DNA of 52,486 bases from an uncultured Lachnospiraceae bacterium (GTDB taxonomy: Bacteria; Bacillota; Clostridia; Oscillospirales; CAG-272), in the NCBI GenBank assembly GCA_964525525.1, contig CAZGHD010000002.1, positions 1 through 52,486 of the forward strand, given 5' to 3'. Position 1 is the stretch's first letter. Every line of letters starts with the position of its first letter. Below are positions 1 through 52,486 of the stretch, piece after piece. Both the position numbers and the translations under genes were made by a program. The notes beneath the pieces were generated by a model. It was given only the letters and a program-made list of their open reading frames with translations, made no database searches and had not been told where the DNA came from.

Positions 1-2025
1 GTCCGGGCAATCCTCGCCGGTTTCGGGATTAACTATCTTACATTCAACGCCGTAGAATGCACGTCCTACGGTGTTTACTCTTGTCTCAATAGAATCATCG
101 GTAGAGCTCTGGGTACATCCCGGTGCCGCCTCGGTCTGTCCGTATACGATGGTGATCTCTTTCATATTCATCTTTTCGATGACTTCTTCCATTACCTTTA
201 CGGGACAGGGAGAGCCAGCCATAATACCTGTTCTCATATGCGAGAAGTCGGTCTTATCAAAGTCCTCGTGGCCAAGCATCGCGATAAACATAGTCGGAAC
301 GCCGTGGAAACAAGTGATCTTCTCCTGATTGATACAGTGGAGTCCCTTCTTGGGTGAGAACGCGCTGATAGGAGACATGGTTACGCCGTGAGTCATAGAT
401 GCGGTCATCGCAAGAACCATTCCGAAGCAGTGGAACATAGGAACCTGAATCATCATACGGTCAGCGGTAGAGAGATCCATACGGTCTCCGATAGACTTAC
501 CGTCGTTAATTATGTTATAGTGAGTAAGCATAACACCCTTGGGGAAGCCGGTGGTACCCGAGGTGTACTGCATATTGCACACGTCATGCTTGTTTATCAT
601 AGCCGATCTGCGGTAAACTGCGTCAAGCGGAGTCTTTTCCGCCATAGCCATAGCCTCGTCCCACGTCATACAACCGGGCTGCTTTGAATCCACGGTAATA
701 ATGTTTCTCAGGAAAGGCAGCTTTCTCGAATGTATAGGATTACCCGCTTCGTGATCTGCAAGCTCGGGAACAAGCTCCTTAATAATGCCGACGTAATCGG
801 AATCCTTGTATCCGTCGATCATTACAAGTGTATGGGTATCCGACTGGCGGAGAAGATACTCTGCCTCGTGAATCTTATACGCGGTATTCACGGTAACAAG
901 GACCGCGCCGATCTTCACTGACGCCCAGAAAGTAATGAACCAAGCAGGAACGTTGGTCGCCCAAATAGCAACGTGATCGCCCTGCTTTACGCCCATAGAA
1001 ATAAGCGCGCGTGCAAAAGTATCAACGTCGTCGCGGAATTCGGGATAGGTTCTGGTATAATCAAACTCGGTATATCTGAAAGCGTACTGATCGGGAAATT
1101 CTTCGCACATACGGTCAAGCACCTGTGAGAAGGTAAGATCTATAAGATGATCCTGCTCCCATACGTAGTAACCGTCGCCGCGCTTGTTGACCTGAAGCCT
1201 GCCCGCAGCAGATGCGTTACCGAGATACTGTTCCATAAAGTTAGCAAAGTGCGGGAATACGATGCCGGCATCAGAGAGCTCGGGAGCGTACTGCTTGAGC
1301 CACTCAAGAGAGATATATCCCTCGTAGTTAAGAGATCTGAGCGCCTTCATATAATCTGCCATAGCGGGAAGGTCGCCCTCACCGACAAGTTTATAAACGA
1401 CTTTACCGTTTTCTTCAACAGAGTCCTTTATATGAACGTGTTTAATAAATGCGCCGAGATTTTTAATAGTAGTCTCGGGAGATTCGCCGTTAAAACGGTA
1501 AGGATGGTTAAAGTCCCAAAGCGCGCCCACGCTGTCACTGGCGATCTGTGCAAGCACGTCTGCAAGACGCGCGGTGTTCGAATATACACCGTTAGTTTCT
1601 ATAAGGAGCGTTACTCCCGCCTCCTCGGCAATGGGAGCAAGTACCTTCATAGGCTCAATTACGACAGCGTCGTTAAAATCGGTGGTAGGCTCTGCGGTAA
1701 GATCACCGAGAACACGGATGTAAGGAGCGCCGATTTCCTTTGCGAGCGCGATATATTTTTTAAGTTCTTCAATGTTCTCTTCTCTTTTATCGTCAAAGCG
1801 GAGCGCGCATCCCGAAGACAGACAGCAAATCTCAAGCTTGAGCTTTTTAAGCTGTGCCTTGGTCTTCTCAAGATTAGCTTCCGCAAAAGGGGACGCATTG
1901 ACGTCAAAAATGTCGCCTCCGAGACCTCTTATTTCAATTCCGTGGAAGCCGAAATCCTTGGCAAGCGTATAAATATCAGTCCAGGCAAAGTCAGGACAGC
2001 CAAGTGTTGAAAATGAAATTTTCAT
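1..2025 (-). CDS. Fusion protein, C-terminus cut by window edge: xylose-isomerase-like TIM barrel (sugar-phosphate isomerase/epimerase family) fused to an AMP-dependent acyl-CoA synthetase/ligase
   Basis: Absent from the ORF track because it runs off the window. Reverse translation from ATG 2025-2023 (aaaaggag just upstream) stays open to position 1 (675 codons). N-terminus MKISFSTLGCPDFAWTDIYTLAKDFGFHGIEIRG...LLIETNG is TIM-barrel-like. From about aa 300, LTFSQVLDRMCEEFPDQYAF...MQYTSGTTGFPKGVMLTH (AMP-binding signature, coded near 540-600)...VYGQTE. The + ORF 1147..2010 is its shadow. Confidence 0.8.
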   Translation of the reverse strand, partial: MKISFSTLGCPDFAWTDIYTLAKDFGFHGIEIRGLGGDIFDVNASPFAEANLEKTKAQLKKLKLEICCLSSGCALRFDDKREENIEELKKYIALAKEIGAPYIRVLGDLTAEPTTDFNDAVVIEPMKVLAPIAEEAGVTLLIETNGVYSNTARLADVLAQIASDSVGALWDFNHPYRFNGESPETTIKNLGAFIKHVHIKDSVEENGKVVYKLVGEGDLPAMADYMKALRSLNYEGYISLEWLKQYAPELSDAGIVFPHFANFMEQYLGNASAAGRLQVNKRGDGYYVWEQDHLIDLTFSQVLDRMCEEFPDQYAFRYTEFDYTRTYPEFRDDVDTFARALISMGVKQGDHVAIWATNVPAWFITFWASVKIGAVLVTVNTAYKIHEAEYLLRQSDTHTLVMIDGYKDSDYVGIIKELVPELADHEAGNPIHSRKLPFLRNIITVDSKQPGCMTWDEAMAMAEKTPLDAVYRRSAMINKHDVCNMQYTSGTTGFPKGVMLTHYNIINDGKSIGDRMDLSTADRMMIQVPMFHCFGMVLAMTASMTHGVTMSPISAFSPKKGLHCINQEKITCFHGVPTMFIAMLGHEDFDKTDFSHMRTGIMAGSPCPVKVMEEVIEKMNMKEITIVYGQTEAAPGCTQSSTDDSIETRVNTVGRAFYGVECKIVNPETGEDCPD

Positions 2026-2065
2026 TTTTGTTCTCCTTTTAAATGTTTGATTTTTCGGGAGAGAG

Positions 2066-2330
2066 CATAAAAAAACCGCCCCGCCCCTCTGAAAACAAGA
2101 GACGAAAGCGTAAACCCCTTCCGCGGTACCACTCTAATTGCCGCTCACGCGGCCACTTTAAGCATCGTTAAATGCCGTCCTCTGTAACGGGAAGTCCCGT
2201 CCGTGCCTATGAATACCGAAAACACGGCAATTTGAGCACGGCCGCTCTGCGGAGAGTAGGAAGAAAACCGACGCGCCGTTTCACACCAACCAACGGCTCT
2301 CTGAAGCTGTCATCATTCAATTCCGCGCCG
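2066..2330 (-). promoter_or_regulatory. T-box riboswitch leader (tRNA-sensing transcription attenuator) upstream of the fusion gene
   Basis: The minus-strand read contains AATGATGA (K-turn-like), AGAGAG, GGTTGGTGTGAAA (distal loop GNUGNRA), F-box CCGTTACA and the T-box sequence CAATTAGAGTGGTACCGCGG (plus 2121-2140, one mismatch to AAUUAGGGUGGUACCGCG). A GC-rich stem and a T7 run (plus 2069-2075) follow, ahead of the RBS. Confidence 0.75.
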
Positions 2331-2367
2331 CTTCACAGCGTTTGAATCAAAAAAACAAATTTTTATT

Positions 2368-2396
2368 ATTTTATCACAACTCGCCCGATTTGTCAA
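2368..2396 (-). promoter_or_regulatory. Sigma-A-type promoter for the T-box leader
   Basis: Minus strand reads TTGACA (2396-2391), a 17-nt spacer, then TGaTAAAAT (extended -10; -10 hexamer at 2373-2368). Confidence 0.6.
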
Positions 2397-2451
2397 TAGT
2401 TTAAGCGAAAATATTTTCCCGTTCAGAGCGTAAAAATTTTGTGTGTTTCCC

Positions 2452-2480
2452 TTGAATTGTACCTTAAACTATGATAGAAT
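2452..2480 (+). promoter_or_regulatory. Sigma-A-type promoter for the glycyl-radical operon
   Basis: TTGAAT (2452-2457), a 17-nt spacer, then TGaTAGAAT (-10 hexamer at 2475-2480), about 36 nt before the ATG at 2517. Confidence 0.55.
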
Positions 2481-2516
2481 TACATAAAAAAGACGGTCAG
2501 CTTTTACGGAGGTTTT

Positions 2517-3413
2517 ATGCTCGGTACTGTATTCAATATTCAACGTTTTTCCCTGTTTGACGGACCGGGTGTGAGAACCGTGGTTTTTCTCAAGGGTTGC
2601 CCCTTACGATGTATCTGGTGCCACAATCCCGAGGGACTTGAAAAAGCGCCCCAGATAATGTACGATCCCACAAGATGTATCGGATGCGGAGAGTGCGCGG
2701 CGGTATGTTCAAAATCTCACGTTATCCGCGACGGCATGCACGGATATGACCGCTCGGTCTGCATCTCCTGCGGAGAATGTACGTCCGCCTGCCCGACCGG
2801 TACTCTTTCGGTCGCGGGAAAATCAATGTCAGTTGACGAGGTTATGGCAGAGGTCATGCGTGACGAAAGTCTATACCGTGAAAGCGGAGGCGGCATTACT
2901 TTGTCCGGCGGCGAACCGCTTTACCAAGGAGAATTTTCCGTTTCGCTGTTAAAATCGGCAAAAGAAAAAGGAATAAGCACCTGCATTGAGACCAGCGGAT
3001 ACGCTTCGCAGGACATCATATCCGAAGTATCAAAGTACACCGACAGCTTCTATTACGATTACAAAGCAACAGGCGACGAAGAACACCGCCGCCTTTGCGG
3101 AGTGCCGCAGACGGTGATACTTAAAAACCTTTCTCTGCTTGACTCGCTCGGCGCAAACGTTACCCTGCGCTGTCCGATAGTTCCGGGACAGAATCAGACT
3201 CCCGAACACATAGCGGGCATTGCGCGCACCGCCGCAGAGCACACGTCGGTCAAGGCGATTCACCTTGAGCCCTTCCACCGTCTCGGTAAATCCAAGGCGG
3301 AAAAGCTCGGTCAGACCGAAGCGTTTGACACCGAGGTTCCAAACCGCGATCAGCTTCTCCGCTATTGCGAAGAGATCAAAGCCGCTTGCGGAAAAGAATG
3401 TATAATAAGCTAA
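2517..3413 (+). CDS. Glycyl-radical enzyme activating protein (radical SAM, PflA family with an extra ferredoxin-like insert)
   Basis: FNIQRFSLFDGPGVRTVVFLKGCPLRCIWCHNPE (CX3CX2C radical-SAM cluster). Two CxxCxxCxxxC motifs (CIGCGECAAVC, CISCGECTSAC). GGAGG RBS. Sits directly upstream of the GRE genes. Confidence 0.92.
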   Translation: MLGTVFNIQRFSLFDGPGVRTVVFLKGCPLRCIWCHNPEGLEKAPQIMYDPTRCIGCGECAAVCSKSHVIRDGMHGYDRSVCISCGECTSACPTGTLSVAGKSMSVDEVMAEVMRDESLYRESGGGITLSGGEPLYQGEFSVSLLKSAKEKGISTCIETSGYASQDIISEVSKYTDSFYYDYKATGDEEHRRLCGVPQTVILKNLSLLDSLGANVTLRCPIVPGQNQTPEHIAGIARTAAEHTSVKAIHLEPFHRLGKSKAEKLGQTEAFDTEVPNRDQLLRYCEEIKAACGKECIIS

Positions 3414-3441
3414 TAACTCGTATTCAGGAGGTATTTATATA

Positions 3442-5766
3442 ATGAAAAACTACAAAAGTACAGATGAAAAGCTCGTTTTTACCGAGCGTATACAGAAAAC
3501 TTATGAGGAAGTTCTTCCGAGACTCAAGAAAAACCGCCACCGTGAAGATACACGCACAAGCCCCGTCGATACTCAGGGACTTGATCCATTTACCGAAGTA
3601 TTTCTTGAGATGCCCGACGCACCTCACGTTATAGCTCACGCGACCGCTATCGTCCGCTCTTGGATGGTAACGCCCAAAATGATATTCAAAAACGAAGCAA
3701 TCGTCGGAATCACCCGCCCGAACTATCCGATAAGGGAGCATTTTTCATGGGGTATTTGCAACTCCGGACATATCGTTAGAAATCACGAAGAATACGGTAT
3801 CACAGAAGAAGAGGCAATAGCTATTGAAAAGCGTATGGTTCCGCTTGGCGGAGAGCACCAGGGAGACGTAGGCGATACAATATTCGGCAAAGACGGTCAC
3901 AGAGCAACTTGGGACGACGGTCTTTTCAGCGCAGGCGGTTATCAGGGGCACACCGTTCCCAACTACGTTACCCTTCTCACAAACGGTCTTGACGGAATGC
4001 TCGAAAAGATAGACAAATATGCCGCTATTAATACTAAAGACGAAGAAACCGAAGCGTTTTACGAGTCTGCCCGCATAATCGTGCGCGGTATGTCCTCCTG
4101 GCTTGAATCTTACGCTGACGAAGCCCGCCGCCTTGCCGCAGAGGAGTCTGACACAGAGCAGAAAAAGTTCTACGAGCAGATCGCCGAAAACTGCGATTTC
4201 GTAGCTCACAAAAAGCCGGTAACTCTCTATCAGGCAGTTCAGCTCACCTGGGCACTCAGCCTTTGGGACTGGGTAGACTGTATAGGACGTACAGACCAGT
4301 ATCTCCTTCCCTACTACGAATATTCTGTCAAAAACGGTGACGTGATTTCCGTTGAGGAATCCATATCCTCTCTTATCCTCAAGGTTTGGGAAAACGGTTC
4401 TCACAACATCACCATAGCAGGTGTTAAGCCGCAGGACGGTTCTGACGCGGCAAACGATATTACGTACCTTATTCTTCAGTCGATACGCACCCTGCACGAC
4501 ACTCACCCCAGAGTATCGGTTCGTATCCACAAGGACACTCCGAGCGAGCTTATGGATCTTGTCACCAAAATTTGGTCGGAGGGTATGTCCGACCCGACCG
4601 TTGTCAGCGACGAGAACGTAGTTCCCGCACTTATGAGAATCGGCGTGCCGATAGAGGACGCGCGTGATTATACTATGCTCGGCTGTCAGGAGATAGAGAT
4701 TCCCGGCAAGAGCAATTTCGGCTGCGAGGACGGCGTATTTAACGTCGTACGCGTGCTTGAATATGCTATGCATGGCGGTAAATGCACCAATCTTGATCTT
4801 ATAATCGGCGGCGAGAACGCGCCTAAGGTAAAATATTTCACCGAGTACGAAACCTTTGAGGAGCTTTACGACGCATTTGCAAGACTGCTTGCATACTACA
4901 CAGAGCATTTCATCACCCTTTGTAACAAAGGTCAGGAAATGCGCGGCGCAAACTTTGCAAAGCTGGTCAAAGGCGTATTCACCGACGGATGCCTTGAAAG
5001 AGGTATTCCTCACGACTGCGGAGGCCCTCTTTACAACTTCGGCGTTGTTGAAACTGCTGGTATCGCCGCTACGTCAGACTCCCTCGTAGCTATCAAGAAG
5101 CTCGTATTTGACGAGAAGAAAATATCCAAAGAAACCCTTATGGCAGCGCTTGACGCAAACTTCGAGGGATACGAAAAAGAACGCCAGATGCTTCTCAATA
5201 TGGCTCCCAAGTTCGGTAACGATAACGACGAAGCTGACGAAATGGCAGTTAGGGTTCTCAATCAGTTCTGGGATGAAATTGCGAAGTATAAATCCGTCCG
5301 CGGCGACGTATTTACCGGCGCATGTTCCCTTCTTGAGGGCGGCATAGGTTACGGTCATTCAACCGGCGCGCTTCCCGACGGCAGATTCAAGGGTGAGCCG
5401 CTCGGCAATACAATGGGGCCCCGTCCCGGCGCTGATAAGAGCGGCGTTACCGCGCTTCTCAAATCGGTAGCTAAGCTTCCGCTTGAAAAGGGTGTCGGCG
5501 GTACTACTCTTAACGTGGTACTCACACAAAAGCTCCTTTCCACTCCCGAGCTTCGCGAAAGCATAGGAGCTACGATGAAAGACTATCTTATGACCGGCGG
5601 ACAGATGGCGCAGATCACCACCGCTAATCTCGAAGATCTTATAGACGCGCAGGCTCACCCCGAGCGCCACGGTAACCTTATAGTCAGAATCGGCGGATTC
5701 AGCATTCAGTTCGTTCAGCTCGGTAAAACCGCGCAGAACGAAATAATCAGCCGTTACAGCGCATAA
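3442..5766 (+). CDS. Glycyl-radical enzyme (PFL-fold, eliminase/dehydratase-like Cys-x-Glu loop), copy 1; substrate unknown
   Basis: 774 aa. C-terminal glycyl-radical motif LIVRIGGFSIQFVQL. Thiyl loop MLGCQEIEIPGKSNFGCEDG. Follows the activase. Confidence 0.9.
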   Translation: MKNYKSTDEKLVFTERIQKTYEEVLPRLKKNRHREDTRTSPVDTQGLDPFTEVFLEMPDAPHVIAHATAIVRSWMVTPKMIFKNEAIVGITRPNYPIREHFSWGICNSGHIVRNHEEYGITEEEAIAIEKRMVPLGGEHQGDVGDTIFGKDGHRATWDDGLFSAGGYQGHTVPNYVTLLTNGLDGMLEKIDKYAAINTKDEETEAFYESARIIVRGMSSWLESYADEARRLAAEESDTEQKKFYEQIAENCDFVAHKKPVTLYQAVQLTWALSLWDWVDCIGRTDQYLLPYYEYSVKNGDVISVEESISSLILKVWENGSHNITIAGVKPQDGSDAANDITYLILQSIRTLHDTHPRVSVRIHKDTPSELMDLVTKIWSEGMSDPTVVSDENVVPALMRIGVPIEDARDYTMLGCQEIEIPGKSNFGCEDGVFNVVRVLEYAMHGGKCTNLDLIIGGENAPKVKYFTEYETFEELYDAFARLLAYYTEHFITLCNKGQEMRGANFAKLVKGVFTDGCLERGIPHDCGGPLYNFGVVETAGIAATSDSLVAIKKLVFDEKKISKETLMAALDANFEGYEKERQMLLNMAPKFGNDNDEADEMAVRVLNQFWDEIAKYKSVRGDVFTGACSLLEGGIGYGHSTGALPDGRFKGEPLGNTMGPRPGADKSGVTALLKSVAKLPLEKGVGGTTLNVVLTQKLLSTPELRESIGATMKDYLMTGGQMAQITTANLEDLIDAQAHPERHGNLIVRIGGFSIQFVQLGKTAQNEIISRYSA

Positions 5767-5783
5767 AAAAACAGGAGATCATA

Positions 5784-8099
5784 ATGACAAACTACAAGCT
5801 CACCGAACAAAAGCTCGTCTTTTCCGACAGAATAGAAAAAACGTACAAAGAAGTCCTTCCCCGCCTTTTCCCTAACCGTGCGCGCGAAAGCACTCTCGTA
5901 AGTCCCGCGCCGAGAGGCGACCGCGACCCGTTCCGCGAAGCGTTTGAAGCAAATCCCGACGCGCCCTACGTTATCGCGTACGCAAACGGAATCGTTAATT
6001 CTTGGATGATCACACCTAAAATGATCTTCAAAAACGAGGCGATAGTCGGTATCACCCGTCCCGCATATCCTTGCTACGAGCATTTTTCATGGGGTATTCA
6101 AGGTGCGTACCAGTACAGAGATAATCCCGAAAAATTCAGTATGACACGCGAAGAAGGTCAGAAAATGTACGACCGCATGCTTCCGCTCGATCAGCTCCAT
6201 TTTGACGACGCAGCAAACGAACTTTACGGTAAGGATTTCTTCTGGCACGTCGTAATGGACGGCGTATACAGCGCAGGCGGTTTTCAGGGACATACAGTAC
6301 CAAACTACTTTACCCTGCTCGAAAAGGGTCTTGACGGAATGCTCGAGAAGATCGACAAGTACGCCGCTATCAATGCAAAAGATAAAGAAACCGAAGATTT
6401 TTACGAGGCCAACCGCATAATCGTGCGCGGTATGTCATCCTGGCTTGAAGCGTACGCAGACGAGGCTCGCCGCCTTGCCGCCGAGGAGTCGGACTCGGAA
6501 CAGAAAAAGTTCTACGAACAGATCGCAGACAACTGCACCTTCGTTGCTCACAAAAAGCCGGAGACCCTCTATCAGGCAGTTCAGCTCACTTGGACGCTCA
6601 GCCTTTGGGACTGGGTAGACTGCATTGGACGCACCGATCAGTATCTCTATCCCTTCTACCAAAAAGCAGTAAAGGACGGTGACGTCATTTCTCCCGAGGA
6701 TTCCATCGTTTCGCTTATCCTCAAGGTTTGGGAGAACGGCTCTCACAATATAACTATCGCGGGTGTAAAGCCGGAGAACGGATCTGACGCTTCAAACGAG
6801 CTTACATATCTCATCCTTCAAACCATACGCACCCTTCACGATACGCATCCCCGCGTGTCCGTCCGTATACACAAAGACACTCCGAGCGAGCTGATGAATC
6901 TGGTAACGCAGATCTGGTCGGAGGGTATGTCCGACCCGACGGTCGTAAGTGATGAAAACGTCATTCCCGGTCTTATGAAGATCGGCGTGCCGATAGAAGA
7001 CGCTCGTTCTTACTCTATGCTCGGATGTCAGGAGATAGAGATTCCCGGCAAGAGCAATTTCGGCTGTGAGGACGGTGTGTTCAATCTCACACGTCTGCTT
7101 GAGTACGCTCTTCACGCCGGAAAATGTACAAACTACGACTTCGTTATGCCCGAGCCTGCTATTCCGAATTTCGTTGATTTTGAGACTTTTGAGGACTTCT
7201 ATTCCGCATTTGAGTCTCTCGTCAAATATCACACAAAGAGATTTACCTATCTCTGCGACAGAGGTCAGGAGATCCGCGGCGCAAACCACGCAAAGCTGGT
7301 CAAAGGAGTATTCACCGACGGCTGTCTTGAAAAAGGCAAACCTCACGACGCGGGAGGTCCGATTTACAACTACGGCGTAGTTGAAACCGCGGGACTCGCG
7401 GCAGTTGCAGACTCGCTTACCGCTATCAAAAAGCTGGTATTCGACGAGAAGAAGATTTCTAAGGAAACTCTTATCGCCGCGCTTGATGCAAACTTCGAAG
7501 GTTACGAAAAAGAGCGCCAGATGCTCCTTAATATGGCTCCCAAGTTCGGTAACGACAACGACGAGGCAGACGCTATGGCAGTCCGCGTTCTCGATATGTT
7601 CTGGAGTGAGATCTCTAAATACAAGTCTGTTCGCGGCGACGTTTACACCGGCGCTTGTTCACTGCTTGAGGGTGGTATTTTCTTCGGAAGTAAAACAGGC
7701 GCGCTTCCCGACGGCAGATTCAAAGGCGAGCCTCTCGGAAACACCATCGGCCCCCGTCCCGGAGCTGATAAGAGCGGCGTTACCGCTATGCTCCGCTCGG
7801 TTGCAAAACTTCCGCTTGACAAAGGTGTCGGCGGTACCACTCTTAACGTGGTACTAACTCAAAAGTTACTTTCCACTCCCGAGCTTCGCGAGAATATAGG
7901 AGCTACTATGAAAGACTATCTTTCCACCGGCGGACAGATGGCTCAAATCACCACCGCTAATCTCGAAGACCTTATAGACGCGCAGGCTCACCCCGAGCGC
8001 CACGGTAACCTTATAGTCAGAATCGGCGGATTCAGTATTCAGTTCGTTCAACTCGCTAAGTATGCACAGGACGAAATAATCAGCCGTTACAGTGCGTAA
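5784..8099 (+). CDS. Glycyl-radical enzyme, copy 2 (tandem paralog of 3442..5766)
   Basis: 771 aa, collinear with copy 1 over its full length. Same RIGGFSIQFVQL and LGCQEIEIPG motifs. 17-nt spacer with GGAG RBS. Confidence 0.9.
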   Translation: MTNYKLTEQKLVFSDRIEKTYKEVLPRLFPNRARESTLVSPAPRGDRDPFREAFEANPDAPYVIAYANGIVNSWMITPKMIFKNEAIVGITRPAYPCYEHFSWGIQGAYQYRDNPEKFSMTREEGQKMYDRMLPLDQLHFDDAANELYGKDFFWHVVMDGVYSAGGFQGHTVPNYFTLLEKGLDGMLEKIDKYAAINAKDKETEDFYEANRIIVRGMSSWLEAYADEARRLAAEESDSEQKKFYEQIADNCTFVAHKKPETLYQAVQLTWTLSLWDWVDCIGRTDQYLYPFYQKAVKDGDVISPEDSIVSLILKVWENGSHNITIAGVKPENGSDASNELTYLILQTIRTLHDTHPRVSVRIHKDTPSELMNLVTQIWSEGMSDPTVVSDENVIPGLMKIGVPIEDARSYSMLGCQEIEIPGKSNFGCEDGVFNLTRLLEYALHAGKCTNYDFVMPEPAIPNFVDFETFEDFYSAFESLVKYHTKRFTYLCDRGQEIRGANHAKLVKGVFTDGCLEKGKPHDAGGPIYNYGVVETAGLAAVADSLTAIKKLVFDEKKISKETLIAALDANFEGYEKERQMLLNMAPKFGNDNDEADAMAVRVLDMFWSEISKYKSVRGDVYTGACSLLEGGIFFGSKTGALPDGRFKGEPLGNTIGPRPGADKSGVTAMLRSVAKLPLDKGVGGTTLNVVLTQKLLSTPELRENIGATMKDYLSTGGQMAQITTANLEDLIDAQAHPERHGNLIVRIGGFSIQFVQLAKYAQDEIISRYSA

Positions 8100-8106
8100 A
8101 TAAATT

Positions 8107-8146
8107 AAGATCCGTTATTCCACCGGAATAACGGATCTTCTTTTTT
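8107..8146 (+). terminator. Rho-independent terminator of the GRE operon
   Basis: Perfect 15-bp stem AAGATCCGTTATTCC / GGAATAACGGATCTT (8107-8121, 8125-8139) followed by cTTTTTT. Confidence 0.85.
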
Positions 8147-8150
8147 AACG

Positions 8151-9086
8151 TTAATATTGTGTAAGTAAATCAAAAACCGCCTCAAGATTATCTTCCGAAT
8201 ATTCGATCTCCGAGGAGAAAAGGCGGGCGATTTCAACTTGATCGTCAAAATCGAATTTTCCGAGCTCCGTCCACGTCACCGAACCTACCCAAAAGATTAT
8301 CTTATACGCAAGTGCCGCAAACGCGGCACGCACGGCGGCATCTTCCCTGTCGTATGCTTTGGCAAAATGGCGGTAGATAAAATAGACAAGCAGCTGTTCG
8401 TACTCGGTCTGCCGTTCTGCCATGTGTGCGGAAAATCCGTCGGTGTCAGCGTTTTTAGCACCAAGCTTCAACTTGTTTAAAATGTCAGTCCAACTTTCGT
8501 CAAGTCGTTCAAGCGCAAGGAGCTCTTCAGCCCACTCTTCAACACTCAAAAAAGGCAATTCGGCAGAGCAAAGCTCGAGCATTCTGTCTATCCGATACGG
8601 GATAGAATGATTTCTGTCCTGAAGAATTGAAATCACCTCATCGCGAAGCTGTATGATCTCGTCCTCACACTCAAGGTCACCGTCGGCGCAAAGTACCGTC
8701 GGTGTTTTTTTACCGAGAATAAGCTCCGCCGCCGCTTCACAGCAAAGTCCCAGTCCCGTTTCCACGCGCCCGGGAAGTTCACAGCGGAAGCGCGGGTGAT
8801 CGGTGCATATTCCGCATATATGCTCCTCGCCTAAAGTCAGAATTATCTCGCAAAGATTGCATTCGTTGAGAAACGGACAGCGCTCGCCATCTGTCAAAAT
8901 GAAATGCGGAGTATCCTCATTTGATATGCACCGTCTGAGTTTATATCCTATCTCACCCGGGACAAAGCGGTAAAACTCCGCAGTCTCGGGATCAATGTCG
9001 ATCTCCCAGCCGATACAACAGCTATGACGGCACGCGCCGGCAATACACTTAAAGTCCTTATAGTAGTCGGGATAAACGTACAACAC
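8151..9086 (-). CDS. Cys-rich FliB-family (flagellin lysine-N-methylase-like) protein
   Basis: N-terminal YYKDFKCIAGACRHSCCIGWEIDID plus further Cys pairs (CPFLNECNLCEI, ICGICTDHP) match the FliB-type Cys-cluster pattern as I remember it. GTG start abuts the upstream gene's stop. Confidence 0.45.
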   Translation of the reverse strand: MLYVYPDYYKDFKCIAGACRHSCCIGWEIDIDPETAEFYRFVPGEIGYKLRRCISNEDTPHFILTDGERCPFLNECNLCEIILTLGEEHICGICTDHPRFRCELPGRVETGLGLCCEAAAELILGKKTPTVLCADGDLECEDEIIQLRDEVISILQDRNHSIPYRIDRMLELCSAELPFLSVEEWAEELLALERLDESWTDILNKLKLGAKNADTDGFSAHMAERQTEYEQLLVYFIYRHFAKAYDREDAAVRAAFAALAYKIIFWVGSVTWTELGKFDFDDQVEIARLFSSEIEYSEDNLEAVFDLLTQY

Positions 9087-10385
9087 TTACTTTATCTTTC
9101 TGCACTCAAGATAGAATCGCTTATCCTTTGCCTCACCCATTGAGAAGGTCTTTCTCGGGAGCGCGCCCTCGCAGATTACAGACGCAAAAAGCTCGTCTTT
9201 TCTCATACCGTCAAACAGGAATCCGATCGCGTTTTCCGCAGATGCAAGCTCGCGGGTGGAATCCACGCCGTGGATATAATCCACCGTAACACCGGGATGA
9301 GAGGAAATATAGTCGTCTATAAAGAGCTGAAGGCTGCCGACGGTAAGACGGTGAGGCGCGCGTGCAAACGTCAGTTTTTCTTCGCCTGCGCTCCATACGC
9401 AATTTATGCTCTGTTCTATTTCAACACTGTCTTTGCTCTTTTCTGCGGCAAAAATATAGTCTTTGAGAGCGTTTCTCGCGTCATCAACGTCAACACCGAA
9501 CATTACGCGGTAGATAGGCTCAAACTCGAGCGCGGTATCGTGAAGATTTACTATCTCGCAAAGCGCGTATCTCGCGGGATGCTCAAGCGCGGCGTCACCG
9601 AGTTTTTCTTTGATCTCAAGGTAAGACGCCTTGGCCGTTGCAAGAGAATGGTTACCGTCACCAACCGCAAATGCGAGAGGGCTGTAGCCTTTAAGGTTAT
9701 ATTTTTCCGAAAAGCTATCAGTATCAGCAAATTTATGCAGTGCACTTTCAACGTGAGCCATTCCCTCTCCGTCAATAAAGCTACCTTTTATATGACCGCT
9801 TCCGAGCATAAGCTCGAAATCGTATGCAACGTCGTATTTATCATGATCGGCAATCAGTTTGGAGAAAACGGTATTTTCGGGATCGTCGATAAGGATCATT
9901 ACGTGAGGAAGCTCAAGCTCCGCGTCGCGTCTTACCGCAACTCTCGGTGGTATTCTTTCAAGCACAGTCCCCTCTGTCGCGCGGACCTCAGAGGTCGAGC
10001 CCTTGTTATAGTCATAACACTCAAGATCTATTTTTCCGATGATTCCGCGGCGAAGCTTTCCGTCAGACTGCACTCTTTCAACGTAGATCATAGACTCGGG
10101 ATATACCTCGGTGTTCTCCGCATATATCTTTTTCATATCCGAGTTGATCTTTTCGGCACGCACGGCGGCGTTATCCGAAAGGTATATTTCGGGAAGGATC
10201 ATTTTCAAGGTAGACGGCGCGTATCCGACTACTTTTTCTACCTCGTTCCAGTATTTCGGCTCGGAGGTAAACTGATCGCAGGCAATGACCGCCCACTTCT
10301 GCCACGCATCTTTATCGGATGCCTCTATTTTAGGCAGTATTATATCTGCGCGTGAAAAAATGTTTTTCATAAAATCGGTCTCCAT
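9087..10385 (-). CDS. DUF1015-like protein
   Basis: 432 aa. AVIACDQFTSEPKYW and VGDGNHSLATAKA resemble clostridial DUF1015 members (family call from memory). The long + ORF 9270..10355 is its shadow. Confidence 0.5.
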   Translation of the reverse strand: METDFMKNIFSRADIILPKIEASDKDAWQKWAVIACDQFTSEPKYWNEVEKVVGYAPSTLKMILPEIYLSDNAAVRAEKINSDMKKIYAENTEVYPESMIYVERVQSDGKLRRGIIGKIDLECYDYNKGSTSEVRATEGTVLERIPPRVAVRRDAELELPHVMILIDDPENTVFSKLIADHDKYDVAYDFELMLGSGHIKGSFIDGEGMAHVESALHKFADTDSFSEKYNLKGYSPLAFAVGDGNHSLATAKASYLEIKEKLGDAALEHPARYALCEIVNLHDTALEFEPIYRVMFGVDVDDARNALKDYIFAAEKSKDSVEIEQSINCVWSAGEEKLTFARAPHRLTVGSLQLFIDDYISSHPGVTVDYIHGVDSTRELASAENAIGFLFDGMRKDELFASVICEGALPRKTFSMGEAKDKRFYLECRKIK

Positions 10386-10504
10386 ACGGTAATTTTGTTA
10401 TTATTTTTAATTAGTTTAGTCACTATATACAATATCATACACTACTATTTGTCATAAAGCAAGATTTAATTTCGAATATAATCTTTTTTTTACATTTTTG
10501 TCAC

Positions 10505-10533
10505 TTGAAGTGGCTTTTTTTATGTTATATAAT
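10505..10533 (+). promoter_or_regulatory. Candidate promoter of the ABC exporter gene
   Basis: TTGAAG (10505-10510), a 17-nt spacer, then TATAAT (10528-10533), in an AT-rich divergent intergenic region. Confidence 0.5.
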
Positions 10534-10568
10534 ATTAAGTGTAGTATATTTTGAAAGGATGATGTGTT

Positions 10569-12596
10569 ATGGGACCCGGTTTCGGTCCGCCTCCCGGAAG
10601 ATGGGGAGTTGATGAGTCACTCAAAAAGAAGCCTCCGAAAAAGCTATCGGAGTGGCCAAAGTACTTAAAGGAACTTATCGGAGGATTTTTCTTCCGCCTG
10701 TTTTACGTTTTCGGACTCGTGTGGGAAGCACGACCGTGGATACTTTTCGTTATGCTTTTCATGTCGGTATTCAACGGTATCAGTCCGATAATTTCCGCGC
10801 TGATCTCCGCTAACCTTATAAACGCTCTCGTCGGAGGTATCACGGGCGAGACTGCAAGCTTTAACACCGTTGCAGGACTACTCGCGCTTCAGTTCGGGTA
10901 TATGATATTCACGCGGATTATTAACAGCCTTGACGGAATAGTAACGAGAATCTCAAACGAGGTCGTCGTAAATCACATAAAGCTGAAGATAATAAACAAG
11001 GCGAAAACCCTTGATATGCGTAACTTCGACATTCCCGAATTCTACGCGAAGCTGGAAAATGCTAACAGAGAGGCCGGTCACCGCCCTCTGCAAATACTCA
11101 GCTCTACCTTTGGTATAGTCAGTACGATAATCAGCGTAGTCAGCTTTATCGCTATCCTTGTCGTAATAAGTCCGTGGGCACCTGTGATCATTACCCTGCT
11201 CGCAATTCCCAGCGCGGTCATCAACTTTATTTACAGAAAAAAGAACGTAGCGTATATGCGCCACCGCTCAAAAGAGCGCAGACAGATGGAGTATTACTCA
11301 AACGTTCTCGTAAACAAAGATATGGTCAAGGAGATCAGAATTTTCAATCTTTCAGATTTCTTTGTAGACCGTTTCAAGGATGCGTTTAATAGATATTTCA
11401 CCGGTCTGAAAAAGCTGATAATGTCGGAAAATGCATGGCATATCGGTCTCACCGTGCTTTCCGCGGTGGTAAACTGTATACTGTTTCTTTATATCGCGCA
11501 AAAGGTGTTTTACGGTGAGCTTGACGTCGGTGACTATTCGCTTTACACCGGCGCGCTCAATTCAATATCGAGTGGTGTTTCATCCTTTATATCCACCACC
11601 GCAACGATATACGAGGGCTCGTTGTTTATCGAAAATCTCATCACCTTTATGAAGGAAAAAACAACGATAGTCCCCTCTATTCCCGAGCCCGCAAAGCCCG
11701 AACGCGGTACGAGCCACACGATAGAGTTCAGAGGTGTAAATTTCCGTTATCCCGGTACCGAGAGATTCGTTATCAAGAATATGAACTTTGTTCTCCGTCC
11801 AGGCGAGACCTGCGTGCTCGTAGGACTTAACGGTGCGGGAAAAACCACGCTTATTAAGCTTCTAACCCGTCTTTACGACCCGACCGACGGAGACATTCTG
11901 CTCGACGGCAGAAATATCAAGGAATACGACGTTACCGAGCTTTACGATATTTTCGGAATCATATTCCAGGATTTCGGAAAATACGCGTTCAGCGTAAGTG
12001 AGAATATCGCGTTCGGCCAGCTTTCAAAGGGTATCGTTGACGAGGACATCAAGTCAGCGGCGGCACAGAGTGACGCAACCGACTTTATTGACAAGCTCCC
12101 CGACAAGTACGACACTCCGCTTATGCGAATGTTTGAGGAAAACGGAATCGAGCTGTCAGGCGGTCAATGGCAGAAACTTGCCATCGCGCGCGCGTTTTAC
12201 GGTGAGTCGGATATTTTGATCCTTGACGAACCCACCGCATCTCTCGACCCGATGGCGGAGCAGGAGATTTTCAATCAGTTTGATAATCTCAGAAAAGATA
12301 AGACCACGATATTCGTTTCGCACAGACTTTCAAGCGCGACCACCGCGTCAAAGATACTCGTTCTTGAAAACGGCGAGCTGGTCGAGCAAGGAACTCACGC
12401 CGAGCTCATGGCGGCAGGCGGAAAATATTACACCCTGTTCTCAACTCAGGCAAAAAGATATATTGAGAACTCGCAAAAGGAAGAAGAACCCGAGCCTCCG
12501 TTCGGCAACTTCCCGCCTAAGGGAATGCATCCCATTCGCGGCGGGGCAGCCGAGGGATCGCCGCCTCACGGCAGACCTCCGCGCGATCGGGAATAA
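10569..12596 (+). CDS. ABC exporter, fused permease + ATPase (type I exporter, MsbA/MdlB-like half transporter)
   Basis: Six-TM N-terminal half. Walker A GLNGAGKTT, signature LSGGQWQKLAIARA, Walker B ILILDEPTASLD, H-loop SHRL. Pro/Gly-rich N- and C-terminal tails. Confidence 0.9.
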   Translation: MGPGFGPPPGRWGVDESLKKKPPKKLSEWPKYLKELIGGFFFRLFYVFGLVWEARPWILFVMLFMSVFNGISPIISALISANLINALVGGITGETASFNTVAGLLALQFGYMIFTRIINSLDGIVTRISNEVVVNHIKLKIINKAKTLDMRNFDIPEFYAKLENANREAGHRPLQILSSTFGIVSTIISVVSFIAILVVISPWAPVIITLLAIPSAVINFIYRKKNVAYMRHRSKERRQMEYYSNVLVNKDMVKEIRIFNLSDFFVDRFKDAFNRYFTGLKKLIMSENAWHIGLTVLSAVVNCILFLYIAQKVFYGELDVGDYSLYTGALNSISSGVSSFISTTATIYEGSLFIENLITFMKEKTTIVPSIPEPAKPERGTSHTIEFRGVNFRYPGTERFVIKNMNFVLRPGETCVLVGLNGAGKTTLIKLLTRLYDPTDGDILLDGRNIKEYDVTELYDIFGIIFQDFGKYAFSVSENIAFGQLSKGIVDEDIKSAAAQSDATDFIDKLPDKYDTPLMRMFEENGIELSGGQWQKLAIARAFYGESDILILDEPTASLDPMAEQEIFNQFDNLRKDKTTIFVSHRLSSATTASKILVLENGELVEQGTHAELMAAGGKYYTLFSTQAKRYIENSQKEEEPEPPFGNFPPKGMHPIRGGAAEGSPPHGRPPRDRE

Positions 12597-12608
12597 AACA
12601 AATACAAA

Positions 12609-12635
12609 AGGTGCACTTTTTCGTGCACCTTTTTG
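12609..12635. terminator. Bidirectional terminator between convergent genes
   Basis: AGGTGCAC-tttttc-GTGCACCT hairpin flanked by an A-run upstream and a T-run downstream. It closes both the ABC gene and the long minus-strand array. Confidence 0.8.
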
Positions 12636-12642
12636 TTATTGC

Positions 12643-14421
12643 TTATTCTTTATAACTCATATCCGGAACGTAACCGCGTTTAAGTTTGATCTTAAATACG
12701 ATGTAAACCGTCACGCCGACGATAATGACAGCGCCGATCATTACGACCGCAAGAATCTGCGACACCTGACCGAAATTAAGTCCCCACGAGGATTTTCTGC
12801 CGGTGATAACGTATTCTATCTGCTCCACCTGCTCCATCGCAGGATATTCGCTTTTGAGCTCGTCGGGGATGATAACGTTCTCGGGAGCACCCGGAGCCAA
12901 TCCGCGGTCAACGACGTTTATACCTATAAGGTACTCATTGCCTTTGAAAACACTGCCAAGATAGAAGTGAGCTATGCCCTCGCCGTCAATAACCGTTGCC
13001 TGCATGCGGGTATACCCTTCTTTCTCGGGAGAGAAAAACACAGCGGTCTGGCGTGCCTGATCTTTACCGATAGGAAGATGTACTTCCACCTTAAAGTTAA
13101 GATCCGAATCAAAAACAAGCATATAGCCGCTAAGCCCAAGAACCTCTGCCTGTTCTTCGTTCAAATCGGATATTTTCGTAAGCTTATAGGAAAGATCGTA
13201 ACTGTCATTGAGATTTTTCTCAACGAGATCAGTACCTTTGAACTGCCAAACAGCGCCCTGACTCGTGTGCAAGGAGACCTCGGCGTCCTTATTTGTAAAT
13301 ACGTTGAGCTCTTTACTTGTAATATCGGCATCACCTTTAAGGTAGATATCAATATTCATAGTCTCTTTTTTGGCAGCGTATTCACGCTCCTGCATAGCAT
13401 CAACCATTTTGTCTTTGAACTCGTTCCAACCGTCGGAGTTTTCTATGGTAGCGTTTATTTTTATTTCGGCAGTCTGGGAGCCGTTACCCTTCGTGTGGGT
13501 AAGTTCTGTATGTATAGCGCTGTTTTCCGTCTCTTTGTATCCGGTGCTTACCGATACGGAATTACCGTTTTCATCTGTTTCGGTTCTTTCGTATTCAATT
13601 TCAGTGCCGGACGAAACGTCGGAATTGGGTTTAAAATCGGTAACGGTATACGGAAGCCTTTCTTTCACGCCGTCGCCGGAGTTACCGACCGAAACCGAAC
13701 CAAGAGCGGGACAGTCGTGAAATGCGGAAACTCCGACGCCAGAAACGGAGGAAGAAAGCGATACCGACGTAAGCTTGTTACATCCGTAGAAGGTCCAGTA
13801 AGGAAGCTCGGAAATATTCGCAAGCACCACGGCGCTCTCAAGTGAGTAGCAGTAGGTGAACACCGACGGCTCAAGAAGCGTGACCGATGCGGGAATAGTT
13901 ATAGCAACCAAGCTCTCGCAACGGAAGAACGCTTCGGCGCGGATAGTGGTCACGCTTGACGGTATGCGGACGGAAGCAAGAGAGGTACAAAGCTCAAACG
14001 CGCTTTCCCCTATTTCTTTTACTCCGTAGCAAATATCCGCCATTTCAAGCGAGGAGCAGCCGTAAAACGCCCAGCCGCCTATTTTTTCGACCGAGCCGGC
14101 AACAGATACCGCGCCTATCTTTTCAAGGCAGAAGAAGGCAAAGTCACCAACGTGGGTAACCCCGTCCTCTATTTTTACCGAGAGGATAGCATCGGCATAG
14201 TCTGCCCAAGGAGCGGGCGAAAACTCACCGTAGTCGTCCATCGCGCCTGAGCCGGAGACGGTAAGTACACCGCCGTCAAGCGACCAGGAAACCCCTTCCC
14301 CGCACTCACCGCTTGCTTCTGCTGCTTGTGCCGAGATTGGCACAAGTGAGAGGATAACAAGCAACATAAGGAGGATAGCCATGATCCGACTTGTATTATA
14401 TTTAATTTTTAAGTTTCGCAT
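12643..14421 (-). CDS. BspA-type leucine-rich-repeat surface protein with signal peptide and C-terminal TM anchor
   Basis: Signal peptide MAILLMLLVILSLVPISAQA. About 7 repeats of the ~23-aa pattern (V..IG..AF..C.SL..V.IP.SV), as in LRR_5/BspA. C-terminal helix ILAVVMIGAVIIVGVTVYIVF followed by KIKLKR. Confidence 0.8.
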   Translation of the reverse strand: MRNLKIKYNTSRIMAILLMLLVILSLVPISAQAAEASGECGEGVSWSLDGGVLTVSGSGAMDDYGEFSPAPWADYADAILSVKIEDGVTHVGDFAFFCLEKIGAVSVAGSVEKIGGWAFYGCSSLEMADICYGVKEIGESAFELCTSLASVRIPSSVTTIRAEAFFRCESLVAITIPASVTLLEPSVFTYCYSLESAVVLANISELPYWTFYGCNKLTSVSLSSSVSGVGVSAFHDCPALGSVSVGNSGDGVKERLPYTVTDFKPNSDVSSGTEIEYERTETDENGNSVSVSTGYKETENSAIHTELTHTKGNGSQTAEIKINATIENSDGWNEFKDKMVDAMQEREYAAKKETMNIDIYLKGDADITSKELNVFTNKDAEVSLHTSQGAVWQFKGTDLVEKNLNDSYDLSYKLTKISDLNEEQAEVLGLSGYMLVFDSDLNFKVEVHLPIGKDQARQTAVFFSPEKEGYTRMQATVIDGEGIAHFYLGSVFKGNEYLIGINVVDRGLAPGAPENVIIPDELKSEYPAMEQVEQIEYVITGRKSSWGLNFGQVSQILAVVMIGAVIIVGVTVYIVFKIKLKRGYVPDMSYKE

Positions 14422-14493
14422 AGTAGCCTCCTAAAATTTTTATTATTCTTTTTAGCGTAATTCCCACATTATCAATAAATAAGCTTCAAATGC

Positions 14494-15123
14494 TTACCGC
14501 TTCGGTTTTTCTCTTAAGCGAGGAAGCGCCCGACACACATATACAATAATAAAAAGCAAATCTAAAACCGACAATAATATGCAAATGCTATTTATGATAT
14601 AATTTCCTTTTCCCAAATAAACGAAAATTGCAACTAAATCAGCACAAAACTTCGATACAAATGCAAATAAAGCTATAGGTCTGAATGGATATTCTGCTTT
14701 AAATATATAAGCGAACCAAACCAATACACCAATAAAAGTATTGAAATAGGATAGAAAAAACATTTGATTCATATATGCTATCGCAATAAATATAAAACAA
14801 GTTAAAATTATTATTGACACAATATATAATAATCTTTGTTTATGTTTTATGTATCCTTGTCTTATAATCACAGCAATGATTGTAATTTCTATAAATGCCC
14901 AATATAAATAAGCAATAACCGCATAATTCAATTTCGCTCCTGCAAATAAAAAATATATGCAAACAGAAAATTCAAATGGTGCTATGATTGCTTGTGTTAT
15001 AGGAGAAATTAAGGGAAACTTATATAAAATAGTTCCAATAAGAACCAATGTATAAGTTAAAATCCAGAATACACACATTATTGTATCTAAGAAGCTTGTT
15101 ATCGTATTCATAATAATTGACAA
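14494..15123 (-). CDS. Polytopic membrane protein, unknown function (low-GC)
   Basis: 209 aa, about 6 hydrophobic helices, very AT-rich coding sequence. Its start abuts the upstream gene's stop (15123/15124). Confidence 0.6.
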   Translation of the reverse strand: MSIIMNTITSFLDTIMCVFWILTYTLVLIGTILYKFPLISPITQAIIAPFEFSVCIYFLFAGAKLNYAVIAYLYWAFIEITIIAVIIRQGYIKHKQRLLYIVSIIILTCFIFIAIAYMNQMFFLSYFNTFIGVLVWFAYIFKAEYPFRPIALFAFVSKFCADLVAIFVYLGKGNYIINSICILLSVLDLLFIIVYVCRALPRLREKPKR

Positions 15124-15792
15124 TTAATTTTTAAGCATTCTCAATTTTTGTTTTCTTTTCAATATGAGAAGTATAAAAATACCAACAGCAATAGACAGTA
15201 AACTCCACAAAGAACCATTCGCAAGCCCCAAAAATACCGGCGTGGTCTCTCGCAATAAATTAAGAACAAATCTACTACAACCATATATTATCATATACCA
15301 CCAATAAATACTACCTTTTTTATTTGGCTTGTGAGATAAATACAATAATATAAAAGCGATAACGAGGGCATTGAACAGTTCGACTATTTGGCTCGGGAAC
15401 CGTACTGCAACTCCTTCTGCGGTAGTAAATAATATTCTGCCGTCGCAACACCCGCATACTGCACATTGAATTTTCATAATACACAGCATAACACATTCAG
15501 CAGGTGCACAAAGATCCATTAATATGGTATACGGAATATGAACAATAAGCGATACTATAACAAATATTATTGGCACAAAAAACACCGCACCAAAGAATGA
15601 TATTCCGCCAACTATACCCGTTTCTATAAAATACATCAAATATGTACCTACTGTACCGATTATGGTAAGAAGAACAGATATAACTATGCTCTTCCATAAT
15701 TTAAGTCCATACCATTTCATCTGCATCAAGATCGGGATTGTCATTAATACAGTTCCAATAGCAAGGAACAAGATTAAGCGTAGGGAAATCAT
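15124..15792 (-). CDS. Prolipoprotein diacylglyceryl transferase (Lgt)-family membrane protein, divergent
   Basis: GGISFFGAVFFVP, VRFPSQIVELFNALVIAFILLYL and IIYGCSRFVLNLLRE parallel the Lgt blocks GGxSFHGG, RHPSQLYE and YGxxRFxxEFxR. The usual RxGNFxNGE block is replaced by a Cys-rich KIQCAVCGCCDGR. Good RBS aaaaggag. Confidence 0.55.
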   Translation of the reverse strand: MISLRLILFLAIGTVLMTIPILMQMKWYGLKLWKSIVISVLLTIIGTVGTYLMYFIETGIVGGISFFGAVFFVPIIFVIVSLIVHIPYTILMDLCAPAECVMLCIMKIQCAVCGCCDGRILFTTAEGVAVRFPSQIVELFNALVIAFILLYLSHKPNKKGSIYWWYMIIYGCSRFVLNLLRETTPVFLGLANGSLWSLLSIAVGIFILLILKRKQKLRMLKN

Positions 15793-15830
15793 TTATTTTC
15801 TCCTTTTATAACACAAACAATTATTGAACA

Positions 15831-18800
15831 TCATTCTACAAGTGTCCACTCGGTAACTATATCAGCCTTATCAGTCACTACAACATTACCATTTTTATAC
15901 TTCTGTTCTTTGCTAACGTCTTTATACATATACTGAACAACAGTACTTCCGCTAAGTTCACTTTGTTCTTTAATAACAGTATTCAATGTTATATTTGCTA
16001 TAGATGTTGTTGTAGAAGAGATACTGACCGAAGCGCCTGATGTAACTGAAAACTCACCAACCTTCCAATTTACTGCCGTGTATGTATCTGTGTAAATTGT
16101 TCTTGTTCCACTCACCGTACCTATTCTTTCATATTTTTGATAAATATCGTAATAAGTAACATTATCATATCCGCAACCATTCAACTCTTGTTTGGTATAT
16201 TCATAATTTATATATTCTCCTTTTGCGGTTCCGTTCTCATTGCCACTATAGTCCGCCTCGCTATATGAATCTACCGTTCTATTTACCGACTTTGTAATGT
16301 TAGGTAACGATACATTAAACTGTCTACCATCAGGGCTGATTACGTATGCAGGACTTGTGCCACCCGTGCTAACAGTAAACGCATTTCCTTTACTATCAGT
16401 AGCGCTTATAGTATTCGGCATATCAACATTAGTCGTATCAACATCCAGGGTAAGGTAAAGAGGACTATGTTGCTGATTAATAATAACATCATGCGCCAAA
16501 TTAACCGTATATGTTACATTATCATACACCATTTTTATACTGTCTACGGTTTGATGCAAAGCACTCTCGGCCCAACCATAGGTAACTATTGCCCATCCTG
16601 TTCCAGCAGCTCCAATTTGCTGTGTGGATTCTTCCCCTTCTTTTATGAATGTATATTCTCGATCATATTCAGTAGAATTATCTTGCCTTTTCTCACCGTT
16701 CATTACTACGAATGACGCAGAATTTGCTTTACCAAAATTTGATATTTTAGTTGTTATGTTTGGACAAGAATATTCAGTATTTGATTTTGCGCTTATATAT
16801 ACATTTGCGTAATAATCTTCAAAGTAGTTCTGAACTCCCGATAATTCATTCCAAGCATATGTATAATCGCCAAGATTAACAGAGAATGTTGGGTTAGAAA
16901 TAGAATCTTTTGTTGCATCAGTAACAGCAGTAATCTTCACATCAGGCAAAGTCCAAGTTACTCTAATATCATTAGCCGTAAACGTGTTACCACCCTGTAC
17001 TTCAAAGCGAGAAAGATCGTACGTATCGTCACCTATCTTTATTTCAAACGTACATTTATACGTTCCATGAAGCTGGAAGTTCATTACTTCCGGCATTGCA
17101 AACGTCTTTCCGTCATTGCTCTTGGTTGCAGAGAATTCTGTATTAGGTAACGTCGTTCCGCTCGGCACTGTAAATACACCGTTAGTAGAAGAATCCCACT
17201 TGTAAGTAAGGTTAACTTCGGCACCTTCTATAGCATTATTAAAGTAGTCAGTTATGGTAATTGTCATATTTTCAACCTTATGATCTACCATAAAAGCACC
17301 GTAATAATTGGGTGAAAGAATACCATCCAGAAGTGTACCGGGCTGATTTTCTACGCTAAACTTAACGGTAGTAAAGAAATCTGTAGTAAGATTTCCTTCA
17401 TCATTTTCAAGGAACTCACCAAGATCAAGCCAACCGGTAGCGCCATCAGTCTCGGTGTCGCCATCGTAATAGGTACCGTTATAGAATACGTTAGCAACCT
17501 TCATGCCTTTAATAGTCCACTTACCGTCGTGCGGCAAACCGCTTGACCCTACTCCACCATTTTCGTTTAATATAACAGGTACGAATTTGGTTATTCCCGT
17601 AGCCTCATCTGTTCCGATGGACGAGCCGTTAAAGGTATAAACTTTATCGCCCTCGTCCTCGTTCTTAATCTCGAAAAGAACAGAAGCAGATTCTGCGTTC
17701 TTAAGTGCTACCGCCATTTCTCTGTAAGTAGCACCAATATCGGTAACACTACCCGGATTAATATCTACCCCGTTAATCTTAGCACCTACGTACTCCATAG
17801 GAACAGGCGAAATAGCGGTCAATTTAGGTGCCGCAGTTGCGGAATAGATGATACTCTTATTCTCACCGGTACCTATCTCAAGATTCTGGAAAGAATATGC
17901 GCCGGGTCTATTAAGGGTAAATTCGCCCTCATATCTTTCGGAATATGCGTTCCAGGTCATATTACTGTCAAGACGGTTGACCACAGACGCACCGATACCA
18001 TAGTGAAGTACAACGTCAGACAGGTTTGTCATAAGATTGCCCTTATCGTCAGTTATAGTACAGGAAACGTCCATAAACAGCGGCTCTGAAGCGTCGTATG
18101 TAATAGTATAGCCGGTAGAGGTAGCAGTCATAGGGAATTTGCCTTCCTTACCGTATTCCGCGTCGTACAGTGCCTGCTTTTCGTCGGCATACTTTTCATT
18201 TATCGCGGTTATTGCCGCCGCTATTTCTTCCTCGGTTGCATTGGGGTTTGCCGTTTTATACTCTGCTGTCTCGGCAGCTATTTTATTTTCAATGAGCTCG
18301 AGGGATTCCGCGTATGCCTCGGTCATGGGCAGACTGAGGAAGACCTGTGTTTTAAGACCAAGGAACAGCTCGAGTGACTTATGCATATCGGCATCAAGCG
18401 GAACGTACGAACCGTCGATAATAACGTAGGTCATAGTATACTTACCCGAAGTGGTAAAGTTAGTTGTAGCAACCCAGCCGTTATTGGTCTGCACGTAATC
18501 AACGGTTACGTTCTGACCGCCGTCATGCGCAAACACGCCCTGTACCTTAGACGCAGTCATACCCGTACTGGTCTTGAGGGTAAGGGTAGATGCAAGCTGA
18601 TAGTAAGAATCCGCCGTCATTACCTTTTTACTTGACGCACCGTCCCAACCGTTACAGGTCAAACTTTCAACGGTAAGTCCGGGGATTTCAACGGTGATAA
18701 CGTTGGACTCTTCAAGCGGATAGTCAACGCCGTTTATTCTTATATTTCTGAGTTTGAAGTTACCGGGGCCGTTAAATGTAACGTCTGCCGTCCAGGTACT

Positions 18801-21083
18801 TCCCTCTCCTTTGACAAACTCGAACTCCGGCTGGTTAGCACCCTGTGTTGCGGAGATATAAGAAACGAACTGACCTTTAATATTATTCGCTTCCATACCG
18901 TTGAGCGTAAGGGTGAGTTTAACCTTGGGCTTATTGTTGGGGTCAAAGCTGTCAAATTTTGTTTTATCAGCAGAAAGTATAATGCTGTAAAAGTCTGATA
19001 CTATCGGGTCGTCAACAGAAGTAATATCCTCTGTAGTACCAAACTGGATATTAAGCTGACCTTTTATAGAGCCCGCAGAAAGCACGCTACTATTATCAAT
19101 AACAGAACCGTCTATATACACGATAGCGGTTATTCTGGTAGCTTCATTCTGTGTGAGCTGGGTGATGAAATATGCGTTTTCTACGATGTCGTTACCTTCT
19201 TCATCCGTTCCGGTAACGATAGATTTAGCACGCAACTGAAGCGGAACGAGAACGCGTCCCATATCCTCAAACGCCATTGAGGTATCCATGTCTGCCTGTG
19301 CAAGCAGGGTTCCTTCTTCATCAACGAATGCGACACGCATAGCAGAAAGAACCTGTAGTGCCTGTGCCTGATCTTCAGGAGTTTCGGGATAGAAAATATA
19401 ACAGCTGCCAGAACCCTGCGAAGTACTTTCACCAAGCACGGGGAGACCGGGGTTATCTTCTTCCCAAATACGGTTGACACCTGAATATCCGGTGACTACG
19501 GTTTCGGTCAAGGTGTTTCCATTGTCGTCTTTTACCGGATTGCCGCTTGCGTCTGTTACCGTTCTTATCTCCGTATCGACTTTTCCGGCAAGACCAAGTA
19601 AAGAGTTAGCCGCGTTGGTACGAAGCCAGAAGTCAATAACCATTCCATAGGTATCTGCAGCAACCGCATCGGTAGCGGCAAGGCCGCCTTGTTCAGCTTT
19701 GGCTTTAGCATTATTGCTAGATTCAATTATAGGGTAATTGGTATATTTGGTATTAGTAGGATCTGCTACTACGGTTTTTACACTGGTTCTAATCTCAGTA
19801 AGCTCTACTTCTTGTCCCATAGCTTTTACCTTAACGCCGGAAACAGAAATTTCCCCACCATAAAACCAGTCCATATTCCAAACGAGGCCGCTATTAAGTT
19901 CACATATTTTATTTTGAGCAAATACCAATGACATAAGATCACTTGCACCCAAAGCGCTTGCTTTTGTACCATTAATAGTTGCAGAATTTATATCCGCCAT
20001 TACGTTTATGTATCCACGCATAAGCTCCCAACCAATGGATGTGTTTTTGGTCCACGGATCGTAAACATTGGTATAATAACGGCTATATAAACCATCGGCA
20101 TAAGCTTTAGCTTCAGTACCGTTAAAGGTGACGTGATCCGCCATATATGCGTCAAGTCCTTCAAGGGTGACGCTCTCTGACGCTAAAGTTGATTTTATAG
20201 TTCCGTTATGGAGGTCTTCCATAGTAAATGCCGTGTACGTTTTATTATTTTGATTACAGTATAGAAAATGATATACGTTTGCATTAGCAACGAGAGATTC
20301 TCCGGTTTTATAGAGACAATCTTTGTATGCCGTCATCATTTCGTACACTATTTTAACGTATGATGAGCAATCCTGATCGGTATCATCAATACGATACTGA
20401 AGATATACGCCAGCGAGACCGGTGATACTGTTCATATACTCTTTATTGCCCCAAAGAGTTTTAAACGCGTTGTCTGCCGCAGAATACTTCTCTTTTACCG
20501 CAGTATTAAGGCTAAGCAAAGCAGCATCGCCTGTTACAGAACTATAAGTAACAGAAGAAATTGCGCGTACGCCATATTCAGTGCCATCTTCGGGCACGAA
20601 AAAGGCTTCTGCTCCATCTTTGGTACCATAGTTAGTATATGCAAAGTCTGAAATAATTCCGGAAATACGACCGTCTGCGTTATATTTAACGGAATACAGA
20701 GGCTCTTTGAGAAGTGAGCCGGAGTTAAGAGTTGCCGGACGCAGGACTATTTTATCAAGACCATAGCTTGCATGAGACAAGTTAACAAGGTTACCCCACT
20801 TGAGGTTAGTTTGTGTTATATCTCCGCTACCGTCGGTAGTCGATGTGGGATCCGGTTCAAGACCATCCTTATCAGACAACGCGATCTCGAGGTTACCGTT
20901 GGTTGCTATGGTGGTAGCAAGGCCGTTGACCTCCGGTGCGCGCGACAAAGTAATCCACGCGAAGGATGCGGACACCATCATGGATATTGATATTACAAAC
21001 AGCAGCGCTACTGCCATCACGCGTTCTTTCATGTGCGGCAGAGCTTTTTTATACGCTTGTATCCTTCTTTGTGTTTCAGTCAT
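15831..21083 (-). CDS. Giant (1750 aa) secreted TasA-superfamily-like fibre/adhesin protein with a SipW-type signal peptide and long Ig-like C-terminal extension
   Basis: N-terminus ...VSASFAWITLSRAPEVNGLATTIATNGNLEIAL. Its first ~690 aa are collinear with the 779-aa paralog: NLKWGNLVNLSHASYGLDKIVLRPATLN, YGMVIDFWLRTNA, AIVYIDGSVIDNSSVLSAGSIKGQLNIQFGT. No LPXTG or TM anchor at the C-terminus. Confidence 0.75.
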   Translation of the reverse strand: MTETQRRIQAYKKALPHMKERVMAVALLFVISISMMVSASFAWITLSRAPEVNGLATTIATNGNLEIALSDKDGLEPDPTSTTDGSGDITQTNLKWGNLVNLSHASYGLDKIVLRPATLNSGSLLKEPLYSVKYNADGRISGIISDFAYTNYGTKDGAEAFFVPEDGTEYGVRAISSVTYSSVTGDAALLSLNTAVKEKYSAADNAFKTLWGNKEYMNSITGLAGVYLQYRIDDTDQDCSSYVKIVYEMMTAYKDCLYKTGESLVANANVYHFLYCNQNNKTYTAFTMEDLHNGTIKSTLASESVTLEGLDAYMADHVTFNGTEAKAYADGLYSRYYTNVYDPWTKNTSIGWELMRGYINVMADINSATINGTKASALGASDLMSLVFAQNKICELNSGLVWNMDWFYGGEISVSGVKVKAMGQEVELTEIRTSVKTVVADPTNTKYTNYPIIESSNNAKAKAEQGGLAATDAVAADTYGMVIDFWLRTNAANSLLGLAGKVDTEIRTVTDASGNPVKDDNGNTLTETVVTGYSGVNRIWEEDNPGLPVLGESTSQGSGSCYIFYPETPEDQAQALQVLSAMRVAFVDEEGTLLAQADMDTSMAFEDMGRVLVPLQLRAKSIVTGTDEEGNDIVENAYFITQLTQNEATRITAIVYIDGSVIDNSSVLSAGSIKGQLNIQFGTTEDITSVDDPIVSDFYSIILSADKTKFDSFDPNNKPKVKLTLTLNGMEANNIKGQFVSYISATQGANQPEFEFVKGEGSTWTADVTFNGPGNFKLRNIRINGVDYPLEESNVITVEIPGLTVESLTCNGWDGASSKKVMTADSYYQLASTLTLKTSTGMTASKVQGVFAHDGGQNVTVDYVQTNNGWVATTNFTTSGKYTMTYVIIDGSYVPLDADMHKSLELFLGLKTQVFLSLPMTEAYAESLELIENKIAAETAEYKTANPNATEEEIAAAITAINEKYADEKQALYDAEYGKEGKFPMTATSTGYTITYDASEPLFMDVSCTITDDKGNLMTNLSDVVLHYGIGASVVNRLDSNMTWNAYSERYEGEFTLNRPGAYSFQNLEIGTGENKSIIYSATAAPKLTAISPVPMEYVGAKINGVDINPGSVTDIGATYREMAVALKNAESASVLFEIKNEDEGDKVYTFNGSSIGTDEATGITKFVPVILNENGGVGSSGLPHDGKWTIKGMKVANVFYNGTYYDGDTETDGATGWLDLGEFLENDEGNLTTDFFTTVKFSVENQPGTLLDGILSPNYYGAFMVDHKVENMTITITDYFNNAIEGAEVNLTYKWDSSTNGVFTVPSGTTLPNTEFSATKSNDGKTFAMPEVMNFQLHGTYKCTFEIKIGDDTYDLSRFEVQGGNTFTANDIRVTWTLPDVKITAVTDATKDSISNPTFSVNLGDYTYAWNELSGVQNYFEDYYANVYISAKSNTEYSCPNITTKISNFGKANSASFVVMNGEKRQDNSTEYDREYTFIKEGEESTQQIGAAGTGWAIVTYGWAESALHQTVDSIKMVYDNVTYTVNLAHDVIINQQHSPLYLTLDVDTTNVDMPNTISATDSKGNAFTVSTGGTSPAYVISPDGRQFNVSLPNITKSVNRTVDSYSEADYSGNENGTAKGEYINYEYTKQELNGCGYDNVTYYDIYQKYERIGTVSGTRTIYTDTYTAVNWKVGEFSVTSGASVSISSTTTSIANITLNTVIKEQSELSGSTVVQYMYKDVSKEQKYKNGNVVVTDKADIVTEWTLVE

Positions 21084-21129
21084 TTAAGTGCCTCCTGTTT
21101 TCAGTACAGTGCTGTGATTTATGCTAAAA

Positions 21130-23490
21130 TCAATAGTAGATAAACAACGGGATCTCTATACGGCGGAGTTCGACGCCGTTATGATCGCGGAGAAGGGTTA
21201 TTCGGTAACTTCCCGCGGCGGCGCTTTGTGCCGCGTTCGAGATAGTGAGAGTTTCTGAATTTTCATCAGCTGCGACTGTGATCTCTATACCAAACGAATC
21301 GTCAGCCGTCACTCGCTCGGTAACGCCGTCCTTTATAACGAGTCGCTCGACTATTATCTCCATTTTTTCATCCGATCCGGTTATCGGAAGAGAAAGCGAA
21401 CCGGATTTCGCTATTATCATTTTCGCCGCATTGAAATCGGCGGTAAGCGCTTTTCTCGTCGGAGAGGTCGCCACGCTTCCCTCCTCGATTTTGCGGTTTC
21501 CGATATATGCGGATGCAGAAATGATTATTCCCGTATTCTCGGTATCGGGGATTTGCACGGTGATAAGCTCAACCTGTGAAAAATCAAGCGTAAGCCGGAT
21601 TTTTTCTCCGGGCTGCACCGAATGCTTCAAGGTAACGTCACCTGCAAGGGTAACGAACTCATCACTGTTTATACTGTATTTAGTCCCCTTGGGAAACGCA
21701 CCGCCGTTGAATCTGAACTCCATGGTCTCAGAATCAAGAGGCGCGGTAAGATCAAGGGTAAGATATTCCTCTTTTGCAAAGGTCTCAGGACAGGATTCCA
21801 CGTCGAACAAGGAATCCACAGTTTCTTCGTAAATCTCGCTCGAAAAACTATCCGTAGCAAACTCCACACCGCAGTTATACGCTTTTACATCAAGACTAAT
21901 GTCTGTAATATCGGTCATATCAGCACGGGTAAAATCAAAGGTAACCGTCAGCCTCTCTTCAGAAAAGACAGGCACGGAAATTATAGCTTCATCGCCGAGC
22001 GTAACCGGTTCATTACTGTCTACGAAGTAACTTGTTCCTACCGGGAACTTACCGCCACCGTAAAACAGCTCCAGCGTATCAGCACCTTTGGGAGCGGTGA
22101 TATAGATCACCGTTTCCTTGTTGCTTGCTACTTTTTCCGGAATATTATCCGCGTCAAAAATTTCGGTTTCTTTGAGTTCATATCCCGGAGAGAGTTCAAG
22201 AGTGTCAACGTAAGTAATTCCGGCATTTTCTGCTTTTGCCGTGATGTAAATCTTTTCAGGAGCCTTCATATTCGTCCCTGAAAAGTCGATGAAGATTTCT
22301 TCGGGATAACTATCAAAAACAGGAACGTATATATAGTCATCAATCAGATAATAATTATTTTCATCTATACAGTAACTCGCTCCTTCCGGGAACGAGCCGC
22401 CGTTGTACGTGATATACACGTGCTGTGCTCCGTTTGCGGCGCTTACGTTTATTTTAGCAAATTCGGTCCAAATAAACGAAGTATTCTCAGCAGAAAGTAT
22501 GTCTGCCTCTATGCCTTCAAGTTCAGCAGGAGAATCTTCCGCCGTATCGGACACGTCTACCAAAACAGGTTCGGTATTATTAGGAATCAGTTTTATTTTT
22601 ATGTCTGCCCACATTATCGGAGGGGCGTCTGCATTTATAATATTCCCCTCGGAGTCTTCCTTGGGTGTTTCTTTCCAGTTTATTCGAACGGTAACCGTGG
22701 TTTCTTCGGTAATTTCAAGCGCAGATGCGTTCGGAGTTAACGTCAATTTTGCTATGTAACCGATATCGGTAACCGTTATTTCAGCGGTATCAAGTTCAGC
22801 TTTAATAAGCCCTGAGTCTGAAACGCACTCCAATACACCGCTTACTTCGCCTGCGTCAAGAGAGAAGGAAATATCCTTGGTTCTGTAGGACAGAGAATTC
22901 ATAACCCAGTCTTCAAGCACTATGGTATGACCGTTTCTGTCAAGATAGTTACTGGTGAGTCCTACCGCGTCCTCGGTAGATATCTGAACGTCCTTGGGAC
23001 GCAGAACAACAACGAAAGTCGCTTTTAGCTCAGGCAGCTCGTCGTCGTCCGGAATCCATTTTACGTCAACGTACACAGTGATCTCTTCCTGCAAGGACAA
23101 CGCCGGATAGCCGAGCTTAAGCAGCAATTCAGCATCGCAACCCTTTTCATCTACGATAAGCTCGGTTTCATCAAGCAAAGGGATAAGGCAGTCGGAGCTT
23201 GACGAACAGGTCAATTTTCCGTTGATTTTTTTCGGAGCTGTTATAGTTATGATTTCGCTTCTGCTTGATTCTATGCTTGCGTTTATGATCCAATCTTCAA
23301 CTATTACCGTAGTACCTTCTTCTGTCAGGTAATTGCTTTCCTGCTTTTCTGAATACGGAAGGTATACGTTTTTCCAGGACATGGTATTGAACACGCGCGC
23401 CTGCGTTTCATTAACTGCAAAAAACGCGGAGAGAGAGACAGCGGCTACGCAAAAGCACAAAACAGCTATCTTGGCGTATCTGCTTTTCAT
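21130..23490 (-). CDS. Secreted repeat protein (786 aa), fibre-locus accessory
   Basis: Signal peptide MKSRYAKIAVLCFCVAAVSLSAFFAV. Two ~110-aa repeats (TVIVEDWIINAS.../HTIVLEDWVMNSL...), then three ~100-aa repeats containing (Y/F)NGG.FP.G(A/T).Y. Confidence 0.7.
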   Translation of the reverse strand: MKSRYAKIAVLCFCVAAVSLSAFFAVNETQARVFNTMSWKNVYLPYSEKQESNYLTEEGTTVIVEDWIINASIESSRSEIITITAPKKINGKLTCSSSSDCLIPLLDETELIVDEKGCDAELLLKLGYPALSLQEEITVYVDVKWIPDDDELPELKATFVVVLRPKDVQISTEDAVGLTSNYLDRNGHTIVLEDWVMNSLSYRTKDISFSLDAGEVSGVLECVSDSGLIKAELDTAEITVTDIGYIAKLTLTPNASALEITEETTVTVRINWKETPKEDSEGNIINADAPPIMWADIKIKLIPNNTEPVLVDVSDTAEDSPAELEGIEADILSAENTSFIWTEFAKINVSAANGAQHVYITYNGGSFPEGASYCIDENNYYLIDDYIYVPVFDSYPEEIFIDFSGTNMKAPEKIYITAKAENAGITYVDTLELSPGYELKETEIFDADNIPEKVASNKETVIYITAPKGADTLELFYGGGKFPVGTSYFVDSNEPVTLGDEAIISVPVFSEERLTVTFDFTRADMTDITDISLDVKAYNCGVEFATDSFSSEIYEETVDSLFDVESCPETFAKEEYLTLDLTAPLDSETMEFRFNGGAFPKGTKYSINSDEFVTLAGDVTLKHSVQPGEKIRLTLDFSQVELITVQIPDTENTGIIISASAYIGNRKIEEGSVATSPTRKALTADFNAAKMIIAKSGSLSLPITGSDEKMEIIVERLVIKDGVTERVTADDSFGIEITVAADENSETLTISNAAQSAAAGSYRITLLRDHNGVELRRIEIPLFIYY

Positions 23491-23513
23491 AATCTATCTC
23501 CCTCCTTTTGGTT

Positions 23514-24122
23514 TTAATTATCAGCTTGAACGTAAGTACCGGTCACGCGCAGATCAAGCAAGGTTGCTTCCACATTTCCCTCTATAGTGAGAGTAATATT
23601 TTCAAATGAGAATTCCTCGCCTTTGAGCGTGAACGTTAGTTCTTTTCCGTCGTTACCGTAAAATCTGTACACCCATCCGGGACCGGAGGTAGAATACAAA
23701 TAGCTGTCCTCTTTGATTTCTTCAGGTTCTCCTGTATAAGTTGCATCGCCATACGAAAGCTTTACCGTAATATTATCCGAGCTTTCGATACTGGATCCCG
23801 CAATAAGAAATACGGTTACCGCCTGCGTACGATTTGCAAACTGCTCGCGCGAGGTACCGTTAGCAATACTGAACTCGAGCGTTGCCGAGTCTGGTCCTTG
23901 CAAAAAACTGCTGCTGTCAAAATTTTTCCACCCGTCGCCCGTGTCAGCGATATGCTCGCCGTAAACGTAAACTGCGTTTCCCGATTCATAGGTAAAACGA
24001 TACGATTTATCGGTAACGATATTCATAAAATACCGCGCAAAAGCCGGTGTTATTACTAAAACGAGACAGGCAGCCATAAGCAATATGGTAAGCAAAAGTA
24101 TCTTTTTTCTGTTTTTGCCCAT
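23514..24122 (-). CDS. Small (202 aa) TasA/camelysin-size secreted protein with a SipW-type signal junction
   Basis: MGKNRKKILLLTILLMAACLVLVITPAFARYF... gives a basic N-region, a hydrophobic core and a xAFAxYF junction. Size and beta-rich composition resemble single-domain TasA-family proteins. Confidence 0.6.
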   Translation of the reverse strand: MGKNRKKILLLTILLMAACLVLVITPAFARYFMNIVTDKSYRFTYESGNAVYVYGEHIADTGDGWKNFDSSSFLQGPDSATLEFSIANGTSREQFANRTQAVTVFLIAGSSIESSDNITVKLSYGDATYTGEPEEIKEDSYLYSTSGPGWVYRFYGNDGKELTFTLKGEEFSFENITLTIEGNVEATLLDLRVTGTYVQADN

Positions 24123-24168
24123 CGCCCGTCTCCTTTCATTTTTGTTTATAAGTGGTTATACATTGCCG

Positions 24169-26166
24169 TTACTCTGCGGCAGTAACGATAAACACGCCAT
24201 CAGCTTCGGTACAAATATATCCTTCATTCAAGTAATCACCGGATACGTTCGTACTGAATTTACCGCCGGTGATGAACCAATTAACGTTGTCAACCAGCTG
24301 GAACTCACGTACCGCAAAAGCCTTTTCATCCGCACAGCTTATAGTACTGTTACCGGATATAGTAATATTTATATTGTGACCGTAATTCGTTTCGGCGTAT
24401 ATACCGTCGCCGGTGTCGGTCCATCCGCTCTTTCCGAGAGGCTCGACAGGTGTAGATATATCATCACCGGTTCCCGTTCCGCGAACGGTACTGTCAATAA
24501 CGGTAAGGTCGCCGCCCTTCATCGCGATACCTGTAATACCGCTGATAACGCTACCGCCACTGACGGTTACGGTGCCGTTCATCTGCGGGTTATATATTCC
24601 GGCGTAAAGGCCTTCTACTTCACTTGATATTATCTGAACGACCGTGCCGTTATTTGTGGCATTACCGTTACCGAGAACGCCCGCGTAACCACCTTTTAAC
24701 TTACTGTTTTGGATTATAAGCTGGGTGTTTCCTTCTGACCGAGTACCGTCACCGTTTACTCTGACCGCAGATTCGGTTGCGGTAAGCTTACTGTCAACTA
24801 TTCTGACGACCGAATTGTCTCCGTTTTCACTCTGAGTCGCGTTGTCATGGATATAGAAAGCAACCTTTGAATTACTTACAGTTACGTTGTTCAACGTAAC
24901 GTGGCTGCCGATAGAATCAAACGCGGTACCGCCGTCTTTAGCCGCTACGGTTCCGTCAAGAACCGTCAATACTGTTCCCGAGCCGGTGGAGAACACAACG
25001 TCAGACTCTGTGGTGGTTATAGTATGCCCGTTAAGATCAAGCACTGCCGACTTTACAGCCTCAATAACTACCGACTCTTCAATAGTCATATTATTTGACA
25101 GGCTGATAATGTTACCGTTGCTGTTATTTAATGCATCGGTAAGTGCTTGTACGTCTGCATTGGGTTCAAGAGTAATCGTCTCCTGTTTCATCTGCTGACC
25201 GGTAAGAGTTATTCTTGCCTGATAGCTTTTCTTGGTTGACTCACTCTCAAGCGCATATGCGGTATCCCAAGCTGTATGAGCCTCTATCTCTCCGATGGTA
25301 CAAAGATAGAGCCATATATTATTTTCCTCGTCTATAGGATAGCACGCCGGAGTTCCTTTAGTTGTAACAGTGTAGCCGTTTTGATCTATAAGACCGTCGC
25401 CGCTGACTTGGTACGCGCCCTTATATCCGTCAGACGCGGTAAGCTCTGCCAAAAACGTATTAACGTCTTTTTCGCCTATATAAGCAAGTCTTCCGCTTTC
25501 GGAATCAAACTTTGCACTGTCAAGGTCGTACTCTACCGGGCGGAGATATTCTTCAACCGACACGGTATTGCCGTTTTCGTCAGCGGTGTTATTTACGCTT
25601 CCCACGAAATAATAACCAAGCACGTCGTAGACCCATTCCCATTTGATAAGAACGTCGGTCTGAACTTCGTCTGTCAGTACAAGCTCGTTTCTGCCGTAAA
25701 GAACGTACGAATATCCTTTAGTACTGCTGAGGTACACCTTATCAACCTGCTCGCCGTTTACGCTTGCGGTTTTGTCAGCGTAAAAGTATATTCTACGCTG
25801 CATTTCGGTACTGCCCATCGCCTGCTTGGATATATTGACACCAATAGAGCTTACTACGTCGCTCTCGTTGGTAACGCGGATATTCACTATTCCGCTATCA
25901 CCCGGTAAAGCATTAATAGGGGTACTGTCATCAACGATAACGTCTCCGTTAAACCCCCACGCTTCTGCCTGGAAGGTAAGTCCACCGACCGAAATGGTAT
26001 TAGTATACCAAGCGGTAGTGAGAGCAAACACAAGCGTTGCCGTAACTAAAATGATAAACACGATAAGTCCGGCAGCCTGCAGGTATATATTCCGTTTTGC
26101 GGAGCGGAGACGGCTACTTCTGCTCTTCCACTCCTTCTTTTTCTTCGGTATCTGCATTTTCAGCAC
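24169..26166 (-). CDS. Secreted protein: TasA-like N-domain fused to a right-handed parallel beta-helix (PbH1 repeat) domain
   Basis: ATLVFALTTAWYTNTISVGGLTFQAEAWGF junction. PGDSGIVNIRVTNESDVVSSIGVNIS is a TasA-like strand. C-terminal half has repeats such as LDLNGHTITTTESDVVFSTGSGTVLTVLDGTV, VTLNNVTVSNSKVAFYI and LIIQNSKLKGGYAGV. GTG start overlaps the sipW-1 3' end by 53 nt. Confidence 0.7.
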   Translation of the reverse strand: MLKMQIPKKKKEWKSRSSRLRSAKRNIYLQAAGLIVFIILVTATLVFALTTAWYTNTISVGGLTFQAEAWGFNGDVIVDDSTPINALPGDSGIVNIRVTNESDVVSSIGVNISKQAMGSTEMQRRIYFYADKTASVNGEQVDKVYLSSTKGYSYVLYGRNELVLTDEVQTDVLIKWEWVYDVLGYYFVGSVNNTADENGNTVSVEEYLRPVEYDLDSAKFDSESGRLAYIGEKDVNTFLAELTASDGYKGAYQVSGDGLIDQNGYTVTTKGTPACYPIDEENNIWLYLCTIGEIEAHTAWDTAYALESESTKKSYQARITLTGQQMKQETITLEPNADVQALTDALNNSNGNIISLSNNMTIEESVVIEAVKSAVLDLNGHTITTTESDVVFSTGSGTVLTVLDGTVAAKDGGTAFDSIGSHVTLNNVTVSNSKVAFYIHDNATQSENGDNSVVRIVDSKLTATESAVRVNGDGTRSEGNTQLIIQNSKLKGGYAGVLGNGNATNNGTVVQIISSEVEGLYAGIYNPQMNGTVTVSGGSVISGITGIAMKGGDLTVIDSTVRGTGTGDDISTPVEPLGKSGWTDTGDGIYAETNYGHNINITISGNSTISCADEKAFAVREFQLVDNVNWFITGGKFSTNVSGDYLNEGYICTEADGVFIVTAAE

Positions 26167-26926
26167 TTTGTTTTAGCTCCTCTAATAACTCGCTGCGCAA
26201 TCGCTCGCACATCTGTTCGTAAGTTTCTTCAGCCTCCGGCTGTTTTTCTTTTTCTTTGCCGGGCTTTTTATCTATTCCGTCAAGCTCTTTCGTGATAGCT
26301 TCAAGCTCGTCACGAAGATTTCCTATAACGTCCTTCATAACTAATACGCCGATAAGCATACACGGGAATACTATGCAGGCCCAAAAGCCTATCGAACTCG
26401 TAAGGAAATTAACTATGCCTGCAAAAAAGTTTCCTTTACCCGTGGTGAAAACCACTTTTCCGACAAGGTTATCTTCTTCAACGTACAGTGCATCCGCCAC
26501 GACGTTAGCGTCGCCCTTGGTTTCAAGATATACGTGTCCGTTCTCGTTTTCAAACTGCGCTATAACCCTGTGTGTTATAACTTTACCTACCATTCCGGTT
26601 TCCTTGGAACGGAAATTTATAACGTCTCCCACGTCGATATCGTCTATCGGAACCTTCTTTGAAATAAGCAACGTTCCGACCGGAATATCCGGCTCCATAC
26701 TTCCGGTTGCTACGCGGAACATACTGTATCCGCCGACCGAAATATATCCTTTACTGAGTACCTGGCTGATAACCCAGATGCAAAGGATTATGGAAAGCAC
26801 CAAAAGGCAGGTGATTATAACGCCGTTTCTTTTATGCTTTTTCTTTATTTCAACGCTTTCTTCCTCATTTTCGGAAGATTCGCAATTCTCGTTCAATTCA
26901 TTTTCCGAATTAATATTTTTATCCAT
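26114..26926 (-). CDS. sipW: Signal peptidase I, archaeal/ER type (S26B, SipW-like), copy 1, with acidic N-tail and charged C-terminal tail
   Basis: VATGSMEPDIPVGTLL (Ser nucleophile), VITHRVI (His), ETKGDANVVAD. Flanking TM helices. C-terminal 70 aa are E/K-rich. Confidence 0.85.
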   Translation of the reverse strand: MDKNINSENELNENCESSENEEESVEIKKKHKRNGVIITCLLVLSIILCIWVISQVLSKGYISVGGYSMFRVATGSMEPDIPVGTLLISKKVPIDDIDVGDVINFRSKETGMVGKVITHRVIAQFENENGHVYLETKGDANVVADALYVEEDNLVGKVVFTTGKGNFFAGIVNFLTSSIGFWACIVFPCMLIGVLVMKDVIGNLRDELEAITKELDGIDKKPGKEKEKQPEAEETYEQMCERLRSELLEELKQSAENADTEEKEGVEEQK

Positions 26927-26950
26927 TTTAAACTTTCTGAAATTACAATA

Positions 26951-28336
26951 TTATCTGTCGTTACTTCCGGCAAGTTCGATATTAACTATAAAATTAGATA
27001 TATCGCCGTAGTTTACGCAGTCGGCATCCTGGCCCTCTATCCAGATAAACATACGTATTCTCTGCGGAACGTTTTTCTCAAGAGTGGTTATTATAGCGTC
27101 GTTAGTAGCGCCGCTGAGCTCAATACCGCCCATTTCAACTTCGGAAACCATTCCGTTTTGAGCAGACGTATAAAGATTGTTTATGGATTTAACAAATCTG
27201 CCGCGGTTAACGTACGGCGAGATGATATTCTGCAATCTGTTTGAGTAAAAGGCTTCCGACAGCTCTTCTGCGGTTGCATCGGTGTTGGTTTGGCCGTACA
27301 TATAGGTAGCAAATTCCTGCTCAATAACGCTTCCGACACCGTTTGCGGAGTTTTTCCACTTGGTTGCCAGCTGCACGGTAAGCGAGGTAGGATGATCTCT
27401 GTCGATAACGTCAACTTCCGTGATAACGTTGTCTATTATACCGAGCGGTTTGGTTATCTCGTAATACGCCGGACTGTATCCGCCGTCCTTTGAAACGTGA
27501 AGGTCTCCGTTAGGCTCATATATGGTAAATTTATTCTGCGCGGCAGAATAAATCGACAAGTCTTCTCCTGACGACTGATATTTTCCTTTAAGTAACGCAT
27601 ATCTTCCGTCGTAATCGGTACTTGCGGCATAAGCGAGATTACTGTCGTAATCAGCCCAGTCGCTATTGACGAGAAAGCCTATGCGAAGCGATGACGCGGC
27701 AGACGCATTGGCAGACTCAAGTCTGTACACGCCCGGATTTTCTTCGTCCTCAACGACTTCCATTCTATCGATAACGAAACTTCCCTCGTTACCGCTGATG
27801 TCGCCGGTAGAGATACGGATATCGTATCCGTCACCGGGAGAAACTACCCAGAAATCAAGGTACACGTAGTTTCCTATCATACTGGTAGTCTGCTCATCAG
27901 GGGAAATATTAGCATATTCAAGCTTTCTGTCGATCAAAAAATCCGAAACGTCTTTAATCTGTCCGAGAAGAGCAAGTCCGTCCTGAACTTCCGTGTCGTC
28001 CTCCGAATAATAGTCGGGGCGGATCCAGTATTCACCGTCAACCGTTGACACGGGAGTAAGCGCCGCAAGATCGTAAAGGAAAGAATACGCGCCGTTTTTT
28101 GAAAGATCAAGCGTCTCGGAAAACGCGCCGGGATAGTGATATATCTGCCCGTTTTTCTCAACTGTCATATCTGCAGCAACTTTAATAGTGTCACTGCCGC
28201 CGATACTGATCTGAATACCATCAACCTCGGGCGTAGCCGAAATAGTAAGCCAAGCATAAGAAGACATGGCAACAAGAGTTGCAGCCACAACTATTGCCAT
28301 TATGGAAAATATTAGTTTGGCAATGAGCTTATTCAT
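26951..28336 (-). CDS. Secreted TasA-superfamily-like protein (461 aa) with SipW-type signal peptide
   Basis: MAIVVAATLVAMSSYAWLTISATPEVDGIQISIGG. Internal LRIGFLVNS and FTIYEPNGDLHV. C-terminal IRMFIWIEGQDADCVNYGDISNFIVNIELAG, shared with the 332-aa and 417-aa proteins. Confidence 0.7.
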   Translation of the reverse strand: MNKLIAKLIFSIMAIVVAATLVAMSSYAWLTISATPEVDGIQISIGGSDTIKVAADMTVEKNGQIYHYPGAFSETLDLSKNGAYSFLYDLAALTPVSTVDGEYWIRPDYYSEDDTEVQDGLALLGQIKDVSDFLIDRKLEYANISPDEQTTSMIGNYVYLDFWVVSPGDGYDIRISTGDISGNEGSFVIDRMEVVEDEENPGVYRLESANASAASSLRIGFLVNSDWADYDSNLAYAASTDYDGRYALLKGKYQSSGEDLSIYSAAQNKFTIYEPNGDLHVSKDGGYSPAYYEITKPLGIIDNVITEVDVIDRDHPTSLTVQLATKWKNSANGVGSVIEQEFATYMYGQTNTDATAEELSEAFYSNRLQNIISPYVNRGRFVKSINNLYTSAQNGMVSEVEMGGIELSGATNDAIITTLEKNVPQRIRMFIWIEGQDADCVNYGDISNFIVNIELAGSNDR

Positions 28337-28358
28337 TCACATCTTCCTCATACTTAAA

Positions 28359-30200
28359 TTATTGTTGGTTGTTTCTCATAGCAAGGCGCTGACGGCGTTC
28401 TGCCTCGCGCTGCTCTGCCTGCGCTTTCAGCTCGTTTTCGTAGTCAACGCGCTCCCGCTTTTTAAGCGGAAGATTAGATTCAAAGAATTTAAATTCATCG
28501 TAGTATACGCGCAAAAGCTCTTTTTCTTCGGCAATCTGCTTTTCAAGCGCTTCTTTTGCATCGCGTTCAAGCCGGGCCTGACGTTCAAGCTCAAGCTGTT
28601 TCTCTTCGGCAAGCTGACGGCGGAGATTTTCTTTTCTTTCCTTCTCTTGCTGCAGGATTCGCTCTTTCTCCTCCTGCCTCAGCTTCTTCTTTCTCTCTGC
28701 CGCTTCGAGCTTTCTCTGCTCTACCGCTTCTATAAGCTGAGCCGCGTCTGCAAAATCTTCTTTCTCTGCGAGATATTTTGAGAGATGCTTATCTCTCGCT
28801 TCCATATGTTCTTTTAAGTGTTTTTCAAAATGCTTTAATTCTTTACGGAAGATGTCTCCGCGACGGCGATCCTCTGCCTCGCGCATCATACGCTCGTGGA
28901 AAAGCCGCTGTTTTTCCGCTTCTTTTTCCTGGCGGATACGCTCGCGCTCGGCTTCTTTTTCCCGCTTTATCCGCTCGCGTTCCGCTTCCTTTTCGCGTTT
29001 TATGCGCTCTTGTTCTTCTTTTTTCTTTTGCGCCTGTTCTTCCACCAATCTGCGGCGCTCTGCCGCTTCTTCAGCCATGAGCTGTTCCTTGGTGAGTTCT
29101 TCTATCAGAACCTTGCGGATCTCAACGTCGGGAAGGTCGTAATCCTCGGTAAGCTCCTCAATGATCTCGCGAACGAATTTAGGTTTAAGCGCACGCTGTT
29201 TTTGTTTAGGTTTAACGGGTAACGTACGTTCAGACTCATCTTCAAGATAACCCTTGAGGATCATATAATTAAACAGGATATTATGGTATATATCGCGTTC
29301 AAAGACCTCGTTGATCTTCGGGCTCTGCTCGATAACCCTTATAGAATAACCTATGTCGCCGTAACCGCGGAGGAACTCAAGAAGCTGTGAGACCTTACGG
29401 TAATTCGGGTTTTTCTTGAGCACGTTGGTCTTGACGATATTACCCTTGACACGCGGAACCTTTTCCATTTGTTTTGCAAAAGCAGTGTTCATAAAAACTG
29501 CAAGCAAACGGTATATTTTCGAAATACGTCCGAATACCTCCGCATTTCTATCATCGGTATCAATCGCAGACTCGGTCTCCTTTATATGTATAAACATATC
29601 AACGTGAACCGCTTCTGTCATGCTCTGCATATCGGAACGCACTTTGAGCTTCGCGCCAAACTCATCACCCATCGCTTCAAAAAGCGCGTCGTGACGGATT
29701 TTTACGAAATGGTACGCCATCTCCATCGTAGTAAATACGAGACGGTTTTCATAGAGATTTTCGGTATCCTCACGAACCTTTTGCATAAGTCTTTGAGGAC
29801 GGACGTCTCCAGTCATATCATTGTAATCCTCAACGTAAGCCGCATGGCTTGTAAGGTGGCGGACAACGTCGGAATTAGTCTTCTTCGCAATAGATGCGTT
29901 AACGATTATCTCATCCTCTTTGATGATATTTCGAGGATTTCCGATAATGTTCTGCATTGCGGGAAGAGCATTTTCTATCTGATCGACCCAGTTAAGATCG
30001 ACCGCTTTTTCCAGCCTTCTGTTAGAAAACTGAAACTCGTTATCCGCTTTTGACACCGCGTCCATAAAAAACTCGTAAAATTCCGTGCTTGATATGGCGC
30101 GCAAAATACTTTTGGTAAACTTCTGATATATAGGATCGATCAGAGAAGTATTTGCTTTATTCTTTTTTGTATTCTTGGATTCTGCCACTATCTTCTCCAA
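28359..30200 (-). CDS. Partner of the McrB-like ATPase: McrC-N-terminal-like (DUF2357-like) domain with no visible nuclease motif, fused to a ~280-aa E/K/R coiled coil
   Basis: 613 aa. ENLYENRLVFTTMEMAYHF resembles the McrC/DUF2357 'ENR' block. I see no PD-(D/E)xK motif. From about aa 335: EELTKEQLMAEEAAERRRLVEEQAQKKKEEQERIKREKEAERERIKREKEAERERIRQEKEAEKQR... to the end. 14-nt gap after the ATPase gene. Confidence 0.5.
   Translation of the reverse strand: MEKIVAESKNTKKNKANTSLIDPIYQKFTKSILRAISSTEFYEFFMDAVSKADNEFQFSNRRLEKAVDLNWVDQIENALPAMQNIIGNPRNIIKEDEIIVNASIAKKTNSDVVRHLTSHAAYVEDYNDMTGDVRPQRLMQKVREDTENLYENRLVFTTMEMAYHFVKIRHDALFEAMGDEFGAKLKVRSDMQSMTEAVHVDMFIHIKETESAIDTDDRNAEVFGRISKIYRLLAVFMNTAFAKQMEKVPRVKGNIVKTNVLKKNPNYRKVSQLLEFLRGYGDIGYSIRVIEQSPKINEVFERDIYHNILFNYMILKGYLEDESERTLPVKPKQKQRALKPKFVREIIEELTEDYDLPDVEIRKVLIEELTKEQLMAEEAAERRRLVEEQAQKKKEEQERIKREKEAERERIKREKEAERERIRQEKEAEKQRLFHERMMREAEDRRRGDIFRKELKHFEKHLKEHMEARDKHLSKYLAEKEDFADAAQLIEAVEQRKLEAAERKKKLRQEEKERILQQEKERKENLRRQLAEEKQLELERQARLERDAKEALEKQIAEEKELLRVYYDEFKFFESNLPLKKRERVDYENELKAQAEQREAERRQRLAMRNNQQ
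28904..29009 (-). repeat. In-frame ~33-bp tandem repeats (about 3 units) encoding (E)KEAERERIKR
   Basis: Direct reading of ttccgcttctttttcc..gcggatacgctcgcgc / tcggcttctttttcccgctttatccgctcgcg / ttccgcttccttttcgcgttttatgcgctc. Confidence 0.7.
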
Positions 30201-30214
30201 CCTTTCTTATTTTA

Positions 30215-31837
30215 TCAGCTCATCTTCTTTAAGCGTTCTACGTATTCTTTGCAGATCGCCATTACGTTCTTACCGAACAACTTGTCAAGATAAGTATTGA
30301 ATTTTGTAAGCTCATCTTTCATAAATCCGAGGCTCAACGACTCGAATTTTCTCAAAACCTTTTTAGCAACTATAAAGTCAACTGCCTGTATTTCGGTACC
30401 TCCGCACGCGATAAAGCAAGGAACGTAGTCTCTTATCTGCTTCATAATACGGTTACCGAAAGCAAGTCTGAAATTCTTTATAAGGTAAGCGTTAAGCTCC
30501 TCAAGTTTGTCAAGCGAATCCTGAGATATGGGATACATCTCTTTCGCTTCAGCAAACATTTTGAGTATGTGATCGGTAGATACTCTAATTCCCGGTGTCA
30601 GCTCACACTCAAATGCATCAGCGCGGCTGTCAAGGTCGATCGGTATTGCACGGTCGTAAACCTTATCCGCAACGGCAAAGGTCGAGTCGTCGTTGTTGAT
30701 GGTACCGATAAACCACAGGTTATCGCTTATCTGAACCTTACCCGCCTTGATAAGGCACGGGTCGTTATCCCAAGTTGCCGAGACTATATCTATTACCTGG
30801 TCTTCCCTTCTCGGAAGCTCAAGAGTAGAAAGCATTTCTGCAAAGTAATACTCAACACGCGCGATGTTCATCTCGTCCAGGATCATCAAGTGAGGATCAC
30901 GGAAGAAATTCGCTTCGTACACGGCGCGCAGGAAGTCTGTCTCAGAATACTTTTTAGAGAATTCGTTAAAGTAACCGTAAAGCTCGGTTCTCTCACGCCA
31001 TGACGGCTGAACCGCGATAACCGACGTATCCTTACCGATAAATTTACCGAACGCATAAGGAAGCGAGGTTTTACCCGTACCGGAAATACCCTGAAGAATT
31101 ACCATTCTCGCGGTTCCGAGCGCGGCGATGAAGTAACGCATCATGTCGATATCGTAGTACAGCTTAAGCTGAGACGCCGCAAATTTACGGAACTGCTCAC
31201 AGAACCCTGCCAGAGTAACGTCGTTATCGTATTCAGGAGCAACGTACGAAGTTTTATAGAAATTATCAACCGCAGTCAAACGGAAGAATCTGCTGTCCTG
31301 CGGGTCAATGCAAGGCGACTCGAAGGTATTACGGTTATCGTTGGGAACGAATTCCACTCCGCCGTCCTCATCATTGTCCGCCTCGGTCTCAGGCTCAGCT
31401 TCTGCATCGGTCTGTTCTTCGTCCTCCACAAGAGGCACATCAATACCGTCTGCACTTCCGGTAAGTTCAGCCATTCGCATGGCAAGAAGCTTATCCTTCT
31501 CGTAATTGGCGCGAATAAGATCTCTTTGCAGATTTCTCACCTGCTTTGCCATTTCGTCATACTTTTTAGCGGGAATATAACGGCGGAATATCTTACGCAG
31601 CAGCTTTGCAAAAAGAATACAAAGCACCACGATAACAACCACGAGCAGAACGTTGACGACAATCATCAGCACCCACTCAAGCGGTGTAAATTCTCCGTTA
31701 TACTCCTGTATGACCTTCATACGAAGCGGGAAATTAAGCAAATAATATAAAAATTTGAAAATCGAACCAATAGCTTCACCAAGGAATCGGAACACACGTC
31801 CCATATCCTGATAGAAGTATCGAAAAAAGTTATCCAT
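30215..31837 (-). CDS. Membrane-anchored McrB-family (AAA_5) AAA+ NTPase
   Basis: Walker A ILQGISGTGKTS. Walker B HLMILDEMNIARVEYYFAEMLS. McrB signature WFIGTINNDDSTFAVADKVYDRA (compare GTMNxADRS...RR). N-terminal TM helix EWVLMIVVNVLLVVVIVVLCILFAKLLRK followed by a coiled and acidic linker (DEEQTDAEAEPETEADNDEDGG). Confidence 0.8.
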   Translation of the reverse strand: MDNFFRYFYQDMGRVFRFLGEAIGSIFKFLYYLLNFPLRMKVIQEYNGEFTPLEWVLMIVVNVLLVVVIVVLCILFAKLLRKIFRRYIPAKKYDEMAKQVRNLQRDLIRANYEKDKLLAMRMAELTGSADGIDVPLVEDEEQTDAEAEPETEADNDEDGGVEFVPNDNRNTFESPCIDPQDSRFFRLTAVDNFYKTSYVAPEYDNDVTLAGFCEQFRKFAASQLKLYYDIDMMRYFIAALGTARMVILQGISGTGKTSLPYAFGKFIGKDTSVIAVQPSWRERTELYGYFNEFSKKYSETDFLRAVYEANFFRDPHLMILDEMNIARVEYYFAEMLSTLELPRREDQVIDIVSATWDNDPCLIKAGKVQISDNLWFIGTINNDDSTFAVADKVYDRAIPIDLDSRADAFECELTPGIRVSTDHILKMFAEAKEMYPISQDSLDKLEELNAYLIKNFRLAFGNRIMKQIRDYVPCFIACGGTEIQAVDFIVAKKVLRKFESLSLGFMKDELTKFNTYLDKLFGKNVMAICKEYVERLKKMS

Positions 31838-31865
31838 GCTTATCTCCTAAATGGATATTGCAAAA

Positions 31866-32717
31866 TTACTTTGAAGCGTCCTCGTCGTTTTTGGGAGCAT
31901 CGTCATCCGACTTGATGCCCATGCTCTGCATAAGCTCGGCCTTGAGCTTTTCGCGGAGCTCTGCCTCCATCTTCGCGCGCTCTTCTTCTTTTGCCGCATT
32001 GAGCTTCTTCTCCTGCTCGGCGAGCATATCCTCCGTGCGGCCGCGCTCCTGCTCGTACTTGATGCGGTTCTTTACGTTCTGATACTCAAACAGTACGCGG
32101 AAGAACTGTACAAGGTAGAAAAGGAAGAATATAAATACGGGAATAACTACGACTATAAGGAATCCCGTACTGTCCTGAAGATAGTCAAATACCTTACCGA
32201 TACCGCCTACTTTGAAGCGGTAAATACCGACGACCTCAGACTCGTGAACGGTCAGAGGGTCGACTGCGGTGTTCGCTTCACCCTTTGTGGAGAAGATAAG
32301 GTATCCGCCGCCGTCGTAAATCTCGTAAATTTTATGCGTATTGAGCACTCTTTCGCCGTTGATAACAGTCCAGTAGGTGATAATATCGCCTATTTTCAGA
32401 TCATCGGGGTCTGCCGCGGTATCAAAAATAAGATCGCCGGGCTTGAGTATCGGGTACATTGATTCGGTCTGAATGGAGTACATTTGAAGTCCGAATATGC
32501 TGGGAACTCCGTTACCCGAGGTGTTTACGTAAGAAATGTAGGTAGAAATCGCCGCCAGTATAATAGCGAAAACAAGCACTACGTTGATGATGGTACTTGC
32601 AATACGCTGTCCTTTGCTCGCTTTTTTCACGACCTCGACTTCTTCTTCGCCGTTTTCGGCGGACTTAACTTCGAGTTCTTCTACGTTCGGGCTCTCGGTT
32701 TGTTTTTTCGCTTTCAT
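31866..32717 (-). CDS. sipW: Signal peptidase I, archaeal/ER type (SipW-like), copy 2, with coiled-coil C-terminal tail
   Basis: SIQTESMYPILKPGDLI (Ser), LNTHKIY (His), STKGEANTAVD. N-terminal and C-terminal TM helices. Tail EQEKKLNAAKEEERAKMEAELREKLKAELMQ. Confidence 0.8.
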   Translation of the reverse strand: MKAKKQTESPNVEELEVKSAENGEEEVEVVKKASKGQRIASTIINVVLVFAIILAAISTYISYVNTSGNGVPSIFGLQMYSIQTESMYPILKPGDLIFDTAADPDDLKIGDIITYWTVINGERVLNTHKIYEIYDGGGYLIFSTKGEANTAVDPLTVHESEVVGIYRFKVGGIGKVFDYLQDSTGFLIVVVIPVFIFFLFYLVQFFRVLFEYQNVKNRIKYEQERGRTEDMLAEQEKKLNAAKEEERAKMEAELREKLKAELMQSMGIKSDDDAPKNDEDASK

Positions 32718-32790
32718 ACTGATTCGCTCCGTTCTTGTTTTTTATCTTTTATTGTCTATAATTAAATAAAATTCGACATTGGGTACGCGA

Positions 32791-33789
32791 TTATTCTATC
32801 GGTACGAGACCGGACTGACCGTCCGACTTGGTGGCAAACTGCACGTTTGCCTGAAGCTGAGACTCATGTCCGATAACGTTGGTGCAGTCCTTATCCTGCC
32901 CTTCAAGCCAAACGTAAAGACTGACCTTTGCAAGCTCGTCGTTAGTGATTGTAAACAGCTCGGTATCCGTAAGGAATTCACCAAGCGAGCGGACGACGAG
33001 TCCGTTTTGCACAGGGTCATTCTCGATCCATGAGTTCATAGTTTGCGTTATAATAAACTCTTCGGGACGCAGGGTCGCGGCGCCGTCTTTGCTCGGCGTC
33101 GGAGCATAACCCGTAGTTCCGTCGACGTGATTGTCACAGTTAGGTTCGTATATGTAAAATACGGCGGGAATATCTTCTTTGAGGTTACCCTCAAGGTCGG
33201 TCTTTTCGATCAGAAGTCCTATGCGGATAGCAAGCTCCGCGCCGTGACTGCCGTTGTCATGGCTGATGGTTTCGGGATTCCAAACAGGGGTTCCTATTAC
33301 GTAGGTACCCGCGCCTTGAAGTCCTTCTTCGACTTCTATCGCGGAAGTGAGGCTGACGTTGACCTTCTGTTCACATCGGGCGTAGAAAACGCCTTTCATG
33401 TAGTATCCGTCAGCGTTGTCTTTGTTTGCGTTGCGGGAATCGGTAAGCGGTTCCCAAATATCGGTTAAGCGTCCGTCAATACCGTAGGTAGCCGCGTAAA
33501 AACGCTGGTCTGCTTCTGACCAGGTTATAGGACGCAGGGGTGCGGTCTCACCGCAAAGCTCCGCCATGTTAAGCTGCAGCTTCCATTCGGTTGCCAGCGG
33601 GTCGGCGGAGAGTTCAAGGCCGGAGGGCGAGTTAACGTATATCGCCATATCGCTGACCTCAGGAGTTCGGCTTATAGAAAACCAGGTGTAGGTCGCCACC
33701 GAAAACAAGCTGAGCAAAACTAAAAGCACGTATAAGTAAATTATGGTGCGTATGCGTCTACGCCTTTGTTTTTGTTCTGTTTTTTTCAA
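32791..33789 (-). CDS. Secreted TasA-superfamily-like protein (332 aa) with SipW-type signal peptide
   Basis: TTG start with AAGGAG RBS. LLSLFSVATYTWFSISRTPEVSDMAIYV. AELAIRIGLLIE, FYIYEPNCDNHV. C-terminal VSLYVWLEGQDKDCTNVIGHESQLQANVQFAT. Confidence 0.7.
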   Translation of the reverse strand: MKKTEQKQRRRRIRTIIYLYVLLVLLSLFSVATYTWFSISRTPEVSDMAIYVNSPSGLELSADPLATEWKLQLNMAELCGETAPLRPITWSEADQRFYAATYGIDGRLTDIWEPLTDSRNANKDNADGYYMKGVFYARCEQKVNVSLTSAIEVEEGLQGAGTYVIGTPVWNPETISHDNGSHGAELAIRIGLLIEKTDLEGNLKEDIPAVFYIYEPNCDNHVDGTTGYAPTPSKDGAATLRPEEFIITQTMNSWIENDPVQNGLVVRSLGEFLTDTELFTITNDELAKVSLYVWLEGQDKDCTNVIGHESQLQANVQFATKSDGQSGLVPIE

Positions 33790-33845
33790 GATTGGCTCCT
33801 TGTATTATCAAAAAAGGGGGAATTTCGGATTTTTCATCGGGGTTT

Positions 33846-33867
33846 CCCCCGCCCCGAAGGGCGGGGG
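33846..33867 (-). terminator. Very strong GC hairpin (9-bp stem, UUCG tetraloop) immediately 3' of the 779-aa gene; candidate attenuator or mRNA-stabilising element
   Basis: Minus strand reads CCCCCGCCC-TTCG-GGGCGGGGG, starting 8 nt after the TAA stop. It is followed by AAACCCCG, and a T-run comes only ~35 nt later, so it is not a textbook terminator. Confidence 0.5.
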
Positions 33868-33875
33868 AATGAGAA

Positions 33876-40474: not shown

Positions 40475-43400
40475 TTAGTCCAAGCAGGTTGTGTACTGAT
40501 CGGGATAAGTGTACTTAACGGTGTTGCGAACCGCGTCGTTGTTGTCAATTCTGCCGTTTCTGTTGGTATCAGCAGCAGCAAGAGCAAGAGTATCAACGAG
40601 TTCCTTAACGCTCATATAATGCATTCTCATAAGAACAGCATCATTGTTTTCTACGCGGCCGTTACCGTTGACGTCACCGATAACAACAACGGAGTAGGTA
40701 ACGGATACTTTAGTTCCGGCTACATTTTCAGCGATAAGGGTTATGGTTGCGCCGGTAGGAACAAGTTCCTGTCCGTTTTCGGATACAGTACCGTTTATTT
40801 CAACCTCAACCTTGTTATCTGCGTCGTTTGCAACAACGGTAGCGGAAAGAAGGTCTTTAAGCTCAAGAGCAGTAATGCCATCTGCTACGGCATCGAGATA
40901 GATGATCTTTTCAAGCGGATCAGCCTTGAAGCCATAGAGCTTATCGCTGTCCTTAACGGAAGGAACTGCGATAACAGGAAGGTCGTTCACAATAGCAACG
41001 CGTTTGTGATCGGTATACTCAACGCCTTCGTAAGTTACGGTCGCGTAGTAGTTTATGTAGTCATCTTCTTCGATCCAGGTTACTACTGCCTGAAGAACAA
41101 CGGTGTGACCCGCAGTATCAGAAGCGCACTTATCACATACGAGAACTACTTCACAAGCACTGTAATCGTCTGCCCAGTTGAAGGTTGCGGTGTAGCTGTG
41201 CTTAGTAGCAGGCTCAACAACAGTCTTGGTATCGGTATAAGTTTTACCGAGGTAAGTTATGGTCGCAGTGTAAACGGTAGAACCGTCTGCTACGCAGCTG
41301 GGTGCAGTATAAACGAAGGTTACGTTTGCATCAAGAGTAACGGTATCGCCGCAAGCACAGGTAAGTGCAACGGAACATACACTGTAATCGTCTGCCCAGT
41401 TAAAGGTTGCGGTGTAACTGTGCTTGGTAGCAGGCTCAACAACAGTCTTGGTATCAGTATAAGTTTTACCGAGGTAAGTTGCGGTCGCAGTGTAGGTAAT
41501 AGTACCGTCGTTTTCACAATCAGCATCGACCACAGTCTTCTCAACGTCTGCGTCAAGCTCTACAACGTGGCCGTTTACGCAGGTGCCGCAAGTAAGAATT
41601 ACCTTACATGCACTGTAATCTTCTGCCCAATCGAATTCTGCAGTAAATTCATGGTCAGCAGGCTCACCAAACAGGCGGAGCTTGAATTCGATGTTGGTTA
41701 TATCAATGGTAGCGTCAACGCCGTAACCCTTGATAACTTCACGGTTAAGGTTGAATTCCTTACCGGCACTGAAACCGTAGTATCTGCCGTCAGCATCAGT
41801 CTTAGCTATACCGCCAAGCTTACGTCCGCTTTCGGTAACAGACTCAAGAAGATCTCTGGAGTCAAGTGCGCGAAGAACTATGCCCATAACTTCGATCACA
41901 CGTGCATAACCCTTAGCGTCGTTTCCGATTGCGCCGTTGATCTTAGTCTTAACGTCATCGGAAAGTGCAAGAGCGTTAACCATATCGGTGAACTTATCGG
42001 TTCTCTGAACGTTCGCAAGAGCATCACAAACTACCTTAACGGAAAGGTTGTTGAATACCTCTTCGAGCATCATAAGAGAGTTGGTTGTGTAGTAGTCCTC
42101 AATAGCAGCTACAAGCTCTGCCTTAAGGTCATCAGCGGAGTTATCAGCAAGGATAACAGCCATCATTACGACGTAGGTACGGTCGTGAGTGAAATCAAGT
42201 ACAACGCTTCCGTTGTAAGAACCGTTAATAACGATATCCTTATCGTTGCGGATAAGTTCGTCAAGATCAAGGTAAGAATCAACGGTAACGGTATCAGCAA
42301 GAGCGCCGGCTACGGTTGCCATATCATCCTTGAGCTCACCAGTGATAACAACGGTAAGAGAGCCTTCGGTCTTATCTGCCTTTGCACCGAGATTTACGGT
42401 GAGAGAATCGTCAGACTCAACGTACTCAAACTCAAGGTTCCAAGGAGCAGTAACGAGTGAGTACTCAGCTACTACACCGTCGCCTTCAAGAGCCTTGGCA
42501 AGAGCATCAAAGTCAGTAAGATCAGCAACGATGGTGTTGAAGAGATCAGCAAATCCGGAGATGGACACTGCAGTGATCGCCTTATCAATAGCGTTGTTTA
42601 CGCGATCGGTGCCTGCAACGAGATCAACTATATCTTCGATCTGAATGTCGTAGAGCTCGCAGCCTTCAACAGAAAGGCTTGCTGTGTTGTAGTAGTTAAG
42701 AAGTACGTCGATACCAGCGTCTATCGCGATTGCGATAAGGCTGTTCTTAGAAGCGAACTCCTTCATATCAGCAACGGTAGCGTTAAGAGTAACGGTAACG
42801 TCGTTGCCGGTTGCGGAAATGGTGTAGAACTTGTTGTAAACAAGTCCGTCAGCGTTCTGAACGTAGCCGCTCTTAAGGAATGCGGAAACGTCAGATGCAT
42901 ACTTACCTGCAATAACGGTAGCGCTGCCGGAAACAGTGCCGGTAACGGAACCGGAGGATGCATTGTCAAGTACGTTGTCGGTAATGATAAGAGTGTTAGA
43001 TGCGCTTATATTACCGTTAACGGTGCAACCGTTAAGATCAAGAAGAGTCTTGGTGTTAAAGTTAAGGTCGCCCTCAACGGTACCAAGAAGAATAACTGCG
43101 GAAACGCCGGAAAGCTTAGGAGCCTTAGCTACGAGCTCATCAGAAGTAAGCATTGCAACCTTGTTAGCAACACCTGCTGCCTGAGCGTCAATTACGAGAG
43201 CTGCGTAGTCTTTTTCAACGTTATTAAGAGTAAGTGCGAGTTTAATATCAAGTCCGCATCCGGTCTTAGCCTCGTAAACGAGATCAGAGAGATTGATGGA
43301 ACCGGGCTCCATACCCATAGAGCCTACCATACCGTCAACCATACCCTGAAGTTTTGCAAGAACAGAATTGATATTGATGTCTTCAACGGGAAGGATGCAG

Positions 43401-46400
43401 GTGTCGTTTGTATACTCTACCTTTGAGCTGTCGTAATATTTCATTACGGTAGCGTAGATCTTCTCGTAAGCGGAGAGATCAAGGTTGTAGTTGAACTTAT
43501 CAATAGTATTAGTGATAGTTTCAAGAGTAACCTCGTCATCACTGAGGATAGGATCAAGGAGAGTTACTATGTAGCCGAGAGCTACCTGTGCGTTTACAGA
43601 ATCAACGTCGTGAAGGTCAACCTCACCTACCATGGTAAGCGCTGCAAGATATGCCGCGTATACCTGATCGGGAAGATTTACTACTGCGTTGACCTTACCG
43701 TCCTCGCAAACGACAGATGCGTAAGGAGCAGCCTTAACGAGAGCGGCTCTCAATTTAGCAAGTGCGTCTACGGTATCGCTGAGAGTTATATAGAAATCAA
43801 CATCTATAGCGTCTTCAGCGGTTGTACCGAAGGACATGGTGGTTTTGATAAGCTTACCGCCGAGCTCTGCTTTATCGTATGCGCCGATAACGTTGTAGCC
43901 ATCGAGAACGAGCTGGTTGATCTTACCGTCAGCATCGATCAGATCGATAACGGTCTGAGTACCAACGCCGCTGTCAAGGATAGCGTCAACAAGAGCCTGA
44001 ACGTAATAGTAATTCGTACCTTCAGCATCTGCTCCGTAGAACGTCTGACCGTCGATACCGATGTAACTGTATCCGCTCATGAACATAGCCATAGCGAAGT
44101 TAGCTACGTCCTTCTTAAGCTGAGCGGTGTTAAGGGTTACAGGAAGAACCGCTGCATACTTACCGTTGTTTTCGGTAAGGATAGCGGAACCTTCCATCTT
44201 GTCAAAGAATGCAATAAGGTTTTCGCGAGCAGCATCAATAACCTTACGGGTAATGGTTACGGAACCGGATGCGAAGATTGCATCAAATTCAGCCTTATTA
44301 AAGGTATAAGTCTGATCCTGAGTGCTTACCTTCTGAGTTATGGTATTATCGCCGTAAGTATAGGAGTAATCGTAACGAACGTTAACGTTACCGGAACCGG
44401 GGAGAGTAACGGTGGGATTTGCGTAAGTGATATCGTAGGTACCAACGCCGTCAATGATAACGGTATAGGTCTTTGCAGTCCACTTAACGGAAACCTTTTC
44501 ATCACCGGTAGCGGGAGCGTTAAGAACAAGAAGAACAGTTTCGGAGTCATAGTGTTTCTTGTCGATAGCACCGTAAATCTCAGCAAACTTTTCTTCAAGT
44601 GCAGCAAGCTTAGCCTCTACAGCCGCGATGTTAGCCGCAGAAACAGGCTGGCCGGCTTTAAGAACGATAGAATCATTGAGAGTACCTATGCCGTCAACGG
44701 TAAGAGTTATCGGAATGGTAACGGAGCCCTTACCGGCAGTCTGAACGGTAGCAGACCAAACAAGATTCTCAAGATCGGTAGGATCGTAAGGAGCACTTAC
44801 GCCGTCTTCAACCTTTTCAGACGCTGCAGCGATCTTGGAAACGAGATTTTCAAGAGCAACAGTATCGTCGGTTATGATATCGTCGTGTGCGGGAATAAGC
44901 TCAATATCCTTGAATTTTGCTTCAAGCTCCTCGAAGGTCTGGGTGTATCCCATACCGCCGATCATTCCCCAAAGAGAGGAATCGTTCTTGATAACGTCTA
45001 CGAGCTCAAGCATAAACTCAACTTCAGCGATGATCTCTTCGTCGTGCTGATAATATGCAGCCATATTATCTACTTCGCCGTCAAGGTTAGTATCGCAGAG
45101 AGTGAGGAGATAGTAGAGCTTAAGGTTTTCTTCACCGGTTGCCGCTTTAACTTCAGCAAGCTGTGCAAGAACCTTGTTTATAGCAGCTTTAGCCTCTTCG
45201 CCGACACCGGGAATGGTGGAGAGCGCTCCGCTGTACTGGCTTATCAGAGCCATTCTGCCACGCTGGGTAAGAAGCTCTTCAAGAGCAGCCTTCTGTTCGA
45301 TATACTGTCTTGAGAGAGTATCCTGAAGGTTCATCTTAGCGAGAACTTCTTCCATAGTAACGTTTACGGAAGCAAGAGAAGCTACAGTGAGTTTAAGATC
45401 ATATTTTACCTTTATAGTAGAATATGAAGGATCGGTGATTTCAGCAACGGTACCGTTGAAGGTAACGGTCTCTATCTCGTTGCCGTCTTCATCGTAAGTA
45501 ATTGCAGTAACGGGTACCCAAACGAGATCGCCGAGTTCAGACTCAACAGTCTCTGCACTGATAGTACCGTCAACAAAGAGTTTATCCTGGTTTATAAGAG
45601 AACCGTCTTCGGGAACAACGAGCCAGAACTGCTGTCCCTTATTTATTGCAGGACTCTGGAGGAAGGATTCGATCGCGTTGCTTACAACGTCGGTGTTCAG
45701 GATAAGATCGGTAACCGTCTTATACTGGTCAGCCGCGCCGGCGGAACGAGAGATCGTAATATCTTTAACAAGTTCAACAACCTTGCCCTGGTTCATACGA
45801 GTGCCGTCAACAATATAGCTGTAAGCCATACCGTCGGTCTCGTGCTTGGGAAGGGTGAGCTGATAACCGTAAGGATACTCTGCACTGTCGGTATCAAAGC
45901 CGTCGCCGTAGGTAACGGTGATAGTTTTCGGAGCAAAGTCTACTTTATATATTATATTAGAGTCAAGTTTGTAATCTTCGGGGAGATCGGTATTGGTGCG
46001 AACGTAGTTAGCGCCGTCGATCTCGCCCCAAGCTGCAAGAGCTTCATTTACAAGAGCATTGACTTCAGCAAGGATTTCTGCAGAGGGGGCATCCTTGCGA
46101 AGAGTAATTGTCTTAGTAAACTCTTTAAGAGCTACGAGATCAGCACAGTCCTCTTTATCGCAAACAACGCTTGCGTTTACCTTAATGGTAACGTTAAACA
46201 TACTCAAATTATACTGAACGGATGCAGTATCAACTTCAAGGTTCTTTATAACGTCGCCTTCGGCGTAAGTCTTGGTAACACCGGTAGCGTTTGCGGTAAG
46301 ATCAGCATAACCATCGCCGGTTACGTTGTCAGCAATAACGTTACCTGCGTTCCACTCGTCACCGTCAAAGCGGTCAACTACCGGCTTAACGGTATCGCAG

Positions 46401-48040
46401 AAATCTTCAAGAACGCCTGCAAGCATATCAACCATTGCCTTGGTCTCGCTGAGTTCTGCCTTCTTTGCTTCGATCTCGTTGAGAGCTTTGATCGCATCCT
46501 CAAGCAGAGCGATTGCAGTTTCAGCCTTAGCAAGAGCAACCTGAGCATCGGTAAGAGCAGTTATTGCAGTGTTAATGGTATTGATAGCGGTCTGAGCTTT
46601 CTTGAGACCCTCTATCTGAGTAGAAGCCATAGATGCAAACTGATGATTTTCCATAGCGGAAATCAGATTTGCAAGAGCAGCCTCGTCATTAACGGGAGTG
46701 GTAGGAATACCAAGCATACCAAGAATAGTAGCATTTGCACTGATCTGGCTGTTAACTTCACCAAACAGAGCAGTTTTCTTGGCTTTAAGAGTTTCGATTA
46801 CAGCATCGAGGTCAGAAGACTTCTCAACCGTAACATTGCCAACGTAGCTGCTGTAGTATGCAAGTTGAGCGTTGATACCTGCAAGAGCTTCAGCATATCC
46901 TGCTTTAGCGTCAGCAAGGAGAGCTTCGATATCATCAACGCTGTCAACGTTACCGGTCATACCGTTTGCAGTAAGCTGAGCATTGATATAATCGTATGCA
47001 TCATCAGTCCAGTCGTCAATATCCCAAAGAAGATTCTGAATCTGGCTGCTTACGTTCGGGAGACCGTTGTCAGCTGCGAGAGCGCCGATCTCTGCATAGT
47101 TCTTATCAAGAGCGGTCTCAAGGTCTGCACCGTAGAGATCAACAAGTTCAAGATAGCTCTTCGCAGAGTTAGCATTAAGGAACTTAACGAGATCAAGTCC
47201 GCCTGCCTGCTGCTGATTATACAGAGCAGTAGCAGCGTCCTTCGCATCACCGCGAAGCTTGATGGAAATTTCCTCGGTAGAGCCGTCGGGAAGAGTAACA
47301 GTCTCTTCAACGCCTGCAACGAGAGAATAGATAAGATCAATAACGGTACCGTTATCAAGCTGAGGAAGCTTGGTAGTAAGACCGCTGAGGACGCCGACAG
47401 CAGTAACGTTAGTACCGTAGAGAGAACTGCAGATATCCTTATCAAGCATCTCCATGAAGTCGATATCTTCTGCAAGCTTTGCAGCAGCATTGAGCATTGC
47501 GAGCTGAGACTCAACAGTTATGCTAGGTGTTTTAAGGTTATCGGAATCAAGAACGTACTTAACATCAACAGAGAAGGTGTTGTCATCGTAAGTGTAATTA
47601 CCTACGTAAGAATCACCGTCTTTGGTGAGGCCGAGATCGTCGTGGCCTGCAGCGATACCGCCGTTGGCAACGAGATCAAAGGTTTCGGGAATCCAAGTAT
47701 TACCGTGGCTGTCCTTAAAGGACTTAACGGTAATCTTTTTGTTGTCCTCATCTATAACGATGAGTTTGTTTTCGTCATCTGACTGAGCGGGGGGAGCTTC
47801 GTAATATACTAACTCCTCATCGAGAAGATCACCTGACGAGATGATCAGCTCTTCAGCGGCCGAAAGGTCGTAGTTTTCCGCCATAATGCTGCCAAGGGTG
47901 GTAAATTTGGTTGATTCACTCATACCACCGCCGGCTGCAGTGACAGACATAACCAAGCTAAGGTTGCAGATAGAGAGCAACATAGCCACGGTCAATACCA
48001 TCGACACGCATCGCTTAAATGTTTTGAAGTGTTTGCCCAT
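40475..48040 (-). CDS. Giant (2521 aa) secreted protein with C-terminal type-I-like dockerin
   Basis: AGGAGG RBS. Signal peptide VSMVLTVAMLLSICNLSLVMSVTAAG. Long Ala/Leu/Asp-rich helical regions. Beta-helix-like segment LLDLNGCTVNGNISASNTLIITDN. Three Cys-containing ~73-aa repeats. Dockerin calcium loops DVNGNGRVENNDAV and DTNRNGRIDNNDAV within about 40478-40690. Confidence 0.85.
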   Translation of the reverse strand: MGKHFKTFKRCVSMVLTVAMLLSICNLSLVMSVTAAGGGMSESTKFTTLGSIMAENYDLSAAEELIISSGDLLDEELVYYEAPPAQSDDENKLIVIDEDNKKITVKSFKDSHGNTWIPETFDLVANGGIAAGHDDLGLTKDGDSYVGNYTYDDNTFSVDVKYVLDSDNLKTPSITVESQLAMLNAAAKLAEDIDFMEMLDKDICSSLYGTNVTAVGVLSGLTTKLPQLDNGTVIDLIYSLVAGVEETVTLPDGSTEEISIKLRGDAKDAATALYNQQQAGGLDLVKFLNANSAKSYLELVDLYGADLETALDKNYAEIGALAADNGLPNVSSQIQNLLWDIDDWTDDAYDYINAQLTANGMTGNVDSVDDIEALLADAKAGYAEALAGINAQLAYYSSYVGNVTVEKSSDLDAVIETLKAKKTALFGEVNSQISANATILGMLGIPTTPVNDEAALANLISAMENHQFASMASTQIEGLKKAQTAINTINTAITALTDAQVALAKAETAIALLEDAIKALNEIEAKKAELSETKAMVDMLAGVLEDFCDTVKPVVDRFDGDEWNAGNVIADNVTGDGYADLTANATGVTKTYAEGDVIKNLEVDTASVQYNLSMFNVTIKVNASVVCDKEDCADLVALKEFTKTITLRKDAPSAEILAEVNALVNEALAAWGEIDGANYVRTNTDLPEDYKLDSNIIYKVDFAPKTITVTYGDGFDTDSAEYPYGYQLTLPKHETDGMAYSYIVDGTRMNQGKVVELVKDITISRSAGAADQYKTVTDLILNTDVVSNAIESFLQSPAINKGQQFWLVVPEDGSLINQDKLFVDGTISAETVESELGDLVWVPVTAITYDEDGNEIETVTFNGTVAEITDPSYSTIKVKYDLKLTVASLASVNVTMEEVLAKMNLQDTLSRQYIEQKAALEELLTQRGRMALISQYSGALSTIPGVGEEAKAAINKVLAQLAEVKAATGEENLKLYYLLTLCDTNLDGEVDNMAAYYQHDEEIIAEVEFMLELVDVIKNDSSLWGMIGGMGYTQTFEELEAKFKDIELIPAHDDIITDDTVALENLVSKIAAASEKVEDGVSAPYDPTDLENLVWSATVQTAGKGSVTIPITLTVDGIGTLNDSIVLKAGQPVSAANIAAVEAKLAALEEKFAEIYGAIDKKHYDSETVLLVLNAPATGDEKVSVKWTAKTYTVIIDGVGTYDITYANPTVTLPGSGNVNVRYDYSYTYGDNTITQKVSTQDQTYTFNKAEFDAIFASGSVTITRKVIDAARENLIAFFDKMEGSAILTENNGKYAAVLPVTLNTAQLKKDVANFAMAMFMSGYSYIGIDGQTFYGADAEGTNYYYVQALVDAILDSGVGTQTVIDLIDADGKINQLVLDGYNVIGAYDKAELGGKLIKTTMSFGTTAEDAIDVDFYITLSDTVDALAKLRAALVKAAPYASVVCEDGKVNAVVNLPDQVYAAYLAALTMVGEVDLHDVDSVNAQVALGYIVTLLDPILSDDEVTLETITNTIDKFNYNLDLSAYEKIYATVMKYYDSSKVEYTNDTCILPVEDININSVLAKLQGMVDGMVGSMGMEPGSINLSDLVYEAKTGCGLDIKLALTLNNVEKDYAALVIDAQAAGVANKVAMLTSDELVAKAPKLSGVSAVILLGTVEGDLNFNTKTLLDLNGCTVNGNISASNTLIITDNVLDNASSGSVTGTVSGSATVIAGKYASDVSAFLKSGYVQNADGLVYNKFYTISATGNDVTVTLNATVADMKEFASKNSLIAIAIDAGIDVLLNYYNTASLSVEGCELYDIQIEDIVDLVAGTDRVNNAIDKAITAVSISGFADLFNTIVADLTDFDALAKALEGDGVVAEYSLVTAPWNLEFEYVESDDSLTVNLGAKADKTEGSLTVVITGELKDDMATVAGALADTVTVDSYLDLDELIRNDKDIVINGSYNGSVVLDFTHDRTYVVMMAVILADNSADDLKAELVAAIEDYYTTNSLMMLEEVFNNLSVKVVCDALANVQRTDKFTDMVNALALSDDVKTKINGAIGNDAKGYARVIEVMGIVLRALDSRDLLESVTESGRKLGGIAKTDADGRYYGFSAGKEFNLNREVIKGYGVDATIDITNIEFKLRLFGEPADHEFTAEFDWAEDYSACKVILTCGTCVNGHVVELDADVEKTVVDADCENDGTITYTATATYLGKTYTDTKTVVEPATKHSYTATFNWADDYSVCSVALTCACGDTVTLDANVTFVYTAPSCVADGSTVYTATITYLGKTYTDTKTVVEPATKHSYTATFNWADDYSACEVVLVCDKCASDTAGHTVVLQAVVTWIEEDDYINYYATVTYEGVEYTDHKRVAIVNDLPVIAVPSVKDSDKLYGFKADPLEKIIYLDAVADGITALELKDLLSATVVANDADNKVEVEINGTVSENGQELVPTGATITLIAENVAGTKVSVTYSVVVIGDVNGNGRVENNDAVLMRMHYMSVKELVDTLALAAADTNRNGRIDNNDAVRNTVKYTYPDQYTTCLD
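41000..41660 (-). repeat. Three in-frame ~219-bp tandem repeats (Cys-containing ~73-aa modules) inside the dockerin protein gene
   Basis: H(E/S)(F/Y)TA(E/T)F(D/N)WA(E/D)DYS(A/V)C.V.L.C...TY(L)GKTYTDTKTVVEPATK. Units 2 and 3 share long near-identical DNA (about 41160-41290 versus 41380-41510). Confidence 0.8.
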
Positions 48041-48130
48041 TTGTGCGTTTCCTCCTGAGTGTTATATAGATTGCTATTTATAAAAATACCCTGTTATGAA
48101 AATGCGGAACTGCTCCTGCACATTATACGT

Positions 48131-48200
48131 GATAAACAGCTCGGCCGCATACTGCGTTACCGTTCCGTAATCCCCAAGGAAAGGCCGCCGAGCGTTTATC
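48131..48200 (-). promoter_or_regulatory. Unclassified structured element in the 5' UTR of the giant-gene array
   Basis: Minus strand GATAAACGCTCGGC...GCCGAGCtGTTTATC forms a 14-bp closing stem (one bulged U). It encloses ~40 nt that contain a UUAC-GGAACG-GUAA mini-hairpin. Lies between the predicted TSS (~48268) and the RBS (48050s). Confidence 0.4.
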
Positions 48201-48275
48201 GCATATAATATGTAGGAAACGGATATAATTACCCTAATTCCACAAATTTGCATAGTTAGATATATTTTATACTGT

Positions 48276-48304
48276 ATTCTATCATAAATATGATTATTTT
48301 TCAA
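48276..48304 (-). promoter_or_regulatory. Sigma-A-type promoter of the long minus-strand array
   Basis: Minus strand reads TTGAAA (48304-48299), a 17-nt spacer, then TGaTAGAAT (-10 hexamer at 48281-48276). An AT-rich upstream region includes the T7CGA7 palindrome. Confidence 0.55.
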
Positions 48305-48485
48305 TGTTTTTTTCGAAAAAAAGCAGGAAAATATCAACTTTTTTTGATTAAAATAGACCTTCTTTTTTTCTTTAACTACGGAAAAATCCACGATTTGCCA
48401 ATTTCGGGGCAAAAGTTTTTAATTGTAAATTTTTTGTAAATTATCAATTTTAGCGTTAGAGCTACCCGATTTTCGCCGTTTTTTA

Positions 48486-48513
48486 CAAAAAAAGTGCGCC
48501 TCAAGGGCGCACT
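48486..48513 (-). terminator. Rho-independent terminator insulating nrdR from the downstream array
   Basis: Minus strand AGTGCGCC-cttga-GGCGCACT (8-bp stem) followed by TTTTTTTG. Confidence 0.7.
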
Positions 48514-48735
48514 GAAAAAAATGAATCCCTCATTGTTGCGACACAAGCTCTTCCTATCTATGGGTATGAGCAAAGAGAGAAACATCTTTTACCAAAGATA
48601 TTTCCCCATAGATAAGAGCCGGATATTAACTTGTGTCGCAGGGACATTATATCATAACTTGTATAATTTTGCAATACTTTTTGTCGAATGGAATAAAAAA
48701 ACAACGGACGCCCGCAAAAGGCGCCCGCCATAGTC

Positions 48736-49182
48736 TTATTCTTTTGTTTTAAGTCTGTTAAGCTCGTCAAGAAAAGTCTTTACGTCCTTAAATTCTCGGT
48801 AAACCGAAGCAAATCTTACGTACGCGACCTCGTCTACCTCGCGCAAGTGCTTCATAACGAGTTCGCCCACCTCGCCGGAGGTGATTTCGCTCTTGAGAGA
48901 GTTCTGAATCTCGCTTTCTATCGCGTTTACTATCTCTTCGGCATTAACGGGACGTTTCTGACAAGCCTTGAGAATACCGCCAAGAAGTTTCATGCGGTCA
49001 AACAGCTCCTTGTCACCGTTTTTCTTAATGACTATCGTCTGTATGGAATCTATTATTTCATATGTGGTAAAGCGTTTCTGGCATTTAGGGCATTCGCGCC
49101 GTCTTCTGATACTCGAACCTTCTTCAACAGGACGGGAATCTATAACTTCACTCTTAGCATAACCACAAGAGGGACATTTCAT
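48736..49182 (-). CDS. nrdR: Transcriptional repressor NrdR (zinc ribbon + ATP-cone)
   Basis: MKCPSCGYAKSEVIDSRPVEEGSSIRRRRECPKCQKRFTTYE... then an ATP-cone. I place the start at the internal ATG 49182 (RBS gaaaggtg). The 28 extra codons of the track ORF are hydrophobic read-through of the promoter region. Confidence 0.9.
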   Translation of the reverse strand: MKCPSCGYAKSEVIDSRPVEEGSSIRRRRECPKCQKRFTTYEIIDSIQTIVIKKNGDKELFDRMKLLGGILKACQKRPVNAEEIVNAIESEIQNSLKSEITSGEVGELVMKHLREVDEVAYVRFASVYREFKDVKTFLDELNRLKTKE

Positions 49183-49250
49183 TTCATCACACACCTTTCG
49201 CAGTATATAAATAGTATAACACATCAAAAGCCGATTGTAAACCACTAATA

Positions 49251-49279
49251 TTGAAAAAATTTTCATATTATGGTATAAT
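49251..49279 (+). promoter_or_regulatory. Sigma-A-type promoter upstream of cdd
   Basis: TTGAAA (49251-49256), a 17-nt spacer, then TGgTATAAT (-10 hexamer at 49274-49279). Confidence 0.6.
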
Positions 49280-49471
49280 TTTTTGTATTAAATACAAATT
49301 TTAAGGAGATTAGCGTGAACTATTATTCGGCTATTATCCAACGTTCATATTCTCACGAACTCAAATTCAAATTATAAATTGACACCTCCCCCATTTTATT
49401 CACCTTTGGTGAAGACGTTTGAATTTACCGAACTATTTGTGCCGCCCGAGGGCGGCGGAATGGAGATTTTT

Positions 49472-49873
49472 ATGACAGATTTTTCTGAACTTATGAAAGC
49501 CGCAAAAGACGCAAAGAGCTACGCATACTCGCCGTATTCCGGCTATTCGGTAGGTGCGGCACTGCTTTGCGCGAACGGAAAGATATTCACCGGCGTAAAT
49601 ATCGAAAACGCATCCTTCCCTGCCGGCATCTGTGCCGAACGTTCGGCATTTTCCGCCGCAATATCCGCAGGTGAGCGAGAATTTTCAGCTCTCGCTATCT
49701 CGGGCAGCTCTGCCGAGTGTTTTCCCTGCGGTATATGCAGACAGGTGATTTCCGAGTTCTGCGCCCCCGACTTTCCGATAATACTCGAAAAAGCAGACGG
49801 AAAACTCGCAATTTTTACATTATCCGAGCTTTTACCGTATTCGTTCTCGCTGTCTCGCATTGACAACAAATAA
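49472..49873 (+). CDS. cdd: Cytidine deaminase
   Basis: YSPYSGYSVGAALL, zinc ligands CAERSA and PCGICRQ. Start chosen at ATG 49472 (GGAG 8 nt upstream). The track ORF start 49379 adds a non-homologous extension. Confidence 0.88.
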   Translation: MTDFSELMKAAKDAKSYAYSPYSGYSVGAALLCANGKIFTGVNIENASFPAGICAERSAFSAAISAGEREFSALAISGSSAECFPCGICRQVISEFCAPDFPIILEKADGKLAIFTLSELLPYSFSLSRIDNK

Positions 49874-49932
49874 TAAATGTGGTAAAATAATACCATCATT
49901 AAATTATATAAAACGAGGTGGACAATATTAAA

Positions 49933-51183
49933 ATGACCTCCGTAAACGGACTCACCCGTAATGAGATCGAAACAGCTCTCAAAGAATCTATAAAAGGACT
50001 TGAACTCAAAAAAGTTCTCCTTCTCCCGCCCGACTACACAAGAATGTACTCCGGCGCAGGAATCATTACCAACATCTATTATAATATGCTCAAAGATTCG
50101 TGCGAGGTGGACATCATGCCCGCACTCGGCACTCACGAGCCGATGACCCGCGAAGAATGTACCGCGTTTTTCGGCGAAGACGTTCCGTTTGAGCGCATTC
50201 TCGTTCACAACTGGCGCACCGACGTTGTAAAGCTTGGCGAAGTTCCTGCGGAATTCGTATCAGAAGTTTCCGAAGGGCTTGTAAACGACAAGATCGACGT
50301 TGAAGTAAACCGCCGTCTCACCGATCCGTCCTACGACCTTATAATCTCTATCGGACAGGTCGTTCCGCATGAGGTCGTCGGTATGGCAAATTACTCTAAA
50401 AACATTTTCGTCGGTTGCGGCGGAAGTAATATGATAAACAGTTCGCACATGCTCGGCGCATTCTACGGAATGGAGCGCATTATGGGTAAGGATTTCTCCC
50501 CCGTTCGCCGCGTATTTGACTATGCGGAGCAGAATTTTATCGCGCATATTCCGCTGATGTACGTTCTTACCGTCACCACTAACACGGGTGACGAAACCCA
50601 CATACACAGCCTCTATACCGGACGCAGCAGAGACCTGTTTGAAGCCGCTGTCAAGGACAGCCAGAACACTAACCTCACTTACGTTGACAAGCCTCTCAAA
50701 AAGGTCGTCGTTTATCTTGACGAGCGTGAATTCAAGAGCACTTGGCTTGGTAATAAAGCTATTTACCGCACCCGTATGGCTATTGCTGACGGCGGAGAGC
50801 TTATAGTTTTGGCTCCCGGCGTGCGTAAATTCGGCGAAGACGAAGCCAACGACGCGCTTATCAGAAAATACGGCTACGTTGGACGCGAAAAAGTGCTTGA
50901 GCTCGTAAAAGAACACGAAGACCTCAAAGAAAATCTCTCTGTCGCGGCTCATCTTATCCACGGCTCATCCGACGGACGTTTTTCAATAACTTACGCGACC
51001 GAAAAACTCTCAAAAGAGGAAGTTGAGGGCGCCGCATTCGGATATATGCCGTACGCAGAAGCAGCCAAGAGATACGATCCTAATCTGCTCAAGGACGGAT
51101 TCAACAAGACCGAGGACGGAGAAGAATTCTTCTATATAAGCAATCCCGCGCTCGGACTCTGGTCATGTAAGGACGAAAAATGA
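49933..51183 (+). CDS. LarA-like (DUF2088, lactate-racemase N-terminal domain family) protein
   Basis: LLLPPDYTRM, ALGTHEPMTREE and DLIISIGQVVPHEVVGMANYSKNIFVG parallel the LarA blocks SSDHTRP, ATGFHRPST.EE and DLLISEGFIESHFFAGFSGGRK. The start could also be GTG 49918. Confidence 0.5.
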   Translation: MTSVNGLTRNEIETALKESIKGLELKKVLLLPPDYTRMYSGAGIITNIYYNMLKDSCEVDIMPALGTHEPMTREECTAFFGEDVPFERILVHNWRTDVVKLGEVPAEFVSEVSEGLVNDKIDVEVNRRLTDPSYDLIISIGQVVPHEVVGMANYSKNIFVGCGGSNMINSSHMLGAFYGMERIMGKDFSPVRRVFDYAEQNFIAHIPLMYVLTVTTNTGDETHIHSLYTGRSRDLFEAAVKDSQNTNLTYVDKPLKKVVVYLDEREFKSTWLGNKAIYRTRMAIADGGELIVLAPGVRKFGEDEANDALIRKYGYVGREKVLELVKEHEDLKENLSVAAHLIHGSSDGRFSITYATEKLSKEEVEGAAFGYMPYAEAAKRYDPNLLKDGFNKTEDGEEFFYISNPALGLWSCKDEK

Positions 51184-52037
51184 TGTCTCTAAAAACAATA
51201 GACCTGCACACGCACACAACCGCGAGTGACGGCTCAATGTCCCCGACAGAACTCGTTCGCCACGCCGCAGAATCGGGACTTTCTGCCATCGCAGTAACCG
51301 ATCACGACTGCACGGACGGACTTGACGAGGCACTTGAAGCGGGAAAAAGATTCGGAATAGAGGTCGTTCCTGCGATCGAGCTGTCAGTTCAAAGCGATAC
51401 CGAAACTCACATTCTCGGTTTTTGTATAGACTACAAAAGCAAGCCGCTTCTTGACAAGCTTGAAGAAGTACGCGAGTTTCGCCGCAAGAGAAACTGCGAG
51501 ATATGCGACAAGCTGAAAGACCTCGGCATTAATATCTCGTTTGACGAGGTAGCCGCTACTGCAACGGGAAGACTTTTCGGCAGTACTCACTTCGCCGCGG
51601 TCCTTCTCAAAAAAGGCTACGTTTCTTCAATGCGGGAAGCTTTTGATAAATATCTCGCGTACGGACGCCCCGCGCATTCGCACTTGCAGTGCCTTTCTCC
51701 CGAGGAAGGTGTCTCCCTCATAAAAGAAGCAGGCGGCGGCGCATTTCTGGCACACCCGCACCTGATAAAGATAAGCGACGAACAGTTAGTATCGCTTATA
51801 AAACGTCTCAAAGCCGCAGGACTTGACGGAATTGAAGGCTACTATACTGATTACACATCGCAAATGCAAGAGAAATTTCACGGTCTCGCGCGCGAGCTTG
51901 GCCTTATGGTATCCGGCGGAACAGATTATCACGGAATACATAAGCCTCACATAACTATCGGAAAAGGGCTCGGAAATATGGGCGTACCCTACTCCGTTCT
52001 CGAAAAGATCAAAAAAATAAGGAATCGCCTTAAATGA
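51180..52037 (+). CDS. PHP-domain phosphoesterase (TrpH/YciV family)
   Basis: IDLHTHTTASDGSMSPTELVRHAAESGLSAIAVTDHD...HILGF...AHP...GGTDYHG. ATGA overlap with the preceding gene. Confidence 0.85.
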   Translation: MMSLKTIDLHTHTTASDGSMSPTELVRHAAESGLSAIAVTDHDCTDGLDEALEAGKRFGIEVVPAIELSVQSDTETHILGFCIDYKSKPLLDKLEEVREFRRKRNCEICDKLKDLGINISFDEVAATATGRLFGSTHFAAVLLKKGYVSSMREAFDKYLAYGRPAHSHLQCLSPEEGVSLIKEAGGGAFLAHPHLIKISDEQLVSLIKRLKAAGLDGIEGYYTDYTSQMQEKFHGLARELGLMVSGGTDYHGIHKPHITIGKGLGNMGVPYSVLEKIKKIRNRLK

Positions 52038-52141
52038 AGGAGTCCAATTCCCCAACATTAGCAATTCCTATAATAATAGTATATCACAAAATTATGAAAA
52101 GTCAACATTAAATTTAACTAAAATTTTCAAGGAGATATAAA

Positions 52142-52486
52142 ATGAAAAAATCAGACATCGGACTCATCGGTCTTGCCGTAATGGGTGAAAACCTCGTTAT
52201 GAACATGGAAAGCAAAGGTTTCTCCGTTTCGGTATACAACCGCACCACCGAAAAGGTGAAAAATTTCGTAGAGGGACGCGCAAAGGGTAAGAACATCGTT
52301 GGTACTTACTCTCTCAAGGAGCTTGTCGATTCTCTTGAAAAGCCCCGCAAGGTAATGATGATGATCAAAGCAGGCGAAGCTGTTGACAATATGATCGACC
52401 AGCTTATTCCTCTGCTTGAAGAAGGCGATATAATCATCGACGGCGGTAACTCCCACTTCCCGGACACTGCCCGCAGAACCGCATAC
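52142..52486 (+). CDS. gnd: 6-phosphogluconate dehydrogenase (decarboxylating), N-terminal part (runs off the window)
   Basis: Not in the ORF track (no stop inside the window). ATG 52142 with AAGGAG RBS. MKKSDIGLIGLAVMGENLVMNMESKGFSVSVYNRT...MMMIKAGEAVD...IIIDGGNSHF is the classic Gnd Rossmann N-terminus. Confidence 0.9.
   Translation, partial: MKKSDIGLIGLAVMGENLVMNMESKGFSVSVYNRTTEKVKNFVEGRAKGKNIVGTYSLKELVDSLEKPRKVMMMIKAGEAVDNMIDQLIPLLEEGDIIIDGGNSHFPDTARRTAY

Follow-up and report, generated by a model that had tools for sequence, protein, structure and literature searches.

How can a motor known from DNA restriction find its place among genes for secreted proteins? McrBC is a textbook restriction enzyme driven by GTP, and two reading frames that resemble its subunits lie in the window analysed here, a stretch of 52,486 nucleotides from an uncultured Lachnospiraceae bacterium. 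Both are on the minus strand, at the places where an initial annotation had put them (Table 1). That annotation took them for a membrane-tethered McrB-type NTPase and a coiled-coil McrC-like partner, and left two explanations for their position: either the pair had been co-opted as a component of a secretion or fibre operon, or it is a degenerate or novel defence module that hitch-hikes there.

Table 1. Genes of the cluster around the GTPase-partner pair in the window, and the evidence for each.
Feature	Coordinates	Strand	Evidence
McrB-like NxD-type AAA+ GTPase (540 aa)	30215..31837	-	hhalign, hydropathy, PADLOC, alignments
McrC-like partner without nuclease	28359..30200	-	DUF2357 match, alignments, AF2, start-codon/RBS reading
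SipW-type signal peptidase I, paralogue a	31866..32717	-	sigpep_I_arch 7.5e-23, SipW model 4e-24
SipW-type signal peptidase I, paralogue b	26114..26926	-	NCBIfam sigpep_I_arch and SipW models
Secreted p461, putative SipW substrate or fibre subunit	26951..28336	-	signal anchor, family motifs
Secreted p332, putative SipW substrate or fibre subunit	32791..33789	-	signal anchor, family motifs
Secreted p779, putative major or large subunit	33876..36215	-	same N- and C-terminal motifs as p461 and p332
p417, candidate membrane anchor or initiator	36437..37690	-	TM, extracellular domain of the same family
HD_5 (HD-GYP-type) + EAL protein	37690..39138	-	HD_5 4e-13, EAL 1.3e-7
p665, p202, p786 and 1750-aa protein, conserved secreted	15831..26166	-	N-terminal signal anchor in each

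The GTPase starts at an ATG six nucleotides after the ribosome-binding site AGGAG, and can be divided into an N-terminal conserved segment (1-54), a pre-AAA conserved segment (167-245), the AAA+ core (246-410) and a helical lid (411-540). The motifs by which an McrB-type core had been proposed are kept unchanged in homologues, namely Walker A, GISGTGKTS (250-258), ILDEMNIARVEYYF (319-332, including ILDEMNIAR at 319-327), and GTINNDDST...DRA (378-397). Walker B corresponds to D321/E322, the signature to N381-x-D383 and the Arg finger to R396; invariant in 61 diverse relatives are G250, G253, G255, K256, D321, N324, R327, E329, N381, D383, S385, T386 and R396. The signature, N381-N-D383-D384, is thus of the NxD variant, in which D384 is not invariant and is D or E in nearly all of the relatives listed, as in the NxD(D/E) pattern described by Bell et al. 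(eLife 2024). Alignment to E. coli McrB by hhalign, which begins at Walker A, reaches the Arg finger and covers 167 columns, gave a probability of 96.95% (E 1.3e-10), and when a profile of the 61 relatives was searched against PDB by hmmsearch, the sole significant matches were McrB structures (6hz4, 6ut6 and 7vsr, E about 3e-5). AAA_5 of Pfam matches 49 of the 61 relatives at E up to 0.1, while the GTPase of the window itself, with 17.4 bits, misses the gathering cut-off of 22 bits, and the core of its AF2 monomer has a pLDDT below 50. As far as sequence tells, this protein belongs to the NxD branch of the McrB family of AAA+ NTPases and retains all catalytic residues, and the McrB-type core is borne out by the hhalign match as well as by motif invariance. 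It is to be noted that the PADLOC model PDC-M26A also matches the GTPase (E 5e-43), in the AAA core only (profile positions 314-439 of 724). PADLOC found no other component of this multi-gene candidate, the partner being unmatched as well, and a PDC-M26 system is rejected on these grounds. The closest annotated relatives of the core are nevertheless defence candidates of this kind, a point that counts against the explanation preferred below.

What stands in front of this core? Pfam scans of residues 1-245 gave no domain match, DNA-binding or other. One strong TM segment lies at 56-74 (Kyte-Doolittle 3.55), followed by a basic helix (80-125), which contains 13 K/R, and by an acidic linker (126-166), where 16 D/E occur but no K/R at all; a helix after the TM segment is also found in the AF2 model (H90-126), and distant relatives retain one or two TM segments. 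The membrane tether is borne out by hydropathy, and the earlier view that a TM helix and an acidic linker take the place of a DNA-binding domain agrees with the hydropathy and charge profile together with the domain scans. The GTPase is predicted to be tethered by this single N-terminal helix, with the NTPase placed in the cytoplasm because of the charge distribution around the TM segment.

The partner has 613 residues if it is read from a TTG. Preceded by GGAG and six nucleotides, a GTG at 30188 gives a protein beginning with MAESK, as in all 21 aligned homologues, and this GTG is probably the true start. The partner would then be 609 residues long with a gap of 26 nt to the GTPase, so that of the earlier description the shared strand stands, while the length of 613 residues and the 14-nt spacing are likely to need correction. 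The full-length partner gave no Pfam match, and with residues 1-340 as the query PF09823 (DUF2357) was matched at about residues 30-173 with 31.3 bits, above the gathering cut-off of 23.3 (E 1.5e-7). The same family is matched by 20 of 24 diverse partners, which upholds the assignment of a McrC/DUF2357-like N-domain carrying YENRLVF (150-156). Behind this domain, a conserved mixed alpha/beta region extends up to about residue 340, and EELTEDYDLPDVEIRKVLIEELTKEQLM is an invariant acidic motif at 348-375. The PD-(D/E)xK motif reported missing is indeed missing: no conserved D...(D/E)xK appears at residues 175-340 in a diverse alignment, and Pfam gave no nuclease match in the partner. Of the profile and fold searches suggested for both proteins, the one for McrB succeeded by hhalign, whereas on the partner side hhalign of the N-domain against E. 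coli McrC (the Pfam McrBC type) was negative and Foldseek with the partner model, which is only of moderate quality, returned nothing significant, McrC and nucleases included.

The C-terminal part of the partner had been described as a coiled coil of about 280 residues rich in E/K/R. It is a charged tail of about 240 residues (371-612, 52% E/K/R), modelled by AF2 as two helices, H371-480 and H490-612, with pLDDT of 70-89. No heptad periodicity was detected in it (p=0.34 against shuffles) and i/i+4 salt pairs are numerous; because of these two features, the tail resembles a single alpha-helix of the ER/K type more closely than a coiled coil of the classic kind. A minority of partners, with 367-376 residues, miss the tail. 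Judged from profiles and alignments, the partner is a protein with the McrC N-domain, in which the nuclease has been lost and which usually bears a long charged helix.

Which genes surround the pair? Both neighbouring peptidases match the NCBIfam sigpep_I_arch and SipW models. Paralogue a adjoins the GTPase upstream; its C-terminus forms a charged tail of about 75 residues in the cytoplasm, and paralogue b also ends in a charged tail. Lengths of the partner tail and of the SipW tail do not co-vary (rho about 0), which removes one easy argument for tail-tail contact. Among the secreted proteins, p461 combines an N-terminal signal anchor and a YAWLT motif with a C-terminal WIEGQDADC, and matched no known family in Pfam scans; p332 has a signal anchor with YTWFS and a C-terminal WLEGQDKDC. 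The named ones among 598 homologues of p332 are all called 'hypothetical protein', and no Pfam domain was found in the 120 listed. p417, which heads the core module in both subfamilies described below, consists of a K/R-rich cytoplasmic N-terminus, a TM segment at 150-168 and an extracellular domain with WLEGDDPDC. Searches of Pfam, NCBIfam and PDB did not match the secreted proteins to TasA or camelysin (Peptidase_M73), and the model of the SipW-cognate signal peptide, TIGR04088, was matched by two of 20 members, at E 0.04 only. Thus, of the sipW/TasA-like pairs thought to flank the module, the sipW half is confirmed by the peptidase models and the TasA-like half by no profile. The secreted proteins are tied neither to TasA nor to any known fibre subunit, so that the 'fibre' is itself a putative product of the cluster. 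The protein with HD_5 and EAL domains is probably a c-di-GMP-linked regulator, and it is kept in 50 loci with a median identity of 57%.

Is the pair a regular member of this cluster or a chance visitor? Gene order was surveyed in 160 related loci, which fall into two subfamilies. The McrC-like partner is directly downstream of the GTPase in all 145 testable loci (77/77 and 68/68 by subfamily), a SipW gene is directly upstream in 137 of 143 (76/77 and 61/66), and in 65/69 and 31/53 a second SipW gene follows at most 6 kb downstream. A cluster of about 14 genes is syntenic across 80 species-level genomes, its core of p417, subunit, SipW, GTPase, partner and SipW is retained in a subfamily only 40-50% identical, and the order is stable between families of Clostridia. 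Within the cluster, conservation is highest for the GTPase, whose median identity is 67.5% against 35-49% for the subunits. The window flanks consist of housekeeping genes, with no defence island or mobile element there, and Pfam scans of the partner and of other cluster proteins revealed neither a nuclease nor HEPN nor any further effector domain. In these 160 loci, the pair has a fixed place between SipW genes. Since the pair is fixed, its GTPase best conserved and its flanks housekeeping, an integral role in the SipW-dependent system is supported, as a function read from gene order and conservation, and the hitch-hiking defence module is not. Of the two explanations in the initial annotation, co-option by the operon therefore gains support from gene context, while the second has found none, with no effector domain in the proteins scanned, a stable gene order and housekeeping flanks.

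Either explanation had been held to be new, but exactly this architecture already bears the name CoCoPALM, given to it by Bell et al. (eLife 2024) in a single paragraph that contains no analysis. They describe an NxD McrB GTPase whose N-terminal, FtsB-like domain combines a TM with a coiled coil, tied to signal-peptidase family genes, in which a coiled-coil extension of McrC is usual and not universal. The later paper to which its analysis was deferred was not found in the literature. The present pair shares with CoCoPALM the McrB-like GTPase of NxD type with a TM-plus-helix module at its N-terminus, the McrC (DUF2357) homologue with a long helical extension and the adjoining signal-peptidase genes, here SipW-type on both sides. 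It differs in that the reported FtsB homology was not reproduced and that the 'coiled coil' of the partner has no heptad signal. Nothing tested contradicts a putative membership of the pair in CoCoPALM.

Other known systems can be compared as well. With McrBC of E. coli and Thermococcus (6HZ4, 6UT6, 7VSR) the pair has in common Walker A, Walker B (DExN..R), the signature and the Arg finger, as well as an adjoining downstream gene that encodes the McrC N-domain family. Unlike McrBC, it has a TM anchor in place of the DNA-binding N-domain, an NxD signature instead of NxxD, a partner without PD-(D/E)xK nuclease, and a secretion or fibre cluster around it instead of restriction-modification or defence neighbours. 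A canonical McrBC type IV restriction system is not supported, since the scans and alignments revealed neither a DNA-reader domain nor an McrC nuclease. CoCoNuT (CnuB/CnuC) and PDC-M26 systems likewise belong to the NxD McrB branch and have helical extensions on the McrB and/or McrC homologues, and the McrC nuclease is often lost. However, CoCoNuTs are soluble, the coiled coils of their GTPases run to hundreds of residues, and an inactive McrC always comes with HEPN or another nuclease. The present GTPase is anchored in the membrane and has a helix of only about 45 residues, and scans of the partner and of neighbours revealed no nuclease, so membership in CoCoNuT is rejected. The tapA-sipW-tasA operon of B. 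subtilis also has a dedicated archaeal-type SipW beside its signal-anchored secreted substrates, with an aromatic motif right after the hydrophobic segment. In the present cluster, by contrast, the substrates match no TasA or camelysin profile, two SipW paralogues bear long charged tails, and there are up to eight or more substrates, some longer than 1700 residues. The Bacillus operon is not known to contain an NTPase, nor are TasA-type fibres in Bacillus known to require one.

What, then, does the pair do? Our best explanation, with a probability of about 0.6, is that it belongs to CoCoPALM and is the NTPase module, at the cytoplasmic membrane, of an extracellular fibre or pilus system that depends on SipW. 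By analogy with solved McrBC, the GTPase would form a hexameric ring below the membrane on six helix-plus-linker stalks, and the DUF2357 domain of the partner would be inserted into the ring, stimulating GTP hydrolysis. To judge from the context, hydrolysis at the membrane might organise, gate or power SipW cleavage and the hand-over of signal-anchored subunits, and the charged tails of the partner, both SipW paralogues and p417 may be spacers or docking elements. A restriction motor, minus DNA binding and nuclease, would be re-used as an assembly platform or engine. It is a tentative step further, with the odds against it, to regard the ring as a genuine motor, powered by GTP in the cytoplasm, for a Gram-positive surface fibre that depends on Sec and SipW, in which the ER/K helix and the tails of SipW and p417 make a ruler-and-docking lattice below the membrane.

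It is also conceivable, if rather unlikely, that the ring is a GTP-gated regulator or scaffold and not a motor. As a nucleotide-dependent switch or timer, it could recruit and release both SipW peptidases, or couple fibre production to cell state with the HD-GYP/EAL protein, and indeed a c-di-GMP-type protein is conserved in the cluster. In McrBC structures (6UT6, 6HZ4) the McrC subunit fills the pore, and because of this substrate threading is not expected. The long charged ER/K-like helix without heptads resembles a spacer or ruler, and some lineages do without the partner tail (partners of 367-376 residues). Real turnover rather than a binding switch is nonetheless suggested by the invariance of all catalytic residues, Arg finger included, over a very wide family, and conservation of the GTPase exceeds that of every other cluster gene. 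Regulator and motor fit the present data alike.

Very improbable is a defence or conflict module, of a degenerate or novel McrBC/CoCoNuT type, that guards the fibre or pilus, senses phage via this surface structure and shuts down or alters the envelope with a non-nuclease effector. Pili are common phage receptors, and the GTPase core lies in the NxD branch as in CoCoNuT systems and matches the defence-candidate model PDC-M26A. But the partner has no PADLOC match, neither it nor the scanned neighbours contain a nuclease, HEPN or other effector, and the position is fixed in one conserved 14-gene cluster whose flanking genes are co-conserved over the 160 loci. Defence genes usually turn over fast, while this GTPase is the most conserved gene of its cluster, and its surroundings in the window are housekeeping genes rather than a defence island or mobile element. 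Finally, a division- or envelope-linked factor, in which an FtsB/DivIC-like N-terminus localises the ring to the septum or to sporulation structures and the SipW substrates are septal, spore or sheath proteins and not pili, has very little chance, since the FtsB homology reported for the N-terminal domain (Bell et al., eLife 2024) and the same order of TM and short helix are opposed by Pfam scans of the N-terminus and of 61 relatives without FtsB/DivIC, by an hhalign probability below 1% to E. coli FtsB (with a single-sequence template, which is insensitive), and by a cluster in which Pfam scans and flank inspection revealed no division or sporulation genes.

Here, the motor and the activator subunit of McrBC appear shorn of their DNA functions and built into a large cluster for a putative surface fibre, which is present in hundreds of uncultured Clostridia of gut and rumen. 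Because the AAA core matches PADLOC PDC-M26A so strongly, defence-finder pipelines may mislabel these genes. The class has been named in the literature but is unstudied, and the cluster map, the conservation ranking and the motif definitions given here are starting points. Should assembly be powered or gated by the module, this would explain how SipW-type fibres with subunits of more than 1700 residues are built, and would provide a case in which a defence system was exapted for cell-surface biogenesis. If the ring is really a GTP-powered motor, this would be the first NTPase-driven fibre system of its kind and a clean case of re-use of a restriction enzyme.

How is a membrane-bound NTPase of the McrB type related to the signal peptidase genes by which it is surrounded? 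Both the gene for the 540-aa McrB-like AAA+ protein (hereafter the GTPase) and that for its McrC-like neighbor (the partner) were confirmed on the minus strand, and from 15831 to 48040 every neighbor lies on that strand too, with short gaps. A terminator scan stayed at the shuffle expectation, and promoter-like sites were just modestly over shuffles. The ATG of the GTPase gene has a good ribosome-binding site (AGGAG + 6 nt). The TTG from which the partner was first listed is abutted directly by a purine-rich stretch with no spacer, whereas GTG 30188, four codons further on, is preceded by GGAG + 6 nt and gives a product beginning with MAESK; an MA start is common to 21/21 aligned partner homologues. 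From this RBS spacing and these homologue starts, the partner is probably a 609-aa protein, and 26 nt would separate its gene from that of the GTPase, not the 14 nt of the initial annotation. As for p332 (secreted proteins of the cluster are named by length in aa), its gene call P0423 gives 285 aa without a signal anchor, while homologues have 330-332 aa, lengths which support a longer form with the anchor.

Genes of the SipW cluster and adjoining genes; identities are genome-set medians, each against the protein of the window
Feature	Coordinates	Strand	Product	Median identity
Glycyl-radical genes	2517..8099	+	two tandem glycyl-radical (PFL-like) enzymes and radical-SAM activase; adjoin cluster	
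BspA-type gene	12643..14421	-	BspA-type leucine-rich-repeat protein; adjoins cluster	
1750-aa protein	15831..21083	-	motif-sharing secreted family	
SipW_b	26114..26926	-	signal peptidase	
p461	26951..28336	-	motif-sharing secreted family	40.7%
Partner	28359..30200	-	613 aa from TTG, as first listed	58.0%
GTPase	30215..31837	-	540 aa from ATG	67.5%
SipW_a	31866..32717	-	signal peptidase	64.8%
p332	32791..33789	-	motif-sharing secreted family; gene call P0423	49.4%
p779	33876..36215	-	motif-sharing secreted family	34.8%
p417	36437..37690	-	motif-sharing secreted family	
HD/EAL	37690..39138	-	HD_5 (HD-GYP-type) and EAL protein	56.6%
2521-aa protein	40475..48040	-	dockerin-like C-terminus (putative)	

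The GTPase had been read as McrB-type in its core, and profile comparison bears this out. By itself, its sequence stays below the threshold of Pfam AAA_5 (17.4 bits vs. a cut-off of 22) and finds no direct match in PDB. A library-wide HMMER search returned 8210 representatives at E < 1e-3 (741 at E < 1e-30), and the only significant PDB match of a diverse profile built from 61 representatives is E. coli McrB (6hz4, 6ut6, 7vsr; E ~3e-5), with which hhalign aligns the profile from Walker A through the arginine finger (96.95%, E 1.3e-10); AAA_5 is present in 49 of the 61. Invariant over these relatives are G250, G253, G255 and K256 of Walker A, D321, N324, R327 and E329 in and around Walker B, as well as N381, D383, S385, T386 and R396, while position 384 is either D or E. 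As read from this alignment, the signature belongs to the variant 'NxD followed by D/E', by which Bell et al. (eLife 2024) define the branch to which CoCoNuT and CoCoPALM systems belong. The GTPase is a membrane-tethered, intact NTPase of the McrB family, and it is predicted to hydrolyze GTP. Since the PADLOC defence-candidate model PDC-M26A matches it at E 5e-43, in the AAA core only, automated defence annotation could mislabel it. An AlphaFold2 model from a 22-sequence, 70-80%-identical alignment was discarded (core 242-410 with pLDDT below 50); Foldseek with this model gave only non-significant AAA+ matches (MCM, RavA; McrB at rank 16, E 4).

The TM helix and acidic linker first described at the N-terminus of the GTPase are also there: in the hydropathy profile, 56-74 stands out as the one strong TM segment (Kyte-Doolittle 3.55); residues 80-125 then contribute 13 K/R, and the linker at 126-166 contains 16 D/E and zero K/R. 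According to the positive-inside rule, this charge pattern predicts that the NTPase domain faces the cytoplasm. Residues 1-54 are conserved (MDNFxRYFYQD.GRVFR...NFP.RM) and moderately hydrophobic, and they might fold back as a hairpin or be exposed outside the cell. It is to be noted that NxD McrB-like GTPases outside the window (P0275-P0300 and others) have three kinds of N-terminus, namely one or two TM segments, as in the window's family, a polytopic 4-TM form of 550-700 aa, and a soluble, CoCoNuT-like long coiled coil in proteins of 700-870 aa. The 4-TM class does not appear in the available text of Bell et al.

Can the partner be called an McrC? Full-length partner has no Pfam match, while its residues 1-340 alone match DUF2357 over 30-173 with E 1.5e-7 and 31.3 bits, for a gathering cut-off of 23.3. 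Many close homologues have DUF2357 among their precomputed annotations and are named 'DUF2357 domain-containing protein' by NCBI, and the family is matched in 20 of the 24 partners of a subfamily only about 20-30% identical. DUF2357 is the McrC N-terminal domain according to Bell et al. However, a PDB profile search with the N-domain found nothing, hhalign against E. coli McrC, which belongs to another Pfam family, gave a probability of 0.2%, and Foldseek against PDB with a moderate AF2 model (pLDDT 69) reached E 0.36 at best, with no McrC. Because all three comparisons are negative, the partner may be termed McrC-like from its Pfam family and gene position, and not from a confirmed fold. Conserved blocks in a diverse alignment are IDxxWVxAIE, IRNPR, KHLAQHT, TPSKILNV.KEES..YENRF, VRPPxMRTN.I.KN and LWQFIESY. 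There is no conserved D...(D/E)xK in that alignment, and no nuclease family of Pfam matches, in agreement with the earlier view of a partner without PD-(D/E)xK. An HxK (H205-I-K207) in the window partner was considered as a nuclease remnant and rejected, not being kept in the diverse alignment.

Behind an invariant acidic motif at 348-375, the AF2 model of the partner runs through two extended helices (371-480, 490-612). E, K and R make up 52% of this tail, residues 376-613 include a single Pro and a single Gly, and many i/i+4 opposite-charge pairs are found in 376-430, whereas hydrophobic residues show no heptad periodicity (p=0.34 vs. shuffles, a crude test). The tail resembles, at least in part, an ER/K single alpha-helix instead of a classic coiled coil. 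The charged tail is absent entirely from partners of 367-376 aa (e.g., L129, L138, L145, L157), and three others (L088:9650-10729, L090:1795-2874, L128:2287-3366) have an extra conserved N-terminal domain of ~250 aa before DUF2357.

The peptidases on either side are recognized by models of archaeal-type/SipW signal peptidases (E 1e-22 to 1e-26), and both have E/K-rich C-terminal tails reaching 65-75 aa past the last TM. These tails far exceed that of a minimal SipW, some relatives elsewhere having 175-208 aa in total. When co-variation of tail lengths was taken as a proxy for partner-SipW contact, no significant correlation was found over 152 loci (Spearman rho 0.02 and -0.12).

The cluster secreted proteins have a single N-terminal hydrophobic segment each, and the aligned members have in common [YF][AT]WF[ST], just past the signal anchor, and WxEGxDxDC...F at the C-terminus. 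In p417, the family extracellular domain comes after an internal TM and a cytoplasmic N-terminus that is rich in K/R, and for these reasons p417 is a candidate membrane anchor or initiator. Although the neighbors had been called TasA-like, they match neither TasA and camelysin nor any other Pfam, NCBIfam or PDB family; a SipW-cognate signal model picks 2/20 (E 0.04), and named homologues of p332 are all 'hypothetical protein'. That they are TasA-like fibre subunits is inferred from SipW pairing and the N-terminal motif. In translation, the C-terminus of the 2521-aa protein reads GDVNGNGRVENNDAV...DTNRNGRIDNNDAV, which looks like paired dockerin-type calcium-binding repeats, with repeated Cys-containing modules upstream.

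To see how firmly these genes are associated, one genome per species was scanned; 312 species encode a relative, and 80 loci were kept, nearly all from Clostridia (Oscillospiraceae, Lachnospiraceae, Acutalibacteraceae, Faecousia, Vescimonas and others) and from metagenome-assembled genomes in nearly all cases. Look-ups of protein clusters for named or cultured carriers gave only MAG 'hypothetical protein' entries. The order p416 - HD/EAL - p417 - p779 - p332 - SipW - GTPase - partner - p461 - SipW - p665 - p202 - (p786) - 1750-aa protein recurs in essentially every genome-set locus with enough flank. A metagenome set of 80 contigs, seeded with a subfamily only 40-50% identical, retains the core p417 - (subunit) - SipW - GTPase - partner - (SipW). 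The partner is directly downstream of the GTPase in 77/77 and 68/68 loci of the two sets, respectively, SipW directly upstream in 76/77 and 61/66, and a second SipW within 6 kb downstream in 65/69 and 31/53. When cluster genes are ranked by median identity in the genome set, the GTPase comes first. The HD_5 and EAL protein, also a conserved member (50 loci, median 57% identity), suggests that the system may be under c-di-GMP control. The outer flanks hold glycyl-radical enzymes with activase, an ABC transporter, a BspA-type LRR protein and similar genes, an ordinary chromosomal context and no defence island or mobile element. Such linkage and conservation would be expected of a core machine component and are the opposite of those of a hitch-hiking defence gene.

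As the pair is so constantly linked to SipW peptidases and to what are probably their substrates, it is probably (about 0.6) an NTPase module integral to the SipW fibre system, and the first of the two proposals in the initial annotation, an McrBC-derived enzyme working in fibre export or assembly, gains from the rank of the GTPase as well. On this reading, the module may be a motor or a switch. The second proposal, a defence role for the pair, draws its sole support from ancestry (NxD branch, PDC-M26A match) and is very improbable, as no effector domain was found in the partner or in the neighbors scanned and linkage and conservation run against it.

Among known systems, canonical McrBC restriction is excluded because the pair has no DNA-binding domain and no nuclease; CoCoNuT, because the GTPase has no long coil and no nuclease partner; and PADLOC PDC-M26, because the match is confined to the core and the partner has none. 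The initial annotation supposed that either role would be new. However, Bell et al. have named such systems, of membrane NxD McrB GTPase and McrC homologue, CoCoPALM and deferred their analysis to a future paper; no later paper was found, and the text supplements available hold no CoCoPALM entries. The pair agrees with every testable feature of the description except FtsB homology, which was not reproduced for the GTPase N-terminus in Pfam scans or hhalign. The pair is a real feature and a member of an already named, uncharacterized class, to which we add the full cluster map, quantitative linkage, a ranking of the genes by conservation, the corrected start codon, the ER/K-like tail, the motifs shared within the substrate family, and three N-terminal forms (1-2-TM, 4-TM and soluble) of the NxD GTPases.

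In solved McrBC, six McrB subunits form a ring, and the N-domain of McrC sits in its pore and stimulates GTP hydrolysis. By analogy, the GTPase of the SipW system would form a hexameric ring hung under the membrane on six stalks of helix plus acidic linker, and the partner would activate it. Judging from the gene context, the charged tails of the partner, both SipWs and p417 might serve as spacers or docking sites, and the energy or switching of the ring may organize, gate or drive the cleavage and hand-over of signal-anchored subunits.
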